Sequence record: PZ445451.1
Origin: a phage
Length of the DNA stretch: 64,000 nucleotides
Reading direction: 5' to 3' (one strand)
Positions 1 to 64,000 of the stretch are shown one piece after another. The notes under the pieces were generated by a model. The model was given only the letters and a program-made list of their open reading frames with translations. It ran no database searches and was not told the DNA's origin. How positions within the stretch are numbered: the first letter of the stretch is position 1; each line of letters begins with the position of its first letter. The position numbers and the translations under genes were made by a program.

Positions 1-1
1 T

Positions 2-337
2 TGTGCAAGCGGTAAAAAACATGTTGTTACAGTAGGTGGTGCTTTCTTTAGTGACAACGAGAAAATAAAAGCAACTGTTACAGGTCAAACCTATCTACAG
101 TCTAATGCTTTAAACTGGGCTAGTAATGGCTACGCTAAAGCAGCAGGTACTAAGATTGTTATTCCAGGTGCAGGTGCAAATGGCGGCGATCTTGTGACAA
201 CTATAGCACGTGCTACATACGTGACAAATAGTTTGTACACAATAGATATTGCAGATCCAATTGTAACACCTACAGCAGAGAATACACAAATTAAAGCTCT
301 GAATCCTGTTACTTTTGTTACTGTCAACAATGCTTAA
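2..337 (+). CDS. 3' end of a structural (tail-fibre-like) protein, 5' truncated by window edge
   Basis: Open frame from window start to TAA at 335-337; same orientation as the fibre genes downstream; followed by GC hairpin. Confidence 0.4.
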   Translation, partial: CASGKKHVVTVGGAFFSDNEKIKATVTGQTYLQSNALNWASNGYAKAAGTKIVIPGAGANGGDLVTTIARATYVTNSLYTIDIADPIVTPTAENTQIKALNPVTFVTVNNA

Positions 338-340
338 TTA

Positions 341-361
341 AAAAGGGGCGAAAGCCCCTTT
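341..361 (+). terminator. Hairpin GGGGC-GAAA-GCCCC flanked by A and T runs
   Basis: Perfect 5 bp GC stem with GNRA-like loop directly after stop codon; T-rich 3' side. Confidence 0.5.
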
Positions 362-378
362 ATAAAAGGAGTAGTAAA

Positions 379-2340
379 GTGATTTTAACACGTCCAAATA
401 GTGCCATTGCAGACATGGTAGAGTCTCGCTATAGAAAGCGTAGAAGTTTTGCAAGTGGTTTTACCTTAAGAGATGCTCGTGAAGCATTGCTCTTTGAAGC
501 TGACGGTAACTACTATCAGTGGAAAGGTTCTCTACCTAAAGTTGTACCTGCTAACTCTACTCCTACATCTACTGGAGGGATTTCAGATACAGCTTGGAAA
601 AATGTGGGTAATGCAGATGACATTGCTCAAATAGAATCAGAATTAGATGCTATTGAAGCTGAAATTGAAGATCTTAGAGAATCCATTCCAGAAGCTGGTA
701 AATCAGCTTACCAGATTGCCGTAGACAATGGTTTCCAAGGTACTGAGACAGACTGGTTGGCTTCTTTAAAAGGTGATCCAGGTGCTCCATTAAAGCTGCT
801 AGGGACGCTATCTAATACCAACCAATTACCTGCAACTGGAAACAATGCAGGAGATGCATGGATTGTAGGCGAGAATATGTATGCTTGGGATGGTACTGCT
901 TGGAGAAAAGTAAACTCACAGGGGCCAGAAGGTAAATCTGCTTATGAAGTATGGCTTGCAGCAGGAAATGAAGGTACAGAACTAGATTATCTTGCTTCAA
1001 TTAAAGGTGATAAAGGGGAGCCTGGCCCAGAGGGGCCACAAGGTGTGCCAGGTAATAATGCTAATGGTTTTGATTACCAAGGCGCAGCTAATTCCGTTTC
1101 AGATCTTCCTTCTGCATCTCATGGAAACACATCTCAAGCATGGAGTGTTGGTACATATCTATACGTGTCAAACGGTGTAGAATGGATCAATATGGGCGCT
1201 ATAGTGGGGCCAAAAGGAGATAAAGGCGACAAAGGAGATAAGGGTAATACTGGTGATTCAGCTTATCAAGTCTGGTTAAATGCTGGTAACGTTGGTACTA
1301 TTGACGAATATATTGCCTCTCTGAAAGGAGAAAAAGGTGATAAGGGAGACAAGGGTGATCAAGGTGTACAGGGTATACAAGGCTTGACGGGGCCAACTGG
1401 CGCAGGGTTGACCATTATTGATATTCTGACTAACACTTCTGAACTACCACAAACTGGAGAAGATGGTGATGGTTATCTAATCAATAATGAACTTTGGGTC
1501 TGGTTGCAAGGAGCCACAGAGTGGACAAATGTTGGTCGTTTAGCTGGTACTCCAATCACTGCAAAAGGACACGTTGCGTCTGCAAGTGCGCTTCCTCCTA
1601 CAGCCAATTACGGTGATGCTTATCTGACGGAAGATACAGGTCATCTTTACATTTACACCTATAATGAACAAACTCAAACTGCTGAATATGTAGATATGGG
1701 TAGTTTGAAAGGTGATAAGGGTGAAAAAGGTGACGCTGGTACTAACGGTACAGACGGTGCAACTTGGATTGTTAAAACAACAGATCCAATCTCTAGTGAT
1801 GGTAAACAAGGTGATTATGCCTTTAATATCTCCACTGGTGAGGTGTTCTTAAAAACATCTGCAACTGTCTGGTCTTCTCAAGGTACACTACCTAGTATCA
1901 CAGATGCACCTAGTGATGGTAAGACTTATGCTCGTAAAGATGGGGCATGGGAAGAACTCACTAATTCTGTAGATGGTCAAGATATAGTTCCAACAAAAGT
2001 AACAACTAATTTTATAGAGGTTACAGCATATACCAACAATTCTGTTACAGGGGACTGGACACCTCCAGGAACACATAACATGAATGTGTTGAATCTTACT
2101 GGTAACGCTACTATAAAAGCATGGCCTGGTGTCGAAGATAGTACAAAACCTAAACCATTCTCTGCAATAGTTTATCTTATCCAAGATGCCACTGGAGGTC
2201 GTACTGTTACTTTAGATCCATCTTACAAAGTAATTGGTTCCAGTGATATTAATACAGATCCTAACGGAGTAACAATACTACAACTAACATATTGTGGTGT
2301 TGGTGATTACGTGGATGCTATTGTTGCTAAACGCACATAA
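379..2340 (+). CDS. Tail fibre protein with collagen-like Gly-X-Y tracts
   Basis: GTG start 6 nt after AAAGGAG; GDKGDKGDKG, GEKGDKGDKGDQGVQG and GDKGEKGDAGTNG tracts; three copies of a SAYQxWLxxGxxGT..YxAS(L/I)KG repeat. Confidence 0.8.
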   Translation: MILTRPNSAIADMVESRYRKRRSFASGFTLRDAREALLFEADGNYYQWKGSLPKVVPANSTPTSTGGISDTAWKNVGNADDIAQIESELDAIEAEIEDLRESIPEAGKSAYQIAVDNGFQGTETDWLASLKGDPGAPLKLLGTLSNTNQLPATGNNAGDAWIVGENMYAWDGTAWRKVNSQGPEGKSAYEVWLAAGNEGTELDYLASIKGDKGEPGPEGPQGVPGNNANGFDYQGAANSVSDLPSASHGNTSQAWSVGTYLYVSNGVEWINMGAIVGPKGDKGDKGDKGNTGDSAYQVWLNAGNVGTIDEYIASLKGEKGDKGDKGDQGVQGIQGLTGPTGAGLTIIDILTNTSELPQTGEDGDGYLINNELWVWLQGATEWTNVGRLAGTPITAKGHVASASALPPTANYGDAYLTEDTGHLYIYTYNEQTQTAEYVDMGSLKGDKGEKGDAGTNGTDGATWIVKTTDPISSDGKQGDYAFNISTGEVFLKTSATVWSSQGTLPSITDAPSDGKTYARKDGAWEELTNSVDGQDIVPTKVTTNFIEVTAYTNNSVTGDWTPPGTHNMNVLNLTGNATIKAWPGVEDSTKPKPFSAIVYLIQDATGGRTVTLDPSYKVIGSSDINTDPNGVTILQLTYCGVGDYVDAIVAKRT

Positions 2341-2343
2341 TCA

Positions 2344-2368
2344 AAGCCCCTTCGGGGGCTTATTGTTT
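2344..2368 (+). terminator. Hairpin AAGCCCC-TTCG-GGGGCTT after fibre gene
   Basis: 7 bp stem with TTCG loop 4 nt after stop; short T-rich tail, so possibly attenuating rather than full terminator. Confidence 0.4.
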
Positions 2369-2379
2369 AAGGAGATTAA

Positions 2380-5199
2380 ATGTATCCTATTCCTCTATTT
2401 ATGTCAACAACACCAGCTTCAGTAGTAACAGCTACATCTATAACTACTTCCTCTATTGGTATTGCAATAGTTGGTGGTAAAAAACAACTGACATACACAG
2501 TTACACCGGAAGATGGTGCATTATTTGATATAGCTTTTTCATCTTCAGATAATACCAAAATGGTTATAGATAATAGTGGTATGATGGAGTTTGTTGCCGA
2601 AGGTGGTTTTGATGCAATAATGACAGCTAAAAATAATTTAGGTGCTGTCTTAACTGATCAATCTGGTGGTTATGCTTCAGAATTAAGTGTGTACACTGAA
2701 AGTCTATCGGCTATGGATGTAGGCACTACTCAACAGTTAGTTGCTACAATCAGTCCAGAAGGTGCTAAAGACCTTCCAGATATGGTAATTACATACACCA
2801 CAACAGATCCAGAAGTAGCTACTGTAAGCCCTACAGGGTTAATAACTGCTCTTAAAGATGGCGGTTGCCGTATAGGTTGTACTGCAACGTATCAAGGAAC
2901 AGTTGTGGCCTCTGATAGGTCTTATTTAGGTGTTAATGCTATTCCTGTTATTTCTAATGTAACAGCCGTGGCAAACAGTTATGGAGACGTTCGTGTTGCT
3001 TGGGATGTAACTGATCCACTAGACGGTGATACTTATACTGTAGAAGTATTAGATTTAAGTGATAATAGTGTTCAGTGGACTACAACAACCACGAATACTC
3101 ATGCTTACTTTGATATCTCTGACTCTATTCCTCTTTATGGGTTTGCTCCAACATACCTTAAAATTAGCGTTAAGAGCACCAAAGCAGCAGCCGTTATCTT
3201 TAATAACTCAATAGCTACAGATGATTCATTCATTAAAGAAGTTATTGTCTTTGCTGGACAAGATAACGTAAATGCACACTTTACAGAACTATCTGGTGCA
3301 AATAAAGCAGCAATGAGTAGCACAACAGCCCGTAATGCATATGCTGCGCAACGTGGTTTAGCAAATGCTGAAGTTCTTCCGTTAAATACAGCTTCTGGAT
3401 CATCAGCAGCAGATAAATATGCTGACGATAAAGCTGGAACAGGTACACCAGACAATTACTGGTATGATCTGGATAACACAGCAGATGGGCCATGCTTAAC
3501 TAACTTTATCACTAAAGTCACACCTTATGCAAGTAAGGTTAAAGCAATTATTTGGGGACAAGGTGAAAATGATGCTGTATCAGCATCTTCGACTGTTGCA
3601 GGTAGGTACAGTAACACTACACGTTACCATGATGCTACGATAGCTATCTTTGATAAGATGCGTACAATAGTTCCTGCTTCTCAAGCAAAAATTGTTTGGC
3701 AGATCCTAGGACGTTCTTATTTATATGGTGTAGAAGTTAATGGTGTGGATTGGCAGAAGTACAGAAATGTACAAAGAACCATCTCTACAGCACGTGATGA
3801 TGTTATCATTGGTTCTTGGGTAGATGGTGCTGAACGTTACAGTGGCTATGTTTATGAAGAAGGTATTGATGGTCGTATCCATTATGTTTCTTCTGTATAC
3901 CAAACAGCAGCTACAAAACTTGCTAAATCGGCAGCAGACGGTACAGACTTAACATCAACGTCACCTGTTTGGGTTGATATGGCTGTTCCAACTGGAGCAA
4001 CAGCCACTTCCCAATCTAATCAAGATACAATTTTAGCATGGGATGCTCAAGGCTATAGTAAACACTACTTCCGTAATATTAACGTCTTAACCGCATCTGT
4101 ATTAACTGAACAAACGCTTAATACGAACAGTTATACGTTTACCTATGCAGATCAAGTAGAACAATATGGTTTTGCAGCAGGAACTGCTATATTTGATGTT
4201 GCATATTATGACGAAGCAAATGATGTGTTATCTCCTTTAGTACGTTTTAATGTTAATATTACAGCAGGAACCGAAGAAGATAAACCTGTCGTGATGGACT
4301 ATGATTTGACGCAAGAAACTCTCCCATCAGATGTTAAGGTTAATGGTGGGAACTCTTTTGCTCGTGCCTCTGGAGATAAACTTGTAGCCACTAACACCTT
4401 GGTTGCCCCGTTGGAGTATGTTGGTACTACCCCTGTAGGTAGACGTGTAACAGCTAACACAGCTACACAAATTTTTGTCAACAACGCCTTAACAAGTGCA
4501 AGCCCGTGGGTAAAGACCAACTTAACTGTTGCAGCTTCATCTGATAACTCTCCGGCTGGAACTACTGCTAATGTATTCAAATTAACTCCGACTACAACCT
4601 CTGGTAGTCATATCTTAACTGCAACATATACTAACGCGTACAACATATCTGCCGGACGTAACTGGTCTGCCTCTGTTTTCTTGAAAGCGAACGGGATTAC
4701 TAAGGCCAAACTAAGATTAAAAGCAGGAACTGAAGTTAATGAGGGTACTTTTGATTTAGCAGCAGGTACATTCACAGGAAGTGAAGCTAATATTATATCT
4801 ATGGGCAACGGTTGGTATCGTGCTATTCTGCATAAAACAGGGATAGCCAAACAGTCCTCCATAAGTTTTGAAATAATTGCCTTGGATGCAACTGGTGCGG
4901 AGATTTTCGCTGGAAATGGTACTAGTAACCTTGCAGTTTGGTTGCCACAGCTTGAAGGTGCTTCTACAGGAGAAACATCAAAAGCTGGATCGCCTTATGT
5001 CTGCACATATCCTGGAAATTTAGGAGGAGTATCCTTCACTATACCAAGGAACGGACATACTGGTGTGGATGTTTACTATTCCAACGGAGACGTTGTTCGT
5101 GACGTATTCTCTGGTACGGCATCTACTTGGACAATAAACTACTCCAGCTTGTACGATTGGGGATCAGTCTTTATTACAGGTTTGAAATATTACGACTAA
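2380..5199 (+). CDS. Tail fibre/tailspike with Ig-like domain and SGNH/sialate-O-acetylesterase-like motifs
   Basis: ATG after AAGGAG; Big_2-like segment (VGTTQQLVATISPEG...VATVSPTGLITALKDGG); FAGQDN and WGQGEND motifs resembling SGNH esterase blocks; 939 aa. Confidence 0.65.
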   Translation: MYPIPLFMSTTPASVVTATSITTSSIGIAIVGGKKQLTYTVTPEDGALFDIAFSSSDNTKMVIDNSGMMEFVAEGGFDAIMTAKNNLGAVLTDQSGGYASELSVYTESLSAMDVGTTQQLVATISPEGAKDLPDMVITYTTTDPEVATVSPTGLITALKDGGCRIGCTATYQGTVVASDRSYLGVNAIPVISNVTAVANSYGDVRVAWDVTDPLDGDTYTVEVLDLSDNSVQWTTTTTNTHAYFDISDSIPLYGFAPTYLKISVKSTKAAAVIFNNSIATDDSFIKEVIVFAGQDNVNAHFTELSGANKAAMSSTTARNAYAAQRGLANAEVLPLNTASGSSAADKYADDKAGTGTPDNYWYDLDNTADGPCLTNFITKVTPYASKVKAIIWGQGENDAVSASSTVAGRYSNTTRYHDATIAIFDKMRTIVPASQAKIVWQILGRSYLYGVEVNGVDWQKYRNVQRTISTARDDVIIGSWVDGAERYSGYVYEEGIDGRIHYVSSVYQTAATKLAKSAADGTDLTSTSPVWVDMAVPTGATATSQSNQDTILAWDAQGYSKHYFRNINVLTASVLTEQTLNTNSYTFTYADQVEQYGFAAGTAIFDVAYYDEANDVLSPLVRFNVNITAGTEEDKPVVMDYDLTQETLPSDVKVNGGNSFARASGDKLVATNTLVAPLEYVGTTPVGRRVTANTATQIFVNNALTSASPWVKTNLTVAASSDNSPAGTTANVFKLTPTTTSGSHILTATYTNAYNISAGRNWSASVFLKANGITKAKLRLKAGTEVNEGTFDLAAGTFTGSEANIISMGNGWYRAILHKTGIAKQSSISFEIIALDATGAEIFAGNGTSNLAVWLPQLEGASTGETSKAGSPYVCTYPGNLGGVSFTIPRNGHTGVDVYYSNGDVVRDVFSGTASTWTINYSSLYDWGSVFITGLKYYD

Positions 5200-5228
5200 T
5201 AAAAAAGGAGCCATTAGGCTCCTTTTCT
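5200..5228 (+). terminator. Bidirectional hairpin AAGGAGCC-ATTA-GGCTCCTT between converging genes
   Basis: 8 bp stem flanked by A run upstream and T run downstream, between + gene ending 5199 and - gene ending 5235. Confidence 0.6.
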
Positions 5229-5234
5229 TTTATC

Positions 5235-5666
5235 TTAATCAGTGAAAATTACGCTTACATCTTCTTTAGAAAAGAGTTTATGATCTTCACCTTTTGTCTC
5301 AAGAGTTTCATACAGGTTAAGAAGTTCTGAAACATCTTTCTCTACCAGTTTCTTCAATGTTGCAATTTTCTGTTTGCGATTCTTAATACGTTCAGCTACA
5401 ACCTTACGTTGGTATCCAGCAGTACGATAACCTGAGAAAGTTACACCAGTGAGACTTGCAGTTACAGGATCGTAATGACGTTCAATCTGAAATTTATTAA
5501 AAGGTACAGCGTCATCACGAATAATCTTACCGCCATTACTTACTTGACGAAGACCAGTAACTTGTTCCAGTCGTGCCATAGAAATCTTTGGAGATAGACC
5601 AGAATCCAGGTTCATACCGTTGTTAATCAGTGCTTTCAGGGTGATTTTGCTGTTCAGTGTACTCAT
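5235..5666 (-). CDS. Hypothetical protein
   Basis: 143 aa ORF with GGAGG 9 nt upstream of ATG; start overlaps 3' end of methyltransferase gene. Confidence 0.5.
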   Translation of the reverse strand: MSTLNSKITLKALINNGMNLDSGLSPKISMARLEQVTGLRQVSNGGKIIRDDAVPFNKFQIERHYDPVTASLTGVTFSGYRTAGYQRKVVAERIKNRKQKIATLKKLVEKDVSELLNLYETLETKGEDHKLFSKEDVSVIFTD

Positions 5667-6354
5667 TTAGTCGTTCCTCCGCTTGCTTAAAAATATTTAC
5701 ATCGGCTTCACAGCCTAAGTATTCTCTACCTGTTAAAAGTGCCGCAACTTGTGTTGTTGCACTTCCAGAGAAGAAGTCTAAGATTACATCTCCTTCGTTG
5801 GTATGTATATTAATAAGGTCACAAAACAAAGTCAAGTGTTTTTGTGTTGGATGAAAACGATCTGCTCCTTGATAGATAGGATACTCAAACACACCCTTAT
5901 GGTAGGAAGCATTGAAGGTTGGCTTCGAACCTTTAACACAAACAATAGCCATCTCTTTAGCGTTACTAAGATAGTTAACACCGCTGTTGATGGGTACAGG
6001 GTTTGTTTTAATCCATTCAATAGTACGGAACATACGAAAACCAAGCGGTTCAAGGATTTCACGTAGCTCCTGGATCTTCCAGATATCATACCAAACTATG
6101 CAAGTACCACCTTTTCTAAGCACCCTATAGGCTTCTTTGAATACTTCTTTAAAGTAAGGAATATCTACAACATCCCAATCACCAAAGTTGTAAGATACAC
6201 GGAATCTATCTGTATCTTTTCCAGTAGGCTCTCCAGATTGAAAATTTGTGTCACGAGAAATAGCATATGGTGGATCAGTAAGAATCAAATCTACACTATT
6301 GCTTTCGAGGGTTTGCAGGTAGTTTAATGCGGTGTTGTTTACAAATTCGCTCAT
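5623..6354 (-). CDS. DNA methyltransferase (DPPY motif, N6-adenine or N4-cytosine class)
   Basis: LILTDPPYA near N-terminus and FFSGSATT SAM-binding motif near C-terminus; motif order typical of beta-class amino-methyltransferases. Confidence 0.8.
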   Translation of the reverse strand: MSEFVNNTALNYLQTLESNSVDLILTDPPYAISRDTNFQSGEPTGKDTDRFRVSYNFGDWDVVDIPYFKEVFKEAYRVLRKGGTCIVWYDIWKIQELREILEPLGFRMFRTIEWIKTNPVPINSGVNYLSNAKEMAIVCVKGSKPTFNASYHKGVFEYPIYQGADRFHPTQKHLTLFCDLINIHTNEGDVILDFFSGSATTQVAALLTGREYLGCEADVNIFKQAEERLNEYTEQQNHPESTD

Positions 6355-6372
6355 TATATCTCCTTCAAAGAA

Positions 6373-6392
6373 AAGGAGCCGTTAGGCTCCTT
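6373..6392 (-). terminator. Hairpin AAGGAGCC-GTTA-GGCTCCTT followed by T run on minus strand
   Basis: Near-identical stem to the 5205-5224 hairpin; lies after the SSB gene. Confidence 0.5.
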
Positions 6393-6414
6393 ATATTTAC
6401 ACAATATTTAATTA

Positions 6415-7362
6415 TTAGAAACAGTGCAGGAAGTTTCGACCATACTGCAAACCAATAGGAGCAAATGGGATATCATCATCGAAATCTTGAACAACAGGTT
6501 CTGGTTCTTTCGGTGCTGGCTCTTTCTTCTCTACTTTTTTAGTTTCTTTCTTAACTTCTTGTACTGGGATAGACATTCCACGGATAGCAGCAGCTACTTT
6601 ATCAGACAAAGCAAGAACTTCACGAGCAGCTTCAATAATCTCTTCTGCCGTTACAGTTTTACCTGTATGATCACGACAAGCGTTAAGAATTGCGTGTCCA
6701 ACTGAAGCACCAAGATCATAGTCAGTTACATCAACGCCACGATCTTTAGCAATTTCAGCTTTCAGAGTAACAGTTGCAGATTGTACCACACCAGCCAAGT
6801 CGAAAGCATCACCTTTCACACCAGCACGTAGAAGCTCCAGAGCGCCGTTTACAGCGTGTCCTGTTTCAATCCCTACGGTATCACGTTTTTTGTAGTTAGG
6901 CTTGCTACCGTCATTATTAGAGGGCTTATTTCCACCTTTTGAAGAGGATTGTGCTTGCTGAACACCTTCTGTTGAAAGAATAGTGATTTTACCTTTAGAG
7001 GAATTATAGTATGTTTTGCCATTCCATTCAGAAGGTTTAACATCCATAGTTAGTTCTACACCTTTTTCGATAGTAACCCATTTATCACCATCTTTAACTT
7101 GCAGGTTTTCATGTTCTGGGTGCAGTTTAACTTCACCTAAGCTAACCCAAACACCTTTATCATCAGCACCAGCACCTTTCTCTTTAATAAGCAGAGATGC
7201 TTTGTGAGTTGATTCAATTTTCTTATCTGGTTGACCTGCAACCTTAATATAAGAGACTTTCATTTCATCAAACTTATCCAGTTTGACATATTCAACGATA
7301 CCTTCAGCCCAGAATGCTTCTTTTTTAGTACGACGGTCGATTTCAGAATTAATTACTGGCAT
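6415..7362 (-). CDS. ssb: Single-stranded DNA-binding protein
   Basis: C-terminal acidic tail QDFDDDIPF typical of SSB partner-binding tips; Gly/Ser/Asn-rich linker; sits in replication module. Confidence 0.7.
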   Translation of the reverse strand: MPVINSEIDRRTKKEAFWAEGIVEYVKLDKFDEMKVSYIKVAGQPDKKIESTHKASLLIKEKGAGADDKGVWVSLGEVKLHPEHENLQVKDGDKWVTIEKGVELTMDVKPSEWNGKTYYNSSKGKITILSTEGVQQAQSSSKGGNKPSNNDGSKPNYKKRDTVGIETGHAVNGALELLRAGVKGDAFDLAGVVQSATVTLKAEIAKDRGVDVTDYDLGASVGHAILNACRDHTGKTVTAEEIIEAAREVLALSDKVAAAIRGMSIPVQEVKKETKKVEKKEPAPKEPEPVVQDFDDDIPFAPIGLQYGRNFLHCF

Positions 7363-7378
7363 AAATTCTCCTCTATAA

Positions 7379-7777
7379 TTACATTACTTTAACACAAAAC
7401 TCTCGTAAAAGAGTAGCGTCAGTTTCTTCCAACAGGTATTTACCAAGACCAATACCAAATCCTATTTCACCACTTTCAAAATGGAGGATTTGTATCTTTT
7501 CTCCACCAAGGTTAATTACTTTTGCTTTTCCAGGATTATCCAAAACATCTCGTATTGTATCCTGTAGTAACATAAGCTCACGTTTTGTGATAGTGGTTTC
7601 AGATATCTCTTTGTTTTCTACTCTCACTGTTAAACGATTGTATCCACCAAAGAGACATAGTATTTGAATAAAAAAGGTATTATCTTGAGGTTCAACATCT
7701 TTTTTAGTTAGTTCAAGACGATTAGTTTCTCTACTGTAGAACGTCTCGACTAAGATTTTAGAACGATTATCTGTCAT
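7379..7777 (-). CDS. Hypothetical protein
   Basis: 132 aa ORF in co-directional gene string; no recognisable motif. Confidence 0.5.
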   Translation of the reverse strand: MTDNRSKILVETFYSRETNRLELTKKDVEPQDNTFFIQILCLFGGYNRLTVRVENKEISETTITKRELMLLQDTIRDVLDNPGKAKVINLGGEKIQILHFESGEIGFGIGLGKYLLEETDATLLREFCVKVM

Positions 7778-7820
7778 TCAAGTCCTCATAATAACACATA
7801 ATTGTAAGGTTTGTCAACAC

Positions 7821-8414
7821 TTAAATCTTAAATTCTTCGTTGTTAAGTGAATCCAGTGTACGTACTTCTGGTTCTTTGGGGATGAAAACGTCTTTTACAA
7901 AGCGGAACATAGGGAAACGTTCTGCCATTTTACGGACGTGTGCTTCTTTACCTGTGTAGCGGTGATTAATAGTACAAATATTAGTTTTCAGCGCAAATTC
8001 AAAATCTGGATGATATACATAATTTTGACCATCCCAGTAACACAGGCAAATAGCTACGTCAAAGTTCCATACGATTTCACTGCGTACACCTTCTTCCATG
8101 ATCATAAAGTTAAACTTAAGATCTTTATAGTATGCTTCAAATACCCATTTCAAATGTGGTAGTTCGGCATAAGTGTGTTCTGTTTGCTTAGTAAGTTGTT
8201 TAACATTACGTGCACCAACACCCAACATCAAAAATTTCTCTACTAGTACGAGTGTATTGTGGTTAGGCATACGCAAGTAAATATCAATATCTTGCGCAGG
8301 TTTCTCTAATCGCCAATCACGTACAGCGCCGCCAGCTACAATTGCAAACGGATCTACCAGTTGGCACATACGTAATACTTCTAAAGCTCGTACTTTTTGA
8401 TCTTCAATATTCAT
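7821..8414 (-). CDS. Pol-beta-type nucleotidyltransferase, CCA-adding/poly(A)-polymerase head-like
   Basis: AIVAGGAVRDW...DIDIY matches the GGxVRD...DxD head-domain signature; start moved to internal ATG 7 nt after AGGAG. Confidence 0.55.
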   Translation of the reverse strand: MNIEDQKVRALEVLRMCQLVDPFAIVAGGAVRDWRLEKPAQDIDIYLRMPNHNTLVLVEKFLMLGVGARNVKQLTKQTEHTYAELPHLKWVFEAYYKDLKFNFMIMEEGVRSEIVWNFDVAICLCYWDGQNYVYHPDFEFALKTNICTINHRYTGKEAHVRKMAERFPMFRFVKDVFIPKEPEVRTLDSLNNEEFKI

Positions 8415-8422
8415 ATTTTCTC

Positions 8423-9010
8423 CTATCGTTTCCACTCTTTGTGTTGTTCTACATGCTCAAGCATTTCATTATATAGTGCTTTAAGATGTGGAACAACTCT
8501 TTCATCTTCAGTTTCAAAGAATTTTGTAAGCTGCTCTGCTTTAGCTTTCAACCAGCAAAGATGCGCTTCAATTTCAGTATTAAAACGTCCCAGCGTTTTT
8601 ATGCGACTGTCTACTTTTATATTGGCTTTGTATTTATTACGATCTTTTTCGTAACTACATCCCACCATAGTCCCATGAGATCTTTTACTTACTCTATAAG
8701 CTAAGAACTTATTAAGATCTCCTGTTACTAAAAGACAGGTATTGGGAGAGTAAACTCTCCCTCCTATAATATCTTTATCAAGTTCTAAGTTTTCCCAGTC
8801 ATCCCAAGTTTGCAACCAGGAATAGAAATTGGAGAACAACTTCCATTCTTCACAAACTGTCACCCCATTATAACAAGGATCACGTTCTTGTTGACAAGGG
8901 GAGTAACACCTCCCCAACATAGACATCCATTTCATATAAGCAGGGTGCATAGTTCCTCTAGGAGATCTTACAGTAAAATCTCCATCAAAAATACCATGAC
9001 CATATACCAT
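8423..9010 (-). CDS. Putative freestanding homing-endonuclease-like / AP2-type DNA-binding protein
   Basis: YMKWMSMLGRCY...YNGVTVCEEWKLFSNFYSW resembles the N-terminal DNA-binding module of phage HNH/AP2 homing endonucleases; AAGGAG RBS. Confidence 0.4.
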   Translation of the reverse strand: MVYGHGIFDGDFTVRSPRGTMHPAYMKWMSMLGRCYSPCQQERDPCYNGVTVCEEWKLFSNFYSWLQTWDDWENLELDKDIIGGRVYSPNTCLLVTGDLNKFLAYRVSKRSHGTMVGCSYEKDRNKYKANIKVDSRIKTLGRFNTEIEAHLCWLKAKAEQLTKFFETEDERVVPHLKALYNEMLEHVEQHKEWKR

Positions 9011-9039
9011 AAAAACTCCTTATAAAACAATATGTTAGA

Positions 9040-12000
9040 CTAATGACAACTGGCCCATGAGTTACCAACATCGTACCCAGCAGTGAGAGGTACATTAAGA
9101 TTGTAATACTCACCAGCTTTATTAACAGCGATAGATGCTAATTCTCCAGCACGACTGTAGGCTGTAAACCAACCACCTTTCGGAGATTCATGTACGTTCG
9201 CCCAAATCTTGCCAGTACGTTTCTCTTCCTCTTCTTTCCAGGCATTAACTTTATCCAAACATTCTTTATCAATTTTCTTTTGTTCTTCTGGATCATCAAC
9301 TTGAGTCCAACCTAAAGATTCTTTAGAGAACCATTTAAAATGCACCAGATCACGAGTTACTTCAAGTTGTGCTTCATCGTGATATGCAATCATTTGTTGA
9401 ACGAATGACTTATTTTTCCAGTCATCAACAAAAAAGTCAACAGCTAATCCTTCTTCTTCGATAAGATCGTCGTAGATAACCATTGCTCTTTTTGCACAAA
9501 TAACACCACCACTCTGGAACAGAGAGTTAAGTATTGCGTGTGCAGATCGTGTAGGTACTTTTCTACCATCAATACCGAGAATGTATTTCTTACCTGTTTT
9601 AACCCAAAAGTCATGCAGACGTTCTTTAAGAAGCGCAAGAGGTTTTGCAGCTTCCCAGAAAGCATCGTATACAAGCTGTCCTGTATACATATCACTACCT
9701 ATAGTTTTTGCTACTTTTGCAGCTTGAGCACCATAAGTAATACCATACTTAACAGATTTAGCAGGGCTTCGTTCAAACTTACGACCAATAGTGTCAGAAA
9801 TACGTCGAGCCATCATTGTATGAACATCATTAGGTTTTTCCAATAATAGAGCATTACAATATTCGTGTGGTTCCTGCTCGTACCGCCAACAATTCCCTGT
9901 AATCGTGATGCAGTCTTTCTGACGCATAACCCATGTACCGAGTTCTGTTTGTGGACACCAAACATCTTCTACACCCCATTCTTCAATAGTCAGACTTTGA
10001 ACAGGGATGTGAGAGCGGTTAGCCAACGTTGCCACTTTTACTTTCTGGTCTTTCGTATTGAAGGCTACAGAAATATTACCCCCATGAACCAGGTATGAGG
10101 CAGTTAAGGCTGCTTCAAAAAGTTCTCCTGGGTTCTGCGCCCAGCGCCAAACAGGTTTTTGTTTATGTTTGTGCCAGTAACCATCCGCAATCAAAAAACC
10201 TTCCAAGAAAGCCACACGCTCGGCATGAGACATATTAACTACACGTTCTACCCACGGAACATCCCATTTACCTTGTTGAACAGAAGTTAAACTATTTACT
10301 TGATCTTGTTCCATGTTAAATGGAGCATTACAAATAATGTTATCTCCTGTGCAAAGCTCGGCAGTTGTTCTGACTTTAGGCACATAAGTATTCCCTGTAC
10401 TACGAGTATTAACATACCAACGGTGATCTGCTGTTGCACGATAAGTATGGGATTTTCCTTTAATCTCAAACGTCTTACTATTTTTATAGAAGACCTTACC
10501 TTTTACTTTAGTCCATTCTTTAAGTCCTGTTTCTGGGTTATATCCTAAGATTTCATCCCCTTCTTGTAGATCGTGATAACCAACCCAACCTTTACGGGTT
10601 AGTGCTTGTGCATCCATAGGTACACAGTAGTGTGATTCTATTTTTGCCTCAAGAGAATCAAAGTCATAACCAATTTGGAAGTATTTTGGAACTTCTACAC
10701 CAAATAAGTTACGCATTTCATATCCGTACAGAGATGTTACACGTGGGATATTTGCTACTAACCTATGTTTCATACGAGATGTAGCTGCATCACACGTTGC
10801 AGCAGGAGTTGGTATACGACCATCAGCCCTTACTGCTGCCAGATAACCTTTATCGTAATCCTCTTCATCTTCTTCCCAATCAGCACCACCACCTAGAATA
10901 GAGTTCCTACGGTGTTTATACGTAAGATACTGCACAATCTGCGTAGCATAAGGAAACTTTTCACCCAGTGCTTCCAAGTTAGGACAAATATCTTTCTCTT
11001 GCCCTTTTGTAAAGGAAGGGTTCGTAAGCACTTTAACACCACGACCTTTAGCTTTAGCAATACGATCTCTTAGTTTCCATTCCAAAGTTTCTGGTGTGCA
11101 CTCCAGATGATCACATCTGTCCTGGCAGAAGTTAGATGCTAACGTTTGATCAACATAGTCACGAATAGCTTTCTCCATTTGTGCTTCATCTTTCTTAATC
11201 TTAGTGCCAGATTTAAGAGTGATATCTTTATCTTTGTATTCAGATGGACTCCAACCTAAACCAACTAACCAGTTTTTAATATGTGTAGTGTCGTCTAAAG
11301 TAGCAGGTACTGTAGGATCACAAATAGGTTCTTCTGCTGGAATAGGGAGTTTAAACTCTTTACCTAAAGCAAATAACCACCAACCATCTTCTTTTTGTAC
11401 AAGTTCACCAGAATGTTTCTCTGCAAACTTTATCATGTTACTTGAAGGTTCACCATTCTTTTTAAACTGTAGTTTAGGTGGAATGAATGATTTCAAATAA
11501 CCTTTGGTAGCAGGTTTAGGAGGTAGCACAGGTTCTGCCTCTAAACGACATGCTTCCATTCGAGCATCCAGATCACGAATATTATCTTCTGCTTGTTTCA
11601 TATTGAAAGCAAAGCCACGGTGCTCTTGACGTGTAATAATATCAGCTACACGTTGTTCTAAGTTAAATGGTTCAGACCACTTATTATAATCACCCCACTC
11701 TTCCATCAAATAACGGAACACTGCGGTGTTAGCTTTGTTATCGTAAATACAGTAATACAGCATATCTGCTGCAAATGTTTTAAATCTTTCAGTTTCAGGG
11801 ATGTTTTTTCTAAAATCAATTTTAACATCCCCTCCAGCTTTCTTAGATAACTCTGCCAGACTATGACCACCGAAGCGATCAGGGTTTAGTGTCTTACTTA
11901 AGATCATAGTATCACAAATTTCAATGTTACTATTACCCCAAGTATTGTACTTAATACTGTAGTTGAGTTTAAAAAATAATTTAATTGCCAGTAAGTCGAA

Positions 12001-12354
12001 GTTAATGATGTTGTGTCCAACTACTTTGGTAATTTTATAGTTTGAATTACCTTTAAATTTACCTGTTCCATTTACAAAATCAGGAAAATCTTTAAGAGGG
12101 AAATGGGTATATTCTAAATGCTCATATTCCTCCAATCGGTATTCATACTTTCCGTCAGTCTCAATATACGGACGACCATCGAAAAGATATTTATCACCAT
12201 CATGGAAAGCAATAATCTCTCCAGTATCATGACTTTCGCACACAATACAGTGCATTGCAAAACTATCTTTTAAACGATATGGACTTGCCAAGTAATCTAC
12301 ACTTTCGTCATTAAGCAAGTTGTTACTTTCAATGTCGAAAGTAAAAGCTCCCAT
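9040..12354 (-). CDS. DNA polymerase family A with 3'-5' exonuclease domain, interrupted by an intein
   Basis: Motif A GYDFDSLEAKIESHY, motif B RSPAKSVKYGITYG, motif C AYHDE; AAGGAGG RBS; 245-residue insert between motifs A and B. Confidence 0.9.
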   Translation of the reverse strand: MGAFTFDIESNNLLNDESVDYLASPYRLKDSFAMHCIVCESHDTGEIIAFHDGDKYLFDGRPYIETDGKYEYRLEEYEHLEYTHFPLKDFPDFVNGTGKFKGNSNYKITKVVGHNIINFDLLAIKLFFKLNYSIKYNTWGNSNIEICDTMILSKTLNPDRFGGHSLAELSKKAGGDVKIDFRKNIPETERFKTFAADMLYYCIYDNKANTAVFRYLMEEWGDYNKWSEPFNLEQRVADIITRQEHRGFAFNMKQAEDNIRDLDARMEACRLEAEPVLPPKPATKGYLKSFIPPKLQFKKNGEPSSNMIKFAEKHSGELVQKEDGWWLFALGKEFKLPIPAEEPICDPTVPATLDDTTHIKNWLVGLGWSPSEYKDKDITLKSGTKIKKDEAQMEKAIRDYVDQTLASNFCQDRCDHLECTPETLEWKLRDRIAKAKGRGVKVLTNPSFTKGQEKDICPNLEALGEKFPYATQIVQYLTYKHRRNSILGGGADWEEDEEDYDKGYLAAVRADGRIPTPAATCDAATSRMKHRLVANIPRVTSLYGYEMRNLFGVEVPKYFQIGYDFDSLEAKIESHYCVPMDAQALTRKGWVGYHDLQEGDEILGYNPETGLKEWTKVKGKVFYKNSKTFEIKGKSHTYRATADHRWYVNTRSTGNTYVPKVRTTAELCTGDNIICNAPFNMEQDQVNSLTSVQQGKWDVPWVERVVNMSHAERVAFLEGFLIADGYWHKHKQKPVWRWAQNPGELFEAALTASYLVHGGNISVAFNTKDQKVKVATLANRSHIPVQSLTIEEWGVEDVWCPQTELGTWVMRQKDCITITGNCWRYEQEPHEYCNALLLEKPNDVHTMMARRISDTIGRKFERSPAKSVKYGITYGAQAAKVAKTIGSDMYTGQLVYDAFWEAAKPLALLKERLHDFWVKTGKKYILGIDGRKVPTRSAHAILNSLFQSGGVICAKRAMVIYDDLIEEEGLAVDFFVDDWKNKSFVQQMIAYHDEAQLEVTRDLVHFKWFSKESLGWTQVDDPEEQKKIDKECLDKVNAWKEEEEKRTGKIWANVHESPKGGWFTAYSRAGELASIAVNKAGEYYNLNVPLTAGYDVGNSWASCH
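9892..10626 (-). mobile_element. Intein in DNA polymerase with LAGLIDADG-like homing-endonuclease motif
   Basis: Starts with Cys right after motif A, TADH block B, LEGFLIADGY motif, ends ...ITITGN followed by Cys; removal restores normal A-to-B spacing. Confidence 0.65.
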
Positions 12355-12422
12355 TCTCCCTCCTTAAAATATTTCTAAAGTCTTAATTTGTTAATACTGT
12401 ACCACAAATTAATTGTTTTGTA

Positions 12423-12440
12423 AAGGGGCTTTCGCCCCTT
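12423..12440 (-). terminator. Hairpin AAGGGGC-TTTC-GCCCCTT upstream of polymerase gene
   Basis: GC stem with flanking A/T runs between two minus-strand genes. Confidence 0.45.
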
Positions 12441-12444
12441 CTTG

Positions 12445-12840
12445 TTATTTATTGTCAGCACTTAGTTGTACTTTAATAAGGCAATTAGGGACACCATTGG
12501 TATTTCTCAAGCCTACACGGTCAATTTTAACTGTTCCTGTTAAGCCACTAAAAGTGGAAACAATGTTATTAATGTTTTCATCCTTACTAGCGATATCAAG
12601 AACAACTTTATCACTAACATTTTTCAGCATACGATCTACAAGCTCTCCCACAAAACCACTGGTAGTTTGAATGAGAAGGTATAGGCAACCATCCTCAAAC
12701 CACAAATGTTCACCATAAGCATAACCGTATGGTTCTAATTCTAATCCGTCTTGAAATTTAAACTTAGCAATAGTTTTCGTATAATCATATGCTAAAGCAG
12801 AAGGGCATACCCCATAGAGGATGTTTTCGTTGTCTTTCAT
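12445..12840 (-). CDS. Hypothetical protein
   Basis: Start moved to internal ATG (MKDNENILYG) preceded by AAGGAG, which removes overlap with primase-helicase. Confidence 0.5.
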   Translation of the reverse strand: MKDNENILYGVCPSALAYDYTKTIAKFKFQDGLELEPYGYAYGEHLWFEDGCLYLLIQTTSGFVGELVDRMLKNVSDKVVLDIASKDENINNIVSTFSGLTGTVKIDRVGLRNTNGVPNCLIKVQLSADNK

Positions 12841-12850
12841 ATTTTTCTCC

Positions 12851-14623
12851 TTAATAAGAACCAGCAGAAATATTTTCTGGGTTACTTGTGTATTGATCGT
12901 AATCGTGAAGTGTAGCTGTTTTAATCTCATAGAAGAAACTACCTGCTGCACCAGTCTCTGAGAACTCACGGTTCTTTAGGATGTAGCAATATGTGCGGTT
13001 ACGTTCCATAGGATCTTCAGCTTGTTTATCACGCTCCAGCGCAATTGTGATACCAGCACCTTTAGCAAGGAAGCTACTACCCATTGCATCATCTTCTACA
13101 ATATGCTCATTACTATTGTTAGAAGACTTTTTAACGTGTGAAATTACAACAATGGTTATTGCGTACTCTTTCATAATGCGTTTGAGCCACGTCGCAAGTT
13201 CCTCTTGTTGTGACACGTCCATACCAGAAAGCAAATCAGAATAAGGGTCGATAACAAGAATGGTTACTCCGAAATAAATAATCATTTCCAGAACCTTCTC
13301 TTTAATCACATCTACGTTAGCTCCACGATCATCACAAACATAGAAACGTGGTGTTCCATCTTCCCGTTCGTAAAAATCACGAATCTTTTCTTCATTATCT
13401 TTTAAAATCTTTTCCTTCTCTTCTTTCGTTTTACGGTGAAGAGGGATATGCAAGAATGAAGACAGTAAGTTACGAGAATACTTCTTATACGTTGCCTCCA
13501 AAGATAAAATACCAAGAGTATGTTCTGGGTGTGCAAGAATAATGTGTTTCGTAATCTCGTTAACCAACAGTGTCTTACCGATACTTGTTTTTGCAAGTAT
13601 AACAGTAATTTCTTCTTCTACCAAGCCTCCACCTAACATATTCGAAGCAACACGCATGAATGGAGGAAGGGTGATCATTTTAGCTTCCAAGCATTCCAAG
13701 GCTGCTTCATACAGTACGTTAGAAGCGTAAACACCAGCAGGTGTGTACAGTTTAGCTTTGAAAAAGCGATCAATAAAATGATCAATTTTTCCTTCTACTA
13801 GTGCTTGGTTAGGATCTTTAACATCCGTTAGTTCCATCACGTAAACTTTATTACGTGGTAAGATTTTAACACATTTCTCAACTGCTGCACGTCCAGCTTC
13901 ATCATTATCCATACATAGAACAATCTTTTTAAATTGATCTAAGAATTTATAACGATGTTGAAGCTGCTTATGCAGAGATGTTTCGCCACAAGTACCAGAT
14001 ACTACAGCAGGAACAGGATATTTACCACCCTTGTTATAATCTTTTAGCATCTGTGTTGCAGCCAGCATATCGTGTTCACCACCAACGATTAGAATAGTAC
14101 CGCTGTGGTTACGATATTTAAACTCCCCAAAAAGATCACAATCCTTTCCTGTTTCACCGATAGGATGTGAGAAATCTTTTGGATCGATACGTTGTTTATA
14201 CCCAGCAATATTGTAATCTTTAGTTGTAGGGTATAGTGTTGAAATTACTTCGCCAGTAGCTTCATCGTACATATAGCGTACACCGAAAGGCTTAGAGATA
14301 TCTTCACGAATACCGCGATAACCTTTTGGATTAGTTCCAGTGCTGGCTTTTAGTTTATCATGTACTTCTGGATTAAACTCACTACCCAAGATATCCTCCT
14401 CTTCAATTTCTTCGCCGTGTGCATTTAACCATTTTTGATCAGGGATAGTAAAGCCACAAGAAAAACAATGTGCGCCTCGATGGTCTTCATCGGCATCTAA
14501 GCCATATACCATCAAATTGTTTTGTGATCGATCACGCCCTCCTTTCATACAACGAGGACACCCAGTATGTCCTTCTTGACTTAGATCAATGTTATACCCA
14601 TATTTATTTACAACATAAGACAC
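12851..14623 (-). CDS. Bifunctional primase-helicase (T7 gp4-like)
   Basis: N-terminal zinc ribbon CPRCMKGG...HCFSCGF, TOPRIM-like CMDNDEAG, Walker A AKTSIGKT and DnaB-like C-terminal domain. Confidence 0.85.
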   Translation of the reverse strand: MSYVVNKYGYNIDLSQEGHTGCPRCMKGGRDRSQNNLMVYGLDADEDHRGAHCFSCGFTIPDQKWLNAHGEEIEEEDILGSEFNPEVHDKLKASTGTNPKGYRGIREDISKPFGVRYMYDEATGEVISTLYPTTKDYNIAGYKQRIDPKDFSHPIGETGKDCDLFGEFKYRNHSGTILIVGGEHDMLAATQMLKDYNKGGKYPVPAVVSGTCGETSLHKQLQHRYKFLDQFKKIVLCMDNDEAGRAAVEKCVKILPRNKVYVMELTDVKDPNQALVEGKIDHFIDRFFKAKLYTPAGVYASNVLYEAALECLEAKMITLPPFMRVASNMLGGGLVEEEITVILAKTSIGKTLLVNEITKHIILAHPEHTLGILSLEATYKKYSRNLLSSFLHIPLHRKTKEEKEKILKDNEEKIRDFYEREDGTPRFYVCDDRGANVDVIKEKVLEMIIYFGVTILVIDPYSDLLSGMDVSQQEELATWLKRIMKEYAITIVVISHVKKSSNNSNEHIVEDDAMGSSFLAKGAGITIALERDKQAEDPMERNRTYCYILKNREFSETGAAGSFFYEIKTATLHDYDQYTSNPENISAGSY

Positions 14624-14635
14624 AGGATTCTCCTA

Positions 14636-14905
14636 CTAAAATGATTCGTTTGTCTCCATAATATATTGCATTTCCAAATCTTCCATATGTTTCTTAAATT
14701 GGTAAACAATTTCCGATGGGGAAATATCTATATCAAAAAGTTCTTTTGTACCAGAATAAAATCTAATACCATCAACAATAAGACCACCATAATAATCCCA
14801 ATCACTTTCTCGTGAGAAAGGGTTAGGTTCTTCATAATAGTAATCTACTTCAACAATAATAGGCTCTTTATTATCTTGTTTATACTCAAAATCAAAAGTG
14901 TTCAT
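14636..14905 (-). CDS. Hypothetical acidic protein
   Basis: 89 aa ORF packed between primase-helicase and glycosyltransferase genes. Confidence 0.45.
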   Translation of the reverse strand: MNTFDFEYKQDNKEPIIVEVDYYYEEPNPFSRESDWDYYGGLIVDGIRFYSGTKELFDIDISPSEIVYQFKKHMEDLEMQYIMETNESF

Positions 14906-15849
14906 TATAAATCCTCGATAAGCAGTCTGCGGGTTTCATTTAAATCATCAATATTGTAGTTATCTCTTACATACTTAGCAAGAGCCAATCCTTTCTCAAT
15001 ACAAACATCAGGAGATTCGATTAAGTATTCTACAATATCTTTCCACTCTTTAACTGAATCAGCAAAGAAGATTAGATCTTTAAATTCTTCAGTATAATAG
15101 TTCTCTCGTGGCGAACAAACGAGTGGCAAACCTTTAGCACCAGCTTCAAGAATTTTTAAATTACTTTTGGCATTATTAAAATGATTATTTACTAACGGAG
15201 CTATGGAGATTTGATGACCATCGTATGCTTCCATATAACACTCATAAGGACGAATACCTTCATAAACACAATCTGGTTGAATATTTTCTTTAATTTGCAA
15301 CCATTGAGCACTACTCAACTCTTCGTGATCTCTACGAAATCCACATAAAGTTAAATCTTTACCAAAATCAGGAAGAATTGCTAAATCATGTTTATGTGTT
15401 TCACTTCCCGCCCAAACCAGTGGACTTTTAGAATAACGATCTTTAGTAAGAACAAACTGTCCTTCATCAAAAGGTAATCCGTTAGGCACAATATGTACAT
15501 TATCATTGTATTGGCTTAATTCAACCTTTAATGCCGGAGTTGTTGTAGTTACAAGATCGCTTCTTTCAAGGAACCATTTTAGGTCATCTCGGATTTGATT
15601 TTCAAATAGTCCTTCAAGCATATGCCCTTCAGGAATAATTAAAGAATCATCCAGATCCATTACCAATTTAAACCCAAGTTGTTTAAGAGCCAGGAAACCT
15701 GGCTTTCCACGTGTTGGTACTCCATTGAACACAAAAATATTATGCTTAGGATTAATGGTCAGTTTGCGTTTATATGGCAAAATGATTCTATGAAAATCAC
15801 ATACACTATACTTTTCATTTCCGCGTGTGTCAAGAATAATATTAGGCAT
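14905..15849 (-). CDS. Glycosyltransferase, GT-B fold (paralog 1)
   Basis: C-terminal SNLKILEAGAKGLPLVCSP donor-binding-like motif; shares blocks CD(F/Y)HRI, VFN(G/R)V, DLDD, LTKDRYS with the adjacent gene. Confidence 0.55.
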   Translation of the reverse strand: MPNIILDTRGNEKYSVCDFHRIILPYKRKLTINPKHNIFVFNGVPTRGKPGFLALKQLGFKLVMDLDDSLIIPEGHMLEGLFENQIRDDLKWFLERSDLVTTTTPALKVELSQYNDNVHIVPNGLPFDEGQFVLTKDRYSKSPLVWAGSETHKHDLAILPDFGKDLTLCGFRRDHEELSSAQWLQIKENIQPDCVYEGIRPYECYMEAYDGHQISIAPLVNNHFNNAKSNLKILEAGAKGLPLVCSPRENYYTEEFKDLIFFADSVKEWKDIVEYLIESPDVCIEKGLALAKYVRDNYNIDDLNETRRLLIEDL

Positions 15850-15860
15850 ATAACTCCTTG

Positions 15861-16835
15861 TTAAAGACTTTCAATAACTTGACGACGCAGTTCATTGGCA
15901 TCTGCAAGATTATAATTAAGACGAACGTGTTCTGCAAGCATCATACCACGATCTTCTGTGTATCTAGGGTTCCTCATTAGCTTGACAACTTCATAATGCC
16001 AAGATGCTTTAGAGTCTGCATAGATAACAGCCTTTGCATCTACCGGATTGAAGTACGGCAGCACAGGAGAACAGATAATAGGAAGACCCTTTGCACCTGC
16101 TTCCAAAATCTTCAAATTGCTTTTACAGTTGTTGAAGTCATTATCTACCAGAGGAGCAATTGCAATACTGTGACCGTCATACACAGACATATACTCACCT
16201 AAATTTTTAATAGCTGGTTTATACTGTGCATTTGGAATTTTACGTTTTATTTTAACCCACTCCGCAGTAGTTAGATACTGACTGTTATTTCCAACAGGTG
16301 CAGAAGGATACACTTCATACCCTGCAATTGTCAATAGTGTATCATCAAATGTATTAGCTACAAGAGATAAATCAGGTTCATGGCTTGCTCCTCCAGCCCA
16401 AACAATAGGCGTGTCAGAATAACGGTCTTTTGTTAAAGTAAATTGACCTTCGTCGTAAGGCAGTGCGTTTCTAATAACGACAACATTACGATTTAAATGA
16501 CGAATTTTGTAAGCTAGGTATTCTGTTGTTACTGTAACAACATCTGCTAACTTAACCATCTCTACAATAGTTTTTGAGTGATTAGTAAATACGCCAGCCA
16601 TATAATGTTCAGGATTAAGCGAATAAAAATCATCTAAATCAACAATAATCTTAACACCTTGTGCCTTCAGGCGTTTAACTTCGTCTGATCCACGAGAATA
16701 CACTCTATTAAAAACTAAAACGTCTTTCTTAGGCTTAAACGTATTTCCCGCAAATGGCATTACAATACGATGGTAATCACAACCACTGCCTAACTTATTA
16801 TCACACTTAAGTACAGGAGTATTAGGATTTACCAT
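15861..16835 (-). CDS. Glycosyltransferase, GT-B fold (paralog 2)
   Basis: Same blocks as 14905-15849 including SNLKILEAGAKGLPIICSP; start set at internal ATG 6 nt after AGGAGG. Confidence 0.55.
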   Translation of the reverse strand: MVNPNTPVLKCDNKLGSGCDYHRIVMPFAGNTFKPKKDVLVFNRVYSRGSDEVKRLKAQGVKIIVDLDDFYSLNPEHYMAGVFTNHSKTIVEMVKLADVVTVTTEYLAYKIRHLNRNVVVIRNALPYDEGQFTLTKDRYSDTPIVWAGGASHEPDLSLVANTFDDTLLTIAGYEVYPSAPVGNNSQYLTTAEWVKIKRKIPNAQYKPAIKNLGEYMSVYDGHSIAIAPLVDNDFNNCKSNLKILEAGAKGLPIICSPVLPYFNPVDAKAVIYADSKASWHYEVVKLMRNPRYTEDRGMMLAEHVRLNYNLADANELRRQVIESL

Positions 16836-17508
16836 ATTTTTGAGCCTCCTCATAAGAGATAAAAGTTTTACCATTGCGAAGATCCTCCAGTGATTGTTTA
16901 TATTGTTCCCAGTTTACACCAATCCCCTGTTCTTTCTCTTCTTTTGACAGATTCGCAAAAGGTAAAGGATTATCTCCAAACACATCGTCAGGATGGATAA
17001 ACGCCATAATTCGAATAGGACATGGTACACCGAGAATGCCTCGGTTCAAACCTGCCAGTGGAACGCGCTGAATCCACTCTGCATCTTCATATCCATAACC
17101 GTGGGTGTATGAGCGGAAATAGCCAGCTTTCTCAATAACTGCACGGGAATACATACCAAACTGGCACATACCTAGTTCCCAAATAACCACCTCCCCTTCA
17201 ATACCTTTTACTTTATCTTTAAAGTATTCAGGCATACCAAAGAAATCCCAACCATTTTCCTTTGCCTGTTTTACAAAATATGTTTCCCACCCTGGAACAA
17301 CAGGGTAGCAATCATCATCAAAAATAAACCAGTAGTCATACCCTTCATCATAAAACTTTTTCATCAGTTCATTACGGGCATATGCAACACCTTTTCGTTC
17401 ACGATCATACTGTACAACAAAAGTAGCATTAGGATCAGTCACAAGATAATCTTTAAGAGGACGCTTACCTACAGTAATAACACCAACACCAATTTTTGTA
17501 TTTTCCAA
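16822..17508 (-). CDS. Glycosyltransferase, GT-A fold (family-2-like)
   Basis: FIFDDDCYP DxD-type motif and YGYEDAEW motif. Confidence 0.6.
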   Translation of the reverse strand: MENTKIGVGVITVGKRPLKDYLVTDPNATFVVQYDRERKGVAYARNELMKKFYDEGYDYWFIFDDDCYPVVPGWETYFVKQAKENGWDFFGMPEYFKDKVKGIEGEVVIWELGMCQFGMYSRAVIEKAGYFRSYTHGYGYEDAEWIQRVPLAGLNRGILGVPCPIRIMAFIHPDDVFGDNPLPFANLSKEEKEQGIGVNWEQYKQSLEDLRNGKTFISYEEAQKYGKS

Positions 17509-17517
17509 AATAACTCC

Positions 17518-18081
17518 TTAAATAATTTTATTCATGTCTTGACAATGTAAAAGGTGTGAAACAGCTTTTCTAGGATCATCATTACCTAAACGGTAGGTGT
17601 GAAATAAATATAACCCACGTAATAAACCTAGCCTTTTGTTGTTAGCATGTAATGCTTTAGAGAAAATTATATCAAACTGTATTGACCTTTCCTCAAAAGG
17701 GATTTCATTCCACAGACTCTTACGAAAGAGAAGAAAGAATCCTGCTAAGATAGCATCTGTAGGTACTTCCTCTATTGAGTTTCCCCATTCTAGATGTGCT
17801 CTTTTTGCAATCTCAATGTGGTGTAATATATTCGGATCTTCACTTCTTTCATTATTAAATAATTGATATGTTGATCCCAATCTGTTACAAGATGCACCAA
17901 GAACATCAAAATCAGGATTTGAACGGACAATTGATTCCAGCCAAGCAGGTTGTTCTGGAAGAAGAAACATTGTATCAATGTCTCTTAGGCAAATCCAACT
18001 ATCTTCTGGTAAGACACTTATTGTGTCATTGATACCTTTTCCAATATCTCCAGAAAGATAGGGAGTTATGTGAAATATCAT
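17518..18081 (-). CDS. Putative small glycosyltransferase-like protein
   Basis: ICLRDIDTMF DxD-like motif; clustered with three glycosyltransferases; weak assignment. Confidence 0.3.
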   Translation of the reverse strand: MIFHITPYLSGDIGKGINDTISVLPEDSWICLRDIDTMFLLPEQPAWLESIVRSNPDFDVLGASCNRLGSTYQLFNNERSEDPNILHHIEIAKRAHLEWGNSIEEVPTDAILAGFFLLFRKSLWNEIPFEERSIQFDIIFSKALHANNKRLGLLRGLYLFHTYRLGNDDPRKAVSHLLHCQDMNKII

Positions 18082-18138
18082 ACTCCCTCCGTATTATTAC
18101 TTTAGCATTTTTAGACTAAAAAGTCAAAATGGTTTTAC

Positions 18139-18333
18139 CTATTGATTACGTTTTGCGAGTTCCATTTGGATAGCTAAACTGTGATCTCGTGCTTCCATAT
18201 ACTCTTTATATGTTTCATTAAGATGATCACGACAAACATCACGCAGTTTAATCAGTTTATCTGTAGGGATACCACTAAGATCATCCCAAGATTTTACAAC
18301 TTCACCAGTATCATTGATCCCAATGGTTTTCAT
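18139..18333 (-). CDS. Hypothetical small protein
   Basis: 64 aa ORF in operon context. Confidence 0.4.
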   Translation of the reverse strand: MKTIGINDTGEVVKSWDDLSGIPTDKLIKLRDVCRDHLNETYKEYMEARDHSLAIQMELAKRNQ

Positions 18334-18589
18334 CTACAACCTCCTTAATTGCTACAGCACAGTTTTTGCAGATACACTGCCCTTTACCTTTAGAAATCTG
18401 GATGTAAGGTTCATTTTCATTTTCGCCCTTACGTGAGTCATATATTACAGAATTGAAGCACACAACGCAAATATTTTTTAAGATTGTATACTTATCAACT
18501 TTCTTTTTTGTTTTAAAGTTAACTTCAATAACATCAGCCATCAGTGTAACACTCCCAGTATATTGCTTTGTGACATAACCATAGAACAT
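18311..18589 (-). CDS. Cys-rich small protein, probable zinc ribbon
   Basis: CVVCFN...CICKNC paired CxxC motifs. Confidence 0.4.
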   Translation of the reverse strand: MFYGYVTKQYTGSVTLMADVIEVNFKTKKKVDKYTILKNICVVCFNSVIYDSRKGENENEPYIQISKGKGQCICKNCAVAIKEVVDENHWDQ

Positions 18590-18819
18590 TCAACATTATC
18601 GTGACTACGTGAAAAACGTTCCCAAACATCTTCATCGACTCGTAAAGCTATACAAGGATAGACGTTATCATTGATCATTTCAATTGAATAAACATCCACA
18701 TTGTCTTCGTCTTCGATGAACATCATTGCAAACTGTTCTAAATGTTTCCTAATGTAATGTACATCCTCTTCTGTAAGACCAATAACAAGATAACTTGCAA
18801 CGATAACGCCATCTTTCAT
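18541..18819 (-). CDS. Hypothetical small protein
   Basis: 92 aa ORF in operon context. Confidence 0.4.
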   Translation of the reverse strand: MKDGVIVASYLVIGLTEEDVHYIRKHLEQFAMMFIEDEDNVDVYSIEMINDNVYPCIALRVDEDVWERFSRSHDNVECSMVMSQSNILGVLH

Positions 18820-18829
18820 CTATATCTCC

Positions 18830-19339
18830 TTAGCGATAGAATTGATGTTCTTTGTAGCGGTACACTAGAACCATATCTTTTTCCCAGTGTGCTCTTATTG
18901 TAGATTTTTTAAAGTATAATGCTCCTTTTGTAATATCTAATGCAATTCGTAATTCTGGAAAATGCGTATCGAGATAAAGTAGACGTTCTGCTATAGCCTT
19001 AGCTTCCTTCCACTTATCACGTTCCATAACGTTGAATGTCTTTGTGTAAGAGAATTGTCCTTTTTGAAACAAAACTTCTTTTATAGTATCAGGGAAATAT
19101 GAATCTCTAGCCCTATTCAATACTACATTACCAACAGCAGACATACCGCGCTTTCCTTGATTACGACTTTCTGCATAGATTGCACAAGCTAATAGATTTT
19201 CTTTACTATCACGCTTTGTACACTTGTGAACTACTTTAGCAGTTTTTACGTTTGCAGCTTCGGCTTGCGCCACAACAGGTGTAAATGTAAAAGCAGTTAA
19301 GGATAGTAACGCAATTGCGACAAAGGTTTTTATTGACAA
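18830..19339 (-). CDS. Secreted cell-wall hydrolase (SleB-like), candidate endolysin
   Basis: Signal peptide MSIKTFVAIALLSLTAFTFTPVVAQA; CAIYAESRNQGKRGMSAVGNVVLNRAR...QKGQFS matches cell-wall hydrolase signature. Confidence 0.65.
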   Translation of the reverse strand: MSIKTFVAIALLSLTAFTFTPVVAQAEAANVKTAKVVHKCTKRDSKENLLACAIYAESRNQGKRGMSAVGNVVLNRARDSYFPDTIKEVLFQKGQFSYTKTFNVMERDKWKEAKAIAERLLYLDTHFPELRIALDITKGALYFKKSTIRAHWEKDMVLVYRYKEHQFYR

Positions 19340-19402
19340 ACTTGCCTCCTATTTTGTTAAACGAACTTTTATTGTAACACAGAAGAGGCTGTTTTGCAAG
19401 TG

Positions 19403-19421
19403 GAGGGGGATTATCCCCCTC
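19403..19421 (-). terminator. GC hairpin GAGGGGGA-TTA-TCCCCCTC
   Basis: 8 bp stem between two minus-strand genes; no clear U tract, so may be a stability or processing element. Confidence 0.3.
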
Positions 19422-19431
19422 TTAGACTCTG

Positions 19432-20034
19432 TTAGATATTGTAAACCTTTGTATGAGTTACTACACCATCTTCTACAAAATCAATACGTTCTTGATCCGT
19501 AACTAGTGCAGACAACACTTTAAATTTAATTTTTACACGTTCAAAAGCTGGTTGACCATCTTTAAGATAATTATGTTCGGTTGTCACTGTCTTGTTTACA
19601 AAATCAACTTTCGCTTTACCGTTTTCGCGCAAGTGGAATGTTTTTCCTGCTTTATACACAATTTCAACATTACCTTCGAGAGTAATTCCTTCAAAAAGTT
19701 CACCCTCTTCTTCATTTTCTTCACTTTTGAACAGACGACGAAACTCTTCCATATCAAGATAAACAACATCTTCAGAACAACTATCAGTAAGGTATGTCTT
19801 ACCATCCATTAACCCGAAATATTGCCAGATCGCAGAATAAACATCACTAGTTGATCCAAGGGTTTCCCTGAGTTTAGTTCCACGGATTACCTCATAAACT
19901 TCAAAACTGAAACCAGACTGCAAAGCATTAAACAGTACATCACTAACTTCTAAAGCATAATCTTCATTGTTGTCAATATCCACAAGAAAATTGCCGCTAC
20001 GAATAAGTTTTTGACCTTCTAAAGTAATACCCAT
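19432..20034 (-). CDS. Hypothetical protein
   Basis: 200 aa ORF; no recognisable motif. Confidence 0.5.
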   Translation of the reverse strand: MGITLEGQKLIRSGNFLVDIDNNEDYALEVSDVLFNALQSGFSFEVYEVIRGTKLRETLGSTSDVYSAIWQYFGLMDGKTYLTDSCSEDVVYLDMEEFRRLFKSEENEEEGELFEGITLEGNVEIVYKAGKTFHLRENGKAKVDFVNKTVTTEHNYLKDGQPAFERVKIKFKVLSALVTDQERIDFVEDGVVTHTKVYNI

Positions 20035-20061
20035 TGTTTTCTCCTCTTCTATTTAAAATAT

Positions 20062-20077
20062 GCGCCCCGAAGGGCGC
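20062..20077 (-). terminator. Hairpin GCGCCC-CGAA-GGGCGC after TerD gene
   Basis: 6 bp GC stem directly downstream of the TerD stop, followed by T-rich stretch on minus strand. Confidence 0.35.
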
Positions 20078-20086
20078 TATGATTTA

Positions 20087-20683
20087 TTACTCGAACCAAT
20101 CGTCGCCAGCGCCAAACGCTTTAACTACATCGTAAATGTCAAGCCCAGCTTTACCTACACCATATGCTTTCAGTTTCCATTCACTGTCTTCCCGTACCAG
20201 GGAGGCAACGTGGCAAATGGTGTTACCTGCAAGTTCTGGAGCCAAGAAGTCAAAGTCCAGCAGTTCAACATTACGTTCATCATCGAAGATTTTAAGGAAA
20301 CCTTCGGTAGCGTGACCAAGGCGTTTCTTACCCGTTTCGTCATCAATAGTAATTACGAATGCAATTTCCTGTGCTTCAGCAGAGATATTATCCAGTGTAA
20401 CATCAATCTGCTCCATTTGTCCTACACCGTCACGAACATCTTCACCTGCAAAAGTAGAACGTTCAGGATCAAATTTCTGTGCGTAGCATACCAGGTGGCG
20501 AGGAGACAACAGTTCCGGCAGACCAGATGCATTGTGTCGGCAAATCAGAGCACTAACATCCAGATCCAGTTTTTCGTTAGATTTCCAAGAGAATTCCAGA
20601 CGAATACGTTTCAGTGCTGGTGCGATCTTTTTCAGAGAAACTTTTTCGCTAGAACCTTTTTTCAGGGAAATTTTCTGAGTCAT
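20087..20683 (-). CDS. terD: TerD-family protein
   Basis: Blocks LDLDVSALIC, GEDVRDGVGQMEQIDVTL, acidic IDDETG and C-terminal WKLKAYGVGKAGLDIYDVVKAFG match the TerD fold pattern. Confidence 0.8.
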   Translation of the reverse strand: MTQKISLKKGSSEKVSLKKIAPALKRIRLEFSWKSNEKLDLDVSALICRHNASGLPELLSPRHLVCYAQKFDPERSTFAGEDVRDGVGQMEQIDVTLDNISAEAQEIAFVITIDDETGKKRLGHATEGFLKIFDDERNVELLDFDFLAPELAGNTICHVASLVREDSEWKLKAYGVGKAGLDIYDVVKAFGAGDDWFE

Positions 20684-20755
20684 AATTTATTATCTCCTTT
20701 GTTGTTAATTTACGTTGTCTATTTTACTAATCTTTTCTACAAAGTCAAGCGTTTT

Positions 20756-21550
20756 TTACGCTTTTGCTCCAAATTTTTTAACCCACTCACCAAACTCTTC
20801 GGATAGTAGTTTATCGTAAAGTTCTTCGTCAGACAAGGACAAATCTGCAATACCGATAAAATCAACATTATCATATTCTTTTGCCAAGTCTTTCAGGAAT
20901 TTAAAGTTTGCATTACCTACACCAACCATAAACCAGTAAACAGGTGTATTGCGGTGTTTGTTCAGTAAGCTACGTACTGCTGAAGTATCCATGTTCTCCC
21001 CGTCAGTTTGGAAGAAAATCATTGCAGGAGTACGATCAACTTGTGCATCAGTATCTACAACCTGTTCTACAACAGTACGTGTAACTTCTACAAGTTCTTT
21101 TTTACCAGTTAGTTTAGCAAGGAAACCCTTAGCCGGAACTTCTTCATACTCAACGACTTCGCGTGTAATATTTTTCATAGGTACACTACCGAAGTATGTA
21201 TCATAGATCTCTTGCATTACTGGGGCATAAGCTGTACCACCATTGATGCAAACATTAGACATACAAGAGCCGACATAATCATCATATACATCAGCCGTTG
21301 CAGGAGGCAGTTCAAAAGAAGAACTATTGAAAGCCCACATGTCAATCTGTGCATTATCATCAAACTTCATACCAAACGGCAGCAGCTTACCTACAAAATC
21401 ACTAACAGTGCCATCACGATACAGCTCACACATACTACCCGAAATGTCTAAGGCGCTACCGACACGAAGAACAACATCGTTAATCTTTTTCTTACGCAGA
21501 GATACAGTAAGAGTTTCTTGACGTTTTTTAAGACTGATTTTATTGGACAT
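20756..21550 (-). CDS. von Willebrand factor A domain protein (TerY-like)
   Basis: MIDAS-type DISGSM motif, later FQTDGE; adjacent to TerD as in bacterial ter loci. Confidence 0.7.
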   Translation of the reverse strand: MSNKISLKKRQETLTVSLRKKKINDVVLRVGSALDISGSMCELYRDGTVSDFVGKLLPFGMKFDDNAQIDMWAFNSSSFELPPATADVYDDYVGSCMSNVCINGGTAYAPVMQEIYDTYFGSVPMKNITREVVEYEEVPAKGFLAKLTGKKELVEVTRTVVEQVVDTDAQVDRTPAMIFFQTDGENMDTSAVRSLLNKHRNTPVYWFMVGVGNANFKFLKDLAKEYDNVDFIGIADLSLSDEELYDKLLSEEFGEWVKKFGAKA

Positions 21551-21551
21551 A

Positions 21552-21821
21552 TTATTTCTCCTTTCTGAGTGTAATGTTAGTAACTTCTAAATCCACTTCT
21601 ACCATTTCTGTATCATATGAAATACAGCTAAGTTGACCTCTTTGTGAACCGTTCAGACACATCGCTTGGTTTGTATTAACCTTAATAAACACTAAGTTTC
21701 TGAACGTATCTAAACCAGAATCTTGATAGGCAACATAATATACAAATGTATCACCTGCGTCAAGTTCTCCAAAACATTTAGGTTCATCTGATTTGTCGTC
21801 TTTGATATTAAATTTAAGCAC
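21552..21821 (-). CDS. Hypothetical protein
   Basis: 89 aa ORF within Ter-like cluster. Confidence 0.45.
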   Translation of the reverse strand: MLKFNIKDDKSDEPKCFGELDAGDTFVYYVAYQDSGLDTFRNLVFIKVNTNQAMCLNGSQRGQLSCISYDTEMVEVDLEVTNITLRKEK

Positions 21822-22377
21822 TATCTCCTCCTTTACCTACTTTCCAACCTAAATAGAAAGCCTCTCTGGTGATTTTTTGCAACTCGTTTAAAGAGATAGT
21901 TACAACTAAATCATCTTCAATTTCTAGCTTTGAGTCTTCTTCTGTCTCAATGCAAGTATTATGCACTTTGTGGTAAGGATTGTCAACACGTTTAAATTTA
22001 TTATTTTCAGTGCTGAAGAAGCAATCTGGATCTTCTTCTCCATCACCCCAACCCTGGTTAGGGTCTTCTTCAGATCTTTCTGTTGGGATTTCACCTGTAA
22101 AGTGCTCTTCTAACACCATAGCAATACCATCCCCAAGATCGGAAGAGAACATCAAATTACAAACTTCTTCCCAAGGCATAGACCACTTGAATCTTTTACG
22201 ATTGCCATGTTTATCTTCTTCGTTAGAGAAAACACTACCATAGCTATCATAATTGCCATACATCTCTTCAACAACTTTACCACCTTTCAAAAGAAATAGG
22301 TAGCAAGGAGAGCCATCGAAAGAGGTAGAAAGAGCAGCATTACCAGACTCTTTGCACAAGAAACTAAAACATCCCAT
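21814..22377 (-). CDS. Hypothetical acidic protein
   Basis: 187 aa ORF within Ter-like cluster. Confidence 0.5.
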   Translation of the reverse strand: MGCFSFLCKESGNAALSTSFDGSPCYLFLLKGGKVVEEMYGNYDSYGSVFSNEEDKHGNRKRFKWSMPWEEVCNLMFSSDLGDGIAMVLEEHFTGEIPTERSEEDPNQGWGDGEEDPDCFFSTENNKFKRVDNPYHKVHNTCIETEEDSKLEIEDDLVVTISLNELQKITREAFYLGWKVGKGGDSA

Positions 22378-22577
22378 TATACACCAGCCTTAAGATCAAT
22401 TATAGCCAAAGTTGTTTCAGAGTGTGTTTGCTCGTCTACAGGTGCAGTCATATGATAATACAAAAAATCTTCAACATCATACCAATCTGACTCTTGACCT
22501 TGTTTCCAACCATCAATGAAAGCATCTTCCATAATGGTTTGTAACTCTTCACGAGTTAAGTGAATATCTTTACTCAT
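22377..22577 (-). CDS. Hypothetical small protein
   Basis: 66 aa ORF with start/stop overlap to neighbours. Confidence 0.4.
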   Translation of the reverse strand: MSKDIHLTREELQTIMEDAFIDGWKQGQESDWYDVEDFLYYHMTAPVDEQTHSETTLAIIDLKAGV

Positions 22578-22810
22578 TACACATTCTCCTCTTTTACCAA
22601 TTCCATCGTTGAACTATCAAAACCATCTTTAGAAGAATAGGTATAGACAGAACGTAGTTCTCGCAGGACAGTAAATACATTAGGATCATCTAACCAAGCA
22701 TCCTGGAGGAGAACATAACGATCTTCATTGTCGTACTGGACAGCGATCATAGAACCAGACAGTTTGTAAATTTTAATATTCATAATATATTTCTCCTTAA
22801 AGTAGACCAC
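22577..22810 (-). CDS. Hypothetical small protein
   Basis: 77 aa ORF, translationally coupled. Confidence 0.4.
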   Translation of the reverse strand: MVYFKEKYIMNIKIYKLSGSMIAVQYDNEDRYVLLQDAWLDDPNVFTVLRELRSVYTYSSKDGFDSSTMELVKEENV

Positions 22811-23900
22811 GTTTAACAGTTTGAATCATACCATCTTCAAGAGATTGCACTTCTTGAATGTAATCAATACGAGCAGCACGGGCTTCAGTGTTGATTCGGT
22901 TAGTTTCTTCCAACATTTTAACTAAGTTTTCTTGATCACGACGTAATGTTTCAATATCCAATACTTGACGATTAGCAAGTTGTGTAGCTTCAATCTGGTT
23001 TTGTGCAGCCAGATCACTACCCATTGCAATAGCAGCATTAAATTCATTCAGTACGTTGTTCTGTGTATCGGCTGCTTTCTTCTGGCGTAGACTTTCAATA
23101 TACATAGAAAAGTTTGCAGAGTAAGCAGGGATAACGTTATTCACAATATTACGGGCTGATCGCATCAAACTTGCAGATACTTTCTGCATACTTTGTACAC
23201 GTGGCCCCATCTGAACACAGAGTAAACGTAAGGCTTTCAGGTCTGCAATACGAATTTCAAGCAGATCCATAGTATCACGAGTACGTTTACGCTCTTCTAC
23301 TTCATTTTCAGGTAGTGTATTAAGGCGAACTTCTTCTTTTTCATAAGTAGCTGTTAGAAGCTCTATATCCCTGTTTAAGCTAAGAGCATATTTTGCAATA
23401 GCCTCTTCTAAACGTTGCAGATATCGTAAAGAATCTTCTTCTTTTTTCAAGTCTGTTTGGAGTATCTTTACCAAACCTTCAATACGGTTATTGATGGTGT
23501 CAAATTCTCCAAACAAATCTTCTTTCATACCTAAAACTTTCTTAACTAGTTTACCTAAACCTTTAGATTGTTTAATAGAGTTAGGATCAAGTTGCTTTGC
23601 TTGCTTAATAAGTGCAGTTAAACGTTCACTCATTTCATCTCCCTGAGATGAACGCTGGTGTTTAAGCACTTCAGCATTAAGGTTACGAAGAGTAAGTCCT
23701 GCATCAGCACCAACCTGTTCAATCTCTTCACGAGACATTGGAGGCAGCATTTGTACAGGGCGTGCAACAGCAGGGGCATATACAGGACTTGCATCCATAG
23801 CACTTGGAGCAAACAAAGACTTACTTTTTTCTGTTGTTGCCGTGAATACACTCATTTCAGACGGTTTGCTTTTTACGGCACTGATAAAAGGACTGGACAT
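22797..23900 (-). CDS. TelA-like (toxic anion resistance family) coiled-coil protein
   Basis: 367 aa largely alpha-helical/coiled-coil protein of TelA size, flanked by TerD, vWA and TerC genes; assignment from context and composition. Confidence 0.45.
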   Translation of the reverse strand: MSSPFISAVKSKPSEMSVFTATTEKSKSLFAPSAMDASPVYAPAVARPVQMLPPMSREEIEQVGADAGLTLRNLNAEVLKHQRSSQGDEMSERLTALIKQAKQLDPNSIKQSKGLGKLVKKVLGMKEDLFGEFDTINNRIEGLVKILQTDLKKEEDSLRYLQRLEEAIAKYALSLNRDIELLTATYEKEEVRLNTLPENEVEERKRTRDTMDLLEIRIADLKALRLLCVQMGPRVQSMQKVSASLMRSARNIVNNVIPAYSANFSMYIESLRQKKAADTQNNVLNEFNAAIAMGSDLAAQNQIEATQLANRQVLDIETLRRDQENLVKMLEETNRINTEARAARIDYIQEVQSLEDGMIQTVKRGLL

Positions 23901-23968
23901 TCAATTTCCTCCATATTCTTTAGTAGATGGTGATACCTCTGTACCACCATCATAACACAAATTAAGTA

Positions 23969-24820
23969 TTAAACAAACATATCTAAATAATTTGTAGTAA
24001 TAAATGCTCCATCTGCTTCCAGATTAACATAACCAGTAGCATTAGTGGTTAAGAAATCCAGATCGAAGGACTCTTTAACACCACGTACCTCAACACGAGA
24101 AATATCGAATACAGGTAGTGTAACAGCCTCTTCGTGCAATACCGTACCTTTGTAGGTTGCCTTAATGATAAACTTGATATTACCCGTTCCCGCATCATAC
24201 AAAACACTTTCAAAGCCTTTGAGAGTATACTTATCACCAGAGGTGAAGTGCAAAGTTGCTTTGTTTACAGTACGTTTTTTACGAGGAGTTCCTTTCACAC
24301 GTTTATGATCACTACGTTTTTTGTATTTAGGAATGAATACAAACGATACACTCTCAAGAAAGGTATCAACATCAAGGATTTTAATATCCTCTGTTGCAGC
24401 AAATTTTGAAGTCGTTGCATCAAAATGCTTTTCCCTGCGATCATACATAAAGATATCAAAACGATCTTCTAAATCAAACAAATTATGTATCTTAATTTCA
24501 GAATGTTTGCACATTGCAGCAACCTTAAACTCTTCAAAACGTGGGTGTTCTACAAGCTCTTCAAGTTTTACACCAAAGACAGTATATTGCTTCGAAGTCT
24601 TTTCTGGTGTTGGCATTACAGAAGCATAGTCCCCGATTGCGCTCTTAAAGCAAAATTGCTCTTGACCTGTATTTTTACCAACGAATTTACAGTATTCGTC
24701 ATCGTGCATACTTTCTTTGGTAGTACCAACAAACTCAAAACCATCTTTATTCTTCTCAAGAATTTCTTGATTAAAGATCCAACCTTCCAGGCGATACACT
24801 TTACCAACTTCTAGTTTCAT
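23969..24820 (-). CDS. Hypothetical protein
   Basis: 283 aa ORF within Ter-like cluster. Confidence 0.5.
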   Translation of the reverse strand: MKLEVGKVYRLEGWIFNQEILEKNKDGFEFVGTTKESMHDDEYCKFVGKNTGQEQFCFKSAIGDYASVMPTPEKTSKQYTVFGVKLEELVEHPRFEEFKVAAMCKHSEIKIHNLFDLEDRFDIFMYDRREKHFDATTSKFAATEDIKILDVDTFLESVSFVFIPKYKKRSDHKRVKGTPRKKRTVNKATLHFTSGDKYTLKGFESVLYDAGTGNIKFIIKATYKGTVLHEEAVTLPVFDISRVEVRGVKESFDLDFLTTNATGYVNLEADGAFITTNYLDMFV

Positions 24821-24855
24821 CTGTTTCTCCTTCTTATTTAATCTGTATTAAATTA

Positions 24856-25446
24856 TTAACGACGACGTGAGCTACTAAAACTACGTTTCGACGAAGAATA
24901 ACTTTTCGAAGACTTACTATAAGAGCTAATAGGACTTGAGTAAGACTTACGAGCAGAGTAATCACTATTCACTTTTGTTGTTGATGGGCGTGAATACGTT
25001 TGTACACTTTGCTGCTTAATTGTGTTTTGTTTAGTGGTTGTATATGTATTTACAGGTTTATCATAAAAACTACGCTTTTGTGTTGTATATGATTTACTGT
25101 TAGTTGTAGGAGCAGCATTGTTATTAATAATGGTTGTATTGCTACCGCCATCTCTATAACCACCACCGCCACTATTACCACTCAACATATGACCAAGAAG
25201 CATACCTGTAGCAAATTCACCTACACCAGAAGAACTACTACCACCTCCTTGCACAACAACTGTTGAAGGTTGTGCAGGTGCTGCTTGAACAACTTGAGGT
25301 GCAGGTTGATTTACATATTGTTCATCTACCATCTGATTTGGTGTTTGTTGGTAACGTTGATTTTGTACATTTTCAGAATCATCACAACCTACCAGCAATG
25401 CACTACCTAATACAACTGCAACAATAAAAGATTTAATGTTTTTCAT
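24856..25446 (-). CDS. Lipoprotein with low-complexity Q/S/T-rich region
   Basis: Start at internal ATG after GAGGG; signal peptide ending in LLVGC lipobox; serine-rich basic tail. Confidence 0.55.
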   Translation of the reverse strand: MKNIKSFIVAVVLGSALLVGCDDSENVQNQRYQQTPNQMVDEQYVNQPAPQVVQAAPAQPSTVVVQGGGSSSSGVGEFATGMLLGHMLSGNSGGGGYRDGGSNTTIINNNAAPTTNSKSYTTQKRSFYDKPVNTYTTTKQNTIKQQSVQTYSRPSTTKVNSDYSARKSYSSPISSYSKSSKSYSSSKRSFSSSRRR

Positions 25447-25639
25447 TTGTAACCCTCTCATTTAAAGTCTCAACACAATTTTTAAAATCCCTAGAGAAAC
25501 AATACATCTGTTCTCCGTTCCTGTTGATAGTAATTGTATGGTTATCAATGTATGTTGTCAAGATAAAAATCAAACAAAATAACCCTAAAGCAAAACAAAT
25601 ATTTTCAAACAGAATCCAAAGAACACGTAAAACCACCAT
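25433..25639 (-). CDS. Small membrane protein
   Basis: 68 aa ORF with one hydrophobic helix (FALGLFCLIFILTTYI). Confidence 0.35.
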   Translation of the reverse strand: MVVLRVLWILFENICFALGLFCLIFILTTYIDNHTITINRNGEQMYCFSRDFKNCVETLNERVTNEKH

Positions 25640-25654
25640 CAGATCACCTCAACA

Positions 25655-25672
25655 AAGCCCCCGAAGGGGCTT
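25655..25672 (-). terminator. Hairpin AAGCCCC-CGAA-GGGGCTT after TerC gene
   Basis: 7 bp stem followed by TTTGTT on minus strand. Confidence 0.5.
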
Positions 25673-25678
25673 AATGAA

Positions 25679-26656
25679 TTAAGCAACAGTCTGGTCTTCT
25701 TTTTCAGGGAAGATTAAACTTGCAATAACACCCAGCCCCAGAGTACCTAACACAATATACATACTGATCGTCGGATCAATGTGTGCTGGCAGGAAACTCA
25801 CTTTTGCGTGCAGAGTTTCTGCAAACGGGTGATACATCAGTTTTACACCCACAAATACCAGGACTACGATAACTGCTTTCTCCAGATGAACCAAATATTT
25901 CAGTGCAACACTAAGGACAAAGAACAGAGCACGTAGACCTAAAATTGCACACAGCATTGAAGAAAATACAAGCAGAGGTTCTTGTGTCACTGCAATTACT
26001 GCTGGAACAGAGTCTACTGCAAAGATTACGTCAACCATTTCCATTACAAACACACAAACCAGAGCCGGAGTTGCTACACGAACACCATTTTTGATTGTGA
26101 AGAACTTCTCACCATCCATCTGATCAGATACAGGGAACAGCTTACGAACAATGCGAGTAACCCAGTGTTTAGAGTAATCAACTTCTGCGTCATTATCTCC
26201 AGCGAATACCATTTTAGCTGCACAGAAAAGGATGACCGCACCGAAGAAGATATTAACATACCAGCCCAAACTCAACAAGTAAGTGCCTACTGCTACAAAC
26301 ACACCTCGGAAGACAATCGCACCTGCAATACCCCAAAGTAGAATCTTGTGTTGCAAGTGTGTGCTTTTAATACCAAAACTTGCGAATACTGCCACAAATA
26401 CTACTAAGTTATCTACAGAAAGAGATTTCTCCAACACATACCCACTCAAGAACAAGCTCGCAAAATCAGCACCGTGTTGGAAGTATACAAAACCATAGTA
26501 GGCTAATGATACCCCAATCCAGAAAATTGACCAACCAACTGCCGATTTAAATGAAATCTCTTTGTTTTCTCTGTGTCCAAAGAAATCAATACAAATCGAC
26601 AACACTAAAATACCCACTAAAACAACCACATCAATAATTGGGAAACCCAGTTGCAT
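25679..26656 (-). CDS. terC: TerC-family integral membrane protein
   Basis: Multi-pass membrane protein with SLSVDNLVVFVAVFASFGI, the DNxxVF signature of TerC. Confidence 0.85.
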   Translation of the reverse strand: MQLGFPIIDVVVLVGILVLSICIDFFGHRENKEISFKSAVGWSIFWIGVSLAYYGFVYFQHGADFASLFLSGYVLEKSLSVDNLVVFVAVFASFGIKSTHLQHKILLWGIAGAIVFRGVFVAVGTYLLSLGWYVNIFFGAVILFCAAKMVFAGDNDAEVDYSKHWVTRIVRKLFPVSDQMDGEKFFTIKNGVRVATPALVCVFVMEMVDVIFAVDSVPAVIAVTQEPLLVFSSMLCAILGLRALFFVLSVALKYLVHLEKAVIVVLVFVGVKLMYHPFAETLHAKVSFLPAHIDPTISMYIVLGTLGLGVIASLIFPEKEDQTVA

Positions 26657-26733
26657 TCTCTTCTCCTCTTTAATGCGGAGGACAATCCTCCGCTCTATGT
26701 CTTATACTATAAACTGTTTTTAAAGAAAGTCAA

Positions 26734-26982
26734 CTAGTTCAGTTCTGTAATTTTAAGTTTATCTTCTTTGTTAATGATAGGGAAAGCTACAGCATCACCT
26801 ACATCATCAATAAAGCAAATAGCAAGACCACCTTCCACTTTGCTAACCTGACCGTTAAAGGCATGATACGGGGCAGGAACTTCATCCCCATCTTCAATGA
26901 GAATAGCCTCGTAAACCTTGCCGATAGTACAATCACGGGTGTTTATAAATTTTTCAAGCACTTCAACATTTACTTTACGCAT
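26734..26982 (-). CDS. Hypothetical small protein
   Basis: 82 aa ORF upstream of TerC. Confidence 0.45.
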   Translation of the reverse strand: MRKVNVEVLEKFINTRDCTIGKVYEAILIEDGDEVPAPYHAFNGQVSKVEGGLAICFIDDVGDAVAFPIINKEDKLKITELN

Positions 26983-26996
26983 ATAAAGATCCTCTC

Positions 26997-27203
26997 TTAT
27001 TTGTTAGATTGAAAGATACCACGGAGTACCGCAAGAATGAACGTCACACAGACTACACTCCAAAACGTTACAGGAACATGATGCCAGTCTAAGCCGATAA
27101 TGTCAATCATATAATTGTATGCTAAAAGCAGTAGCCAACTAGGGATTAACACAATCAAGAACACAACAATAAAACAACCTAATACTGCTAAAACACCTGC
27201 CAT
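26997..27203 (-). CDS. Small two-helix membrane protein
   Basis: 68 aa, two hydrophobic segments. Confidence 0.45.
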   Translation of the reverse strand: MAGVLAVLGCFIVVFLIVLIPSWLLLLAYNYMIDIIGLDWHHVPVTFWSVVCVTFILAVLRGIFQSNK

Positions 27204-27212
27204 ACTTTCTCC

Positions 27213-27929
27213 TTATTTCAGTTTGTAAACAATTACATTTAAACCTTTGTTTACTAGAGTTTCTTCGATCATAAGTTTTACAATATTCCAAGAACCTCCA
27301 GCCAAACCACAACCAAGCATTGGTAAACCTACAATTTTACCGCCTGAAGATACAACATCGTCTCCCATACTATCTAGCGCATTGTAGATAGCTTCATAAT
27401 TCAGGTCACGCTTACCTTCCTCACGACTACTATAACCATATTGTCCATATAAATTATAAATTGTCAAATTGTTTTCTGTATATTTGGTAAACGTACCTAA
27501 TTTTTTATAATCACCACGTTTAGTGGCACAATCTGCTTTAAACGCACCAGGCCACTTGCTTTTAATTTTTGGTGCAATACCACTACCCATAGTGCAAAAA
27601 CAGTTACAGCAGTGTGCTATAGCGTCTATATCGCCTCTCTCGGCTGCTGCTAAAAGATCACCGTATACCTCAACGATACCTGCTGGATAACTTGTTACAA
27701 TTTCATCTTCCCAGTACATTTTCTCTACACCACCGATCAGTGCAAAGTTTTGTGTAATGCGATCATCAATATAGTTAAGACCTGAAACATACACAGCGTA
27801 TTCATCCTGTGCTGTAATACCTTGCACACGAATTCTTAAGACACCATCTTTATCTGTTGCTACACGCCCAAAATCTTTTTCTGTAATATTGGTGATAGGA
27901 TCTCCGAAAGTCATTACTTTATTAGACAT
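27213..27929 (-). CDS. Rossmann-like nucleotide-processing domain protein (macro- or LOG/SLOG-like)
   Basis: DAIAHCCNCFCTMGSGIA and VGLPMLGCGLAGGSW Gly-rich loops resembling macro or LOG motifs; start set at ATG after AAGGGG, overlapping PRTase stop by 8 nt. Confidence 0.45.
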   Translation of the reverse strand: MSNKVMTFGDPITNITEKDFGRVATDKDGVLRIRVQGITAQDEYAVYVSGLNYIDDRITQNFALIGGVEKMYWEDEIVTSYPAGIVEVYGDLLAAAERGDIDAIAHCCNCFCTMGSGIAPKIKSKWPGAFKADCATKRGDYKKLGTFTKYTENNLTIYNLYGQYGYSSREEGKRDLNYEAIYNALDSMGDDVVSSGGKIVGLPMLGCGLAGGSWNIVKLMIEETLVNKGLNVIVYKLK

Positions 27930-28779
27930 AATAATCCCCTTTAACATTAGATTTGTTGATAATGTTGCTTTCAAAAAATTGACGTAGGAAATCAAAGTTC
28001 TCTTTGTATTTTTCAACGTTATTGTAACCTTCTGCAAGGCAACCAAAGAACAGTTGTTCTACATAATACAAAGGAAGTTGTGAAAGTGCAATTTTAAAAT
28101 CAACTTCGCTTTGACTCATTAGATACTTAATAGGACGAACCAAACATTTAGCATCAGTTTCTTGCTTAATCATTTTAATAAAAGCTGCCAGATTGTTGAT
28201 ATAGTTGAAGTTAAGTGCAGCTTCGGTATTGGCTTCTGTACCTTCATACTTTGCAAAGTACAGGAAAAACGTATCGTTTTCAACACCTTCTTTGTCTAAA
28301 ATTTCAATAAGTTTTTCTTCGTGTGTTCCTGTAATATTAACATCATCAATGAAAATCAGAGTTTTATTACCCCAGAAATCACGATTGATAGAGAAAGTGT
28401 CACCATCGATCAAAGCCTTACGATCTTCTTTGCTAAGAAATCCATAATCATTAATGTAGCTCACTTTACGATGAACGATATCCCACTCCACTGCTTTACC
28501 TCCTTTGATAGAGATTAGGTAGTTGAGGTGATCTACAAAATGTTCAGATAACACTGTAGCTGCATTTTTCACATAGTTATATGGAGATGGAATAACAACA
28601 AAACTTTCATTTACCAGTCGTTCTTCATACTTAGAAAAGAAACTTTCAGCCAGAATGCGCCCCATTCTTTTTGCTGCCTGGTTACTGCCAAACTTTAGCT
28701 TGGAATAATCTGCAATGTTAAATTTTGCTTCCTTCAGGTTAGTAAAAGTATTAGCAAAATGTTGAATTTGATTACGCAT
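27922..28779 (-). CDS. Type I phosphoribosyltransferase-domain protein
   Basis: PRPP-binding signature LIFIDDVNITGTHEE. Confidence 0.6.
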   Translation of the reverse strand: MRNQIQHFANTFTNLKEAKFNIADYSKLKFGSNQAAKRMGRILAESFFSKYEERLVNESFVVIPSPYNYVKNAATVLSEHFVDHLNYLISIKGGKAVEWDIVHRKVSYINDYGFLSKEDRKALIDGDTFSINRDFWGNKTLIFIDDVNITGTHEEKLIEILDKEGVENDTFFLYFAKYEGTEANTEAALNFNYINNLAAFIKMIKQETDAKCLVRPIKYLMSQSEVDFKIALSQLPLYYVEQLFFGCLAEGYNNVEKYKENFDFLRQFFESNIINKSNVKGDYYV

Positions 28780-29428
28780 TAATAAGTTCCTCTTTTTTAA
28801 GTTTAGCCAACAAGTCTTCTGGATTAATAATATGACAGAACTTCATCCCTATGTCAACAGCTTTTCCATCATAGATCAAACTATCTCCAACGTGTAAGAT
28901 CTCCTCTGGTGCGAGATCAAACGTTACCATTTCATCAAAAGAGAGTTTAAAAAACCTGGGATCTGGTTTACACAAGCAAAACTCATCAGAAAAATGCATA
29001 AAGTCAAATGGTAATTTTGTCAAGCCAGAATATACAGCTAAGAAACTACCAGGTACAAAATTGGTATTGCTTTTAATACTCAAAGAATAGGTTGAACTTA
29101 GCTCTTCCAACTTCTTGCAAAGTTCAGGGTTTAATGTTGGAGGATGTTTTATAAACATTGCTAAACAGTCTCTTTTTAACCCATCCACCTTATCAAGATC
29201 AATGTTCAAATGAGCAGAAAGTGTTTCCCAAGCATTTCTAGATGTTCCACAAATGCCTTTTTCTGCTTTTAAATCCAAGAGAGTTTTTACCTCTTTATAT
29301 ACGGTAGCTGCTTCTACCTCAGAACAAGAGGCATACTCGGCAATAACCTTGTTGCGTTCTTCTGCATACAAAGGATTAGCAGTAATAAGAGTATTCCATA
29401 CATCAAAAGAAATATGCTTAACAGTCAT
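28772..29428 (-). CDS. HAD-superfamily hydrolase (phosphatase-like)
   Basis: N-terminal ISFDVWNTLI motif I-like block and C-terminal HVGDSLIYDGK motif IV-like block; overlaps PRTase start by 8 nt. Confidence 0.55.
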   Translation of the reverse strand: MTVKHISFDVWNTLITANPLYAEERNKVIAEYASCSEVEAATVYKEVKTLLDLKAEKGICGTSRNAWETLSAHLNIDLDKVDGLKRDCLAMFIKHPPTLNPELCKKLEELSSTYSLSIKSNTNFVPGSFLAVYSGLTKLPFDFMHFSDEFCLCKPDPRFFKLSFDEMVTFDLAPEEILHVGDSLIYDGKAVDIGMKFCHIINPEDLLAKLKKEELINA

Positions 29429-29429
29429 T

Positions 29430-29585
29430 TTAATCCTCCGTCCAAAAGAATATCATCTGCTTAATTTTATTAATCTCTTGATGTAGTAACTTTCCAGCAT
29501 GTGATTGATCTTTAATATTGACAGCAAGAATTTCAAGCTCCGTCAGTTTTTCTTGGATAGCTTTATATTCATCATCTGTAAGCAT
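29430..29585 (-). CDS. Small coiled-coil ORF (51 aa), not in ORF track
   Basis: ATG after AAGGGGAAG; stop overlaps the RBS of the HAD gene. Confidence 0.3.
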   Translation of the reverse strand: MLTDDEYKAIQEKLTELEILAVNIKDQSHAGKLLHQEINKIKQMIFFWTED

Positions 29586-29596
29586 TTTCTTCCCCT

Positions 29597-29800
29597 TTAG
29601 AATGGTAATCTTTGTATATCACTTATCCCCACACCAAGAAGTCTAGCAATATCCTTATCTAAAAGCAACTCTTTTTGTTCTAAAATGTTAATCAGATCTC
29701 CTAATACTTCTTTAATGTCACGATCATTTTTAGCAACGTGACCACCTGCTGTATCAACTTTATCTTTAAAAACAAAATAATGATCCATAATACCCTCCAT
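29597..29800 (-). CDS. Hypothetical small protein
   Basis: 67 aa ORF directly after terminator hairpin. Confidence 0.4.
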   Translation of the reverse strand: MEGIMDHYFVFKDKVDTAGGHVAKNDRDIKEVLGDLINILEQKELLLDKDIARLLGVGISDIQRLPF

Positions 29801-29807
29801 ATAAATA

Positions 29808-29827
29808 AAGGAGGCTTTCGCCTCCTT
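29808..29827 (-). terminator. Hairpin AAGGAGGC-TTTC-GCCTCCTT after ATPase gene
   Basis: 8 bp stem followed by T-rich run on minus strand. Confidence 0.55.
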
Positions 29828-29834
29828 TTATCAC

Positions 29835-30995
29835 TTAGTAAGAACGACCACCAAACACATACTCTGTGTAGTTTTTACGTTCTTTGTTTTTAATAACAAC
29901 TTCAATGTTGTTACCTTTATCATCGGTGAACATAAAGTGATAACCGTCACCACCCATTGTACGAATGTGTTTTTCATCATACGTTAGCAAGATACGGTCT
30001 ACACCCCAGTAGTAGTCACCTTCTTCATCTTTATCTTCTACGGTAACAATCCCTTCCATTTCAGGAAGATGCTCTTCACCTAGTTTATGGTCTACAGCTA
30101 CAACATAACGATTACCGCTAAACAAACCTTGTGCTGTCATACCGTCAATATCGGTATCTGACGAAACATCTCCTGTACGATCTACACCGTTAACTTTCAG
30201 AAGTTTAACCTCTTTTGCAGCATAGCGGTGTTCAGTAATACTGATACCCATCAATGCAAGTGCATCAGAGAATTTGTCATTAGGGTAACGGTTAAGTTCT
30301 TCTACTAATGACTGAACAATATCAAAGTTCAAATCCACGGAGAGATTATAAAGCGTTTCAAAATCTGGTAAGAAGGCTTTGTTCTCCAGATTTTTAGCCA
30401 GATAATCATCCATAGTAGCTTTAGGTAGTTTCTTATAGCTAAAACTGTAGAAAATACGGCTAGGACGATTACGCAAAAATTCTGATACATAACCATCATT
30501 TTTAGTCAATACAAACAGTTTGTCGTAGCCACCAACACCATCCAGCAGGGTAAGCAAACCATCTTGTGCATCTTTTTCAGCATACAGTTTATCAAATTCA
30601 TCGATCATAATCATCACAGGTTGTGTGATTTTAGACATAAAATTGATAAAGCCTTCACCATTAAAAGCACTACCGATAGAAATAGTAGGAATACCCATTT
30701 CACGAAGAGCAGAAGACAGCATTTTAGCTTGCAAAGTTTTACCGCTACCTTTCGTACCTTCAAGGAGAACACCTGTGTTTTTACCTTTGCGGCTAAGGAA
30801 CGTTTTGATAATACGTTCTGATTTATCATCAGTATCACCGTATGTTACTGAAGGGACTTCCATATCGTTTTTAGGATACAGGAAGAACTCACCACTTTGA
30901 GTAACACCTACACCAAAAGTTCCTGCTGGAATTTCTTCAATATCTGTACCAGATTTCTGACGCAGAAAGATTTGATTGCCGAATACTGTAAACAT
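29835..30995 (-). CDS. P-loop NTPase (AAA-like), paralog of 46733-47860
   Basis: Walker A GTKGSGKT, Walker B IMIDEFDK, LLTLLDG and NRPSRIFY blocks shared with the plus-strand paralog. Confidence 0.6.
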   Translation of the reverse strand: MFTVFGNQIFLRQKSGTDIEEIPAGTFGVGVTQSGEFFLYPKNDMEVPSVTYGDTDDKSERIIKTFLSRKGKNTGVLLEGTKGSGKTLQAKMLSSALREMGIPTISIGSAFNGEGFINFMSKITQPVMIMIDEFDKLYAEKDAQDGLLTLLDGVGGYDKLFVLTKNDGYVSEFLRNRPSRIFYSFSYKKLPKATMDDYLAKNLENKAFLPDFETLYNLSVDLNFDIVQSLVEELNRYPNDKFSDALALMGISITEHRYAAKEVKLLKVNGVDRTGDVSSDTDIDGMTAQGLFSGNRYVVAVDHKLGEEHLPEMEGIVTVEDKDEEGDYYWGVDRILLTYDEKHIRTMGGDGYHFMFTDDKGNNIEVVIKNKERKNYTEYVFGGRSY

Positions 30996-31015
30996 AGTTT
31001 TCTCCTCTATTTAAT

Positions 31016-31486
31016 TTAGTCAGATTCCCAAATGTTGTCTTTCTTAACCCACATTCGTTGATTATCTGAACCTCTATAACGTTTCGTTGTTGGTTGATTC
31101 ATATCATACTTACCATCTATCACTATGTCAACCAGTTTTTTAATTTTCTCTGGAATTTCTTCAAAAAGATATCCTGTATATAAGACAATATCTTTTTTGT
31201 TTCCAAAACAATCTCTTACCTTCTCAAGAACATACTCTACAGTGTCAATGTTCTCTTTGTCAAGAGGTTCACCACCTAAAACTGTTAATCCTTTAATGAA
31301 AGGTCGAGATAAATCTTCCAAGATAAGATCTAATGTTTCAGCAGTGAACTCTTGTCCGTAGTTATACGACCAGGCTTTCTGGTTAAAGCAGCCACGGCAA
31401 CCGTGGCTACAACCGCTCACCCACAAAGAGCATCTTACACCGTCACCGTTGAGCATGTCAACAGGTTCATATCCGGCGTAATTCAA
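31016..31486 (-). CDS. nrdG: Anaerobic ribonucleotide reductase activating protein (radical SAM)
   Basis: CSHGCRGCFN radical-SAM cluster motif near N-terminus; ATGA overlap with nrdD stop. Confidence 0.85.
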   Translation of the reverse strand: MNYAGYEPVDMLNGDGVRCSLWVSGCSHGCRGCFNQKAWSYNYGQEFTAETLDLILEDLSRPFIKGLTVLGGEPLDKENIDTVEYVLEKVRDCFGNKKDIVLYTGYLFEEIPEKIKKLVDIVIDGKYDMNQPTTKRYRGSDNQRMWVKKDNIWESD

Positions 31487-33282
31487 AAGTGTTTCTCCCT
31501 TTCTAGTACCTCTTGCATTTTACCTTTATTATAAGGGCGAGAGTTAGGAGCAGAAAGGTATCCTGACACTCTTCTGATCACAGATATGGATTCTTCTTCA
31601 TGATTTCCACAACTTGGACACTCGAAGCCTTTAGCTGTTGCCTTAAATTCACCATGAAAACCACATTTGAAACACTGATCTACAGGTTGGTTCACGCCAA
31701 AATAAGGAATTTTGTTGTAGGCATAATCTACAAGAGTTTCCAGTGCTTGCAAGTTATTTTTAAGGTTTGGTGTTTCTACATAACCTATGTTCCCACCATT
31801 ACTAATTTGTGCAAAACCTTCCTCATAATCCCATTTTTGGAACGGGGTAGTGTGCATCCATACAGGTTGATGGAAAGAGTTTGTCAAGTAGTCACGATCA
31901 ATAGAACCAGGATAGCGATCATTTAATGCTTTGGCAAATTTATAGCACAAGGATTCTGCTGGTGTTCCATACAAACTAAAAGCTAAACCAGAACGTTCTT
32001 TAAATGTGCAACAGATATCCTTCATATATTGAAGGATGTTTTTACCCATTGCTTTTGGATTGGTGTTATTTGGGTATAAAATCTCCATAGCTTCTGCTAA
32101 ACCTACATAACCGATACTAATAGAGGCATAACCACCTTCAAATAGTTTACCAATCTCTTCATTAGCTTCTAGTCGAGCTAAAGCCCCTTCCATAAACAAT
32201 GTAGGGTTTTGAGATGCTTTGGTATGTCTAATACGGTTAACACGTAGCATATGTGCCTTATACGCCATCTCCATATGTTGTTCCAGCAGTTCAGTAAATA
32301 AGATGCCCTTTTCACGGGATTCTGCTGCAATGATAGGTAAGTTTAAAGAAACTACGCCTAAATTGAAACGACCATCATATTTTTCACCTTGCTCTGTTGC
32401 ATAGTATGACAAGAAACTACGGCAACCCATGCTTGTGACGCGACCATCTGAAGATCCTGTAACTTCTTTGTTTAAAGGTACAGAGATAAAATCAGGATAA
32501 ATGCGTTCAGCACAACACTCCATTGCCAGTTGCTTCAGATCATAGTTTGGATCGCCAGCTTTCATGTTAACACCATCTTCCAAGAAGAAGATAACTTTAG
32601 GAAACACAGGAGTTACCCTATCTTTTCCTAATCCTTGTTTGTGCACCATTAGGTAGTTTTTAGTGATCATTCTACCAAAAGCAGAGGTATCCAAACCTAA
32701 ACTAATTGTTATAAAAGGTGACTGACCATTTACACTCATTAGGGTGTTCACCTGGTAGATTAAAGTTTGCATTGCATCATAGACCTGTTTATCTACCATA
32801 CGCATAGCAATATCATAATCGCCAACATCGGCATATATTTTATTAAAACTTGCTTTAACGTATTGACTAAGCCCAGTATCAATATGTGCACAAGTTTGTC
32901 CACCATATTGGCTAGAAGCTACTGCTTGAATAATTTGAGTTAGGACAGTAGTCGCTACACCGATAGACTTTGGTTTTTCAATATGTGCATTACCAATACG
33001 GAAACCGTTCTCAAGCATATCTTGGTAATTTACCAGGCAACAATTAGTTAGAGGTGAGAGTAAATAATCTAAATCGTGAATGTGACCATACCCACTTTTA
33101 TGCCATTCTGCCAGATCTTCCGGTAAAATATGGGTCATTGCCATGTGCTTGCTTAGGATACCTGCTAGTAAGTCTCGGTGAGTATTAACAATCATTGCAG
33201 GTTTGTTTGCATTTTCACGAGTAAATTCTTCGGATGTTTGTTCGAGGAATCCGATTACATCCTCATATAGTTTTTGGGTCAT
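31483..33282 (-). CDS. nrdD: Anaerobic ribonucleoside-triphosphate reductase
   Basis: C-terminal zinc ribbon CFKCGFHGEF...CPSCGN and glycyl-radical motif RRVSGY; start set at ATG 5 nt after GGAGG instead of track start inside hairpin. Confidence 0.9.
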   Translation of the reverse strand: MTQKLYEDVIGFLEQTSEEFTRENANKPAMIVNTHRDLLAGILSKHMAMTHILPEDLAEWHKSGYGHIHDLDYLLSPLTNCCLVNYQDMLENGFRIGNAHIEKPKSIGVATTVLTQIIQAVASSQYGGQTCAHIDTGLSQYVKASFNKIYADVGDYDIAMRMVDKQVYDAMQTLIYQVNTLMSVNGQSPFITISLGLDTSAFGRMITKNYLMVHKQGLGKDRVTPVFPKVIFFLEDGVNMKAGDPNYDLKQLAMECCAERIYPDFISVPLNKEVTGSSDGRVTSMGCRSFLSYYATEQGEKYDGRFNLGVVSLNLPIIAAESREKGILFTELLEQHMEMAYKAHMLRVNRIRHTKASQNPTLFMEGALARLEANEEIGKLFEGGYASISIGYVGLAEAMEILYPNNTNPKAMGKNILQYMKDICCTFKERSGLAFSLYGTPAESLCYKFAKALNDRYPGSIDRDYLTNSFHQPVWMHTTPFQKWDYEEGFAQISNGGNIGYVETPNLKNNLQALETLVDYAYNKIPYFGVNQPVDQCFKCGFHGEFKATAKGFECPSCGNHEEESISVIRRVSGYLSAPNSRPYNKGKMQEVLEREKHF

Positions 33283-33301
33283 TAATCCTCCGTGGAAAAT
33301 A

Positions 33302-33324
33302 AAAGCCAGCATTAAGCTGGCTTT
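33302..33324 (-). terminator. Hairpin AAAGCCAGC-ATTAA-GCTGGCTTT upstream of nrdD
   Basis: 9 bp stem followed by TTATTTTCC on minus strand. Confidence 0.55.
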
Positions 33325-33371
33325 AGGGTGGATCTTTATTTTAAATCTTTTTCGTAAGATTGTCCTTGATC

Positions 33372-34322
33372 TTAGTCAAGGTTTTTGGTAATACGTGTAC
33401 AACCATCAGAAGTCAAACCGTCAACTTGAGTTTCCCAAGTGCCATGAATATTTCGGAACAATGTTGTTACACCTTTTGGTTCATTAATAATGATTGCCAT
33501 AACAAGTTTAGGATCGATAACAGACATAATCTTTTCCTCAATACCCTCTGTAATAACATTATTACGCACAATATTAATTACATCTTCTTGTACAGAAAGG
33601 GTACTTACGTTCTTAAGAGTATATACCTGCTGCGTAGTGTAAATGATACGAACATAACTTACAGAACGAGTAGGCACAGGTTTACGCGGTCGGCGAAAAC
33701 GTGGTTTTGGTGAAGATTCAGTCTTACTTTCATTTTTTGAATAATACTCCTCAAACAGTTTAGTAAATGTTTTTACATCAACTACAAACCGATCTTTCCT
33801 ATATGGAGAATTCTTATGTGCACCATTAATACCACTGTTTTCATCGAAGAAAGTAATGTTTTCTTCAGTTGAATACATTAGATAATGATCTGCATTTTTC
33901 CAATGTGGTTGTGGACAATGAGGATTACAAACGGAAAGCAAGTAATTAATATTTTCTTCCGTGGCCTCAGTATCAAGGAAACACGTATTATGCACAGTCA
34001 GTTGTACTTTTTCAGCCATATCTTTTTCTTTATCCTCTTTAGCAAGATATTCAGTACGAATAATCTCCAGAAAACCTTCAGGTGTTACTTCCATAAATTT
34101 ATATTCAGGATGAAGCTCCATATATTCAAATCCACAACCATCTAATTGCTGTAGAAAGTTAGGGTAGAAGAACAAATCATTAACACTGTGAATCAGATCA
34201 TTGATTTCTGCTTCAGTTGTGTAACCAAAACTCTTGTGAATTGCTTCGTTAAGAATATGCAGGATACCCATCTCTTCTGCTGCTTTTTTAACTTCCAGTT
34301 TATTAGCGTAAAATGCAATCAT
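33372..34322 (-). CDS. Hypothetical protein
   Basis: 316 aa ORF; no recognisable motif. Confidence 0.5.
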   Translation of the reverse strand: MIAFYANKLEVKKAAEEMGILHILNEAIHKSFGYTTEAEINDLIHSVNDLFFYPNFLQQLDGCGFEYMELHPEYKFMEVTPEGFLEIIRTEYLAKEDKEKDMAEKVQLTVHNTCFLDTEATEENINYLLSVCNPHCPQPHWKNADHYLMYSTEENITFFDENSGINGAHKNSPYRKDRFVVDVKTFTKLFEEYYSKNESKTESSPKPRFRRPRKPVPTRSVSYVRIIYTTQQVYTLKNVSTLSVQEDVINIVRNNVITEGIEEKIMSVIDPKLVMAIIINEPKGVTTLFRNIHGTWETQVDGLTSDGCTRITKNLD

Positions 34323-34339
34323 TATGTTCTCCTTCTAAA

Positions 34340-34774
34340 TTAGTTTAAAATTTCTTTTGCAATGGTAGAAGCAAGTTTTCCATCATATTGATTCGGATAC
34401 TCTGCTTTAAGGTGTTTCATCATATCTGGCATTTTCTTGCCTGTCAAGGCAAATTCTTCAGCAATAGCTCGAAGATCATCTTCAGATAGCATTTCTGGTA
34501 AATATTTTTCCAGAATGGTGATATCACGCATAGCTCGCTCACATTTGCTAATGGAGGCATTAACTTTCTTAAGCGAGTCTAGTTCCTCTTTAGCGTGTGC
34601 AATACCAATCTTAACAATGTTAATCATAATATCATCTTCTGATTTATTCAGATTTGCCTTTTGAGTACGAGCAAGGTCAAACTCACCAATAATATTAGTT
34701 AACAAAGCAAAAGCACCCTTATCGGTTGTACGTGCTAAGATACGATCTGCTTTCATTTGTGTCACAATAGACAT
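34340..34774 (-). CDS. GatB/YqeY-domain protein
   Basis: ILEKYLPEMLSEDDLRAIAEEFALTGKK...GKLASTIAKEIL matches the C-terminal signature of YqeY/GatB-type domains. Confidence 0.55.
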   Translation of the reverse strand: MSIVTQMKADRILARTTDKGAFALLTNIIGEFDLARTQKANLNKSEDDIMINIVKIGIAHAKEELDSLKKVNASISKCERAMRDITILEKYLPEMLSEDDLRAIAEEFALTGKKMPDMMKHLKAEYPNQYDGKLASTIAKEILN

Positions 34775-34786
34775 TCTATTCTCCTC

Positions 34787-35359
34787 TTATTTGCTAATGC
34801 TTTGAATCTTATTTACAACACGGTTTATTGCCAGTGAAGCCCTAGGCTCCGCAATACCTGTTGCATAGATATAAGGATGACCTTTTGGAGACTCCCTCAT
34901 ACCGAATGAACCTAATTCTAAACCATATTCATCCTCTACGTCAACCCCAATATTAGTGGGTACTAAATATGTTTTAACTCCATAATAAGTAGAGAAGAAA
35001 CAGCGCATAGCGTTAGCATACTCTTCAATTGTAGCATCAGGGTAGAACTCAATCAACTCCAATTTCAAGAAAATATTAAAATGGGTATCATCTAAATTTT
35101 CTTCTGTGCGGTAACATGGTGTTAGTGCCATATACGGATTACCTACTGCAAATTCAAAACCATCCTTCTCCATTTGCAGGAAAGATTGTTCTGCACTAGC
35201 TACATAGTATTTACCGTTAGGATGCCCTAATGGGCGATCCTCTTTATTTTCTGGTAGTGTATACGCCAGTATATCAGCATCCACGAGATATGGAACTTCT
35301 AACATTTGTGCAAATCGACCATAGTAATCAATAGCTTGAGCTATTACTGCAACATTCAT
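34787..35359 (-). CDS. Minimal class II aminoacyl-tRNA-synthetase-like catalytic core (class IIb-like)
   Basis: CYRTEENLDDTHFNIFLKLE resembles class IIb motif 2 (FRNEG...HNPEFTMLE); GIAEPRASLAI resembles motif 3; only 190 aa, no anticodon-binding domain. Confidence 0.45.
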   Translation of the reverse strand: MNVAVIAQAIDYYGRFAQMLEVPYLVDADILAYTLPENKEDRPLGHPNGKYYVASAEQSFLQMEKDGFEFAVGNPYMALTPCYRTEENLDDTHFNIFLKLELIEFYPDATIEEYANAMRCFFSTYYGVKTYLVPTNIGVDVEDEYGLELGSFGMRESPKGHPYIYATGIAEPRASLAINRVVNKIQSISK

Positions 35360-35607
35360 GATCGACCTCCATTGCGGAATGCACGTTTAGTAATGTTTGA
35401 CATAGTGATCAAATCTTGAAGCGTCATACCAGGAAAATGCTGTTCAAGAACACCTTCAACAGCGCCTACAATATCTGATAACTCAATAAGTTGCATCAGC
35501 TTGCAATCTTGATCAATAGCATCTTGAAGTTCATAAAGCTCTTCTTGAATCTTAGCAACAGAACCATATTCCTCTTTGCTAATCTCCTTCAAATGATACC
35601 CTGCCAC
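35356..35607 (-). CDS. Small all-alpha protein, possibly MazG-like NTP pyrophosphohydrolase
   Basis: EExxExxDAI...ELSDIVGAVEG acidic helix pattern; weak. Confidence 0.3.
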   Translation of the reverse strand: MAGYHLKEISKEEYGSVAKIQEELYELQDAIDQDCKLMQLIELSDIVGAVEGVLEQHFPGMTLQDLITMSNITKRAFRNGGRS

Positions 35608-35617
35608 TTTAACCCCC

Positions 35618-38392
35618 TTAGTTTATCAGTTTATTTATGTCTGGTAAAAGATTTATTTCACCTAAGAAATCACCTTCACCTTCCTCTAGCCAACTCTCAT
35701 ATGCTTGTGCATGATTATAGTTACCATCAAAAGAATCTGCAACAAATTTTTCTACAGTTTTTCGAGATGTGCCAGCGCCAAATACACCAAGTTTAATACT
35801 ATTGATCGGTAAAGTGGTGCTTGTTGGTACTTTCTCTGTTGCAACACGGTTGATATCTATAATCTCCTGTACGGTTGTGTTCCATTGTAAGCATTTAACA
35901 CAACGGGTATGCGCTACATACAGTAGGTTTCGCTCTGCCTCTTCCAGTCCTACCCATTCACCAGTTTTTTTATCATAATTGGAAGGAAAATCATTAGCAA
36001 CAATAACCTGATCCCACTCCAAACCTTTAGACTTGTGTGCTGTAGTCAATGTGACTTTTGCTGTAGGAGAATTTCTATGCGTTCTAAGTGTATGTGCTAT
36101 AGTGTTTGCCTTGCCAGAAACTACGATGTTTAACAAGCGTTTAGCATCTGGATCAGCCTCTGCACACTCAACAAATTCATTCCAGTCTGCGTAAGGTAAT
36201 ACAGTTTCATGTTTTACTTTCTCAATATCTCCTCTCCGAAGAGCATTAACACTATCTACCATAGAGATAAAATCCCTGGTATCTACGTTAATAATAATTT
36301 CTTCCCCATCTGCAATACGATCCATTGCCTCCATAAGCAAGGTTAAATTCTTGCGAAAGATGATAGTGTAAGGTTTTGTATAGTCTACAACATCTGATTT
36401 GTAGCTACCTACTACAGTATCAAAGCCTTTACCAACCAAAGGATGACGCAAAGGTTCTTTATCGCTTAAAATCATATTGGCAATGTTTGCCACTTTGGGG
36501 CCAAAACGGAAGCAAGCAGTTAATGGAAGCTCTGCCCCATACTTAGCTGTTTCAATCATCATATTAGAGCTACCTCTAAATTGATAAATGCAGTTGTGGC
36601 TAAGAATTTCATTGCCAAAGAAGTTAGCAGTATCCTCTACTTCAATATCATAATAGATACCCTCACTATCTACAATGTCCACAATCTCTTCTGCCGTTAC
36701 AGTATCACCATCTTTTACCAACACAGACATGCCTTTAAACAAACCCGCTGCCGGAATTAAGTTATATTTGGCACTGTTCACAGAGGACATGCATTCTTTT
36801 AAAGATGCAAACGGAACTATTTCAAGGATCTTTTGTGCAAAACTCAATGCTTCACGATAAGAATTGAAATATTTACGTACACGGTAACGACCTTCCAATT
36901 TAGCAGCACTTACGCTTACACCTGCTTTAATCAGTGAAGAATAGATCGGCATTTCACTTTCTGTCCACTCAAAACTAACTTGTGTTCCTTTACAACCTTG
37001 TGCTCGCAAAGTCACTGTTAGCATTTTTCTTTCATCTACTGCACAATTGATGCTGTGCCAGTGTGGATAAGCAAAATGATAATCTTTATCCTCTAAAAGT
37101 TTAAAACCATTTTGTCCGAATTGTTCAAAGATGTTATTGATCCTTTCTTGATTAATGCCGCGTGAACTTGCTTCAAATACACAAGTAGGAATGCCATATT
37201 GTAAACTGTATGCCATTTCTTTTTCCATAGCAGCTTCACGGTTTTCAACAATATCCAACACCCATAATTTCTGTGCTTTTTCAGAACGTGTACGTTGCCC
37301 CAGTTTAGAAAAACCTTCTTTATCATCGAATTTGTTAGTGATCCCTACTCGGAAACCTAAATCTTTCCTCCACATTAGGTATACCACCATCTGATCATCT
37401 TTCAGAACATAGGATGAAGCCCAAATACGATGGTTATGTGTCATATCTAAAGTTTTACCTGTGGCAGTAATAATATTCCTACCTTTTGTACGTGTAGATA
37501 AAGTCTTATTTGTTACTTTTCTAAATGTAATTTTACCATTAGAATAAGACTCTACCTTATCACCGATTTGTAGGTCTTTCATTGTAACCTGACCATTCTC
37601 GGTATTAAGTACCGTGTTTTCCGACACACATTGGAATTCATCGCCCACTACCACAATTTGTTTTGCAGATTTAGCATTTCGCAGAATAGACAAGAATGCA
37701 GGGTTAACATCCTGGAATTCATCACCAAAAATAATGTCATAACCAAGATCAGCACCTGATAACTCAAACAATTTTACATAGGTGTCATGCGTCATCAAAG
37801 TATCTGTGTTAGGATCAATGCGCTCTCGCCACAATTGTTTTGCATACTTAACTACTTCTGTAATTAGTTTGTGTTCGTTAATACCTTTTCTTTTAATATC
37901 TGCAAGATGTACACCAGGGAAATGTTTACGGCTGATAAAAGGATCATCCGAAAATTCAAACTTACCTACGGTTTGCTTGATCATTAAACCAATCATAGCA
38001 CGAGTTAAAAGTGTTTTCCCTCGTTTATCAATAAGATTATTAATCTTAAATTTCTTTGCTATCTCACTACCTGTACCTGCAACGTTAACATACTGTCCTT
38101 CTGGTCGTGACAGTTTTGCACGTAAACGATGATCCAGGAATTGATAGCAAATGGAATGCAATGTACGGCATTCTACATTTGGTGGCATCTTACGCCGTGC
38201 TTCTTCTGCCATGCTTTTATTGAAAGCTAAGTAAAGAATGCGATCTTCTGTACTGTTAGCCAGCAAATAAAGTGTTGACGTTTTGCCTGATCCAGATTTA
38301 GCTTGGATAGTTAAAAAACGATGGTCTGGAAAAGCCTCCTTAATAGCTGTTTGCTCTTCTGTTGGAGTAAAACTCAACTCTTTCTTAGCCAT
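35618..38392 (-). CDS. UvrD/Rep-family (SF1) DNA helicase interrupted by an intein
   Basis: Walker A AKSGSGKT, motif II IIFGDEFQD, motif III split as VVVGDEFQ / CIYQFRGSS by a 346-residue insert; start set at ATG after AGAGAGG. Confidence 0.85.
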   Translation of the reverse strand: MAKKELSFTPTEEQTAIKEAFPDHRFLTIQAKSGSGKTSTLYLLANSTEDRILYLAFNKSMAEEARRKMPPNVECRTLHSICYQFLDHRLRAKLSRPEGQYVNVAGTGSEIAKKFKINNLIDKRGKTLLTRAMIGLMIKQTVGKFEFSDDPFISRKHFPGVHLADIKRKGINEHKLITEVVKYAKQLWRERIDPNTDTLMTHDTYVKLFELSGADLGYDIIFGDEFQDVNPAFLSILRNAKSAKQIVVVGDEFQCVSENTVLNTENGQVTMKDLQIGDKVESYSNGKITFRKVTNKTLSTRTKGRNIITATGKTLDMTHNHRIWASSYVLKDDQMVVYLMWRKDLGFRVGITNKFDDKEGFSKLGQRTRSEKAQKLWVLDIVENREAAMEKEMAYSLQYGIPTCVFEASSRGINQERINNIFEQFGQNGFKLLEDKDYHFAYPHWHSINCAVDERKMLTVTLRAQGCKGTQVSFEWTESEMPIYSSLIKAGVSVSAAKLEGRYRVRKYFNSYREALSFAQKILEIVPFASLKECMSSVNSAKYNLIPAAGLFKGMSVLVKDGDTVTAEEIVDIVDSEGIYYDIEVEDTANFFGNEILSHNCIYQFRGSSNMMIETAKYGAELPLTACFRFGPKVANIANMILSDKEPLRHPLVGKGFDTVVGSYKSDVVDYTKPYTIIFRKNLTLLMEAMDRIADGEEIIINVDTRDFISMVDSVNALRRGDIEKVKHETVLPYADWNEFVECAEADPDAKRLLNIVVSGKANTIAHTLRTHRNSPTAKVTLTTAHKSKGLEWDQVIVANDFPSNYDKKTGEWVGLEEAERNLLYVAHTRCVKCLQWNTTVQEIIDINRVATEKVPTSTTLPINSIKLGVFGAGTSRKTVEKFVADSFDGNYNHAQAYESWLEEGEGDFLGEINLLPDINKLIN
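36593..37630 (-). mobile_element. Intein in helicase motif III
   Basis: Begins CVSENTVLN, block B THNH, ends YYDIEVEDTANFFGNEILSHN followed by Cys; excision rebuilds canonical GDxxQ-IYxFRG. Confidence 0.65.
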
Positions 38393-38393
38393 T

Positions 38394-38870
38394 TCAACCT
38401 CTCTTAATTTGTTTAACAAGCATAGGAACAAAATCTCGTTTTAAAATTTGTTCAATAATGTGATCAGGTAGCTGTTGGAAATTATAATTAAAAGCTACTG
38501 TCTCACCTTTAGGTGTTTCTACCCGCACATATAACATGTTACGAAGTTTATCCACTTGTGCTGTATATTCTAAACCACGTAATTGATGCATTGCAAACAT
38601 CAAATCATCAGGTTCAGTTTGGAATCTATCACTTGTCTGCATCAAGGATAAGGTAAAAGGTAGATTTTCCCTAAGAGCTACCTTCTTAGGCACTAATGAA
38701 GGGAAATACTCCCCAATAACTTCCTGTGTAAGCTGAATACACTCTTTTTCAAGCTGGTTTTGTTCCTTGAGTTCACAAACACTTTTTTGTAAAGTGTTAA
38801 CCTCTTTTTGCAAGGCTGCTAGTTGAGCATTTAACTTTCTTTTTTGATTACGACCAAAACGTTTAGACAT
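38394..38870 (-). CDS. Hypothetical protein with N-terminal coiled coil
   Basis: 158 aa ORF. Confidence 0.5.
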   Translation of the reverse strand: MSKRFGRNQKRKLNAQLAALQKEVNTLQKSVCELKEQNQLEKECIQLTQEVIGEYFPSLVPKKVALRENLPFTLSLMQTSDRFQTEPDDLMFAMHQLRGLEYTAQVDKLRNMLYVRVETPKGETVAFNYNFQQLPDHIIEQILKRDFVPMLVKQIKRG

Positions 38871-38878
38871 ATTTCCCC

Positions 38879-39394
38879 CTAGTAAAACCCCTTAACAATT
38901 TGTATTAACTCGGCACAACGATTGACCAACTTTTCCTCGTACAATACACGTTGTGGCATATGTTGTATAATATACTCCATTTGCTCATGCCATGTCCACT
39001 TTTCTTTTTTGTCCGGGATAACATCACTAGCACGAGAATTATCTTTTAATGTTTGTATAATCCAATTGCTTGGAAAGTGCTCTCCACCTTTCTTAAATGG
39101 TTTATAGTGGCCTAGAGTGAATTGAGAATCCCCTGTTAGAGCACCCAATTTATTTAGATGGATAATCAAACTACGAAACACGTAGTATTCATAGATGTTA
39201 TCCACCGTATAGCAAGCATAATATTTCAAGATGCCCTTATCTCGCGGATACTTACCAACATCCAGATTGCACCAGTTGACATTTTCTGGATCATAGTGGT
39301 GTTCCTTAAGCCATATTTCTCTTTCATCAAAGTCTGGATATATTACCGCCCTGCTTACAGAGTCAACAAGTGGAGATTGAGCATCAAAAAACAT
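38879..39394 (-). CDS. Hypothetical protein
   Basis: 171 aa ORF. Confidence 0.5.
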   Translation of the reverse strand: MFFDAQSPLVDSVSRAVIYPDFDEREIWLKEHHYDPENVNWCNLDVGKYPRDKGILKYYACYTVDNIYEYYVFRSLIIHLNKLGALTGDSQFTLGHYKPFKKGGEHFPSNWIIQTLKDNSRASDVIPDKKEKWTWHEQMEYIIQHMPQRVLYEEKLVNRCAELIQIVKGFY

Positions 39395-39415
39395 TATATT
39401 TTCCTTATTGGTTTG

Positions 39416-39856
39416 TTAAACGTTTTCTAAATCTTTTAAGGCATTACCCAACGTTAGAACAATAACATCGTTTGCTGCCTCTTCCCCATTGATATTGGTG
39501 AAATTTGGTGTGACAAAAGTAACCATATAAAACTCGTCCACCTGGAAGATAGCAATAACACCATCCATCTTAACATCTTGACGAAAGGAAAAACCAATCA
39601 TCTTCTCTTGCAAAGGCATCTCCCCTTCCTTCATTACCGCTAGGGAGTTTTCAGGAATGTTATATTTATCTGCTCCGATGTAGATGTACGTAATGTTATC
39701 TTTATCGTGATGATACAGGGTTGCTTTTTCCATATCTAAACCTGACAGATCAAATACGTTAATTTCTTGTGTAGTCTTCATAAATATCCTCCCAAATCCA
39801 ATAATCATCTGTGTAAGTAGGATGCCTTTTATCCCACTCTGTTCTAGCCCAAGCAA
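39416..39856 (-). CDS. Hypothetical protein (start uncertain)
   Basis: Track ORF overlaps upstream gene by about 100 nt; true start probably an internal ATG near 39781-39808. Confidence 0.4.
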   Translation of the reverse strand: MLGLEQSGIKGILLTQMIIGFGRIFMKTTQEINVFDLSGLDMEKATLYHHDKDNITYIYIGADKYNIPENSLAVMKEGEMPLQEKMIGFSFRQDVKMDGVIAIFQVDEFYMVTFVTPNFTNINGEEAANDVIVLTLGNALKDLENV

Positions 39857-40145
39857 CCGCTGCTACCAACACATCACCATGACAAGGTTGAGGTGAGCAG
39901 AAGCAAACTAAGTCTTTCCCTTCTAATTCTAACAAATCCTCAAGAGTGATTTTACCACAACGAATTTGTTCCCACAACCACTCTTTATATCTTTGTATAG
40001 TTGATCCTCGTGGTTCATCATCCTTTAACTTGAAAGGATTTGCAAACTTTGAGGCTTTTAACCCCATATGAGGCATAGCTCTGCCAATGTACACTGCACC
40101 TTCAGGTATTACTTTACCTAAGTGGTAAAAATTTAATACTTTCAT
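39759..40145 (-). CDS. Hypothetical Cys/His-motif protein
   Basis: LVCFCSPQPCHGDVL motif suggests metal binding. Confidence 0.45.
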   Translation of the reverse strand: MKVLNFYHLGKVIPEGAVYIGRAMPHMGLKASKFANPFKLKDDEPRGSTIQRYKEWLWEQIRCGKITLEDLLELEGKDLVCFCSPQPCHGDVLVAAVAWARTEWDKRHPTYTDDYWIWEDIYEDYTRN

Positions 40146-40146
40146 A

Positions 40147-40497
40147 TTAACCCAAACACATCTGCGCGATCAAGCCTTGTATAAATTTATTAGCTTCTTT
40201 ACTGTCGTAGTCAGTCTCTTCTGGATATCCATCTTCATCGTACACAACTGTACCTTCAATATACCCTGCCTCAATTAAGGCGCGGATCATATCAAATTGC
40301 CAGCATGAGTTACCAAATGGACGTTTACCATTAAAACACTCTTCTTCTCTCCATAACGTAGAGAGTAGTTGTCGGAAATATTCCCGTACAGTGACAGTAC
40401 CAAGATCTGAATCCTCAAACATAACATCCAGGGCATCAGGATTGCTTTTCTCTACATAAGGAATATATTTAACACCATTAATAGTTACATCAAGCAT
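40147..40497 (-). CDS. Hypothetical protein
   Basis: 116 aa ORF. Confidence 0.45.
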   Translation of the reverse strand: MLDVTINGVKYIPYVEKSNPDALDVMFEDSDLGTVTVREYFRQLLSTLWREEECFNGKRPFGNSCWQFDMIRALIEAGYIEGTVVYDEDGYPEETDYDSKEANKFIQGLIAQMCLG

Positions 40498-40869
40498 TTA
40501 TTTCTCCTTATCATCATATTCTAGGAACATATCTGCACGATATGCTTTACGCTCTTCAAACTTAGCAGGATCTACAACAATAAGCAATACAAGGTTAACA
40601 TCTAAATACTTTTTAACAAATAGAAATAAATCTTTTCCACAGTTAAAACCTACACCAGTATAGGCATCCCCATATTGATCTACTGATTTAATCTTCTTAC
40701 TAACCGTACATTCTATGCTATTCTTTTCTTCTTGGTATAAGGCTTTCCCACCCCAATATGTAAAGAATTTAGTACCGTCAGCACCAAGTTTAAAACCCTC
40801 TGTTGCATGTCCCGCAAATGAAAGTAAGCATAACCAAGTGATCATCAGGTACTTTAGCATTTTAACCAC
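40498..40869 (-). CDS. Secreted small protein
   Basis: N-terminal signal peptide MVKMLKYLMITWLCLLSFAGHA. Confidence 0.45.
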   Translation of the reverse strand: MVKMLKYLMITWLCLLSFAGHATEGFKLGADGTKFFTYWGGKALYQEEKNSIECTVSKKIKSVDQYGDAYTGVGFNCGKDLFLFVKKYLDVNLVLLIVVDPAKFEERKAYRADMFLEYDDKEK

Positions 40870-41344
40870 CTAATTGCAAATGTTTAGAAAGAACAATATC
40901 CCACTGATCACCACAACCGTTATCTATGCGGAACATAATGTACGTATCATCTTCTTCTACGACATATAATACCTCATAGGAATTACAACAGCCTTCCCAA
41001 TTTTTAACAGCCTCTGGTGTATCATGTGTAAAAATTTCATTACCATCATATGACCAAAACAAAGGAGTAAGGTTTTCGAACGTCAGTGAAGTAGGGTTCA
41101 CTTCGTCTTTAACTGCTTCCTCATATTCCTTATGCGTTTGTACTGCTTTAGTTAGTGTACTCATGTCTATCTCCTTTTCTCCTTCTTGACTATGGAGGAT
41201 AGCGAACTCTCTAAACTCCACCTCACGCCATGTTTTCAGGTAGTGCTTTATAATTTGATCAACATCTGCCTGTTCAACGTTACTTTTCAAGCAATAGTAG
41301 TCATGGTCTTCACCCATTCTACCCCATATGCTATACATTGTCAT
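40862..41344 (-). CDS. Hypothetical protein
   Basis: 160 aa ORF. Confidence 0.45.
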   Translation of the reverse strand: MTMYSIWGRMGEDHDYYCLKSNVEQADVDQIIKHYLKTWREVEFREFAILHSQEGEKEIDMSTLTKAVQTHKEYEEAVKDEVNPTSLTFENLTPLFWSYDGNEIFTHDTPEAVKNWEGCCNSYEVLYVVEEDDTYIMFRIDNGCGDQWDIVLSKHLQLGG

Positions 41345-41612
41345 CTGATTGATCCTTCACATTGTTCTTGGCATACACAGGAATAACATCATGGTGATCT
41401 TTATTACTTTCGTCTGTTAAAGCCCAAAACAACTTACCTGCCGGATGTTTAAAGATGTAAGCAATAGGTTCCTCTTCCTGTGCTTCTTTGCTACGGATGC
41501 CATCCCGCCAGGCAAGCCAAGTGTAGATCATCATCTCTTGACGTTCTTCTTCATTAGGCCACAGATGGGGTAGAAAGTTTTTATCAAACCATTGCTTAAA
41601 CTCTTCAGTCAT
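41331..41612 (-). CDS. Hypothetical protein
   Basis: 93 aa ORF. Confidence 0.45.
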   Translation of the reverse strand: MTEEFKQWFDKNFLPHLWPNEEERQEMMIYTWLAWRDGIRSKEAQEEEPIAYIFKHPAGKLFWALTDESNKDHHDVIPVYAKNNVKDQSDDNV

Positions 41613-41622
41613 AGTCTACTCC

Positions 41623-41787
41623 TTAGCGTACAAAGTTAACTTCTGCTTCTTTCAGCTTTGACACTTCTACATAACCACCATGATCATCTTTAATCCATTC
41701 TTTTCCTTTACGGATGATAACAGGATATGTAGAGTGAGTAAGTTTAGGTACAGATCTTTTTGTTTTAGTGATAGAAATGTTTTGCAT
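41623..41787 (-). CDS. Small basic ORF (54 aa), not in ORF track
   Basis: ATG 6 nt after AAGGAG on minus strand. Confidence 0.35.
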   Translation of the reverse strand: MQNISITKTKRSVPKLTHSTYPVIIRKGKEWIKDDHGGYVEVSKLKEAEVNFVR

Positions 41788-41847
41788 AGTAATCTCCTTA
41801 GTAAATTTTACATAGAGTCTAGATTATTTAGTAGGTAGAGTCAATAA

Positions 41848-42114
41848 CTAATTACTGTTAGATCTGTACTCTGTCTTCCATTCACAATGGTAAACTTCAA
41901 CAGGTTCTAACTTCCAGTGTTCAGGAACTAGTTCAGGACAATATCTACAAAAGAGAAATAGATAGATAACTAAGACAGGTATTAAATAGTAAAATGGTAT
42001 ACGATCATAACCATACTTACGAGATAACATGTAGACATATAGATAGGGTATAACAATTAATCCTATAACTATAAGTAAGAAGAGAAGTATAAACCTTAGT
42101 GTAGTAACATCCAT
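41848..42114 (-). CDS. Small two-helix membrane protein
   Basis: 88 aa, two long hydrophobic segments. Confidence 0.45.
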   Translation of the reverse strand: MDVTTLRFILLFLLIVIGLIVIPYLYVYMLSRKYGYDRIPFYYLIPVLVIYLFLFCRYCPELVPEHWKLEPVEVYHCEWKTEYRSNSN

Positions 42115-42278
42115 AGTATTCTCCTATACAGTAATATACTCTGTTCCTGCCCCTCCATGAGTGACAGGAACAATATCTATAGAGAATACTAACTCGCTTC
42201 GCTCGTCACCTTTCAGGTTTAGGGTAGCATGTTTTTCTGAAAAAGTCAATACTCTCCACAAAACTTTACAAAATACTT

Positions 42279-42551
42279 TTACATAGGTACAACAGAGTCT
42301 GTTTTGAAGTCGTACATATGATTTACACCTGTGATTTTTGACATAGAGATCGCACGTTTAGCACCTGCAATTACCTGGTCTGTCTTCTTAATCTCTTCAC
42401 GGAACTTACGCACAGTTAGAGAGAAGAAACGATGATCCATCCATTGACGATTCACACGATCACGCTTGAAGTGACGGAAATCTTCAATCTGTTTATTGCG
42501 CAATCGGCGCAGTACATGCAATAATTTATAGTAAGGGTGTTTATTTTTCAT
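42279..42551 (-). CDS. Small basic protein, possible nucleic-acid binder
   Basis: 90 aa, rich in R/K. Confidence 0.4.
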   Translation of the reverse strand: MKNKHPYYKLLHVLRRLRNKQIEDFRHFKRDRVNRQWMDHRFFSLTVRKFREEIKKTDQVIAGAKRAISMSKITGVNHMYDFKTDSVVPM

Positions 42552-42554
42552 AAT

Positions 42555-42983
42555 TTATTCTCCAAATCGAAAATCGTCAATATCATCAAACCATACACAA
42601 TGGCGAGTCCTTTCTTTTTCTGTTGCAGACATTGTTTCAACAGCTTTAGGACTAAGCACAACAGGAATGTAACGAACAGGTCGTTCATAGTAGTAGCCAT
42701 ACTTTTCTGTATTAGCTGCCTCAAAGACTTTACGGCGTTCTTCAAGATCTTCTATGGTGAATCCTACCATATAACCATCATGTTTGCTACCCCATCCTTC
42801 CTCACTTTCAACAATCGGGATATAAAAGCCGTTACGCGTCCCTGACGCTGGTTTTTCTTGAGCCTGAAGGCAAGCCTCCCATCCTGCTTTAAAGACGTTA
42901 TAGAGCGATTTACGCACGTTATGAGTGCCGCTTTCGCTTGCTGGATAGAGTTCATTAAATTTATCTTGGATTTGTTGTGTCAT
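42555..42983 (-). CDS. Hypothetical protein
   Basis: 142 aa ORF. Confidence 0.45.
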   Translation of the reverse strand: MTQQIQDKFNELYPASESGTHNVRKSLYNVFKAGWEACLQAQEKPASGTRNGFYIPIVESEEGWGSKHDGYMVGFTIEDLEERRKVFEAANTEKYGYYYERPVRYIPVVLSPKAVETMSATEKERTRHCVWFDDIDDFRFGE

Positions 42984-43126
42984 ACTCGCCCCTTAGTGAT
43001 TATTTGACCAGCTAAACAAATAGCTTGTAGTACAATAAAGAAGTAGCCTAATTTTACACTACCCAATACCCAGAATGCAATGTTTGCAAACAAACAAAAA
43101 GCAATATTAAGTCTAAAGAATAACAT

Positions 43127-43327
43127 TTAATCCCCTTCATATTTAGGTAAAGGCATATATGCCACAATAGGAGGGTAATCAAAGTGAAAATGATGGTTCA
43201 CCACAATAATCTTACCAGACATACTTTTATGCACTTCACAATACCCTTTTTCACCATCTTCCATTACCACCACATACTCACCTAGTGGGATATCGTATGG
43301 ATCTTCTACTTTTACCCATTCTGTCAT
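43127..43327 (-). CDS. Hypothetical small protein
   Basis: 66 aa ORF. Confidence 0.4.
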   Translation of the reverse strand: MTEWVKVEDPYDIPLGEYVVVMEDGEKGYCEVHKSMSGKIIVVNHHFHFDYPPIVAYMPLPKYEGD

Positions 43328-43593
43328 TTTGGAAATACCTCTTGTCCATCTTCATGCATTTGTAGTAAAGTTTCACAGATTTCATACACATTCTGGTATG
43401 TTACAACTGAGAGATCAGATTCTTGATCTTCGACAAGCATAGCACAAAGAGCTTTAATGTCAATACCTTTACAATGTTCCGTAGCTACACGGTACATTTC
43501 ACCATCCTCCCAAACAATTGGTTGCGGGAGCAAAACATCTGTACCATCTTCACAAGTTACAATGTAGTCTGCAATATTATCACGAATTTTCAT
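43324..43593 (-). CDS. Hypothetical small protein
   Basis: 89 aa ORF with ATGA coupling. Confidence 0.4.
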   Translation of the reverse strand: MKIRDNIADYIVTCEDGTDVLLPQPIVWEDGEMYRVATEHCKGIDIKALCAMLVEDQESDLSVVTYQNVYEICETLLQMHEDGQEVFPK

Positions 43594-43847
43594 TGTACTA
43601 CCCCCTTAAATCCAGATGTACTGCCAGTTTTAACTTTTGCTTTAAGATGTTCCAACTCTACCATAGGTGTTGCTACTTGTATAGGATTTTCCTCAACCTC
43701 ATAAATATAATATTCATAATAAGCATACTTACCAATAGAGTGCAGATACTTAATTGCATGTTCAGGCGAATCTGCTTCAACATACCCTAAATCTTTTGTG
43801 GTACGACCTTCGCAATCACCTTCGGTAGTTACATGATAAAGTGTCAT
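43590..43847 (-). CDS. Hypothetical small protein
   Basis: 85 aa ORF. Confidence 0.4.
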   Translation of the reverse strand: MTLYHVTTEGDCEGRTTKDLGYVEADSPEHAIKYLHSIGKYAYYEYYIYEVEENPIQVATPMVELEHLKAKVKTGSTSGFKGVVQ

Positions 43848-43996
43848 AAAACCTCCTCATAGTAAGGTAAAGCCTTGATCAGTTGTTCTGAAGTGCCATT
43901 TTGCACCCACGTAACACCATTGTCAACAGAAACATACCCTTTTTTGTCAATAAATTTACGCAGACAGTCAGTGAACTTGTTTTTGTAGATAACCAT
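43844..43996 (-). CDS. Small ORF (50 aa), not in ORF track
   Basis: ATG after AAGGAG; stop overlaps next start (ATGA). Confidence 0.35.
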   Translation of the reverse strand: MVIYKNKFTDCLRKFIDKKGYVSVDNGVTWVQNGTSEQLIKALPYYEEVL

Positions 43997-44010
43997 GTTT
44001 ACTCCTTTGT

Positions 44011-44196
44011 CTATTGTTCTTTCTCAACTTTACGCAGTTCATCTCGGCAATTGTTTTGATATTTTTGATCATTTAGTTCCTCCTTTGTAAGGACTGTAAT
44101 TAGTAGTTCATTAACAAGTTTTGGAATTGATTTCCCTTCTGCCTTTGCGCGATTTAACAACGCGTTATAAGTTGCAGAGTCAAAATTAATATTCAT
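44011..44196 (-). CDS. Ribbon-helix-helix-like small DNA-binding protein
   Basis: MNINFDSATYNALLNRAKAEGKSIPKLVNELL resembles CopG/Arc-type RHH N-terminus. Confidence 0.4.
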   Translation of the reverse strand: MNINFDSATYNALLNRAKAEGKSIPKLVNELLITVLTKEELNDQKYQNNCRDELRKVEKEQ

Positions 44197-44211
44197 TTGG
44201 TTTTCTCCTTA

Positions 44212-44568
44212 TTACATCCACAGATTATGGAAATACTTAGCAAACAAAATACGACCTTCTAAACGATCTTGCCGTTGTTTTTCATTAACTTCTTCCGGTG
44301 GAGTTGAGTCCTTAAAAGAAGACTCCATTTTTTCAAGAATTTCTAACCAGTGTTCTGCTGCTCGTTCTTCCATATAAGGTAGATAGTCACCTTTAGCGTG
44401 TGGGTACATCCGACGAAGTAACCCACTAGGAATTTTAATATTGTTTGTGGCTATCACTTTTGCACGATACGCAGAAAGTGCATTGTAGATCAGTTTACTT
44501 AGTGTCACATCTAGATCAAGAAGATCACTCTCTTCAAATTGAATTTCATCGTGTACAATTTTCATCAT
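44212..44568 (-). CDS. Hypothetical protein
   Basis: 118 aa ORF. Confidence 0.45.
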   Translation of the reverse strand: MMKIVHDEIQFEESDLLDLDVTLSKLIYNALSAYRAKVIATNNIKIPSGLLRRMYPHAKGDYLPYMEERAAEHWLEILEKMESSFKDSTPPEEVNEKQRQDRLEGRILFAKYFHNLWM

Positions 44569-44849
44569 GCCTTCTCCCGATCTGCGTCTAATTTCAACAA
44601 GAAAGCTGTATACTCTTCCGAACCTTGGTGTAAAAACATGCGATAAGAGCTTACCAGTTTTTTCGTTGTTGTATAACGTTCCATTTCCCCAACAATACCT
44701 CCACCCAGTGTGTAGAGCACAACACCCTCAAACCCAACATGAGTTACTACTTCAACCAAATCTGTGTTATCCCAATGGTAGTTAGGTGACACAATAAGAT
44801 CGCCAACTGTCAGTTTAATGTTTGCTGCTTCGTCTTGTGAATAGTACAT
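44565..44849 (-). CDS. Hypothetical protein
   Basis: 94 aa ORF. Confidence 0.45.
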   Translation of the reverse strand: MYYSQDEAANIKLTVGDLIVSPNYHWDNTDLVEVVTHVGFEGVVLYTLGGGIVGEMERYTTTKKLVSSYRMFLHQGSEEYTAFLLKLDADREKA

Positions 44850-44861
44850 TTTGTTCTCCTC

Positions 44862-45152
44862 TCACATTAAGACACGTTTTGTACCGATGGGAGCATTGTC
44901 GAACATGTTTATCACTTTGTCAAGTTTGTGTACTAACTCGTTCGTAATGTTCCACTCTTTGTATGATCTCCATTGTTTCTTATTCTCACCTACCTGGTGT
45001 AAAACTTTGATTGGTGCATTCAAACGTACATTGCGTTCTTTGTCCTCTTCAAAAGAGGCTAACCATTTTTCGTTATGCCCATGAACAGCAATAATAATGC
45101 CAAAACCATCAAAAGTTTCTGTAATATTCTTAGTTGCTAGTGTGATGTTCAT
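44862..45152 (-). CDS. Hypothetical protein, first gene of the minus-strand block
   Basis: 96 aa ORF next to divergent intergenic region. Confidence 0.45.
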   Translation of the reverse strand: MNITLATKNITETFDGFGIIIAVHGHNEKWLASFEEDKERNVRLNAPIKVLHQVGENKKQWRSYKEWNITNELVHKLDKVINMFDNAPIGTKRVLM

Positions 45153-45210
45153 ATCTAACCTCTTTTGTTACGATACACACAGAGTACCAGAAATTAATTT
45201 CAGATCAAGT

Positions 45211-45239
45211 ATTGACATACTGTTTTATTGTGCTAATCT
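45211..45239 (+). promoter_or_regulatory. Candidate sigma70-like promoter for the plus-strand block
   Basis: TTGACA at 45211-45216, weak -10 (TAATCT) about 16-17 nt downstream, in divergent intergenic region. Confidence 0.3.
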
Positions 45240-45271
45240 TAATGCATACACAAACGAGAGGAGATAAACGA

Positions 45272-45823
45272 ATGCAAAACACCGATCTGACTTGGATAGA
45301 AGCTAAAGAAGCCATGTTAAAAGGCAAACGCGTTAAACATAAATACTTTTGCGAAGGAGAATGGTTTGAAATGCGTAACCGATCCCTTGTAGATGAAAAA
45401 GGGAATGACATGGGACAATGGTTCAAAAATGAAATTTGGCAGGGAACAGGTTGGTCTATAGTTGAAGAGCAGCCTAGCCCAAGCGCACTGTTTAGCCCTA
45501 TTATGTATCGCGTTATCGGTGCTTTAGTTGTTGATCACGGGATTGCAGTGGAAAAAGAATGCTGGGAAGAGGTATCTTTTTTCAACCTGGCTTCTTATGC
45601 AAAAAGCCATATGCACTTGTTTGAAGAAGGGGATGAATTTGTTCTTCGTATGCGATATGGCAAAGAATTCAGATTACCACTTGATAATGATGTAGACACT
45701 GTTGTAAAATGGTTAGCAGAGCATTACGCTTACGATGCAATTTGTGGTCGCAGCTTCGGCAACGAACGCTGGGACATGATTTGTGAAAAATATGATTTTG
45801 AGCCGGAGTACGGAGTTTTATAA
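45272..45823 (+). CDS. DUF2829/Tad2-like N-terminal domain fused to an unknown C-terminal domain
   Basis: Start at ATG after GAGAGGAG; LTWIEAKEAMLKGKRVKHKYF...WQGTGWSIVEE recalled as matching the DUF2829 pattern. Confidence 0.4.
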   Translation: MQNTDLTWIEAKEAMLKGKRVKHKYFCEGEWFEMRNRSLVDEKGNDMGQWFKNEIWQGTGWSIVEEQPSPSALFSPIMYRVIGALVVDHGIAVEKECWEEVSFFNLASYAKSHMHLFEEGDEFVLRMRYGKEFRLPLDNDVDTVVKWLAEHYAYDAICGRSFGNERWDMICEKYDFEPEYGVL

Positions 45824-46074
45824 TGTTAAGTATCAAACCTAAAATGATAACAGCAGATGAAGCAGACTTTATTTTCAAATGTGGACGTGTATGGAGAGAA
45901 TTCACAAAAGGGAATGAAGTGGTGGTTGTTGTCGAACACAAGATATCTATCCAGGATCTGTTTGGACAATATGTTGATGTTATTAAATTAGGTATTGACA
46001 AGGGTTTAGTTGAGGTGTTAACATTAGATCAAGTTGAAGCAGAGCACCTCGATAAAGTGGTGGTTGAATTTTAA
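45823..46074 (+). CDS. Hypothetical small protein
   Basis: 83 aa ORF, start overlaps upstream stop. Confidence 0.4.
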   Translation: MLSIKPKMITADEADFIFKCGRVWREFTKGNEVVVVVEHKISIQDLFGQYVDVIKLGIDKGLVEVLTLDQVEAEHLDKVVVEF

Positions 46075-46094
46075 AATACAGACGGGAGAAAGGT

Positions 46095-46268
46095 ATGAGT
46101 TTCTTTGTTACAGTATTTATGGCTATCTGGATTGTAGTCTCACTCGTTCTTTTCCTGGTGGGTTGTCTGGAAGAGATTAAGAAAGCGGTTATTTGCGGTT
46201 TCTTTGGCTTTATTATCTCTCCTGCCTGGATGTGGTTCTTCATTATGATTGGTTTCCTTAAAAGGTAA
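46095..46268 (+). CDS. Small membrane protein (57 aa), not in ORF track
   Basis: Two hydrophobic helices. Confidence 0.4.
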   Translation: MSFFVTVFMAIWIVVSLVLFLVGCLEEIKKAVICGFFGFIISPAWMWFFIMIGFLKR

Positions 46269-46282
46269 GTGAGGAATAAAGA

Positions 46283-46720
46283 ATGAGTAAAACAAACGCA
46301 ATCGCAGATAAAGCAACGGATGTACTTCTGAACATGGTTAACGTCACTATTCAAACAATGAGTGATGTTGTGGAGTTTGGAAAACAACAAATTCCAGAAG
46401 TAATCCATCAATTATTAGTGTGGAAAGCAGTATCCGCAGGTTTATGGCAACTTTTTAGTATTTGCTTTATGCTTATTACTTTTATTGCTGTGCGGAACAT
46501 CGTAAAAGCAATTAAAGATAAAGAATGCCTGTGGTCACGAGATCGTTATGGTGAAGTATCTGCTTTACCTATTGTTGGTCTTGTTGTCTGTGCTTTCTTT
46601 TTCTTTTTAGGGTTTGTTATTTTCTTTTCGAATTTTGATTGGCTAAAAATCATTATTGCACCAAAAGTGTATCTGATTGAATTTGCTGCTGATTTAATTC
46701 GTTCATCTCAACAAAGATAA
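46283..46720 (+). CDS. Membrane protein, two transmembrane segments
   Basis: 145 aa with LWQLFSICFMLITFIAV and IVGLVVCAFFFFLGFVIFF hydrophobic segments. Confidence 0.5.
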   Translation: MSKTNAIADKATDVLLNMVNVTIQTMSDVVEFGKQQIPEVIHQLLVWKAVSAGLWQLFSICFMLITFIAVRNIVKAIKDKECLWSRDRYGEVSALPIVGLVVCAFFFFLGFVIFFSNFDWLKIIIAPKVYLIEFAADLIRSSQQR

Positions 46721-46732
46721 AAGGAGTTTAAA

Positions 46733-47860
46733 ATGAAATACACGATTTATGGTGATATTGTAAGTGTAAATAAAGATATGGGCGTGGAATCTAACTATCT
46801 TCCACCTGGATTCTATACTGTTAGTCGTGATCCCCTTGGCAATTATTTTTTAAGCCGTGGTAATCTGACAGGTGTACCGGATGTTCTGTATGGTGAAACA
46901 GAAAAACGAGCAAATCACGTTATTCGTACATTCCATCGCCGGAGTGCACAAGGTAAAAATACAGGCTTGCTTCTGACAGGAACTAAGGGCAGTGGTAAAA
47001 CTATGTTAGCCAAACTCATTAGTCGTGACCTTGTAGAAGAAGGTATTCCAACTATTATGGTTACTCAAGCCTACAGTGATGCTAATTTCATTGAACTTAT
47101 TAGCAAGATCACAGACAAAGCAGTCATTATTTTTGACGAGTTTGATAAAGTATATGAGAAGAAACAAGATCAAGAAGCACTTCTCACTTTATTAGATGGT
47201 ACTGGCAGTGGTAATAAACTGTTTATTCTGACTAAAAACAGTGGTTTTATCTCTGAATTCTTTTTAAATCGTCCTAGTCGTGTGTTTTATAATTTTAATT
47301 ATGATAAAATCTCACTAGAAACTATGATTGACTATTTAGATAAAAACCTGGATAACAAAGCACACTTTGATAATTTCCAAAGACTTTGGGATGTAAGTTT
47401 AGAGTTGTCCTTTGATGTGATCCAAGGTATAGTAGAAGAACTTAATTTCTATCCTGATTTATCCTTTAAAGAATGCATCTCTATGATGGGCGTTTCTTTG
47501 GGTGGTGGTAATAAATGGGATATCAGCAGCGTTGTTATTAATGGAAAACTTCAGAAAGTTAGCTGGGTATCTAGTTGGCATAACTTCACACCTGCAATCT
47601 TTTTAGGTGGTTCGTGCACACTAGACGTGTACTTGTCATCTCCAAGTGATGCAGACTCTAAAGAAGCCCTTGCTAATAGCTCTTACGTGGTTTTTGATGA
47701 TGAAGGCGATGCTCGAATTCCATTGAATGCGACAAAAATGAAAGCAGATCTTATTACAGGCGGTAAAATAGTTGTGTTTAGTGATGATCCAGAAGATTCT
47801 TTCCGTATTGTTCTGGAACCAACTATCACCAATGGTGCAACTTTGGCAAGTGTGTTTTAA
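46733..47860 (+). CDS. P-loop NTPase (AAA-like), paralog of 29835-30995
   Basis: Walker A GTKGSGKT, Walker B IIFDEFDK, LLTLLDG and NRPSRVFY blocks shared with the minus-strand paralog. Confidence 0.6.
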   Translation: MKYTIYGDIVSVNKDMGVESNYLPPGFYTVSRDPLGNYFLSRGNLTGVPDVLYGETEKRANHVIRTFHRRSAQGKNTGLLLTGTKGSGKTMLAKLISRDLVEEGIPTIMVTQAYSDANFIELISKITDKAVIIFDEFDKVYEKKQDQEALLTLLDGTGSGNKLFILTKNSGFISEFFLNRPSRVFYNFNYDKISLETMIDYLDKNLDNKAHFDNFQRLWDVSLELSFDVIQGIVEELNFYPDLSFKECISMMGVSLGGGNKWDISSVVINGKLQKVSWVSSWHNFTPAIFLGGSCTLDVYLSSPSDADSKEALANSSYVVFDDEGDARIPLNATKMKADLITGGKIVVFSDDPEDSFRIVLEPTITNGATLASVF

Positions 47861-47875
47861 GTAAGCCAGCAAATA

Positions 47876-47900
47876 AAAACCCGCTTCGGCGGGTTTTCTT
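47876..47900 (+). terminator. Rho-independent terminator AAAACCCGC-TTCG-GCGGGTTTT
   Basis: 9 bp stem with TTCG loop followed by T run. Confidence 0.6.
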
Positions 47901-47934
47901 GTATTAATACCAGATTTAATAAGAGGAGTAATAG

Positions 47935-49338
47935 ATGACAGCACCAAAATCATGGGAACAATATAAAGAAGAATTAACACCCCTTGCTAAAAATCACAAT
48001 ATTCAAATCCTGGGTTATGTTGGGGAATGGAAAGGGAGCAAGACTAAACTTAAACTATCTTGCCCTGATCATGGAGAGTGGGAAAGTACCACAATCGCTA
48101 AATTTAAAACTAAAGGCAGTAAATGTTGCCCCGATTGCAATGGTCGTAGAAAAGTAACAGAAGAAAAGGAATGTATTTCCCTTGTTGATATTGCTAAAGA
48201 AAGAGGGTTTACTTTTATAGGTCTTGCCGAGGAGTGGCGAGGTGTGCGAACAAAAATTCGCATAGTTTGCCCTAAACATGGAGAGTGGAACACCACGCAC
48301 ATTATTGATTTTAGGAATGGACGTGGTTGTCCTATCTGTTCTGGTAAGAAGCCGTTAACATGGGAAACAGAATTACCGATCTTGGCAGAGATAGCACAGA
48401 AGAAGGGGTATCAGGTGTTAGGGTACGTTGGAAAATGGAAAGGGTGTTACACAAAACTTGATTTGTTGTGTCATTGTGGGAACAGATGGGATACTACAAG
48501 TATTAACAGTTTTAAAAATGGCAATGGTTGTCCTTTATGTAGGAGGGAGAATATAAGGAAGGCAAAAACAATATCCGACGATCAACATATTGCAGATTTC
48601 TTTTCTACAGGGAAATTTAAGGAAGGCACTATCTTCACCAATACAGGGAAACGTAGTTGTAGTAAATCAGGAGATATTATCTGGATGATCGAGTGTCCTG
48701 TTTGCTCCCATGATGAATATGTTCAAGCAGGTGTTTGCGATGGTAAATTTTACTCTAGAGGAAGTGATCTTAAACAAGGAAGTATCCCTTGCCGCTGTGC
48801 AACTAGCTATCATTATACAGAAAATCAGATTACCTACAAAGTGAGAAAGGAAATAGAAAAGAAAGGGTATGTCTGGGTAGATTGGATTACCAAACCATCT
48901 TCTATAGGTAAGTTTAAATATCTTTGTCTTGTACATGGGGAGCAGATAGGGAGTGCTCGTAACTTATTAACTCAAGGGTGTGGGTGTTCACAGTGTGCTG
49001 GTCATAGTCAACAGCAATTATATATTAATATTGTTAAAGATAATGATATTACAGTTGCTCTTAAGTTTGGCATAGCTAAAGATAGTGACAGGCGATTAAA
49101 CAGTCAAAATAGCCGTAATCTGTTTTTTATGGAGCGTATTTGTTTATATGATTTTAGTACAGTGAAACAGTGTAAGGCTGCTGAAAGAGCTATAAAGAAA
49201 AAATTAAAAACTGGTATCTTAACAGCAAGAGAGTTGAAAGATGGTTATACAGAAACAGTAAGTGTTTCTGATTTGGAAAATCTTCAAAAAATTATTACAC
49301 AATATGGTGGCAAATTAGTATACAGTAAGGAGATGTAA
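47935..49338 (+). CDS. Tandem zinc-ribbon repeat protein with C-terminal T5orf172/GIY-YIG-like domain
   Basis: At least four repeats of CPxHGEW...F(K/R)xGxGCPxC; C-terminus QQQLYINIVKDNDITVALKFGIAKDSDRRLNSQNSRNL resembles T5orf172-type domain. Confidence 0.45.
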   Translation: MTAPKSWEQYKEELTPLAKNHNIQILGYVGEWKGSKTKLKLSCPDHGEWESTTIAKFKTKGSKCCPDCNGRRKVTEEKECISLVDIAKERGFTFIGLAEEWRGVRTKIRIVCPKHGEWNTTHIIDFRNGRGCPICSGKKPLTWETELPILAEIAQKKGYQVLGYVGKWKGCYTKLDLLCHCGNRWDTTSINSFKNGNGCPLCRRENIRKAKTISDDQHIADFFSTGKFKEGTIFTNTGKRSCSKSGDIIWMIECPVCSHDEYVQAGVCDGKFYSRGSDLKQGSIPCRCATSYHYTENQITYKVRKEIEKKGYVWVDWITKPSSIGKFKYLCLVHGEQIGSARNLLTQGCGCSQCAGHSQQQLYINIVKDNDITVALKFGIAKDSDRRLNSQNSRNLFFMERICLYDFSTVKQCKAAERAIKKKLKTGILTARELKDGYTETVSVSDLENLQKIITQYGGKLVYSKEM

Positions 49339-49890
49339 ATGCGGATTACTGATAAGTATGTGTTCTTCTTTTCAGCAAAAGATGAATTTAGCAACTGGTA
49401 TCTATCATCTTTTATTGAACCTTTAGCACCCAAGTATAATAATTCTATTACAAGTTCTGTTGAATTTACTTGTGTGGAACAATATATGATGTGGAGAAAA
49501 GCATGTTTGTTTTATGATTACAGTATTGCATCTTCTATTTTAACCGGAGATCTAAGATATACAGGAGAAAAAGAACAAGCATATTATAAGCGACTAGGCA
49601 GATTAGTTAAAGATTATGATGAAGATACCTGGACTTCTTTACGGGAGAAGATTGTCAAACGTGGTTTGTATCTTAAATACACACAAAATGAAGATCTCAA
49701 AAATAAACTTATAGCCTACGCAGATAAGGAGTTCGTAGAGGCAAGCCCCTATGATTCTATTTATGGTATCAAAATGGGGATGTGGGATCGTGATGTGGAA
49801 AATAAGGACTGTTGGAAAGGACAAAATCTTTTAGGAAAATGGCATACAGACCTTGCTGTTTATCTAAAAACACAATCTGATATTTCCTGA
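49339..49890 (+). CDS. NADAR (YbiA-like) domain protein
   Basis: FFFSAKDEFSNWY, CVEQYMMWRKACLF and DSIYGIK...GQNLLGKWHTDL align with the conserved YbiA blocks. Confidence 0.6.
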   Translation: MRITDKYVFFFSAKDEFSNWYLSSFIEPLAPKYNNSITSSVEFTCVEQYMMWRKACLFYDYSIASSILTGDLRYTGEKEQAYYKRLGRLVKDYDEDTWTSLREKIVKRGLYLKYTQNEDLKNKLIAYADKEFVEASPYDSIYGIKMGMWDRDVENKDCWKGQNLLGKWHTDLAVYLKTQSDIS

Positions 49891-50103
49891 TATTTTGAAA
49901 ATTTTTATTTTTATAAAAAGGGGTGTGGGTTTCATGTACGGAAATTCACCCTCTGCACAGTATATCCAGAGTAAGTAGTATTCTACACCCTGTTAATAAA
50001 GTATTTAATTTGTTTGTTGGACTATGGTATCTGATCTTTAAAAGGCATACTATCTCTTAACTACTACTTATAACAAAACAGTAAAATCATTTTTATAAAA
50101 AGG

Positions 50104-50310
50104 ACAAAATTATTTAAAGTTTTTACAGATTTTTGGATACAAATTTTGAAAATGAAAAGTTCAAGTTTGGTCAAAATTATTTAAAGTTTTTGTACGTATT
50201 TCTATCCAGATTTTGAAAATGAAAACTTCAATTTTTTAAAAATTCCCCAGTTTATTTAAAGTTTTTTTGCCTTTTTCCGTAGAAAAATCAAAAATGAAAA
50301 GTTCAATTTC
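50104..50310. repeat. Three AT-rich tandem repeat units of about 65-80 bp
   Basis: Each unit has TATTTAAAGTTTTT (50112, 50177, 50253) and TTTTGAAAATGAAAA(G/C)TTCAA (50144, 50211, about 50290); the latter holds the inverted pair TTGAA...TTCAA. Confidence 0.6.
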
Positions 50311-50326
50311 GTGTTTTTATAGGTGT

Positions 50327-50445
50327 GCGTATGATAATCATTCTCATTTGTAAATGAGAATCATTATCATTTAATTATGTAAGTGATAATCATTCTCAGT
50401 AAGAGAATGAGAATCATTAGCAAATGAGAATTTTTCTCATTTAGA
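50327..50445. promoter_or_regulatory. Cluster of Fur-box-like palindromes
   Basis: GTATGATAATCATTCTCATTT-GTA-AATGAGAATCATTATC near-perfect palindrome; GATAATCATTCTCA...GAGAATGAGAATCATTA; AATGAGAA-TTT-TTCTCATT; 13-15 of 19 identity to GATAATGATAATCATTATC. Confidence 0.45.
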
Positions 50446-50703
50446 GAATAACGCGCAGGGGCGGTGTTTGTCTCGCGCTCCCGTGTCCCCTCGCCATACA
50501 ATAAGAATAGCATAACCAACAACAAAAGCAAGCGATTATTTTTATCTTTACATTTCTTTACAAATTTATTTTAGACGAGCTACCGGCGATCAACCTTCCA
50601 ACCAGTGCCCCCTGGTATGTTAGCCCCGCCTTTACGCCGTGGGGGTGGCGTTTCCTCTTCTGTATGTAAAACAGTATAAGCCCGATCCCTGGGCTTGTCA
50701 AGA

Positions 50704-50970
50704 TTATTTTTTGTTTTCTTGCCAGGAAAGGACACCTAACCAAAAATACATATCGCCCCGCGCCCCTGGCGGGATCTTGCTTTCCCCGCCGCCACTGCAA
50801 GCCCATAAATAACCATCAGCGAACGGATCAAAATGTTCTATCTCTTCCACCTTATGATCGCCCAGGTTGAGAACGGTTTCAATCTTTAAGCCCGTTGCGC
50901 TTGCTACCTGGTGCACCGTGCCGCCTTGCCAGCCCAATGAGTGCATGAGATGTAAAGGAGTATTTGTCAT
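50704..50970 (-). CDS. Hypothetical protein inside GC-rich island (possible moron)
   Basis: 88 aa minus-strand ORF with RBS-like AAAGAAAGGG; surrounding 0.6 kb is visibly more GC-rich than flanks. Confidence 0.4.
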   Translation of the reverse strand: MTNTPLHLMHSLGWQGGTVHQVASATGLKIETVLNLGDHKVEEIEHFDPFADGYLWACSGGGESKIPPGARGDMYFWLGVLSWQENKK

Positions 50971-51078
50971 GGTATCGCCCTTTCTTTGATGTGCGCCCTG
51001 GTTGGCGCGGTAGAAAGATAATAGCCGTTTCCTTTATAGATAGCAAGCAAAAAAGAAATGAAAAAAGATTAAAAATGG

Positions 51079-51107
51079 TTGACGTTACCAGGATAATAAC
51101 ATATTAT
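51079..51107 (+). promoter_or_regulatory. sigma70-like promoter TTGACG-17-TATTAT
   Basis: Good -35/-10 match with 17 bp spacer upstream of the early gene array. Confidence 0.45.
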
Positions 51108-51234
51108 TCATCTTGTCGAGGGGGGCAAGGCACAACGACAATAAATAAAAGGCGGGTGCAATGCAGGACGGGCAAAGGTGAGGATCTCCATAATCCACCG
51201 TCACAATAACATTACTTATAAAAGGTTGATAACG

Positions 51235-51330
51235 ATGATCAAGAAAGAAAACAGCTTGACGGTTGGAACGATTAACGCTATCATTCTAGCCGTTCCATTT
51301 TGGATTGTAGTAGCGGTTGTTATTTTCTAA
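51235..51330 (+). CDS. Small hydrophobic peptide (31 aa), not in ORF track
   Basis: MIKKENSLTVGTINAIILAVPFWIVVAVVIF, one transmembrane helix. Confidence 0.35.
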   Translation: MIKKENSLTVGTINAIILAVPFWIVVAVVIF

Positions 51331-51339
51331 AAAATATTC

Positions 51340-51395
51340 TTGACAACGTTTTTTAATCTGATAAGATGTATCACATAGGGCGGCAATAGTGCCGC
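51340..51395 (+). promoter_or_regulatory. Promoter plus 5' stem-loop unit (PeSL-like)
   Basis: TTGACA 51340-51345, 16 bp spacer, TAAGAT, then CACATAGGGCGGCAATAGTGCCGC hairpin at predicted transcript 5' end. Confidence 0.65.
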
Positions 51396-51419
51396 TCATA
51401 ACAGAAGAGAGAAATAATC

Positions 51420-51692
51420 ATGGCATCATATAGCGCATCAATGATCGTAACGGGCATGACTGGTAAACCTATGCGCGGTGGCGGATCTTTCGCTAACATC
51501 AATATTGATGGGCGTTTATCCCTGGATGCAGCGATCACCGTGGCACGGGAAACATTTAAAAAAGAATGTAATTTCAATAAACAAGATTATCTCGGCTTCG
51601 TTATTGAAAAAACAGCGCGCTTTGTTGATTATAAAAGCCCGAAAATGATCGACACTACACTAAAAGCGCAAGATGTAGCATTTTTGCTTTAA
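51420..51692 (+). CDS. Early protein, unknown function
   Basis: 90 aa ORF downstream of PeSL unit with A/G-rich RBS. Confidence 0.55.
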   Translation: MASYSASMIVTGMTGKPMRGGGSFANINIDGRLSLDAAITVARETFKKECNFNKQDYLGFVIEKTARFVDYKSPKMIDTTLKAQDVAFLL

Positions 51693-51695
51693 GGC

Positions 51696-51755
51696 TTGAC
51701 ACTGAAAAATAATTTAGTAATATATACCACATAGGGCGGGAAATGGTTTCCCGCC
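51696..51755 (+). promoter_or_regulatory. Promoter plus 5' stem-loop unit (PeSL-like)
   Basis: TTGACA 51696-51701, 16 bp, TAATAT, then CACATAGGGCGGGAAATGGTTTCCCGCC hairpin 51735-51755. Confidence 0.7.
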
Positions 51756-51777
51756 AAATCAAAGAAAGGGTAACACA

Positions 51778-52140
51778 ATGAGCAAGCAAATCAATACTAT
51801 CATGTTAAACCTGGTATCTTTCCGCGATGACGTGAAAAATCTTTCGCGTGATGCAGTGGATGCACGGATCGAAAGCTATCGCACACAGATCGCAACATTA
51901 CCGTTAAAACGTGATCAACATGCCGCTAATATGATGCTTGGTGCTATGATTAAAAAGATGATTCAGTGTGATCTTACCCTGGCTTATGAATATGCTGGCG
52001 ATCTCTTTGTAACGTATAATAAGCCCGTTCCAGGTATGAGCACCACGGAAGAATTGCATGCCTTAAATTTGCGACAAGATGCATGGGATAACATGCGCCG
52101 TGTTATGGTATGGGCCGAAAGCGGTAAAATTTACGAATAA
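51778..52140 (+). CDS. Early protein, unknown function
   Basis: 120 aa ORF, RBS AAAGAAAGGG. Confidence 0.55.
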   Translation: MSKQINTIMLNLVSFRDDVKNLSRDAVDARIESYRTQIATLPLKRDQHAANMMLGAMIKKMIQCDLTLAYEYAGDLFVTYNKPVPGMSTTEELHALNLRQDAWDNMRRVMVWAESGKIYE

Positions 52141-52146
52141 AAACGG

Positions 52147-52200
52147 TTGACATTGCACTAAAACCTGATAAGCTATCTTAAAGCGGGAATTGTTCCCGCT
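52147..52200 (+). promoter_or_regulatory. Promoter plus 5' stem-loop unit (PeSL-like)
   Basis: TTGACA 52147-52152, TAAGCT -10, hairpin AGCGGGAA-TTG-TTCCCGCT 52182-52200. Confidence 0.6.
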
Positions 52201-52218
52201 TACATAGGATAAAACTTT

Positions 52219-52365
52219 ATGAAACAATATGTAATGAGTATCCACACCAAAAACGGCGCTACTGTTACGACTCCGGCACGGTTTGCACTTGTAAACCGTT
52301 GCAAGAGACTAAAACGAGAGTTAAAAAATAACCGTGCAACGGGCTTTAAACGCTGGGGAGGATAA
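52219..52365 (+). CDS. Small basic ORF (48 aa), not in ORF track
   Basis: MKQYVMSIHTKNGATVTT...RWGG; its last codons contain GGAGG 6 nt before the TTG start of the next ORF. Confidence 0.4.
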   Translation: MKQYVMSIHTKNGATVTTPARFALVNRCKRLKRELKNNRATGFKRWGG

Positions 52366-52367
52366 TC

Positions 52368-52628
52368 TTGTTTTTTCTAAAAGTTTGTGATAATGTGATC
52401 GCTTTTGAACATGCTACAACGTTCGACCTGGCGAGATACGCTATCAGGTTTAAAGATAATGTTTATCCCCGTGCTGGCGGCGGTTACACTATTTTTAATC
52501 ACCGTAACGCTCAATTAACGGATATAACTAATCCAGATCCTGGAGTGTATCGGATAGGCTGGCTACCGTCAAAAGACGCTGCAAGCATGTTTAAGGTGTG
52601 TAAACTACTAACAGAAGAGGCGAACTAA
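52368..52628 (+). CDS. Early protein, TTG start, translationally coupled
   Basis: 86 aa frame with no in-frame ATG near 5' end; GGAGG 6 nt upstream of TTG. Confidence 0.45.
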   Translation: MFFLKVCDNVIAFEHATTFDLARYAIRFKDNVYPRAGGGYTIFNHRNAQLTDITNPDPGVYRIGWLPSKDAASMFKVCKLLTEEAN

Positions 52629-52629
52629 C

Positions 52630-53184
52630 ATGGGGCGTGAATATGTGATCCAGTCCTGGGTAAAGCATGATGCTAATGATCCGCGCATAATACCAGATGA
52701 CATGATCGATCACATGGTAGGGTATAGCGGGGAGCAGATAGGAAATCGAGCGGCAAAGAGCAACGGCAACACCAGGACGCGATCCGTTCGTCCTGGATGG
52801 CTGGCGAATGGTAACGCTGACATTGCAAGCGCCGCAGATCCAAGCGATGACGCTAAAAATAATCCCTTGTACAGCATTGATCCGGCTTTTAAGGTGTTGG
52901 AAGAGTATCCCGCTAAATTAGCCGCACTAGATAAGGCATACGAAGAAAAGCGCATGGCCTGGACTGTATACAACACCGCTAAAATGGTGCTAGATGCAAA
53001 ACTAATTAAAGCCCAGGAGAAGATCAATAAACTTGTTACCATAGCGCAAGAGGAAGACCAGGGCGACCAGGAGGAAGAGGAAGAAATCATGCCTACCCTG
53101 GAAGAGGAAGAGATCCAGCCATACATGCCGACAGAAGAGGAAAAAAGACAAGCCCTAAAAAATTATGAAAATTGCATTGTGTAA
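52630..53184 (+). CDS. Early protein with strongly acidic C-terminal tail
   Basis: 184 aa; EEDQGDQEEEEEIMPTLEEEEIQPYMPTEEE tail; ATG overlaps previous stop. Confidence 0.55.
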   Translation: MGREYVIQSWVKHDANDPRIIPDDMIDHMVGYSGEQIGNRAAKSNGNTRTRSVRPGWLANGNADIASAADPSDDAKNNPLYSIDPAFKVLEEYPAKLAALDKAYEEKRMAWTVYNTAKMVLDAKLIKAQEKINKLVTIAQEEDQGDQEEEEEIMPTLEEEEIQPYMPTEEEKRQALKNYENCIV

Positions 53185-53187
53185 GGC

Positions 53188-53243
53188 TTGACATATGCAA
53201 ACAAGCCCCGTAATATGTACCACATAAAGCGGGGCAACGCCCC
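53188..53243 (+). promoter_or_regulatory. Promoter plus short stem-loop
   Basis: TTGACA 53188-53193, 17 bp, TAATAT, then GGGGC-AAC-GCCCC hairpin. Confidence 0.5.
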
Positions 53244-53265
53244 ATAAGGTGAAATAAAAAATCAC

Positions 53266-53293
53266 TTGACACCTGAAATCAGTAAGCTATAAT
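53266..53293 (+). promoter_or_regulatory. Consensus sigma70 promoter TTGACA-16-TATAAT
   Basis: Perfect -35 and -10 hexamers with 16 bp spacer; no following hairpin. Confidence 0.65.
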
Positions 53294-53330
53294 GCTTATA
53301 TAGATTGAAACATTACTAAGGAATAAAAGC

Positions 53331-53510
53331 ATGGCTATTATTGCAAAGACTGAGATCGTAGGTTTAGATTCTATCATCCTGGCATATGAGGAAGCTATAG
53401 AAATGTATGTGGTTTCCTATGGTGATTATATCCGTGAATATAAATCTATTGATCTAGCTTTTGAATGCTATATTCGCCAGGTCAATAAAGCATATGATGA
53501 TTATCGTTAA
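53331..53510 (+). CDS. Small ORF (59 aa), not in ORF track
   Basis: ATG after GGAATAAAAGC; downstream of consensus promoter. Confidence 0.4.
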   Translation: MAIIAKTEIVGLDSIILAYEEAIEMYVVSYGDYIREYKSIDLAFECYIRQVNKAYDDYR

Positions 53511-53529
53511 AAGTTTTAGTCTTGTGCTA

Positions 53530-53558
53530 TTGACAACGAACGATAGTACAAGCATAAT
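53530..53558 (+). promoter_or_regulatory. sigma70-like promoter TTGACA-17-CATAAT
   Basis: Good -35, acceptable -10; no clear hairpin. Confidence 0.5.
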
Positions 53559-53605
53559 AACTTTTATCGGGAATACTCCTAACTAATCAAAAGAGATTAA
53601 AGACT

Positions 53606-53971
53606 ATGGCTAAAAATATCAATGTTTCTGCTTATGCTACCCTGGCTAACACTGCTAAAATTGAACTATCCAGCATTGAAGCGGTACATATTAGCGCCCG
53701 TCGCTGGTTTCAAAAGTCTTATGGTAATACTTATTTCTCTTTGATGGTTGACGTTGAGATCGGCGGTAAACTGATCGAAGTAGTTAACGTTCCGTTTCAA
53801 TATGGTTATGGGGATCATTTTGATACCGTTGCCCTAGAAGAGTTTAGCAAGGTTATCAACCTGGAAGGTAAAGAGTTTTCAAATTATGCTTACCTTTCCC
53901 GCTTTTGCCGTGATAATGGGATCGCTGTATACAGTCATGCAAGCGATGTAAAACGTAAAAAAGATTTATAA
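53606..53971 (+). CDS. Early protein, unknown function
   Basis: 121 aa ORF, RBS AAAGAG. Confidence 0.55.
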   Translation: MAKNINVSAYATLANTAKIELSSIEAVHISARRWFQKSYGNTYFSLMVDVEIGGKLIEVVNVPFQYGYGDHFDTVALEEFSKVINLEGKEFSNYAYLSRFCRDNGIAVYSHASDVKRKKDL

Positions 53972-53977
53972 AAAGCA

Positions 53978-54035
53978 TTGACAGCACGAATAAAAAGCAT
54001 ATAATACTTATATCGAGAGCGGGAATAGTTCCCGC
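53978..54035 (+). promoter_or_regulatory. Promoter plus 5' stem-loop unit (PeSL-like)
   Basis: TTGACA-16-TATAAT (53978-54005), hairpin GCGGGAA-TAG-TTCCCGC 54019-54035. Confidence 0.7.
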
Positions 54036-54059
54036 CTCACTGAAAAAGAGATTAACATC

Positions 54060-54299
54060 ATGGCTAAATCTAAAATGTACAACGGTCACAAAAATAAAAC
54101 TCATTGGAATGTAAGCCTTTGGATTAATAATGATGAATCGTTATACTTATACGCTGTAGGTTTAATAAATGAGTGCGGCAATAAAGATAAAGCGGCGGAT
54201 CTGATGTGCTACAGATTAAAACAGGATGGAATCACTCATACACCTGATGGTTTCAAGTATAGTAAAACTGCAATCCGTGCCGCTATGGTAGGAATGTAA
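54060..54299 (+). CDS. Early protein, unknown function
   Basis: 79 aa ORF downstream of PeSL unit. Confidence 0.55.
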   Translation: MAKSKMYNGHKNKTHWNVSLWINNDESLYLYAVGLINECGNKDKAADLMCYRLKQDGITHTPDGFKYSKTAIRAAMVGM

Positions 54300-54308
54300 T
54301 AAAAGCAG

Positions 54309-54368
54309 TTGACAACGTTTTTTAATCTGGTATAGTTTATCGCATAGGGCGGGAAATGGTTTCCCGCC
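54309..54368 (+). promoter_or_regulatory. Promoter plus 5' stem-loop unit (PeSL-like)
   Basis: TTGACA-16-TATAGT, hairpin GGCGGGAAA-TGG-TTTCCCGCC 54348-54368; core identical to the 51696 unit. Confidence 0.7.
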
Positions 54369-54390
54369 AAATCAAAGAAAGGTTATCATT

Positions 54391-54618
54391 ATGGCTATCG
54401 TTATTGTTCGCGTATCCGGCACGGTTGGAATCTCCCAGGTAGTAGCAGTTATCACCGAGAAGAAAGGGGATGATCTTCACTCCTCATTGAATAGCTGGGC
54501 GGTCGCTAACTTTGGGCAATGGTCGAGCGTTGAGTACATCGAATCCTACCAGGTGCCAACGATTAGCCTGACCGATCTCAACGTTGATCGTCTGTTATGC
54601 CTGGATCAATTAAACTAA
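54391..54618 (+). CDS. Early protein, unknown function
   Basis: 75 aa ORF, RBS AAAGAAAGG. Confidence 0.55.
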   Translation: MAIVIVRVSGTVGISQVVAVITEKKGDDLHSSLNSWAVANFGQWSSVEYIESYQVPTISLTDLNVDRLLCLDQLN

Positions 54619-54626
54619 AAATAATA

Positions 54627-54684
54627 TTGACAAGACAACTAAAATTAGTAAAATGTAATTCATAGGGCGGCAATAGTGCCGCCC
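54627..54684 (+). promoter_or_regulatory. Promoter plus 5' stem-loop unit (PeSL-like)
   Basis: TTGACA-16-TAAAAT, hairpin GGGCGGCA-ATAG-TGCCGCCC 54665-54684. Confidence 0.65.
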
Positions 54685-54705
54685 CTAGTAAGAGAGATTA
54701 TCAAA

Positions 54706-54921
54706 ATGGCTAATATCCGCACCTTGTTAAAAAATGCAAAGCAAGTTTTATTTTCAGATGACGAGTATTTCAACAAAGACATTACAGGCGTGAAAAATTT
54801 AAAAGACGTGAAGGATGTTATCGGTATCCGTGGATCTTTACGTAAAGGTGACATATACGGTAACAAGGTGCAATATAAACTGTCAAAAGATTATGATTTT
54901 ACTTTGACAATTATTTCATAA
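54706..54921 (+). CDS. Early protein, unknown function
   Basis: 71 aa from ATG (MANIRTLLKN); the track start lies inside the 5' hairpin. Confidence 0.5.
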   Translation: MANIRTLLKNAKQVLFSDDEYFNKDITGVKNLKDVKDVIGIRGSLRKGDIYGNKVQYKLSKDYDFTLTIIS

Positions 54922-54927
54922 AACTAC

Positions 54928-54988
54928 TTGTAAACCTGGTAAAATAAAGTAAACTATATTCATCAAGGCGGTGGAATAGCCCACCGCC
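54928..54988 (+). promoter_or_regulatory. Weaker promoter plus 5' stem-loop unit
   Basis: TTGTAA-16-TAAACT, hairpin GGCGGTGG-AATAGC-CCACCGCC 54967-54988. Confidence 0.5.
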
Positions 54989-55012
54989 TAACAAAGAGAA
55001 GAGGAAAACATC

Positions 55013-55183
55013 ATGATCACTTTCACTACCCGTGAAGCCGCTCGCAACGTTGCACGTAAAGTTAACGCCGCCAACCTGGGCGCTACGCTTAAAGCCCCGG
55101 TGAAAGATGAATCAGGAAAATGGATCTTTCCTGGTCTGCGTCACGCTGATAAGCTGGGAACATTAACGTTAAAAAATAAATAA
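55013..55183 (+). CDS. Small ORF (56 aa), not in ORF track
   Basis: MITFTTREAARNVARKVNAANLGATLKAP...; RBS AGAGAAGAGGA. Confidence 0.45.
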   Translation: MITFTTREAARNVARKVNAANLGATLKAPVKDESGKWIFPGLRHADKLGTLTLKNK

Positions 55184-55190
55184 TATCCGC

Positions 55191-55249
55191 TTGACAGTAG
55201 CATCGTTTATAAGTAAAGTAACAACAACGGCGGGAAATGGTTTCCCGCC
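55191..55249 (+). promoter_or_regulatory. Promoter plus 5' stem-loop unit (PeSL-like)
   Basis: TTGACA-17-TAAAGT, hairpin GGCGGGAAA-TGG-TTTCCCGCC 55229-55249. Confidence 0.7.
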
Positions 55250-55269
55250 ATCAATAAAGAGATAAGATT

Positions 55270-55629
55270 ATGAAATCAGTAAAAGCAATTAAAACTTACA
55301 TTGTGTCGGCTATTTCTTTTGATGGTACTACAACCGAAAAAGAAAAAATCACCGAACTGATGCGCCGTTTTAACTCTGAATACTGGTATCAATCTAATCG
55401 TGATCGTTATAATAACAATATGGTACAAGCTGTTAAAAGCTGGTTACAAGGTTTACCGTCAGATATCAATATCGCTTTTAATTATAACGAGATCGATCAA
55501 TTATTAATTGAATGGAAGTACATAAAAGAAACAAGCAAAGAAACAACCGTTACCCGTGAGCGGGAAAATTATTGGTTATATATTGCAAGCATGATCGTAA
55601 CTTTGGCAAAATATCATAACGTAGCGTAA
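55270..55629 (+). CDS. Early protein, unknown function
   Basis: 119 aa ORF, RBS AAAGAGATAAG. Confidence 0.55.
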   Translation: MKSVKAIKTYIVSAISFDGTTTEKEKITELMRRFNSEYWYQSNRDRYNNNMVQAVKSWLQGLPSDINIAFNYNEIDQLLIEWKYIKETSKETTVTRERENYWLYIASMIVTLAKYHNVA

Positions 55630-55643
55630 TCGAGAGGAAAAAC

Positions 55644-55781
55644 ATGAACGCATCACAGCAGATCGAAAAATTCAACCGCAACAAAGCGAGTAAAGATTGG
55701 AACGAAGAGATCACCAAGAAAGGCGACAAGCGGAACAAAACAAAAAGAGATCGCAGCAGCAAAAGATACTGGAACGAATAA
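55644..55781 (+). CDS. Small lysine/arginine-rich ORF (45 aa), not in ORF track
   Basis: ATG after GAGAGGAAA; followed by terminator. Confidence 0.4.
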   Translation: MNASQQIEKFNRNKASKDWNEEITKKGDKRNKTKRDRSSKRYWNE

Positions 55782-55786
55782 CAAAA

Positions 55787-55810
55787 AAGGGCGCAATAAG
55801 CGCCCTTTTA
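55787..55810 (+). terminator. Rho-independent terminator AAGGGCGC-AATAA-GCGCCCTT + TTT
   Basis: 8 bp GC stem followed by T run. Confidence 0.65.
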
Positions 55811-55899
55811 GCTTATATAGAGGCTTGTTGCTTATAGGCAAGGGTAACGCCAGGATAAGCCTATAAACCACGTTAGACGGCTTTACAGGAGCTTTAAAA

Positions 55900-56082
55900 A
55901 TGAAATTAGAGGAAATAAGCAAGGCACTAGCCCAGGGGCAAAGGTTATGCGCCCGATATCGTGATCAATATGGCTTCATAACTAGCGGCGTGATCCTGGG
56001 GATGGAAGGCAATAAGATTTTTATTGACACGTTGAAAAACGTTGTATATAGTGACAATATAATCTCAATAAAACATATATGA
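55900..56082 (+). CDS. Hypothetical small protein
   Basis: 60 aa ORF after ACAGGAG RBS. Confidence 0.45.
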   Translation: MKLEEISKALAQGQRLCARYRDQYGFITSGVILGMEGNKIFIDTLKNVVYSDNIISIKHI

Positions 56083-56492
56083 GGCAAGAAATGAAAAAAT
56101 TATTGATCGCTGGTTTACTCTCTTTTGGCATGGTTGGAACATCTAGCGCGGCGATATCCTCCACAGTAGCAGAATTAAGCGCCGTTGATGCAATGGAAAA
56201 CGTCATGATCATTAATAATGCGATCCCCGATGAAATCATGGAGGATTCACACATGATCGCTTATGGTGCTGTTACACAACTAACGGCAAAAATAGATAAA
56301 TCTATTGTTAATGGCTTAAATGAAGATGTACCATGTGAAATTATTACCAGTGTGCTCACTACTCAAAATTTTACGCCGTGGCTAAAAAGTATTCAAAAAG
56401 TACACAGTACAGCCGCAGATCGTAGCAATGAAAAACTAGTGTCAGCACTTGCAACGTATACCCTAGCAAAATGCACCGAAATAAAAGATTGA
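56079..56492 (+). CDS. Secreted/periplasmic small protein
   Basis: ATGA-coupled start; signal peptide MKKLLIAGLLSFGMVGTSSAA (second in-frame ATG at 56091 also possible). Confidence 0.55.
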   Translation: MRQEMKKLLIAGLLSFGMVGTSSAAISSTVAELSAVDAMENVMIINNAIPDEIMEDSHMIAYGAVTQLTAKIDKSIVNGLNEDVPCEIITSVLTTQNFTPWLKSIQKVHSTAADRSNEKLVSALATYTLAKCTEIKD

Positions 56493-56539
56493 CAACATAG
56501 AAAGCACGTTATAAGATACACACAACAAAGGAGAACTAC

Positions 56540-56842
56540 ATGAACGGCATAGCTAAAACGTTTTTTCTTTTTTCTGGTGTAAATGATCCATCAATAAAAG
56601 TCGATAGCGTAAAAGAAAACAATACTATCACCGCTAAATTGTTTCAAGATGAAACAAATAACGTGCTAATCATTAATCTTAAAGAAATAACAAAAGGTTA
56701 TTATACTATTGCTTACCATGCGATCTATAATGCTGGTACTAGTGAGGAAGTGCAAACAAGCAACAACGAAAGCGCGGCGCTACCTGGTGATCTGGTGCTG
56801 GGCGTTATCAGTTTAATTGTCAATGATTTTTTTAAGGAGTAA
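56540..56842 (+). CDS. Hypothetical protein
   Basis: 100 aa ORF after AAGGAG RBS. Confidence 0.5.
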   Translation: MNGIAKTFFLFSGVNDPSIKVDSVKENNTITAKLFQDETNNVLIINLKEITKGYYTIAYHAIYNAGTSEEVQTSNNESAALPGDLVLGVISLIVNDFFKE

Positions 56843-56846
56843 AACC

Positions 56847-56942
56847 ATGCCCTATTTACATTTATTTTTCGGTATCTTATTGACAGGATCTTTTTTCTTC
56901 TGTATGCTTGTTTCTATTGTAAACCACGTTTTAAAACATTAA
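56847..56942 (+). CDS. Hydrophobic micro-ORF (31 aa), not in ORF track
   Basis: MPYLHLFFGILLTGSFFFCMLVSIVNHVLKH; ATG 7 nt after AAGGAG. Confidence 0.4.
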   Translation: MPYLHLFFGILLTGSFFFCMLVSIVNHVLKH

Positions 56943-56951
56943 GGAAACAGC

Positions 56952-57071
56952 ATGAAAATTATTCCCGTACAGTATAGCGTAATAAATCCAGCATATGAGG
57001 AAGGAAGGAAAACAAGCATGGCTTTATGTTGTATTGCTACTATAGCCATGTTATTATACACTGTGTTTTAA
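56952..57071 (+). CDS. Micro-ORF with hydrophobic C-terminus (39 aa), not in ORF track
   Basis: MKIIPVQYSVINPAYEEGRKTSMALCCIATIAMLLYTVF; RBS AAGGAAAC. Confidence 0.35.
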   Translation: MKIIPVQYSVINPAYEEGRKTSMALCCIATIAMLLYTVF

Positions 57072-57100
57072 TAGGTTTTATAGTTGTACGCTTTAAAGGC

Positions 57101-57128
57101 TTGACAATTTTTTGTTATGCTTTAAAAT
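57101..57128 (+). promoter_or_regulatory. sigma70-like promoter TTGACA-16-TAAAAT
   Basis: Good -35/-10; following hairpin degenerate (CGGC-AAAG-GCCG). Confidence 0.5.
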
Positions 57129-57171
57129 ATATCTTGAAAACGGCAAAGGCCGCAAACAAAAGGGTAAAATT

Positions 57172-57495
57172 ATGAAATCTGTGATCGGTGTTTATTTGGA
57201 TAATTCTGATTTTTTCTATCATCGCGCTCGTTTCCTTGATGCTATTGATATGATAGAATCAGGCTTTAAAGAATACCGCCTTGCACATGATGACCTGGAA
57301 GCATTACAGGGCAATAGTGTTTTTACATTGCAAGCGAAAGCACTATGTAAAAGCCGGATCGACATTGCGAGCAAAAAGATAGAACGCGGCATGTCCTGGT
57401 TGCGCACCGCAGAAATCAACATGGGGCAATGGTACGGCAAAAACTTAGAAAATAAACATACCTTTGTCAATGTAGAAAATATTGAAGATTATTGA
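57172..57495 (+). CDS. Early protein, unknown function
   Basis: 107 aa from ATG (MKSVIGVYLD) after AAAGGG; track start lies upstream of the predicted transcript start. Confidence 0.5.
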   Translation: MKSVIGVYLDNSDFFYHRARFLDAIDMIESGFKEYRLAHDDLEALQGNSVFTLQAKALCKSRIDIASKKIERGMSWLRTAEINMGQWYGKNLENKHTFVNVENIEDY

Positions 57496-57557
57496 TTGAC
57501 AGCACATCTAACGAGTAGTATATTGTATCTCATAGAGCGGGGAAATGGTTTCCCCGC
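57496..57557 (+). promoter_or_regulatory. Promoter plus 5' stem-loop unit (PeSL-like)
   Basis: TTGACA-17-TATATT, hairpin GCGGGGAAA-TGG-TTTCCCCGC 57537-57557 (compensatory G:C relative to other copies). Confidence 0.7.
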
Positions 57558-57577
57558 CTTAAAAGAAGAGATAAGCT

Positions 57578-57862
57578 ATGAAGATCACAAAAGCACTTTC
57601 CAACTATGCAGCACGTCGCGGATTATGCTTATCCGTTGAAAACTTAGGGAAAGAAGATTTTTTGTGTTTTTGGGAGCTTGAAAATGAAAGTGAATGGTTG
57701 TTCTCTTATTCTATCTGCGAAGATCAAAACGGTTGTTTGTTAACCTGGCGCGGTAATATCTATCTACCGGAAGAAATCAAAGAAGAATTGCCAGGCACGA
57801 TCATGACTGAGAAACAGCTTAAGGAAGTGATTAATTTTGTAGGGCAAAACATTAAAAAATAA
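57578..57862 (+). CDS. Early protein, unknown function
   Basis: 94 aa ORF, RBS AAGAAGAGATAAG. Confidence 0.55.
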   Translation: MKITKALSNYAARRGLCLSVENLGKEDFLCFWELENESEWLFSYSICEDQNGCLLTWRGNIYLPEEIKEELPGTIMTEKQLKEVINFVGQNIKK

Positions 57863-57863
57863 T

Positions 57864-57920
57864 TTGACACTAGGCAAACAACGTAGTAAAGTTTATCACA
57901 TAGGGCGGCAATAGTGCCGC
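57864..57920 (+). promoter_or_regulatory. Promoter plus 5' stem-loop unit (PeSL-like)
   Basis: TTGACA-17-TAAAGT, hairpin GCGGCA-ATAG-TGCCGC 57905-57920; near-identical to the 51340 unit. Confidence 0.65.
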
Positions 57921-57943
57921 TCATAACAGAAGAGAAACAAATC

Positions 57944-58114
57944 ATGATCCCGACTATGTTTTATGTATCGCGCAAAGGTCACAATATTTTTTGGTCTGAA
58001 GATTTAAATGAAGCCATGACGTTTGCCCGTGATCGTGTTGCTATCGGTGGCGTTAACATTACTGTAACCGATGAAAACGGCATTGAATACTATAACGGCG
58101 ACGATGAAGAGTAA
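57944..58114 (+). CDS. Early small protein (56 aa)
   Basis: ATG (MIPTMFYVSRKG); track GTG start lies inside the 5' hairpin. Confidence 0.5.
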   Translation: MIPTMFYVSRKGHNIFWSEDLNEAMTFARDRVAIGGVNITVTDENGIEYYNGDDEE

Positions 58115-58121
58115 TTAATAA

Positions 58122-58142
58122 GGCGGGGGAGTATTCCCCGCC
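58122..58142 (+). other. PeSL-type hairpin without an upstream promoter
   Basis: GGCGGGG-GAGTATT-CCCCGCC directly after a stop codon and 20 nt before next ATG; no TTGACA/-10 upstream. Confidence 0.45.
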
Positions 58143-58161
58143 GTCAATAAAGAGGTAAATC

Positions 58162-58431
58162 ATGAAAATATCTTTGGACGTTGCAATCAAGGCCATCGAA
58201 TCCGGTTACACCCTGGTAAAAGATGATAAGGCTAAAATAGTGCATCATGTTAACAAGGAAACAGGCGAAAGCATGATCACATATAAAGCCGCCTACTTTC
58301 TCCAATCAGTAGCAGATCCGCGCGTACAACGCCAGGTTACAGCGGCTATTGCTAAAAAATTATGTGCTTTACAGGGCACAAGTTTTAACGAGATCGCCCC
58401 GTGTTTTGACTGGTCGAGCTTGAAAAAATAG
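58162..58431 (+). CDS. Early protein, unknown function
   Basis: 89 aa ORF, RBS AAAGAGG. Confidence 0.55.
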   Translation: MKISLDVAIKAIESGYTLVKDDKAKIVHHVNKETGESMITYKAAYFLQSVADPRVQRQVTAAIAKKLCALQGTSFNEIAPCFDWSSLKK

Positions 58432-58432
58432 T

Positions 58433-58494
58433 TTGACAATATGCTGTTATCTGGTAAAGTGTACGACATAGGGCGAGGCAATAAGGCAACGCCC
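58433..58494 (+). promoter_or_regulatory. Promoter plus divergent 5' stem-loop
   Basis: TTGACA-16-TAAAGT, then ATAGGGCGAGGCAATAAGGCAACGCCC imperfect hairpin. Confidence 0.5.
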
Positions 58495-58513
58495 ATTAAT
58501 GAGGGGTAGAATC

Positions 58514-58618
58514 ATGTTAGAGAAAATTTTCACGGTTGTAATAGTGGGCCTGGCGTTATCGGTTGGATTGGTTGCAACTATGGCTAACATGATCCTATCT
58601 TCCCACGGTATTGGATAA
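58514..58618 (+). CDS. Hydrophobic micro-ORF (34 aa), not in ORF track
   Basis: MLEKIFTVVIVGLALSVGLVATMANMILSSHGIG; RBS GAGGGG. Confidence 0.4.
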   Translation: MLEKIFTVVIVGLALSVGLVATMANMILSSHGIG

Positions 58619-58628
58619 GGTGAATCAA

Positions 58629-58844
58629 ATGATCACGAATAAGACAGGTAAAACAGAATTTTTACGCAGCTTGCAAATAGGTAAACCTGAGATCTGGCAT
58701 TGCACTAAATCCGCGCATAATGAAATGAAAGATTTTACCGCTACTTTACAACGTGTTAAAATATCTATCACACAGAAAAAAGCCTTGTTAGTAGTAGAAA
58801 ACGAGATCCCGCAAACCATTATTATTGTCGAGCGTACAGCATGA
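58629..58844 (+). CDS. Early small protein (71 aa)
   Basis: ATG 6 nt after AAGGTG; track TTG start less likely. Confidence 0.5.
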   Translation: MITNKTGKTEFLRSLQIGKPEIWHCTKSAHNEMKDFTATLQRVKISITQKKALLVVENEIPQTIIIVERTA

Positions 58845-59227
58845 AAACTGAAATCATTAACGAAATGATCAACGGCTATAAAGAAGCCTTTATTTTTGCC
58901 GAACCAGCGACGGATCACAATGGGGAATATATTGAGAATCTAGACGATTATGATTTTTCTCCTAGCGCCCTGAAACGTATTACCAGCGATGTGACCGCCT
59001 TTTGTAGTGCCAATGTTGCCGCTATCTCTGAGGCAATGAGCGACGGCGCTACAGCAAACCAGATCGGGAATGATTTACATTTTACCCGTAACGGTCACGG
59101 CGTAGGTTTTTGGGATCGCCCTGAAATATACACTACTAACACCGCCAACCGTTTAACTGATGCAGCTAAATTAATGCCATTGGTGCATGCTTACATTGGT
59201 GAAGATAATTTGATTTATATTGACTAA
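58841..59227 (+). CDS. Early protein, unknown function
   Basis: 128 aa ORF, ATGA-coupled to previous gene. Confidence 0.55.
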   Translation: MKTEIINEMINGYKEAFIFAEPATDHNGEYIENLDDYDFSPSALKRITSDVTAFCSANVAAISEAMSDGATANQIGNDLHFTRNGHGVGFWDRPEIYTTNTANRLTDAAKLMPLVHAYIGEDNLIYID

Positions 59228-59232
59228 AAGTG

Positions 59233-59290
59233 TTGACACCGATCCCCAATATGTTATTATTTACCACGTAAGCGGGAAATGGTTTCCCGC
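59233..59290 (+). promoter_or_regulatory. Promoter plus 5' stem-loop unit (PeSL-like)
   Basis: TTGACA-16-TATTAT, hairpin GCGGGAAA-TGG-TTTCCCGC 59272-59290. Confidence 0.7.
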
Positions 59291-59314
59291 CAGGTAATCA
59301 AAAAGGTAAATACT

Positions 59315-59704
59315 ATGCGCAACCTGGTTTCTGTTTCTAACGTTGAAAAATTTCAATCTTTACAGGGTATCGTTAACAACGTAGCGCCTTTTTTAGTCAA
59401 CGGCTTGATTGCAAAGATGAAAAATAAACATCATGCGGCATGGTCTGCTTACTGCTTTGATAATGATGAAAAAGCGGCTGAAATGATGCTAAATATGCTG
59501 TTAGACAGTGTAGAATCATCTTTACCGGAAAACATCGCAGAAGAGATCACCTATCGTTATAATATGGCGATCACTTACCAGGAGGTTGCGCAATTTAATA
59601 TGATGGACGATGACGAACAACAGGATCAGGAAATGTTTTGGGAGTATGCTGATCGTCAATCGGCTTTTGATGAAAAATTAGCGATGTATTATAACGAATA
59701 TTAA
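59315..59704 (+). CDS. Early protein with acidic segment
   Basis: 129 aa from ATG after AAAAAGG; track start lies inside promoter/hairpin. Confidence 0.55.
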   Translation: MRNLVSVSNVEKFQSLQGIVNNVAPFLVNGLIAKMKNKHHAAWSAYCFDNDEKAAEMMLNMLLDSVESSLPENIAEEITYRYNMAITYQEVAQFNMMDDDEQQDQEMFWEYADRQSAFDEKLAMYYNEY

Positions 59705-59717
59705 TACACGGTAAAAG

Positions 59718-59745
59718 AAAGGGGCGCACTAAGCGCCCTTTTTTG
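59718..59745 (+). terminator. Rho-independent terminator GGGCGC-ACTAA-GCGCCC + TTTTTT
   Basis: GC stem followed by six T. Confidence 0.65.
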
Positions 59746-60089
59746 TATTCTTTTTTCACGATGGAAACAACACGTAAAGAATAGGCGTAAAGGTGGCGTA
59801 AAACCATCTAAAACCGACTGTAACCGCTTAAACAAGGTAGGAATGATTAATCACCTTACCAGGGTGAAAAAGCTGTTATAAAGCTACCTAGAGCGTTTAA
59901 AGCACATAGGGAATAATTTGCTTTTTATCTTGCCTTTTATCCTGCTTTTGATTATTATTATGGAACGGGCGGCACCTGGGGACAGGGGAAGATAATCACC
60001 GGAAGATCCCGCTATATATTGATAGCTAATACCTATTAAACAACAAAACATCAAAGGAATAAACTATCAAATCTTTACAATCCTACCTA

Positions 60090-60150
60090 TTGACACAGGA
60101 TCACCCTTATACTAATATGTATCCCGTAGGGCGGGAAATGGTTTCCCGCT
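60090..60150 (+). promoter_or_regulatory. Promoter plus 5' stem-loop unit (PeSL-like)
   Basis: TTGACA-17-TAATAT, hairpin GCGGGAAA-TGG-TTTCCCGC 60130-60150. Confidence 0.7.
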
Positions 60151-60168
60151 TGATATAGGAATCATACC

Positions 60169-60402
60169 ATGATCGAACAAATTAAAAGCACTACACCAAA
60201 TGTTAACGGCAATGTTTCACACTTTATCGGTGATAATGAAAGGGGCACACCATACGCCGCCGTAACCGTGCAACCTAATGGCGATTATTGGTTTACCGTG
60301 TACGGATCATACTCTTTCGGACGCCCGGCACATGATAAGATCTTGCAAGCGGTTAAACCTGCGGGGAAGAATATCACAGCAGAAAAATTTTATAAAAAAT
60401 AG
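60169..60402 (+). CDS. Early protein, unknown function
   Basis: 77 aa ORF. Confidence 0.55.
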   Translation: MIEQIKSTTPNVNGNVSHFIGDNERGTPYAAVTVQPNGDYWFTVYGSYSFGRPAHDKILQAVKPAGKNITAEKFYKK

Positions 60403-60403
60403 C

Positions 60404-60432
60404 TTGCTTTATTTCTTCTGTTAACTTATAGT
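60404..60432 (+). promoter_or_regulatory. sigma70-like promoter TTGCTT-17-TATAGT
   Basis: Acceptable -35/-10; downstream GTAGGGC start conserved but hairpin degenerate. Confidence 0.4.
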
Positions 60433-60477
60433 TATCGCGTAGGGCAAACAATTTTAAACGGTAAACGAGGAATCACC

Positions 60478-60861
60478 ATGAGCAATATCATCAACCTGGC
60501 AGCGACTGTAAACGGTAAAGATTTTAACGGCGCTGTAGACCGTGATCCTATGTGGTGCTTATCAGTGTTTAAAGGCGACCTGGTTGAAGTTAGAACAACC
60601 GAAGGCTATAGCGATGATTATAAATGCGAGATCCATTTACATAACTGGTACACGGGGAAAACTTATGCGCTGAATCACGCATTTATCGGGAAAATTGAAT
60701 ATCGCGAAATGATCGACGAAGAAACGGGGCAAGATTTTAGCGATTATGTTTATATCCGTTCAGAAACATTAGCCGAACGCTTGATCGAGAAAATGAAAGC
60801 AAAAAATAAAATTAATTTAGCTCATTGGCTTGATATAACAAATGATCCGGCTTACAAGTAA
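60478..60861 (+). CDS. Early protein, unknown function
   Basis: 127 aa ORF, RBS ACGAGGAA. Confidence 0.55.
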   Translation: MSNIINLAATVNGKDFNGAVDRDPMWCLSVFKGDLVEVRTTEGYSDDYKCEIHLHNWYTGKTYALNHAFIGKIEYREMIDEETGQDFSDYVYIRSETLAERLIEKMKAKNKINLAHWLDITNDPAYK

Positions 60862-60876
60862 ATAACATTTCACACC

Positions 60877-60903
60877 AGGGCGCACAAAGCGCCCTTTCTT
60901 TTT
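60877..60903 (+). terminator. Rho-independent terminator AGGGCGC-ACAAA-GCGCCCT + TTCTTTTT
   Basis: 7 bp GC stem and T-rich tail ending the early gene array. Confidence 0.65.
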
Positions 60904-61106
60904 ACCTAAATAAAGATGATAGCTTTTACCTATCAAAAACGTTCACCGAAAAAAGTGAATAGATCGCGGTATCGAGCTAATCAAGGAGCAGATGAACAAC
61001 CATACCATGAAGATCATAAGGCGCTTACAACGTGTTTTAGACCGCTTATTTTTAATTTCTCAATGTAACTATCGGGCAAAAACAGCCTTTTTCTTGTCTT
61101 TCCTCT

Positions 61107-61182
61107 TAAATGATAATCATTCTTATTTATAGCTGATTATTTATGCAATAAACTGCATAATGCAATAATGATAATCATTCTT
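61107..61182. promoter_or_regulatory. Two Fur-box-like sites
   Basis: AAATGATAATCATTCTTA (61108-61125) and AATAATGATAATCATTCTT (61164-61182); the latter matches the Fur consensus at 16 of 19 positions. Confidence 0.45.
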
Positions 61183-61573
61183 AACTTATGACCATCTAAC
61201 CTATAAAATAATAAGTTATCTAACTAAATTAAAACTAATTATCCCACCTTTATTTATAACTTACTTTTACTATCTCATTGATAACCTTATATTAAACAAC
61301 AATAACCAATATAAATCATTACTAAGCTAACTATAATCTATCTAACCCTTAAAACTATAACTATAATCTATCGAATTGTTGCACAAAGTAACTATTAAAT
61401 TGTTAGTAACTTTACTAAATAATTAATATCCTATCTATTTATGATCTAATCTTTACCTTACTATCTATTACCTAAATAACCATTTCATACAGAAATTATT
61501 TCATACAATAACTATAACAAGAAATATAATTCGCAAGCGTATCATTAGCAGCCTATGCCGGACACATAGGCGG

Positions 61574-61719
61574 CTAATAATAACGCAACTACACACCCCA
61601 CATAATAACCATCACCGATAGTTATTATTTGTGCTTATGTAGCTTGCAACAATTGCAAGCGCAACAATATACATGGTATATTGTATCCCTTACATTGTTG
61701 CGGTGCGTTATTATTAGCT
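61574..61719. repeat. Long nested imperfect palindrome
   Basis: Outer arms GCTAATAATAACGC (61574-61587) and GCGTTATTATTAGC (61706-61719); inner CGCAACAATA / CATTGTTGCG; GCTTGCAA-CAA-TTGCAAGC at 61643-61661. Confidence 0.6.
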
Positions 61720-62045
61720 AATGTTTGGAACATTGGCTATAATATAAGCTACATATAATAAGCTATACAATAATAAACATAATGAATAATGACACTGATG
61801 ATCATAATGCGCCACCTTCCAGGGGGCGCTATGTGAACACAAAGAAATCTTTCTTGTCAAGAAAAATATCACCATTATTGCGCAAAATTATTTATATCTG
61901 AACAGATGATTTTTCATACTATTGCCCCCTATAGTATCCCTATTTGTTGTAATGTATTCCCCTATTTGTTGAGCCTACTCTCTTAAAAGCGCAATAAATT
62001 AGAATTATCTTGATTTTTAGGTAGTTTTATAGTATAGAAAATATG

Positions 62046-62064
62046 CAAATGATAATCATTATCA
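62046..62064. promoter_or_regulatory. Fur-box-like site
   Basis: GCAAATGATAATCATTATC matches GATAATGATAATCATTATC at 17 of 19 positions. Confidence 0.5.
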
Positions 62065-62240
62065 GCTATCTTCCACAGGTGGCACTATTTCACGCCAGAT
62101 CATTTCATTTGGCAAGGTGTATATAGATGTTTAGAAATGCCAAGCCATTGATTTACTTAGAATTTATCTGTTTTGTTGTGAGTAGTGCCTTTCTTGCTCA
62201 GAAAATAATCAAAAGTCTTATAAGTCATTGAATGATAATG

Positions 62241-62259
62241 CAAATGATAATTATTCTCA
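62241..62259. promoter_or_regulatory. Fur-box-like site
   Basis: GCAAATGATAATTATTCTC, 15 of 19 match; preceded by another AATGATAAT half-site at 62232-62240. Confidence 0.4.
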
Positions 62260-62380
62260 TTGATATTTGAGGGGGACGGTCGGCAGAAATCGGGGGCGCT
62301 AAAAATCGCGTTAAGCACCTCTCGCAAGCGAGCAGTATTTTGCGGCAAGTTATTGATATTATTGGCTTTACGCTTATGGA

Positions 62381-62490
62381 AAGGGGGTGTGTCGAAATAA
62401 ATCGGGTATACCGGAAAATTTTTGTGGCATAGATATTTATTTGTCTATATTATGTACAAAGGGGTGTGTTAAAAATAATAGGTATATATA
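62381..62490. repeat. Two copies of a roughly 30 bp direct repeat
   Basis: AAAGGGGGTGTGTCGAAATAAATCGGGTATA (62381-62411) and AAAGGGGTGTGTTAAAAATAATAGGTATAT (62459-62488), about 80 percent identical. Confidence 0.5.
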
Positions 62491-62717
62491 GAATAATTGA
62501 TAGGGAAATCCTATACTAATCCCTCCATTAATGATGTTCCTAGGTTGCTGTTCTTGTAACAGATGAAAAGACGCTGTATGATGTGTGGCATGAGACGTAA
62601 ATTTATAAGATGCAAATAATGCTTGCATTGAATAGAAATGTCTGTATAGTGGTTTGCATACCGCGCACGACGCGTTTCCATTTTCAATAAAATGTTAGCA
62701 TTATGGGGAGGTAGAAA

Positions 62718-63179
62718 ATGAGACAACTATCTATACTGGAAGCACATGTGCAATGTGTTGCAGATTATGTCAAAGAACACTCAAGTTTGTTGGATGTAAC
62801 CTGTGCAGTGCAAAATGATGTAGGTATTGTCTGTGTGCGACATATCTTATCTGAAACTCGTTATGAAGTATTTCGTGCCAAGTTGTTTGGATGTGATCAA
62901 GTGCATGTAAACTTCTTGGATTCCAATTTTCGTTATGCTTTAGAAAATATTGATGATTATCTTCCTTGCTCTCCGACCGGATATGTGATGATAGCAGCAA
63001 ATGAAGTAACACCAAACAACAGTGAGCGGGAAACTTTGTTACGGAAGAAAATACGCCAACTGCAAGTGTTGAATGAACTGAAAGAAGAGATTGAAAAAGA
63101 ACTGAAAGAAGATTTTGGTATGCTTCCAAAAGACGCTTTGAAATGGTTTGATGAACTAGGAGAGGAAAGTTATGAATAA
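62718..63179 (+). CDS. Hypothetical protein with C-terminal coiled coil
   Basis: 153 aa ORF after GGGGAGG RBS. Confidence 0.55.
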   Translation: MRQLSILEAHVQCVADYVKEHSSLLDVTCAVQNDVGIVCVRHILSETRYEVFRAKLFGCDQVHVNFLDSNFRYALENIDDYLPCSPTGYVMIAANEVTPNNSERETLLRKKIRQLQVLNELKEEIEKELKEDFGMLPKDALKWFDELGEESYE

Positions 63180-63348
63180 AGAAACTACTGTGTACTTAGT
63201 AACAAAGAATACCCCAGGCTGGAGCCAATGCAGCACTGTCCCTTACAAGATCTGTGCAACATTAGAACTAGCACAACGTGCAGAAGCAGAAGTGAATGCC
63301 ATGCAATACAGCTATGGTGAAATCATTCCTTTTACTCTTGAACAATAA
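63172..63348 (+). CDS. Small ORF (58 aa), not in ORF track
   Basis: ATG inside the last codons of the upstream gene, after GGAGAGGAAAG. Confidence 0.4.
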   Translation: MNKETTVYLVTKNTPGWSQCSTVPYKICATLELAQRAEAEVNAMQYSYGEIIPFTLEQ

Positions 63349-63359
63349 GGAGTTGTGTA

Positions 63360-63812
63360 ATGTTTGAAATTGGTAAAGTGTATCGTTTTAAAAACCCATC
63401 TTATATCCGTAAGTTTGCTAACGTGTCTGAGTGCAATAGCAGGATTGCTTCTTTTTTAGGTGATTCATATTTTCGTGTATTAGATGTGGATGATTGGTAT
63501 GGTGTCACTGCTTTGCAATCCTTAGCAGGAGAACAAGAAATTATCGCTCAAAATGAAGGAGACTTTCTTCAGTGTTACACGTTGCTTGCAAAAAGTGAGT
63601 TTGAGTATTTTGTAGAAGTCTTAGAGGAAGCACCAAAAAGTAAACACGAAGAGAAATACCTGCTTGTAGTGGATGGAGTTCCGATCATGGAAACCATCTC
63701 CCGTGAGGAAGTTGAAAAAGAGGCGAAACGTTACAAGCTGGATCGTACACAGAGTGTAGTTGAAGTCTATTCTCTTGTTGGTGTTGCAGATATTAGTGTG
63801 AACATCGTATAA
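63360..63812 (+). CDS. Hypothetical protein
   Basis: 150 aa ORF after AAGGAG RBS. Confidence 0.55.
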   Translation: MFEIGKVYRFKNPSYIRKFANVSECNSRIASFLGDSYFRVLDVDDWYGVTALQSLAGEQEIIAQNEGDFLQCYTLLAKSEFEYFVEVLEEAPKSKHEEKYLLVVDGVPIMETISREEVEKEAKRYKLDRTQSVVEVYSLVGVADISVNIV

Positions 63813-63860
63813 TATATGTGTAATGACAGATACATTCTTCGTGTATCTGATAAGTCTCCT

Positions 63861-64000
63861 ATGTTTGACTGGCGGGGTTGGTGGCTACTAGCTCCGATGC
63901 AAGGTCTGACAGACGTGGAAAAGGAGGCTTATGTGTATACAAAAGAAGAGATAGAAGATAGCCTTTATTTGACAGATAACATTAAGAATGGTATCTTTGA
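63861..64000 (+). CDS. Hypothetical protein, 3' truncated by window edge
   Basis: Open frame from ATG 63861 to window end; weak RBS. Confidence 0.3.
   Translation, partial: MFDWRGWWLLAPMQGLTDVEKEAYVYTKEEIEDSLYLTDNIKNGIF

Follow-up and report, generated by a model that had tools for sequence, protein, structure and literature searches.

A phage origin has been proposed for class 3 inteins. The class is defined by the absence of an N-terminal nucleophile (PMC2807308, PMC7891396), and Tori et al. 2010 (PMC2807308) listed three inteins that bear the Trp-Cys-Thr triplet and keep Ser1 or Cys1. The split class 3 intein AceL NrdHF splices fast and efficiently without a histidine at F:13 or G:6 (PMC7891396). 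A penultimate glycine works in the gp51 RDF intein of mycobacteriophage Bethlehem, where its replacement by histidine impaired splicing (Kelley et al. 2016, PMC5050341); a residue other than histidine is penultimate in further class 1 inteins of mycobacteriophages as well (PMC5050341). According to a recent paper, inteins had not been reported from any coliphage (PMC11162368).

The DNA analyzed here, a stretch of 64,000 nucleotides (sequence record PZ445451.1; hereafter the window), is matched at 100% identity by Escherichia phage PaulScherrer (Bas60; MZ501100.1) of the BASEL collection (PMC8594841). An intein, presumably splicing-competent and mobile now or recently, very probably interrupts the essential family A DNA polymerase of this phi92-like coliphage.

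[quoted passage not shown]

The polymerase precursor of the window is 100% identical to PaulScherrer bas60_0044, annotated as "intein-containing DNA polymerase precursor". The features of the gene, in window coordinates, are as follows.

9040..12354, minus strand: family A DNA polymerase precursor with intein (1104 aa ORF; Pfam DNA_pol_A match)
10627..12354, minus strand: N-extein, precursor residues 1-576, whose C-terminal end is motif A
10627-10665, minus strand: motif A, DFDSLEAKIESHY, directly before the insert
9892..10626, minus strand: intein, Cys1...Gly244-Asn245 (245 aa, in frame; CVPMDAQALT...DCITITGN)
10624..10626, minus strand: Cys1, the standard N-terminal nucleophile at position 1 of block A (conserved in 164/164 family inteins)
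9889-9891, minus strand: Cys+1 (TGT), the first C-extein residue
9040..9891, minus strand: C-extein, which begins at Cys+1 and contains motif B
9730-9771, minus strand: motif B, RSPAKSVKYGITYG, after the insert

An earlier note on this DNA had placed an insert of 245 residues at 9892-10626, and translation of the minus strand agrees. The insert lies, as that note had it, between polymerase motifs A and B, 10 residues past the motif A aspartate and 41 ahead of motif B. The motifs listed there were all found, namely Cys1, the TxxH block (T65-A-D-H68), LEGFLIADGY, and G244-N245 followed by Cys+1.

Alignment to intein-free homologs confirmed the insertion point through the exact presence or absence of 735 nt in two genera. 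The ALITA polymerase is without exactly these 735 nt (junction ...ESHY-C-WRYEQ...), and they are likewise missing in muut, alia and others (~99% identity) and, in the sister genus Phapecoctavirus, in phAPEC8, ESCO13 and others (97–98% identity). With the insertion point marked by a slash, the empty polymerase site reads ...GAATCACACTACTGT / TGGCGGTACGAGCAGG... Altogether 35 of ~122 related records bear the intein. The Pfam DNA_pol_A match covers only residues 839–1002 of the precursor, and in the intein-free allele it runs unbroken over the insertion junction (residues 498–757). After removal of the intein the mature polymerase is predicted to have 859 aa; the intein-free homolog of ALITA is 859 aa long. 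A "different insert" at the same site in vB_EcoM_01 was traced to an assembly gap of Ns plus a duplication, and that allele is intein-free.

The AlphaFold2 (AF2) model of the intein (pLDDT 94.8, pTM 0.91) was compared with known structures using Foldseek. The inteins TliVMA, PI-SceI and PI-PfuI were the top matches (probability 1.00; E 7e-9 to 1e-5), and the 39 PDB matches at E<=1e-3 comprised 32 inteins and seven Hint-fold relatives, the latter being hedgehog autoprocessing domains and bacterial intein-like domains. When Pfam, NCBIfam and PHROGs were searched with the insert, no intein or Hint match was returned, the sole match being LAGLIDADG_3 at E=0.084; among 31 relatives, the profile libraries matched Hint, Intein_splicing or LAGLIDADG_3 in just three. 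A PDB sequence search with the single intein sequence gave E values of 0.3 or worse, while the best value with the family profile was 2e-5 (Spl DnaX, NrdJ-1). Because the profile libraries give no intein match, the identification rests on the empty alleles, the conserved blocks and the structure. Alleles lacking the insert at 97–99% identity, together with a confident Hint/LAGLIDADG fold, bear out the earlier reading of the insert as an intein with a LAGLIDADG-type module, and 9892-10626 is confirmed as a real intein in a phage family A DNA polymerase. That it should instead be an integral, non-splicing domain of the polymerase, or a dead intein tolerated in the enzyme, is exceedingly improbable, given these intein-free alleles in both genera, the Hint fold, the invariance of all splicing residues, a dN/dS of 0.022 over the whole intein, and an insertion between active-site motifs A and B.

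Since a TGT codon stands at both junctions, the boundary is ambiguous within one codon from the indel alone. The GenBank mat_peptide for the intein corresponds to window 9889-10623, that is Val...Cys, one codon off. In P0030, a relative at the same polymerase site with Thr+1, the sequence reads EAHY / CVPMD...TITGN / TYKYDNGEY. Such Thr+1 relatives fix Cys1...Asn245 as the chemically correct limits, so that the coordinates of the earlier note are preferred over those of GenBank, where the intein feature needs a one-codon shift. Among the aligned relatives the +1 residue is Ser in 83, Thr in 42 and Cys in 32 (157/157 being Ser, Thr or Cys).

The element itself is already known, being annotated in MZ501100.1. 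In PQ821640.1 (phage SD2) the CDS is likewise named "intein-containing DNA polymerase precursor", and both records mark polymerase and intein with mat_peptide features and give no class, motif or endonuclease description. In phi92, PD06, ESCO5 and most other records with the same intein, the gene is named "DNA polymerase I" or "hypothetical protein"; this family escapes the standard profile libraries, and so the gene appears in most records under a plain polymerase label.

The active site and the proposed splicing route

The family alignment comprised 164 related inteins, 157 of which were aligned over blocks F and G and provide the counts for those blocks. The family is very large and mostly phage-borne. 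At E<=1e-30 a search with it returned 591 cluster representatives, a number that rose to 8508 at E<=1e-3. Its catalytic positions are essentially invariant over the 164 inteins, and it is marked by Cys1, T-x-x-H-x-W, a cysteine at F:4 and a T-G-N end. The corresponding features of the PaulScherrer intein are these.

10417..10434, minus strand: block B, T65-A-D-H68-R-W70 (B:7, B:10, B:12; T 164/164, H 164/164, W 160/164)
9919..9966, minus strand: block F, DVWCPQTELGTWVMRQ (Cys 157/157 aligned; F:13 Trp/Phe 157/157)
9955-9957, minus strand: Cys224, F:4, within block F
9889..9912, minus strand: block G, C-I-T-I-T243-G244-N245, plus Cys+1 (T at G:5 156/157, G at G:6 156/157, N 157/157)

The terminal GN in place of the usual HN, to which the earlier note had drawn attention, is indeed present; it is not a peculiarity of this copy. 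Because 156/157 aligned relatives carry the penultimate glycine and lack the usual histidine (G:6), a Gly-Asn end is the family norm and no defect. The class 1 assisting residues Asp F:4, His F:13 and His G:6 are replaced by Cys224, Trp232 (in the usual place of the histidine) and Gly244.

The earlier note had overlooked a Trp-Cys-Thr triplet alongside Cys1. This class 3 triplet is present as W70 (160/164), C224 (157/157) and T243 (156/157). The family HMM aligns block B to S62/H65/W67 of the class 3 prototype, the MP-Be intein, and the register of the triplet was checked against MP-Be W67/C320/T339. The spacing from Cys224 to the terminal Asn is 21, equal to that of Cys320-Asn341 in MP-Be (numbering from PMC2807308). 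Against the class 3 definition, which has no nucleophile at position 1, Cys1 was found in 164/164.

Splicing is inferred because intein-bearing phages propagate with their sole polymerase gene interrupted between motifs A and B; the listed laboratory hosts are E. coli K-12 for PaulScherrer and K92 for phi92. In the proposed route the 1104-aa precursor would be translated and the Hint domain would fold, whereupon block B (T65, H68, W70) would activate the Tyr(-1)-Cys1 bond to give a thioester. Cys+1 would then receive the N-extein, and cyclization of Asn245, proceeding without the usual histidines at F:13 and G:6, would free the 245-aa intein. A final S-to-N acyl shift would leave a normal Tyr-Cys bond in an 859-aa polymerase with the length and the junction (...ESHY-C-WRYEQ...) of the intein-free alleles.

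Sequence cannot decide which cysteine would attack first, Cys1 as in the class 1 route or Cys224 as in the class 3 route with its block F branched intermediate. Splicing by the class 3 route is possible though rather doubtful. The full triplet at B:12, F:4 and G:5, in MP-Be register and spacing, speaks for it, as do the presence of AceL NrdHF and MchDnaB1 among the best mini-intein structural matches, the lack of histidine at F:13 and G:6 shared with AceL NrdHF, and the three triplet inteins with Ser1 or Cys1 already on record. Against it stand the invariant Cys1, a family profile that has no special sequence affinity to the solved class 3 inteins (Spl DnaX and NrdJ-1 scoring best), and the Cys+1 of this copy, which is rare among class 3 inteins (PMC5222942). 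Cys1 and the cysteine at F:4 are both invariant, and therefore both are probably needed. The hybrid active site could use the two cysteines in relay, and could represent an ancestral or intermediate state that gave rise to class 3 inteins.

Three cysteines (Cys1, Cys224 and Cys+1) meet at the predicted active site, two of them invariant in the family, and redox control via the F:4 cysteine has been reported for a mycobacterial DnaB class 3 intein (PMC6195587). Splicing might be conditional, for example through a reversible disulfide among these residues, which would constitute a post-translational switch on phage DNA replication, the regulatory checkpoint considered possible in the earlier note. 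Such a switch appears improbable, for Ser or Thr takes the +1 place in the majority of the family and, as near relatives live without the intein, no essential regulatory role is needed.

The LAGLIDADG half-domain and movement between phages

The central part of the intein holds two further features.

10024..10254, minus strand: single LAGLIDADG half-domain, residues ~125–201 (AF2 secondary structure; structural matches of the isolated domain)
10180-10206, minus strand: LEGFLIADG motif including Asp148 (LEGFLIADGY = intein residues 141–150)

The AF2 core fold is helix-strand-strand-helix-strand-strand (H134–148, E149–152, E159–164, H168–180, E185–189, E197–201), and the isolated module matched PI-SceI, I-DmoI and I-CeuI with probabilities of 0.99–1.00 (0.99 for I-CeuI). 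The LAGLIDADG part is one half-domain and not a full two-motif enzyme, which refines the description in the earlier note. Exactly one LAGLIDADG motif was found in 112 of 126 mid-size relatives; larger relatives (~320–370 aa) possess two motifs ~90 residues apart.

The earlier suggestion of a mobile-element footprint is supported by a sequence tree of the intein that conflicts with the polymerase tree. Between PaulScherrer and ESCO5 the nucleotide identity is 91.7% in the intein and 72.7% and 78.5% in the exteins, with dS values of 0.48 as against 4.2 and 1.8. Identical inteins were found in different extein haplotypes, and the intein alleles form mosaics that cross genus boundaries. UAB_1 (Justusliebigvirus) and ESCO5 (Phapecoctavirus) show a single mismatch over intein nt 170–735, and 25 of the first 125 nt of their C-exteins differ. 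At the junction, where the Justusliebigvirus allele examined was that of ESCO32, the exchanged tract stops <=9 nt from the C-terminal end of the intein; its start lies inside the intein, at nt 105–185, and simple homing into an empty site therefore does not explain that start. No extein SNP was linked to intein status, as co-conversion would leave, among six intein-bearing and six intein-free Justusliebigvirus genes, and a search of 5,426 complete E. coli genomes revealed no copy of the intein. To judge from the alleles compared, the intein moves between phages, with a recent exchange between two genera.

In the most likely reading, two excised inteins would associate via the LAGLIDADG helix and together act as a homing nuclease, which would cut the intein-free polymerase alleles of co-infecting relatives; recombinational repair would then copy the intein in. 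Such an enzyme, with one LAGLIDADG half-domain per chain, would be the first of its kind among natural intein nucleases and would need two paired inteins for DNA cleavage. In the literature that could be searched, no natural single-motif LAGLIDADG intein was found described.

The other reading is that the intein splices and its half LAGLIDADG module is a non-nuclease remnant, structural or DNA-binding in function, its persistence being due to vertical descent and its spread to passive, general recombination between co-infecting phages; we regard this as the less probable account, with a chance that is nevertheless appreciable. It draws on the single motif, on the start of the exchange tract within the intein, and on extein SNP patterns that indicate rampant recombination in these phages regardless. 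Mini versions without the module also exist in the family (P0006, P0008, P0009). Homodimeric LAGLIDADG enzymes usually prefer pseudo-palindromic sites. The empty target site showed no pseudo-palindromic symmetry above background, the best value being 5/9, which is reached by ~7% of background centres. In favour of a nuclease, LEGFLIADG ends in D148-G149, and the relatives have Asp or Glu at this catalytic acidic position in 150 of ~154 cases, with Gly at the next in 152. The module is under purifying selection, with a dN/dS of 0.04, and ~125 of the 164 diverse relatives retain the ~245-aa architecture. Moreover, the inter-genus tract ends at the splice junction although the flanks are only ~79% identical, an outcome that is hard to obtain by general homologous recombination.

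Immediately downstream of the polymerase, at window 8423-9010, is an HNH endonuclease gene (phrog_953, E=7e-75) of the HNH homing-endonuclease family. Its location, its family and its variable presence among relatives would suit a free-standing enzyme that mobilizes the intein in trans (collaborative homing). This mechanism was rejected as highly improbable for want of co-occurrence: 11 of the 35 records that bear the intein contain the HNH gene, as do 28 of the 87 that lack the intein (odds ratio 0.97, p=1.0). In phi92 the intein occurs without the HNH gene, and in alia and EmilieFrey the HNH gene occurs without the intein.

Significance and comparison with known systems

For the genome the intein carries little weight, being a recognized selfish element in an essential replication gene and one that near relatives do without. 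With the element already known, it is the family-level features that are moderately interesting. The combined reading, in which an uncharacterized and mostly phage-borne family has both a hybrid class 1/class 3 active site and an intein nuclease made of a single half-domain, is offered tentatively and is on balance unlikely to hold in full. With hundreds to thousands of diverse relatives, one can ask of natural sequences whether the active-site arrangement of class 3 preceded loss of the N-terminal nucleophile, and also how Asn cyclizes when both assisting histidines are missing. Being compact (245 aa), with a nuclease module of half size, and sitting in an easily grown E. coli phage for which natural intein-free partners exist, the intein would make a convenient system for work on homing and splicing.

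Among described inteins, the class 3 prototype MP-Be, from the mycobacteriophage Bethlehem "DnaB"/terminase (PMC2807308), has in common with the PaulScherrer intein Trp B:12, Cys F:4, Thr G:5 and the spacing of 21; it is also phage-borne and contains a LAGLIDADG insert. The PaulScherrer intein differs from it in its invariant Cys1, Gly instead of His at G:6, Trp instead of His at F:13, and Cys+1, and its LAGLIDADG motif is single, against two in MP-Be. The split class 3 intein AceL NrdHF (PDB 6zgq; PMC7891396) likewise is without His F:13 and His G:6, and its structure ranks with those that best fit the splicing domain (TM 0.77 normalized to the target). In contrast to the PaulScherrer intein, it is split, begins with Ala1, has Met for Trp at B:12 and lacks an endonuclease module. 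The Bethlehem gp51 RDF intein comes from a phage too and shares Cys1 and the penultimate Gly, but it belongs to another host protein and another intein lineage, and the Trp-Cys-Thr triplet was not reported for it.

With respect to the nuclease module, PI-SceI, PI-PfuI and TliVMA likewise have a LAGLIDADG module set into a Hint splicing domain, at the same point in the topology. They possess two motifs and act as monomers, and PI-SceI has an extra DNA-recognition region, whereas the PaulScherrer intein contains just one half-domain, corresponding to their second. I-CreI, I-MsoI and I-CeuI (PMC2655683) resemble it in having one LAGLIDADG motif per chain, which would require dimerization. These enzymes are free-standing, intron-encoded proteins of ~150–210 aa with pseudo-palindromic sites, whereas the PaulScherrer module occupies ~80–90 aa within an intein and its presumed target has no clear symmetry.

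Interruption of the DNA polymerase gene

The family A DNA polymerase of this phage is specified as a precursor carrying an insert, and the features concerned are as follows:

9040–12354, minus strand: polymerase precursor ORF, 1104 amino acids, with a Pfam DNA_pol_A match
9892–10626, minus strand: intein, by translation 245 residues (CVPMDAQALT...DCITITGN), then Cys
10627–10665, minus strand: motif A, DFDSLEAKIESHY, with the insert directly after it
9730–9771, minus strand: motif B, RSPAKSVKYGITYG, 41 residues beyond the insert
8423–9010, minus strand: free-standing HNH homing-endonuclease gene (phrog_953, E=7e-75)
12445–12840, minus strand: 131 amino acid ORF in the polymerase/primase-helicase interval (phrog_22634, unknown function)

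[quoted passage not shown] Alignment to intein-free homologs confirms the insertion point. In ALITA, muut, alia, EmilieFrey and other members of the genus Justusliebigvirus the polymerase gene is approximately 99% identical and exactly 735 nt shorter, reading ...ESHY-C-WRYEQ.... Among the Phapecoctavirus the intein is present in ESCO5 and 21 other records, and absent from phAPEC8, ESCO13 and many others at 97–98% identity; of the related records, approximately 122 in all, approximately 35 are carriers. That the segment might be an integral polymerase domain is not borne out, since these close homologs lack exactly the 735 nt and their Pfam polymerase match (498–757) runs unbroken across the site; in the precursor the match shrinks to the part beyond the insert. 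It is close to certain that the insert is an intein and, given that intein-bearing phages propagate on laboratory hosts and that purifying selection is strong, it very probably splices.

At the polymerase gene, identity is 100% with Escherichia phage PaulScherrer (Bas60, MZ501100.1, genus Justusliebigvirus) and 99.2% with phi92. The MZ501100.1 record describes an "intein-containing DNA polymerase precursor" with mat_peptide features for polymerase and intein, the phage SD2 record carries the same annotation, and the BASEL paper states that inteins were identified via comparative annotation (PMC8594841). Because the element is already annotated for the exact same genome, its discovery as first written is already known. 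While one paper states that no inteins have been reported in coliphages (PMC11162368), the GenBank annotation of the PaulScherrer-type intein dates from 2021 and 35 phage-collection records carry it.

The mat_peptide "intein" of MZ501100.1 maps to 9889–10623, one codon off, and would read Val...Cys. The position of the indel is ambiguous because a TGT codon stands at both junctions. Same-site relatives with Thr+1, such as P0030 of our family search (EAHY/CVPMD...TITGN/TYKYDNGEY, slashes marking the junctions), show that Cys1...Asn245 is the right frame.

Next downstream after the polymerase is the HNH gene, which overlaps the beginning of a nucleotidyltransferase ORF (7821–8435). It constitutes another mobile element of the replication module, its presence among relatives varying independently of the intein; no association between the two was found among related phage records. 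The 131 amino acid ORF is labelled "endonuclease" in ALITA and "potential Endonuclease/Hydrolase" in phi92, without Pfam support.

Exchange of the intein between genera

The interpretation of the insert as a mobile-element footprint agrees with its sporadic presence and with an intein far closer between genera than its exteins, the polymerase flanks. Between PaulScherrer and ESCO5 the exteins share 72.7% and 78.5% nucleotide identity (dS 4.2 and 1.8) and the intein 91.7% (97.6% at the amino acid level; dS 0.48). In eight records whose exteins differ by 1–2% the intein is 100% identical, and no extein SNP tracked intein status when six Justusliebigvirus genes with the intein were compared with six that lack it. 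No copy was found in the complete E. coli genomes searched.

Intein alleles are mosaic across genera. Those of ESCO32, cardinal and UAB_1, all Justusliebigvirus, differ from PaulScherrer at 35–38 positions, each matching the Phapecoctavirus allele. The tract spans intein nt 170–185 to nt 734, the 3' 75–85% of the element, with 1–4 mismatches to that allele. In ESCO32 the first informative site of the extein (+8) is already of Justusliebigvirus type, placing the end of the tract no more than 9 nt from the C-terminal splice junction; UAB_1 differs from ESCO5 at one position in intein nt 170–735 and, within the first 125 nucleotides of the C-extein, at 25. Nucleotides 1–104 are genus-specific (22 differences between genera), with a divergence like that of the exteins. 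Klebsiella phage KP13-16 shows equal divergence in intein and exteins, consistent with inheritance that is older or vertical.

An apparent different insert at this site in vB_EcoM_01 (PP129558.1, "partial genome") was rejected as an assembly artefact, the polymerase gene there containing a stretch of Ns and a duplication. Several records labelled as Campylobacter phages (e.g. MG065650.1, "Campylobacter phage B15") share 97% identity with polymerase genes of E. coli Phapecoctavirus, probably through mislabelling or contamination.

The LAGLIDADG module

The intein was modelled with AlphaFold2 using a 31-sequence alignment (pLDDT 94.8, pTM 0.91). The top Foldseek matches were endonuclease-bearing inteins, TliVMA (E 7e-9, TM 0.74), PI-SceI and PI-PfuI, followed by mini-inteins, including the class 3 AceL NrdHF and MchDnaB1, plus Ssp DnaB; the insert was invisible to the sequence-profile libraries searched. 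Residues ~125–201 form a helix-strand-strand-helix-strand-strand module whose LAGLIDADG helix ends at D148-G149. Modelled alone (pLDDT 93.8), it matches the LAGLIDADG domains of PI-SceI, I-DmoI and I-CeuI (probability 0.99–1.00), and its sequence aligns with the second of the motifs in two-motif enzymes. Exactly one motif is present in 112 of 126 mid-size relatives (228–270 amino acids); larger ones (~320–370) can carry two, ~90 residues apart, and mini forms carry none. Because the acidic motif residue is kept (Asp or Glu in 150 of ~154 relatives) and dN/dS is 0.04, the module is maintained by selection.

Single-motif LAGLIDADG enzymes are homodimers acting on pseudo-palindromic sites (PMC2655683); the empty polymerase site showed no symmetry above background. 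Of the explanations available, homing via a putative dimeric half-LAGLIDADG nuclease best accounts for the junction-precise exchange between genera. The literature searched yielded no account of a natural intein with a single LAGLIDADG motif.

The intein family and its splicing residues

A profile built from the first homologs was run against 1.84 billion cluster representatives, yielding 8508 proteins at E<=1e-3, of which 3385 pass E<=1e-10 and 591 pass E<=1e-30.

Residues at intein block positions, counted in 164 complete inteins within the best 158 proteins
A:1 Cys, 164/164
B:7 Thr, 164/164
B:10 His, 164/164
B:12 Trp, 160/164
F:4 Cys, 157/157
G:5 Thr, 156/157
G:6 Gly, 156/157
G:7 Asn, 157/157
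+1 residue, Ser 83, Thr 42, Cys 32

The Gly-Asn end without the usual His was correctly noted earlier; its reading as unusual does not hold, the near-invariant penultimate Gly being therefore a family hallmark and not a lesion. In the Bethlehem RDF intein a penultimate Gly is functional, and G316H leads to precursor accumulation (PMC5050341).

The hosts are proteins typical of phages. Family A polymerases are invaded at no fewer than three sites (the motif A site as here, motif B and a TGR...PNxQ motif); others are DUF6321-type proteins, Toprim primases, Mre11-like phosphoesterases and tape-measure or lysin-like proteins. Some 45 of the top hits (metagenomic; P0002–P0005, P0010–P0018 and others) are DUF6321-type proteins of unknown function, all interrupted at the one invariant site, ...KFDVYP/SAYANGWAAKWYK..., and these are a strongly preferred second home of the family besides the polymerases. 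Two same-family inteins occur in each of P0014 and P0019 (Mre11-like), P0022 and P0023 (tape-measure or lysin-like), P0069, P0118, P0142 and P0154. P0006 has a naturally arisen deletion form of the P0002 intein, without the LAGLIDADG module.

[quoted passage not shown] The prototype of this class, MP-Be, was taken from Bethlehem gp11, where S62/H65/W67, C320 and T339-H340-N341/T+1 agree with the published numbering. In the family HMM alignment the MP-Be block B falls on T65/H68/W70, and the two inteins share a Cys-to-Asn spacing of 21; in the same register F:13 is Trp232 here and His328 in MP-Be. With Gly at G:6, both histidines usually assisting Asn cyclisation are therefore missing, as they are from the fast-splicing AceL NrdHF intein (PMC7891396). 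Possibly new are the family-wide combination of Cys1, the triplet, the Gly-Asn end and no His at F:13, as well as the half-size nuclease, the family's size and its invisibility to standard profile libraries.

Class 3 inteins by definition lack the N-terminal nucleophile; unlike them, this family has an invariant Cys1. The first attack may come from Cys1 (class 1 route) or from Cys224 (class 3 route), or the two may act in a relay; with both cysteines invariant, each probably matters. Three inteins with the triplet and yet Ser1 or Cys1 were described by Tori et al. in 2010 (PMC2807308).

Follow-up and report, generated by a model that had tools for sequence, protein, structure and literature searches.

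What do the glycosyltransferases encoded beside the replication genes of this phage modify? The window, the whole stretch of 64,000 nucleotides analysed here, is 100% identical to Escherichia phage PaulScherrer (Bas60), a phi92-like Justusliebigvirus, and the four minus-strand open reading frames of the cassette are bas60_0048 to bas60_0051, the counterparts of phi92 gp163 to gp166. The glycosyltransferase (GT) cassette as such is already known: GenBank and RefSeq label the genes as glycosyltransferases. In the literature searched on PaulScherrer, phi92 and the Stephanstirmvirinae, the function of the GTs and of rhamnose is only speculated on, and no experiment is reported. A sequence-only reading had offered two possibilities, stepwise glycosylation of the phage DNA as an anti-restriction hypermodification or modification of host surface glycans, and we judge that it was right to leave the substrate open.

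The enzymes of the cassette

All four open reading frames match PHROG glycosyltransferase families with E values of 1e-78 to 1e-149 and are therefore not chance, so that the minus-strand cluster of four GT genes is confirmed. The assigned classes also hold: two GT-B paralogues, one GT-A enzyme with a DxD motif and one small DxD protein. The genes are tightly packed in one operon. The cassettes of phi92 (gp163-gp166) and of other Justusliebigvirus and Phapecoctavirus phages (PHROGs 7162, 2456 and 14179) are the same system, as their sequences are 73-100% identical and their gene order and flanks match those of PaulScherrer. No transmembrane segment is present in any of the four proteins (the highest 19-residue Kyte-Doolittle mean is 0.8-1.2), and all of them are soluble. 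Three of the four are acidic (pI 5.1-5.6), and none has an NCBIfam match at E <= 0.1.

ORF1 (bas60_0048, phi92 gp163; 14905-15849, minus strand; 314 aa) and ORF2 (phi92 gp164 counterpart; 15861-16874, minus strand; 337 aa; phrog_7162, E = 3.1e-149) are 41% identical to each other (E = 2e-83). The 337-aa form of ORF2 is that of the PaulScherrer annotation; an alternative ATG at 16835 gives the 324 aa of the phi92 gp164 annotation, and both candidate start codons are preceded by AGGAGG or GGAGG. ORF2 is the only basic member of the cassette (pI 8.2-8.9). The AF2 model of the large paralogue (pLDDT 94) has the two Rossmann domains of a GT-B fold. ORF1 scores above the cut-off of PF13524 (26.8 versus 25 bits), whereas the C-terminal domain of ORF2 stays under the cut-off in Pfam (14.3 and 17.9 bits) in spite of its identity to ORF1. 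In the C-terminal domain of the family, K228, S229, K232 and E235 are invariant among 42 sequences and probably bind the nucleotide sugar; the second Glu of the classical EX7E motif is absent. A PDB sequence search with the family profile gave weak GT4 matches only, and in the structure search the nearest structures to ORF1 were GT4 enzymes and not the T4 alpha-GT and beta-GT. ORF1 and ORF2 are GT4-like GT-B glycosyltransferases and probably belong to the Pfam Glycos_transf_1 clan. An EarP-like function, arginine rhamnosylation of EF-P, was rejected, as EarP is absent among the best 60 structural neighbours. The PaulScherrer and phi92 annotations call the GT-B genes "putative disaccharide synthase" and mention a "TreT fold".

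ORF3 (bas60_0050, phi92 gp165; 16822-17508, minus strand; 228 aa, TTG start) combines a GT-A fold in its model (pLDDT 87) with a DxD metal/nucleotide motif, D64-D65-D66, which is invariant in its family, and is thus a GT-A (GT2-like) enzyme. The nearest Pfam family is TAGT (PF20691), at 23.3 bits against a gathering score of 27.5, and only positions 37-96 of the 205 in the profile align, which restricts the match to the nucleotide-binding half. TAGT is also the best Pfam family for 12 of 18 ORF3 homologues, with every score below threshold. ORF3 carries the R...DDD...ED pattern found in phage DNA GT-A enzymes, and the teichoic-acid GT TarP has the same motif (bioRxiv 10.1101/2023.12.21.572611). 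The matches from Foldseek against BFVD were mainly unnamed GT2-like proteins of viruses and did not help to discriminate. The first gene of the cassette, ORF4 (bas60_0051, phi92 gp166; 17518-18081, minus strand; phrog_14179, E = 5.5e-113), encodes a small acidic protein of 187 aa (pI 5.6) that, judged by its sequence, is a GT-A-like DxD glycosyltransferase. D34-x-D36, N66-R67 and H161-x-Y163-R164 are invariant in 30 homologues. ORF4 has neither a Pfam nor an NCBIfam match, and PDB sequence searches with the GT-A and ORF4 family profiles gave nothing useful.

Insertion site, sugar supply and homologues

The cassette had been placed directly downstream of the primase-helicase gene. This needs correction, as on the coding (minus) strand it lies upstream (5') and a small acidic conserved gene intervenes (14636-14905, minus strand; 89 aa, phi92 gp162-like; phrog_4240, E = 8e-35). 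The ATG of this 3' flanking gene overlaps the ORF1 stop codon (TAATG). On the 5' side lies a conserved gene of 64 aa (18139-18333, minus strand; phi92 gp167-like; phrog_5932, E = 2.5e-27), and the phi92 annotation describes gp167 as similar to PVP-SE1 gp006. Homologues of the gp162-like gene occur in Seunavirus without adjoining GT genes, and in Seunavirus GAP31 a single 107-aa open reading frame separates the gp162 and gp167 homologues, the cassette being missing at this site. Within the conserved replication backbone, the cassette is an inserted element. In the 57-nt gap 5' of ORF4 there is a candidate sigma-70-like promoter (18099-18127, minus strand), a consensus match only (TTGACT, 17 nt, TGcTAAAGT), followed by GGAGGG and an ATG. 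Promoter-like matches in the region (37) do not exceed those in shuffles (31 +/- 7), and the same is true of the terminator count. A gene for a secreted SleB-type hydrolase shares the terminator-free transcription unit of the cassette, which speaks against a functional tie to replication.

A possible sugar source is encoded 69 kb away, where an rmlBACD (dTDP-L-rhamnose) operon of the phage sits among genes for RNR, ThyX and thymidine kinase. RmlA, RmlB, RmlC and RmlD all exceed the NCBIfam equivalog cut-offs. An rmlC gene was found in all three Stephanstirmvirinae groups with the GT-B gene (Justusliebigvirus, Phapecoctavirus and Klebsiella members), a co-occurrence limited to one subfamily and hence phylogenetically non-independent. 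In independent lineages, GT homologues adjoin NDP-hexose 4,6-dehydratases. The dehydratase lies within the GT cluster at three loci (L009, L015 and L028), Streptomyces phage Zuko has a dehydratase and a GT-B gene, and at another locus (L013) a GDP-mannose 4,6-dehydratase lies by the GT homologue. The distant homologues have 26-43% identity, and their context may not transfer to PaulScherrer.

In several genomes with such homologues the GT genes are in or near the structural-late operon, whereas here they are in a replication-strand operon. Besides Zuko, this is the case for a 36-kb phage (L016), in which a GT-A and GT-B pair lies immediately 5' of TerS, TerL, portal and capsid genes, and for four lambdoid Pseudomonas prophages that carry an Ig-like (Big_2) protein, a GT-A and a GT-B between NinG and the terminase/portal genes. 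In L008, the terminase-portal interval holds two ORF4-family genes with a GT2, a deacetylase, methyltransferases and a UDP-galactopyranose mutase. A Burkholderiaceae homologue adjoins an invasin-type adhesin and not an LPS or capsule cluster; the link to adhesins is one of gene neighbourhood in two genera only. As the cassette is inserted in a conserved backbone and its homologues elsewhere lie in packaging or late operons, proximity to the replication genes weighs little. The GT-B is the sole component found in every lineage and context.

The acceptor of the glycan

We consider it probable that the glycan is built on an acceptor other than DNA; that this acceptor is a phage protein is somewhat short of an even chance. 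Our best overall explanation, held tentatively, is that a glycan with a deoxyhexose is assembled stepwise on something other than DNA, a phage protein being the likeliest acceptor. The cassette would encode a soluble, cytoplasmic glycan-assembly set; in Stephanstirmvirinae it is an accessory element inserted in the operon on the replication strand. Four GTs, together with the phage rmlBACD products and host UDP-sugars, may make a short glycan of two to four sugars that includes a 6-deoxyhexose. The presence of the GT-B in every lineage suggests that this enzyme selects the acceptor and adds the first sugar to it; elongation or branching of the chain would then fall to the GT-A, the second GT-B and the small DxD enzyme. 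We infer this order of action, the use of dTDP-rhamnose and the nature of the acceptor. As acceptor we would first expect a protein produced in the lytic cycle, probably one that lies on the virion surface or forms a fibre and that has regions of Ig-like or Ser/Thr-rich type.

Protein glycosylation of this kind would parallel the virion glycosylation of mycobacteriophages and giant viruses. Virions of Che8-type mycobacteriophages are reportedly glycosylated, according to Freeman et al. in 2023, and giant viruses glycosylate their virions as well, with A064R in PBCV-1 and a rhamnose pathway and GTs in Mimivirus. PaulScherrer differs from these systems in the replication-strand position of its cassette, and the phi92 cryo-EM paper of 2026, which gives atomic models of capsid, cement, portal, connector, tube, sheath and baseplate, reports no glycosylated virion protein and does not mention glycan density (PMC13450770). 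This is a weak negative for virion glycosylation, since flexible glycans are often invisible. The cassette enzymes show no detectable membership in the sequence families of the cytoplasmic adhesin GTs (GtfA/GtfB and Gtf3 of serine-rich-repeat adhesins, SdgA/B, and Aah/TibC of autotransporters).

Glycosylation of DNA, as proposed in the sequence-only reading and by Olsen et al., would mean that the GTs put rhamnose and further sugars on a modified base, at low density or at specific sequences, and so evade defence other than the classical RM systems tested. The layout is as expected of DNA-modification enzymes (Olsen et al. 2020, PMC7552041), with the cassette adjoining the primase-helicase and DNA polymerase genes and rml among genes of nucleotide metabolism. 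The best Pfam family of ORF3 includes DNA-sugar transferases, and a TAGT-family enzyme adds the second glucose on T6 DNA (PMC13390438). T-even DNA glucosylation (T4 alpha-GT and beta-GT, and the TAGT-family second GT of T2/T6) and the TET/ThyA-associated DNA GTs resemble the cassette in their soluble phage GT-B/GT-A enzymes, their replication or nucleotide-metabolism gene setting and their stepwise addition of sugars, and ORF3 is like them in its motif and sub-threshold TAGT match. Unlike these systems, however, PaulScherrer has no dCMP/dUMP hydroxymethylase or TET partner in the proteins scanned, and its sugar donor would be a dTDP-deoxyhexose instead of UDP-glucose. The sequence-only reading had seen no hydroxymethylase in the window, and this extends to the 150-kb genome as far as it was scanned. 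The search for thymidylate-synthase-like genes that it had proposed for the rest of the genome returned a ThyX-type enzyme only and none of ThyA type. We rejected the possibility that this enzyme is a hydroxymethylase in disguise, as its ThyX motif (HRxxSxxxxSxR) is intact. No TET_JBP or Thymidylat_synt (ThyA) match was found among the 25 hypothetical proteins of at least 130 aa to which the scan for acceptor-making enzymes was confined. The genome does encode Dam- and Dcm-like methyltransferases, whose substrates are ordinary bases, and the Dcm-like C5-methyltransferase could supply a 5mC-to-5hmC route.

Restriction data bear on the same question. Towards RM systems, Maffei et al. 2021 (PMC8594841) found the phi92-like BASEL phages "exceptionally susceptible", and this "despite a putative dTDP glycosylation machinery". 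The T-even phenotype is the opposite. The RM sensitivity of these phages is also described in PMC10844046. The TAGT matches are all under the gathering score and cover the nucleotide-binding half only, the ORF3 motif is shared with TarP, three of the four enzymes are acidic, and small phages and prophages that have the GT-A and GT-B pair show no nucleotide-modification genes in view. In a NEB survey, about 65% of GT-containing viral contigs had no base-modification neighbour and were judged unlikely to encode DNA modifiers (bioRxiv 10.1101/2023.12.21.572611). The recent surveys of DNA modification (Durham collection, END nucleases) do not cover Stephanstirmvirinae. In addition, we know of no report of a 6-deoxyhexose on DNA, which also counts against a DNA acceptor. 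Stepwise DNA glycosylation as an anti-restriction hypermodification is therefore not supported, and we regard DNA glycosylation in general as quite unlikely. Very unlikely is the more specific case that the cassette and rml put a rhamnose-containing glycan on DNA without a ThyA-type hydroxymethylase or TET oxygenase; such a glycan might be sparse or sequence-specific and be missed by plaque assays against classical RM systems.

The other suggestion, modification of the host surface, is possible, although we lean against it. Soluble GTs at the inner membrane face would add rhamnose and other sugars to lipid A-core or to undecaprenyl-linked ECA, O-antigen or NGR intermediates, masking the glycan receptors of the phage and thereby causing superinfection exclusion or keeping progeny from adsorbing to debris. 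Proteins that all lack transmembrane segments would fit peripheral enzymes of the cytoplasmic face, rhamnose is a typical envelope sugar, the GT pair is also found in temperate Pseudomonas prophages, and the phages need LPS-core glucose and ECA- or NGR-type glycans (PMC8594841; PMC11990801). Gtr seroconversion (GtrABC) is comparable as phage-encoded glycosylation with a possible host-surface target, but it relies on a membrane flippase, a bactoprenol GT and a GT-C enzyme of temperate phages. The cassette has no flippase, polymerase or Gtr-like membrane partner nearby, and a strictly lytic phage has a short time for envelope turnover. The pair lies in the late/packaging operon of the 36-kb phage and of a lambdoid prophage and not at an att-proximal conversion locus, and the Burkholderiaceae homologue is beside an adhesin. 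The enzymes do not class with functionally characterised GTs of LPS or capsule, as a search of NCBIfam at E <= 0.1 matched none of the four to a curated family of bacterial GTs. It is also conceivable, but highly improbable, that the GT-Bs glycosylate a soluble metabolite as synthases of a disaccharide or small-molecule glycoside, the product being a compatible solute or, from the neighbouring Ter/phosphoribosyltransferase/HAD module, a nucleoside-like compound that has been glycosylated. The annotated "disaccharide synthase" and "TreT fold" agree with this, and so does a TerD, vWA-TerF, TelA and TerC module with PRTase, HAD and macrodomain genes, which is found 2-11 kb upstream, runs in the same direction and is syntenic in relatives. 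However, four GTs and a dedicated deoxy-sugar pathway exceed the needs of a disaccharide, the cassette has no phosphatase or transporter coupled to it, and GT4 enzymes in general show structural similarity at 10-16% identity. A functional link to the Ter module has a low probability, because the same GT families occur elsewhere without it: L016 and the Pseudomonas and Burkholderiaceae contexts have no Ter genes. Lineages with other GT complements carry Ter genes as well.

Significance for phi92-like phages

Phages of the phi92-like and phAPEC8-like groups have host ranges among the broadest of coliphages, which makes them potential agents of therapy and biocontrol. These phages spend eight genes, the four GTs and rmlBACD, on one putative glycosylation pathway. 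The popular assumption of "rhamnosylated DNA", repeated across several papers, is disfavoured by the present evidence. If the glycan is on DNA after all, it would be a new base modification and, with rhamnose, the first deoxyhexose modification of DNA. If the envelope is remodelled, this would be a new kind of receptor masking by a lytic phage. If the virions are decorated, virion glycosylation would extend from actinophages to enterobacterial phages, and this would bear on how stable therapeutic phages are, on how the immune system recognises them and on their pharmacokinetics. PaulScherrer and its relatives may, although we would put this at less than even, provide the first glycosylated coliphage virion fed by a phage-encoded dTDP-rhamnose pathway.

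Cassette identity and transcription unit

The cassette comprises four minus-strand ORFs: two GT-B paralogues (ORF1, 14905-15849, and ORF2, 15861-16874; 41% identity, E = 2e-83), a GT-A enzyme (ORF3, 16822-17508) and a protein of 187 aa in which D34-x-D36 is invariant (ORF4, 17518-18081). The four glycosyltransferase (GT) genes claimed by the sequence-only reading are present as stated, and each matches a PHROG glycosyltransferase family (E = 1e-78 to 1e-149). They correspond to bas60_0048-0051 of Escherichia phage PaulScherrer (Bas60, MZ501100.1; Stephanstirmvirinae, Justusliebigvirus), which is 100% identical to the window (record positions 32676-96675) over 12800-19400, and to gp163-166 of the type phage phi92, which is 98.8% identical over the same interval. 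Because GenBank already labels two of them 'putative disaccharide synthase' and two 'putative glycosyltransferase', and RefSeq calls all four 'glycosyltransferase', the observation is confirmed as real but is not new. The predicted structure of ORF3 (pLDDT 87) has GlfT2, ppGalNAc-T, K4CP and TarP as neighbours, and R16, D64-D65-D66 and E141-D142 are invariant. ORF4 matched no Pfam family. Three of the four proteins are acidic, and transmembrane segments are absent from all four. The start of ORF2 is ambiguous: it is annotated at 16874 in PaulScherrer (337 aa) versus the equivalent of 16835 in phi92 (324 aa), both candidate ATGs are preceded by a Shine-Dalgarno sequence, and in the long form homology with the paralogue and with the PHROG profile starts at residues 17-20.

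The genes are 9-11 nt apart or overlap, and the stop of ORF1 overlaps the start of the following gene (TAATG). No terminator-like hairpins were found on the coding strand from about 20.06 kb to 12.4 kb, so the cassette appears to share a transcription unit with a SleB-type hydrolase upstream and the primase-helicase downstream. The earlier placement of the cassette next to the replication genes holds, but it lies upstream of primase-helicase on the coding strand, not downstream. A candidate sigma-70-like promoter with an extended -10, a consensus match only, is located on the minus strand in the 57-nt gap before ORF4.

The SleB-type cell-wall hydrolase in this terminator-free unit with the cassette and the replication genes (18830-19339, minus; Pfam Hydrolase_2, E = 6.5e-20) has an apparent Sec signal peptide (…VVAQA/EA), and the genome has a second annotated endolysin at another site (record 118281-118781). 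This lytic phage also carries a Ter-type stress-response module on the minus strand (20087-29428), with TerD (20087-20683), a vWA-TerF-like gene (20756-21550), TelA (22797-23900) and TerC (25679-26656); macrodomain, phosphoribosyltransferase and HAD genes come next (27213-29428). Except for these three, the genes are 'hypothetical' in GenBank, and related metagenomic phages have the set in synteny. It resembles Ter systems described earlier that include a nucleoside-like-metabolite module (Anantharaman, Iyer and Aravind, 2012). A predicted 201-aa lipoprotein (24856-25461, minus) combines an …ALLVGC lipobox with a long tail of low complexity that is rich in Ser, Thr, Gln and Asn. GenBank annotates inteins that interrupt both the DNA polymerase (9040-12354, an ORF of 1104 aa; intein at about 9889-10623) and the UvrD/Rep helicase (35618-38392; intein at about 36590-37630).

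Proposed sugar supply and the bases of the phage DNA

A complete dTDP-L-rhamnose pathway is encoded outside the window, 69 kb away, between glutaredoxin and class I ribonucleotide reductase genes; RmlB, RmlA, RmlC and RmlD all exceed their NCBIfam equivalog cut-offs. Olsen et al. (2020) noted this pathway and proposed, by analogy with T4, that rhamnose is placed on hydroxymethylated nucleotides (PMC7552041). The annotated thymidylate synthase is of the ThyX type, with an intact HRxxSxxxxSxR motif, not of the ThyA type that gave rise to all known dCMP/dUMP hydroxymethylases and hydroxylases (PMC13326640). A Pfam scan of 25 hypothetical proteins of at least 130 aa found no TET/JBP or ThyA domains, which extends beyond the window the earlier remark that no hydroxymethylase is visible. 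Three DNA methyltransferases are encoded, a Dam-like, a Dcm-like and a second N6-adenine enzyme (5623-6354, minus; record 109141-110130 and 115341-115850, outside the window), and they imply that the phage DNA contains ordinary A and C. Phi92-like phages were described as 'exceptionally susceptible' to RM despite their putative dTDP glycosylation machinery (Maffei et al., PMC8594841), and a later paper restates both points (PMC10844046). The phage is highly RM-sensitive by report, although it encodes three DNA methyltransferases.

Distribution and gene neighbourhoods of the homologues

GT-B identity is 95-100% within Justusliebigvirus and 73-77% in Phapecoctavirus. Klebsiella Stephanstirmvirinae have a reduced cassette, with an ORF4 homologue and one GT-B copy at 37-40% identity, and beyond the subfamily the GT-B family occurs in a few distant phages only. 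Within Stephanstirmvirinae, rmlC has the same distribution. Seunavirus keeps the gp162-like and gp167-like genes that flank the cassette (14636..14905 and 18139..18333), with a single 107-aa ORF and no GT between them. The cassette is thus an accessory element inserted into a backbone of conserved replication genes, so its adjacency to the primase says little about the substrate. Five records named 'Campylobacter phage' (A145/A150/A110a…, including MG065645, MG065639 and MG065689; host C. jejuni) match the 12800-19400 interval of the window; they share 99-100% identity with these E. coli phi92-like phages and are probably mislabelled or contaminant genomes.

Two regularities emerge from the neighbourhoods of the distant homologues. 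One is a tie to 6-deoxyhexose synthesis. Three related metagenomic lineages (L009, L015 and L028) have an NDP-hexose 4,6-dehydratase within the GT cluster, with dTDP-glucose 4,6-dehydratase as best match, and in Streptomyces phage Zuko such a dehydratase and a GT-B lie just ahead of terminase. This dehydratase gene, Zuko gene 4 (L007 1319-2380), lies directly upstream of the GT-B homologue and the terminase and carries the annotation 'UDP-glucose dehydrogenase', but NCBIfam matches it best to dTDP-glucose 4,6-dehydratase (E = 8.7e-57, below the cut-off). At another locus (L013) an ORF4 homologue heads a large glycan cluster with a GT-D, two TOD1-like genes, DegT, GDP-mannose 4,6-dehydratase, a methyltransferase and a Stealth gene.

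The other regularity is placement among late, structural or surface-protein genes. In a 36-kb phage (L016), an ORF3-family GT-A (E = 1.7e-19) and a GT-B immediately precede the genes for small terminase, large terminase, portal and capsid, and the pair is oriented divergently to the replication genes. At L008 the terminase-to-portal interval contains two ORF4-family genes, a GT2, a polysaccharide deacetylase, two methyltransferases and UDP-galactopyranose mutase. A lambdoid prophage of four Pseudomonas genomes has the pair in its late operon, in the order NinG ... Big_2 Ig-like protein, GT-A (E about 1e-76), GT-B (37-38% identity), metallopeptidase, terminase and portal. A GT-B with 34-35% identity adjoins a conserved adhesin of the inverse-autotransporter, invasin type in Burkholderia dolosa and Trinickia. 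Besides the GT-B and this adhesin (IAT_beta / Invasin_D3 / Big_1), the locus (L010 3025-8440, L022 2807-8960) encodes a Thr/Pro-rich protein, 556-571 aa long, without a Pfam family, and it is a candidate system for adhesin glycosylation. None of these neighbourhoods showed a ThyA, TET or other base-modifying gene.

The acceptor of the cassette

We consider it likely that the cassette acts on a non-DNA glycoconjugate of some kind. Tentatively, this may be a deoxyhexose-containing glycan on a protein made in lytic growth, probably a virion surface protein; the late and structural contexts and the Ig-like and adhesin neighbours point in this direction, and there is precedent in other viruses for rhamnose pathways of their own that supply virion glycans. 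The glycan would be assembled stepwise, and as GT-B is the sole component common to all contexts, it may be the initiating enzyme that recognizes the acceptor. In a 2026 cryo-EM study, atomic models were built for most of the virion proteins of phi92, and glycans are mentioned nowhere (PMC13450770).

Glycosylation of the phage DNA itself, the hypermodification suggested by the sequence-only reading, now appears distinctly improbable. The cassette does sit among replication and nucleotide genes, ORF3 has a sub-threshold resemblance to TAGT, the family of the second glucosyltransferase of T6 (PMC13390438), and there is a generic fold likeness to the T4 GTs. However, no enzyme that would make an acceptor base was found among the proteins scanned, the encoded methyltransferases require ordinary bases, and the RM hypersensitivity, the acidic enzymes and the insertion of the cassette all count against it. 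So does the presence of the GT-A and GT-B pair in small phages and prophages whose visible genes include none for nucleotide modification. In the NEB survey of viral DNA glycosyltransferases, the motif R...DDD...EDY/F of DNA-acting GT-A enzymes also occurs in the teichoic-acid enzyme TarP, and about 65% of GT-containing viral contigs are without a base-modification neighbour and are unlikely DNA modifiers (bioRxiv 10.1101/2023.12.21.572611).

Remodelling of the host envelope is rather unlikely. It is consistent with the enzyme classes and with glycan-dependent adsorption biology, but a membrane partner is lacking and the late-operon position in temperate relatives fits poorly. Assignment to LPS or capsule enzymes had been named earlier as an outcome against DNA; none of the four proteins matches a curated bacterial GT family in NCBIfam, which counts against the envelope reading too. 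Glycosylation of a small molecule, to which the generic GT4 structural neighbours and the adjoining Ter, PRTase and HAD genes could point, seems very improbable.

On the reading that we favour, a glycan on a lytic-growth protein, the cassette would work like known multi-GT glycan-assembly systems. None of the features tested for TAGT or T4-type DNA glycosylation, for Gtr seroconversion or for the curated LPS/capsule families applies to it. The phages that carry it are therapy candidates, so the product of glycosylation matters, and the idea of 'rhamnose-modified DNA' is repeated in papers as an assumption.

Follow-up and report, generated by a model that had tools for sequence, protein, structure and literature searches.

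Do the Ter-like genes of Escherichia phage PaulScherrer (Bas60, Justusliebigvirus), a member of a virulent myovirus group, form one system with the predicted nucleotide-metabolite genes beside them, and is such a system new? In the window, the whole 64,000-nucleotide stretch of record PZ445451.1, all open reading frames reported by the earlier note were present on the minus strand with the coordinates it gave. Profile searches upheld its TerD, TerC, TelA, vWA, PRTase, HAD and macrodomain assignments (Table 1), confirming the observation of a Ter cluster with a HAD–PRTase_3 pair. All cluster genes are under purifying selection, with pN/pS of 0.00-0.28 relative to three close relatives (TerD 0.009, vWA 0.017, PRTase 0.046, HAD 0.053). 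This kind of cluster is not new. Phage Ter systems including a PRTase and a HAD protein were already described by Iyer et al. 2021 (PMC7824862, sec. 3.4.10), who proposed a role in superinfection exclusion, in competition with superinfecting phages, and raised xenobiotic resistance in pseudolysogeny as a secondary possibility. The claim that no phage system of such composition had been characterised therefore holds for experiments only. Genomes of phi92-like phages carry annotations of the cluster genes, and Ter gene clusters have been remarked in further phage genome papers. The Bas60 cluster is genuine and under purifying selection; it belongs to an already known, uncharacterised kind and is carried by a tractable K-12 phage.

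Table 1. Features of the Bas60 cluster, in window coordinates.
Feature	Coordinates	Strand	Evidence
UUCG-loop hairpin GCGCCC-TTCG-GGGCGC, T-rich tail	20062..20077	-	-13.6 kcal/mol, z = -3.9
TerD-domain protein	20087..20683	-	Pfam 5.1e-28
Putative sigma-70-like promoter TTGACT-16-TAAAAT upstream of terD	20721..20748	-	pattern match only
vWA protein, TerF C-terminal type, MIDAS motif D-I-S-G-S	20756..21550	-	Pfam PF10138 1.2e-38
Four small ORFs (77, 66, 187, 89 aa), telA–vWA gap	21552..22810	-	sequence
TelA-family (toxic anion resistance) helical protein	22797..23900	-	Pfam 2e-33, residues 57-362
283-aa protein	23969..24820	-	phrog_27504
Predicted lipoprotein, signal peptide to lipobox L-V-G-C, Gly/Ser/Thr-rich low-complexity tail	24856..25461	-	sequence; phrog_21570
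Hydrophobic 68-aa protein, subfamily-wide	25433..25639	-	weak DUF6693
UUCG-loop hairpin GCCCC-TTCG-GGGGC directly past terC, weak T tail	25656..25669	-	-12.6 kcal/mol, z = -2.1
TerC/Alx-family integral membrane protein	25679..26656	-	Pfam 1.7e-38
5'-UTR stem-loop ahead of terC ribosome-binding site	26675-26693	-	fold + comparison
Putative sigma-70-like promoter TTGACT-16-TATAGT upstream of terC	26733-26706	-	pattern match
82-aa protein	26734..26982	-	sequence
Small hydrophobic 68-aa protein, two predicted membrane spans (by eye)	26997..27203	-	phrog_16065
Macrodomain protein	27213..27929	-	Pfam Macro 2.8e-07
PRTase_3 (ComF-like type I phosphoribosyltransferase), second gene of pair	27922..28779	-	Pfam 3e-41
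HAD-superfamily hydrolase, first gene of pair	28772..29428	-	Pfam 'Hydrolase' 4.5e-06
GNRA-loop hairpin with T-rich tail, gap between AAA ATPase gene and first small ORF	29807..29828	-	-16.7 kcal/mol, z = -6.9

The Ter set of Bas60 is reduced compared with bacterial Ter sets, and the description of it as complete could not be maintained, since profile searches of the cluster ORFs detected no TerB, ATP-grasp, TerY-C, kinase or PP2C. TerD also matches PDB 2kxt (8.6e-15), yet its canonical Ca2+-binding loop is degenerate (GEDVRDGVGQMEQ as opposed to GDNRTGEGDGDDE in Klebsiella TerD); alignment to 2kxt and other phage TerDs shows that the Bas60 lineage has lost much of this loop. The protein labelled vWA/TerY-like does carry a vWA domain, while the TerY type was rejected, as Pfam places the domain with TerF. 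TelA corresponds to phrog_5890 and has no solved structure related by sequence. TerC passes the NCBIfam TerC/Alx model TIGR03718 (323 bits vs a 246 cut-off) and retains both family motifs, E-K-S-L-S-V-D-N and D-V-I-F-A-V-D-S-V-P-A.

The three hairpins proposed as boundaries are all intergenic, and each is much more stable than its shuffled counterparts. A generic terminator scan by itself performed at chance level (10 found vs 9.1 expected). The outermost two form terminator-like boundaries upstream and downstream of the cluster. A division into two transcription units is too simple, given putative promoters directly upstream of terC and terD. Matches to the promoter pattern occur at background frequency (58 found vs 53.5 expected); the terC promoter and stem-loop layout (26675..26733) is conserved, with the -35 box TTGACx kept in five lineages. 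Changes in the stem are compensatory: across five lineages its seven pairs include five with double changes and none broken; the stem-loop has no match in Rfam.

Upstream of the Ter genes, the HAD protein narrowly clears the Pfam threshold, at 27.6 against 26.4 bits, and it also matches NCBIfam HAD-IA variants. Its top PDB sequence match, 2om6, shares an FDVWNTL motif with it. In the family alignment, motif I reads S-F-D-V-W-N-T, which keeps the nucleophile Asp9 but has Trp in place of Asp+2; the other motifs, II (S-N), III (K-P) and IV (G-D-x4-D), are intact. The HAD family call holds, whereas the label of phosphatase is unproven, because Asp-x-Trp replaces the Asp-x-Asp of phosphatases and the general acid/base Asp is missing. 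For the same reason, a plain scheme of phosphoribosylation followed by dephosphorylation may be wrong. In PRTase_3, the PRPP loop L-I-F-I-D-D-V-N-I-T-G-T-H-E is kept family-wide, with most positions invariant. Both reported 8-nt overlaps were found: the PRTase_3 start overlaps the HAD stop (ATGCGTAA) and, in the genus of Bas60, the macrodomain start overlaps the PRTase stop (ATGTCTAA).

The pairing of HAD and PRTase_3 is strict and obligate: PRTase_3 has HAD as its direct upstream neighbor in 39 of the 39 other loci examined, which cover four isolated-phage lineages, IMG/VR and metagenome viral contigs, Rhizobium/Ensifer replicons and Bacteroidetes MAGs. Synteny, which had been suggested as a check, also bears out the link between ter loci and PRTase and HAD genes that the earlier note had cited. 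PRTase_3 is the Ter-linked family, and one bacterial relative of the pair sits within a TerDx3 - vWA/TerY_C - PP2C - kinase ... P-type ATPase cluster. The Ter linkage recurs across many phage lineages and in two Bacteroidetes MAGs. At least five different gene orders place TerC, TerD and vWA-TerF no more than 10 kb from the pair (Stephanstirmvirinae; L008/L030/L036; L007/L039; L034; L038), and four of these five also include TelA. The neighborhood is thus kept despite rearrangement, which argues for a functional link between the pair and the Ter genes. Pairs with no Ter genes within 10 kb on either side are found in XaC1, a Rhizobium phage, CcrColossus, several viral contigs and all Rhizobium/Ensifer loci. 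Pseudomonas syringae phages possess Ter genes, with no evidence of the pair among the 157 phage records of the PRTase.

On balance we lean toward reading the locus as three separable parts: a HAD–PRTase_3 cassette, a reduced Ter membrane module and an AdfM/Tk.4-like macrodomain. The cassette alone, excluding the macrodomain, would be the biosynthetic unit, and is predicted to make a small ribose-linked molecule. PRTase would couple a base or base-like acceptor to PRPP, giving a ribose-5-phosphate conjugate; HAD would then process this product, possibly by removing the 5'-phosphate, although its Asp-x-Trp motif means that the chemistry may differ from an ordinary phosphatase reaction. The Ter module would comprise TerC (Alx-type, metal-transporting), TelA, the TerF-type vWA protein and TerD, along with lineage-specific small membrane proteins and the lipoprotein, and together with the cassette may represent the phage counterpart of bacterial Ter systems. 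The RNA polymerase of the host would transcribe the genes, starting at promoters of the sigma-70 type. TerD may read the metabolite and/or Ca2+, and TerD, vWA and TelA could come together beneath the inner membrane, with TerC shifting ion or metal flux there. The result would be a conditioned envelope of the infected cell, most likely serving to keep out superinfecting phages, to withstand pore-forming insults and to preserve the energy state of the cell up to lysis. In favor of this proposal are the family assignments, the strict pairing, the recurrent Ter linkage, the strong purifying selection on the core genes, the putative promoters ahead of terC and terD, and the matching component logic put forward by Iyer et al. 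(PMC7824862). Counting against it are pairs that occur apart from Ter genes, phages with Ter genes but no evidence of the pair, the degenerate Ca2+ loop of TerD in the Bas60 lineage, the missing acid/base Asp of HAD and the background frequency of promoter matches.

The earlier note had counted the macrodomain, called macro/LOG-like, as a step of the metabolite pathway. Its macro part was borne out, while profile searches of the cluster ORFs gave no LOG/SLOG signal. The ORF had been listed as 27213-28046; 27929 is the better start. The N-terminal ~85 aa are lineage-specific (predicted-structure pLDDT <50), and the C-terminal 155 aa adopt an ALC1-like (TARG1/DarG/SCO6735-class) fold, with matches to PADLOC DarG (6e-14) and PDB 5e3b, SCO6735 (2e-15), and Foldseek matches to TARG1 (4.6e-13), Bt_1257 and DarG. 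Gln163 aligns with SCO6735 Gln85, which is essential (PMC9411070), and the long mobile loop is also present. SCO6735 acts on ADP-ribosylated DNA, reversing DarT2 (PMC9411070). The protein is 34% identical (E=2e-21) to the T-even protein Tk.4 from PP01, the orthologue used for comparison with the characterised T4 Tk.4/AdfM, which together with PhiKZ AdfM guards against DarTG2 (bioRxiv 10.1101/2025.11.20.689424; PMC13309987).

These relationships weigh on the idea that HAD, PRTase and macrodomain form one three-step pathway making or trimming a ribosylated or ADP-ribose-like metabolite for the Ter proteins. The 8-nt overlaps joining the three genes in the genus of Bas60 and the HAD-PRTase-macro order throughout Stephanstirmvirinae would suit it, and macrodomains of this class can use small ADP-ribose derivatives, Poa1p-type ADP-ribose-1''-phosphate phosphatases being among the fold matches. 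Yet the macrodomain adjoins the pair only in this subfamily and in none of six other loci with a full Ter set; the gap to PRTase is 0.6-0.9 kb in L028 and L029 and 6-7.5 kb in L004 and L030. The macrodomain family occurs in 2,989 phage records, ~20x more than the PRTase, most of them with no PRTase, its nearest characterised relatives target ADP-ribosylated DNA, and PRTase would yield a ribose-5-phosphate rather than an ADP-ribose conjugate. We consider such a pathway improbable. The macrodomain probably has a separate anti-DarT2 function outside the metabolite pathway, translationally coupled but functionally independent, and would strip DarT2-type ADP-ribose from phage DNA; the PRTase/macrodomain overlap, which would also fit a common pathway, counts against this independence.

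It is somewhat less doubtful, though still unlikely, that the pair is a stand-alone nucleotide-metabolism or counter-defence module, brought close to Ter genes by a common early expression and not by a common mechanism. It might then serve base salvage or detoxification, a PRPP drain, or interception of a base- or nucleotide-derived immune signal. Ter-less pairs are often placed amid nucleotide-metabolism genes, such as thymidine kinase, Nudix and dNMP kinase in XaC1, DHFR and PurZ-like adenylosuccinate synthetase in Rhizobium phage TM30, and adenylosuccinate synthetase and NT5C in two further loci (L009/L010), and the Ensifer pair has an ordinary metabolic neighborhood. NrdD/NrdG adjoin the pair in the Bas60 window itself. 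Common timing alone is hard to accept, given that the linkage to TerC, TerD and vWA-TerF recurs in at least five phage gene orders and two Bacteroidetes MAGs, mostly with TelA as well, and a salvage PRTase followed by a nucleotide-undoing enzyme would be futile. Far less credible is a "moron" conferring tellurite, xenobiotic or oxidative-stress resistance on the host, which could appeal to the "tellurite resistance" label in related records and PHROGs and to the secondary option of Iyer et al. (PMC7824862). Such labels are inherited names, not tests, and selection by tellurite is implausible; a phage of a virulent myovirus group has no long-term host to benefit, and pN/pS values this low in a phage that is lytic point to a role inside the infection cycle.

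Among the remaining genes, the 283-aa protein is partially conserved in sister genera and has no match in Pfam or NCBIfam and none credible in PADLOC. The lipoprotein claim was sustained by the signal peptide closing with its lipobox, and this protein has 37% identity in Phapecoctavirus. The 187-aa protein is missing from one close relative and reaches 77% identity in Phapecoctavirus. The small protein with two predicted spans adjoins the macrodomain gene across Stephanstirmvirinae (L003, L028, L029, L031), with pN/pS of 0.

The stretch from 20087 to 29428 matched Escherichia phage PaulScherrer (Bas60, MZ501100.1, a Justusliebigvirus of the Stephanstirmvirinae; its positions minus 32,675 give window positions) at 100% over its full length in a megablast search, and 55 further records matched it at 95-99%. 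The cluster sits in a long leftward-transcribed block, downstream of an AAA ATPase gene and class III ribonucleotide reductase genes and upstream of a cell-wall hydrolase gene and glycosyltransferase genes. Every ORF named in an earlier note, which was made from the sequence alone, was found on the minus strand, and its family calls (TerD, TerC, TelA, vWA, macro, PRTase and HAD) were all matched in Pfam by profile search. The lipoprotein that it proposed has a lipobox in a 201-aa product, and both of the 8-nt overlaps that it described are present (ATGCGTAA and ATGTCTAA); the second of these fixes the macrodomain start at 27929. Comparison with three close relatives showed purifying selection on all genes of the cluster, with TerD, vWA, PRTase, HAD, TelA and TerC among the most constrained. 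Records C3, A150, B15 and C12 (MG065656, MG065639, MG065650, MG065635), labeled as Campylobacter phages, are about 99% identical to these E. coli phages or their Phapecoctavirus relatives; they are probably mislabeled as to host, or else contaminants.

Features of the cluster, its flanks and the comparison loci, with Pfam E-values and pN/pS against three close relatives
Feature	Sequence	Position	Strand	Pfam E-value	pN/pS
HAD gene	window	28772-29428	-	4.5e-06	0.053
PRTase_3 gene	window	27922-28779	-	3e-41	0.046
Macrodomain gene	window	27213-27929	-	3e-07	
Part similar to Tk.4	window	27213-27680	-		
Leader of terC	window	26657-26740	-		
Predicted terC promoter	window	26733-26706			
terC	window	25679-26656	-	2e-38	0.069
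telA	window	22797-23900	-	2e-33	0.053
187-aa ORF	window	21814-22377			
vWA (TerF-like) gene	window	20756-21550	-	1e-38	0.017
Predicted terD promoter	window	20748-20721			
terD	window	20087-20683	-	5e-28	0.009
248-aa open frame	window	20060-20806	+		
200-aa ORF	window	19432-20034			
Hairpin and extended -10 promoter	window	19340-19431			
Gene for signal-peptide-bearing protein	window	18830-19339			
Four genes bas60_0048-0051	window	12800-18100			
Leader of terC	L003	12545-12628			
Leader of terC	L031	11544-11627			
Leader of terC	L028	11487-11570			
Leader of terC	L029	5489-5572			
Site lacking the 187-aa ORF	L026 (IMG/VR contig)	16203-16760			
P-type cation ATPase gene	L024 (Tannerella MAG)	10799-13507			
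ClpP-like protease gene	L016 (Ensifer chromosome)	10904-11584			
ClpP-like protease gene	L009 (viral contig)	6115-6720			

Loci were gathered from three sources (isolated phages, viral contigs of metagenomes and IMG/VR, and bacterial genomes representative of their species) and were then searched with tblastn and iterated HMMs. In 39 of 39 loci, the window's own record left out, PRTase_3 has a homologous HAD gene directly upstream, so HAD-PRTase_3 is an obligate two-gene cassette. The PRTase passes the profile cut-off of PRTase_3 (PF15610, a ComF-like, Ter-linked family) and has a PRPP-binding loop and a type I PRTase fold. The family is highly conserved and its PRPP loop mostly invariant. A PDB search with the PRTase profile yielded no solved relative, the PRPP loop alone being matched, and we found no characterized member of PRTase_3. 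A ClpP-like protease gene is found beside or near the pair in two unrelated places, an Ensifer chromosome and a viral contig, a proximity that may be coincidental.

The HAD protein is a borderline Pfam match (27.6 against a cut-off of 26.4, barely over it). The HAD motifs are present (D9; S119-N120; K153; G180-D181...D186), all of them at least 90% conserved across 35 family members. The residue two positions after the nucleophile is Trp in at least 90% of these members and Tyr in the others, in place of the second Asp of DxD. An Asp at this position reportedly serves HAD phosphatases and mutases as general acid/base, according to Burroughs et al. in 2006. The best solved-structure match is 2om6, an uncharacterized archaeal protein with an identical FDVWNTL motif; haloacid dehalogenase-type enzymes are among those that follow it. 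Membership of the HAD superfamily, one half of the earlier call of a HAD phosphatase, is thus supported by four motifs, whereas the Trp and the dehalogenase-type matches leave the word phosphatase an assumption.

At least five different gene orders place TerC, TerD and TerF-type vWA genes no more than 10 kb from the pair, and four of the five also have TelA. Linkage that survives so much rearrangement supports a functional connection between the pair and the Ter genes.

Gene orders found within 10 kb of the HAD-PRTase_3 pair
Gene order	Where found
HAD-PRT-...-TerC-...-TelA-...-vWA-TerD	Justusliebigvirus, Phapecoctavirus, 80%-identity sister group
TelA-vWA-...-TerC-...-HAD-PRT-TerD	L008, L030, L036
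TerC-TerD-vWA-HAD-PRT	L007, L039
TerC-vWA-TerD-TerD-TelA-HAD-PRT	L034
TelA-HAD-PRT-vWA-TerC-TerD	L038

The Tannerella MAG carries in a row three TerD genes, three vWA genes (one with TerY_C), PP2C, a Ser/Thr kinase, HAD-PRTase_3 and a P-type cation ATPase, which is the bacterial TerY-P context. Bacterial Ter and TerY-P clusters (terZABCDEF-type; TerD-TerY(vWA)-PP2C-Ser/Thr kinase) with linked PRTase and HAD genes are said to have been described by Anantharaman et al. in 2012. The pairs of the window and of this MAG are homologous (32-33% identity), have the same order and stand beside TerD paralogs and vWA. Unlike the bacterial clusters, the phage cluster has one TerD and lacks TerB, TerY-C, PP2C, kinase, ATP-grasp and P-type ATPase, while adding TelA, TerC, small membrane proteins and a lipoprotein to the bacterial set. 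The ATPase that follows the pair in the MAG is of the Ca2+ type, and hints at a connection between Ter and calcium.

TerD (PF02342) scored 98.2 bits against a cut-off of 25.3 over residues 5-180 and matches the Klebsiella TerD structure 2kxt (E=8.6e-15). At the site of the Ca2+-binding loop of 2kxt, which we take to be GDN(R/L)TGEGDGDDE, the TerD of the window has GEDVRDGVGQMEQ, a degenerate loop in which several acidic residues are lost; sGDNxTGxGDDE is kept by other phage TerDs linked to the pair. TerC (PF03741, 132.6 bits against 27.8) falls in the TerC/Alx subfamily by its NCBIfam match to TIGR03718 (323.3 bits against a curated cut-off of 246.4). It carries both E-K-S-L-S-V-D-N and A-V-D-S-V-P-A, presumably the two conserved intramembrane acidic motifs of TerC/Alx. 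TelA (PF05816) scored 116.3 bits against 30 and covers model positions 13-330 of 332; PDB sequence searches gave no solved-structure relatives of TelA or TerC. The vWA protein matches vWA-TerF-like (PF10138, 133.8 bits against 29.4) and its MIDAS DxSxS reads D-I-S-G-S at product residues 33-37. The alternative TerY type, suggested earlier for this protein, was not borne out by profile scans, which found no TerY_C domain in any ORF from 19432 to 30995. No kinase or PP2C was found in these ORFs either, so that the TerY-P triad of TerY vWA, PP2C and Ser/Thr kinase, of which kinase, PP2C and TerY_C all occur in the Tannerella MAG, is absent from this range. The description of the set as complete was likewise too generous, as no TerB, ATP-grasp, TerY-C, kinase or PP2C domain was found between 19.4 and 31 kb. 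PADLOC returned no Ter-related defense match among ten proteins, and DarG for the macrodomain only.

The TerC of phage tuntematon (MN850618) is 94-95% identical to that of the window, as are those of PsgM04F (OR584014) and EP57 (OR544956). The PRTase of tuntematon is only 64% identical, and a typical Phapecoctavirus TerC shows 71% identity; these values suggest that the terC segment was recently exchanged between phage lineages.

Phage-encoded Ter systems have been described by Iyer, Anantharaman, Krishnan, Burroughs & Aravind 2021 (Viruses 13:63; PMC7824862). [quoted passage not shown] These systems and the cluster of the window have in common PRTase and HAD "signal biosynthesis" genes, TerD, TerC, TelA, a TerF-type vWA and carriage by tailed phages. 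Neither the Asp-x-Trp HAD motif nor a separate identity of the macrodomain gene seems to be discussed there. Unlike the jumbo examples, the phage of the window is a non-jumbo E. coli phage of about 150 kb from a standard collection. Klebsiella phage phiKp34 has been noted for Ter clusters as well, and terD operons were reported to be highly transcribed in gut jumbo phages. Our literature search turned up no phage Ter gene that had been tested by experiment, which agrees with the earlier statement that no such phage system is characterized, but phages with Ter and PRTase/HAD genes had already been published. The cluster is a genuine member of this published kind and not a new kind. New here are the strict pairing of HAD with PRTase_3, a six-gene set that recurs in shuffled order, the departure of the HAD motif from the canonical form, and a different assignment for the macrodomain.

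Homologs of the macrodomain mostly stand alone, at about 150 aa. In the window's protein, some 85 N-terminal residues are genus-specific and fold poorly (pLDDT <50). Its solved-structure matches by sequence were, best first, SCO6735 (2e-15), Bt_1257 and TARG1, and the Foldseek order was TARG1 (4.6e-13, target-normalized TM 0.90), Bt_1257, DarG and Poa1p. It is 34% identical to T-even Tk.4 (E=2e-21). Gln163 is invariant in 42 homologs and aligns with Gln85 in the "GQHG" of SCO6735, so that the catalytic position (TARG1 K84, DarG K80, SCO6735 Q85) is of the SCO6735 type and not the Lys type; the longer "mobile loop" of the SCO6735 subclass is present too. Gln85 of SCO6735 is essential for removal of DarT-made ADP-ribose from DNA thymidine (PMC9411070). 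T4 Tk.4 was recently named AdfM, and its loss sensitizes T4 to DarTG2 (HIDEN-SEQ preprint, 10.1101/2025.11.20.689424); loss of PhiKZ AdfM (gp104), which de-ADP-ribosylates DNA, has the same effect (PMC13309987). The match to full-length DarG was partial (NCBIfam 49.8 bits against a cut-off of 250, model positions 4-147 of 338), with no DarT-binding domain. The LOG-like alternative proposed earlier found no LOG/SLOG match in Pfam among the ORFs tested across 19432-30995 (E<=0.01; small ORFs <=0.1). Judging from its homologs, the macrodomain is most likely an independent anti-DarT2 gene. It resembles AdfM and SCO6735 in its Tk.4 homology, Gln and mobile loop, and differs in its lineage-specific N-terminus and its translational coupling to the PRTase gene. 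This reassignment predicts DarTG2 resistance for phi92-like therapeutic phages.

We favor a Ter-system reading of the cluster with the macrodomain set apart, and consider it probable, if by no wide measure. Protein identities, motifs, linkage and selection are its observed part; the functional steps are those we infer. The HAD-PRTase_3 pair would make a PRPP-derived small molecule, and TerD, vWA, TelA and TerC would act at the inner membrane. As a result the envelope of the infected cell may be conditioned, most plausibly excluding rival phages and protecting membrane energization, while the macrodomain would act separately on DarT2-modified DNA. CobT and then CobC in alpha-ribazole synthesis are a PRTase followed by a phosphatase, leading from base and PRPP to ribotide and riboside. 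The metabolic logic proposed for the pair is the same. The HAD of the window lacks the Asp+2 acid/base residue of HAD phosphatases.

A more specific and rather speculative version is that the product of the Asp-x-Trp HAD and PRTase_3 is the ribosylated ligand long postulated for Ter, the phage bringing generator (the pair), sensor (TerD) and effectors (vWA, TelA and TerC) of a "sealed" cell state. If so, this state would block rival phages and blunt membrane-depolarizing abortive-infection effectors or colicins. To our knowledge, the metabolite predicted in 2012 from linked PRTase/HAD genes has never been identified, and E. coli K-12 is not known to carry TerD or TelA. Since Bas60 grows on K-12, it would then be the simplest genetic system for the Ter metabolite and mechanism. 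The locus is a stripped-down Ter system with one TerD, one vWA, TelA, TerC and one enzyme pair, without kinases, TerB or ATP-grasp. Such a small set under strong purifying selection, in a lytic public-collection phage that plates on K-12, makes deletion, superinfection, metabolomics and ligand-binding work straightforward.

In the main rival reading, the pair acts independently, as a module of nucleotide metabolism or one directed against a signal. Ter linkage is not obligatory: Xanthomonas phage XaC1, Rhizobium phage TM30, several viral contigs and CcrColossus, one of the Caulobacter jumbo phages that do carry HAD-PRTase_3, have no Ter gene within 10 kb on either side of the pair, and stand-alone pairs in phages are often found among nucleotide-metabolism genes. 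The pair also stands alone, over the same distance, in Rhizobium/Ensifer replicons, and TelA is present in phage groups for which the PRTase search gave no sign of the pair. Weighed with the recurrence of Ter genes in shuffled orders, this explanation appears unlikely. The earlier note joined HAD, PRTase and macrodomain into a three-enzyme pathway, a reading that draws on the overlapping genes. Phage records with relatives number 2,989 for the macrodomain versus 157 for the PRTase, and in the loci outside Stephanstirmvirinae the macrodomain is never next to the pair; we find such a pathway decidedly improbable, and keeping the macrodomain apart averts a wrongly designed three-gene expression experiment. 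Tellurite resistance of the host, in line with the TerD and tellurite-resistance labels that a 2015 study gave phi92 products through automated RAST annotation, is the least credible reading and very improbable. The ter genes of plasmid R478 are credited with phage inhibition and resistance to pore-forming colicins in PMC8386662, which cites Whelan 1995. No PRTase relative was detectable on enterobacterial plasmids by tblastn of 72,556 PLSDB plasmids, where only Rhizobium, Sinorhizobium and Hymenobacter replicons matched; the cluster is thus no simple copy of the E. coli ter island.

The three hairpins described earlier all fall between genes. Their loops are of the UUCG or GNRA type, and they are much more stably folded than shuffled sequence. 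These boundaries are in place for the two transcription units that had been proposed, but terC and terD each have a predicted sigma-70-like promoter immediately before them (both are pattern matches, of a kind no denser than background), which makes just two units unlikely. The yybP-ykoY Mn2+ riboswitch leader is common, not obligatory, before bacterial TerC/Alx genes. Nothing between 19000 and 31000 matched Rfam at E<=1, and hence no such riboswitch precedes terC; a short conserved stem-loop takes its place. A -35 box TTGACx, a 7-bp stem-loop in the 5'-UTR and a ribosome-binding site form a conserved layout, and the stem shows compensatory double changes in five of seven pairs, with none broken, across five lineages. 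The stem-loop has no T tail and no Rfam match, and may be an mRNA-stabilizing or regulatory element.

Beyond terD, the gene for a signal-peptide-bearing protein labeled "putative cell wall hydrolase" in BME3 is preceded by a hairpin and by an extended -10 promoter close to consensus (TTGCAA-17-TACAAT with TG). This promoter drives the 200-aa ORF, which adjoins terD in the nearest relatives and not in Phapecoctavirus. The plus-strand frame antisense to terD is probably not a gene, since related records all annotate the minus-strand genes and none annotates it, and purifying selection on the minus-strand frame is strong. Searches of Pfam, NCBIfam and PHROGs assigned no function to the proteins of 51, 66, 67, 68 (two ORFs), 77, 82, 89, 187, 200 and 283 aa; a Cas12g match of the 283-aa protein was noise (E~3e-3, 14 bits). 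Justusliebigvirus and Phapecoctavirus share the 187-aa protein at 77% identity, yet its ORF is missing from a close relative among the IMG/VR contigs, so it is naturally dispensable even though it is conserved. A run of four genes annotated as putative disaccharide synthases and glycosyltransferases follows shortly after the cluster, in Phapecoctavirus too.
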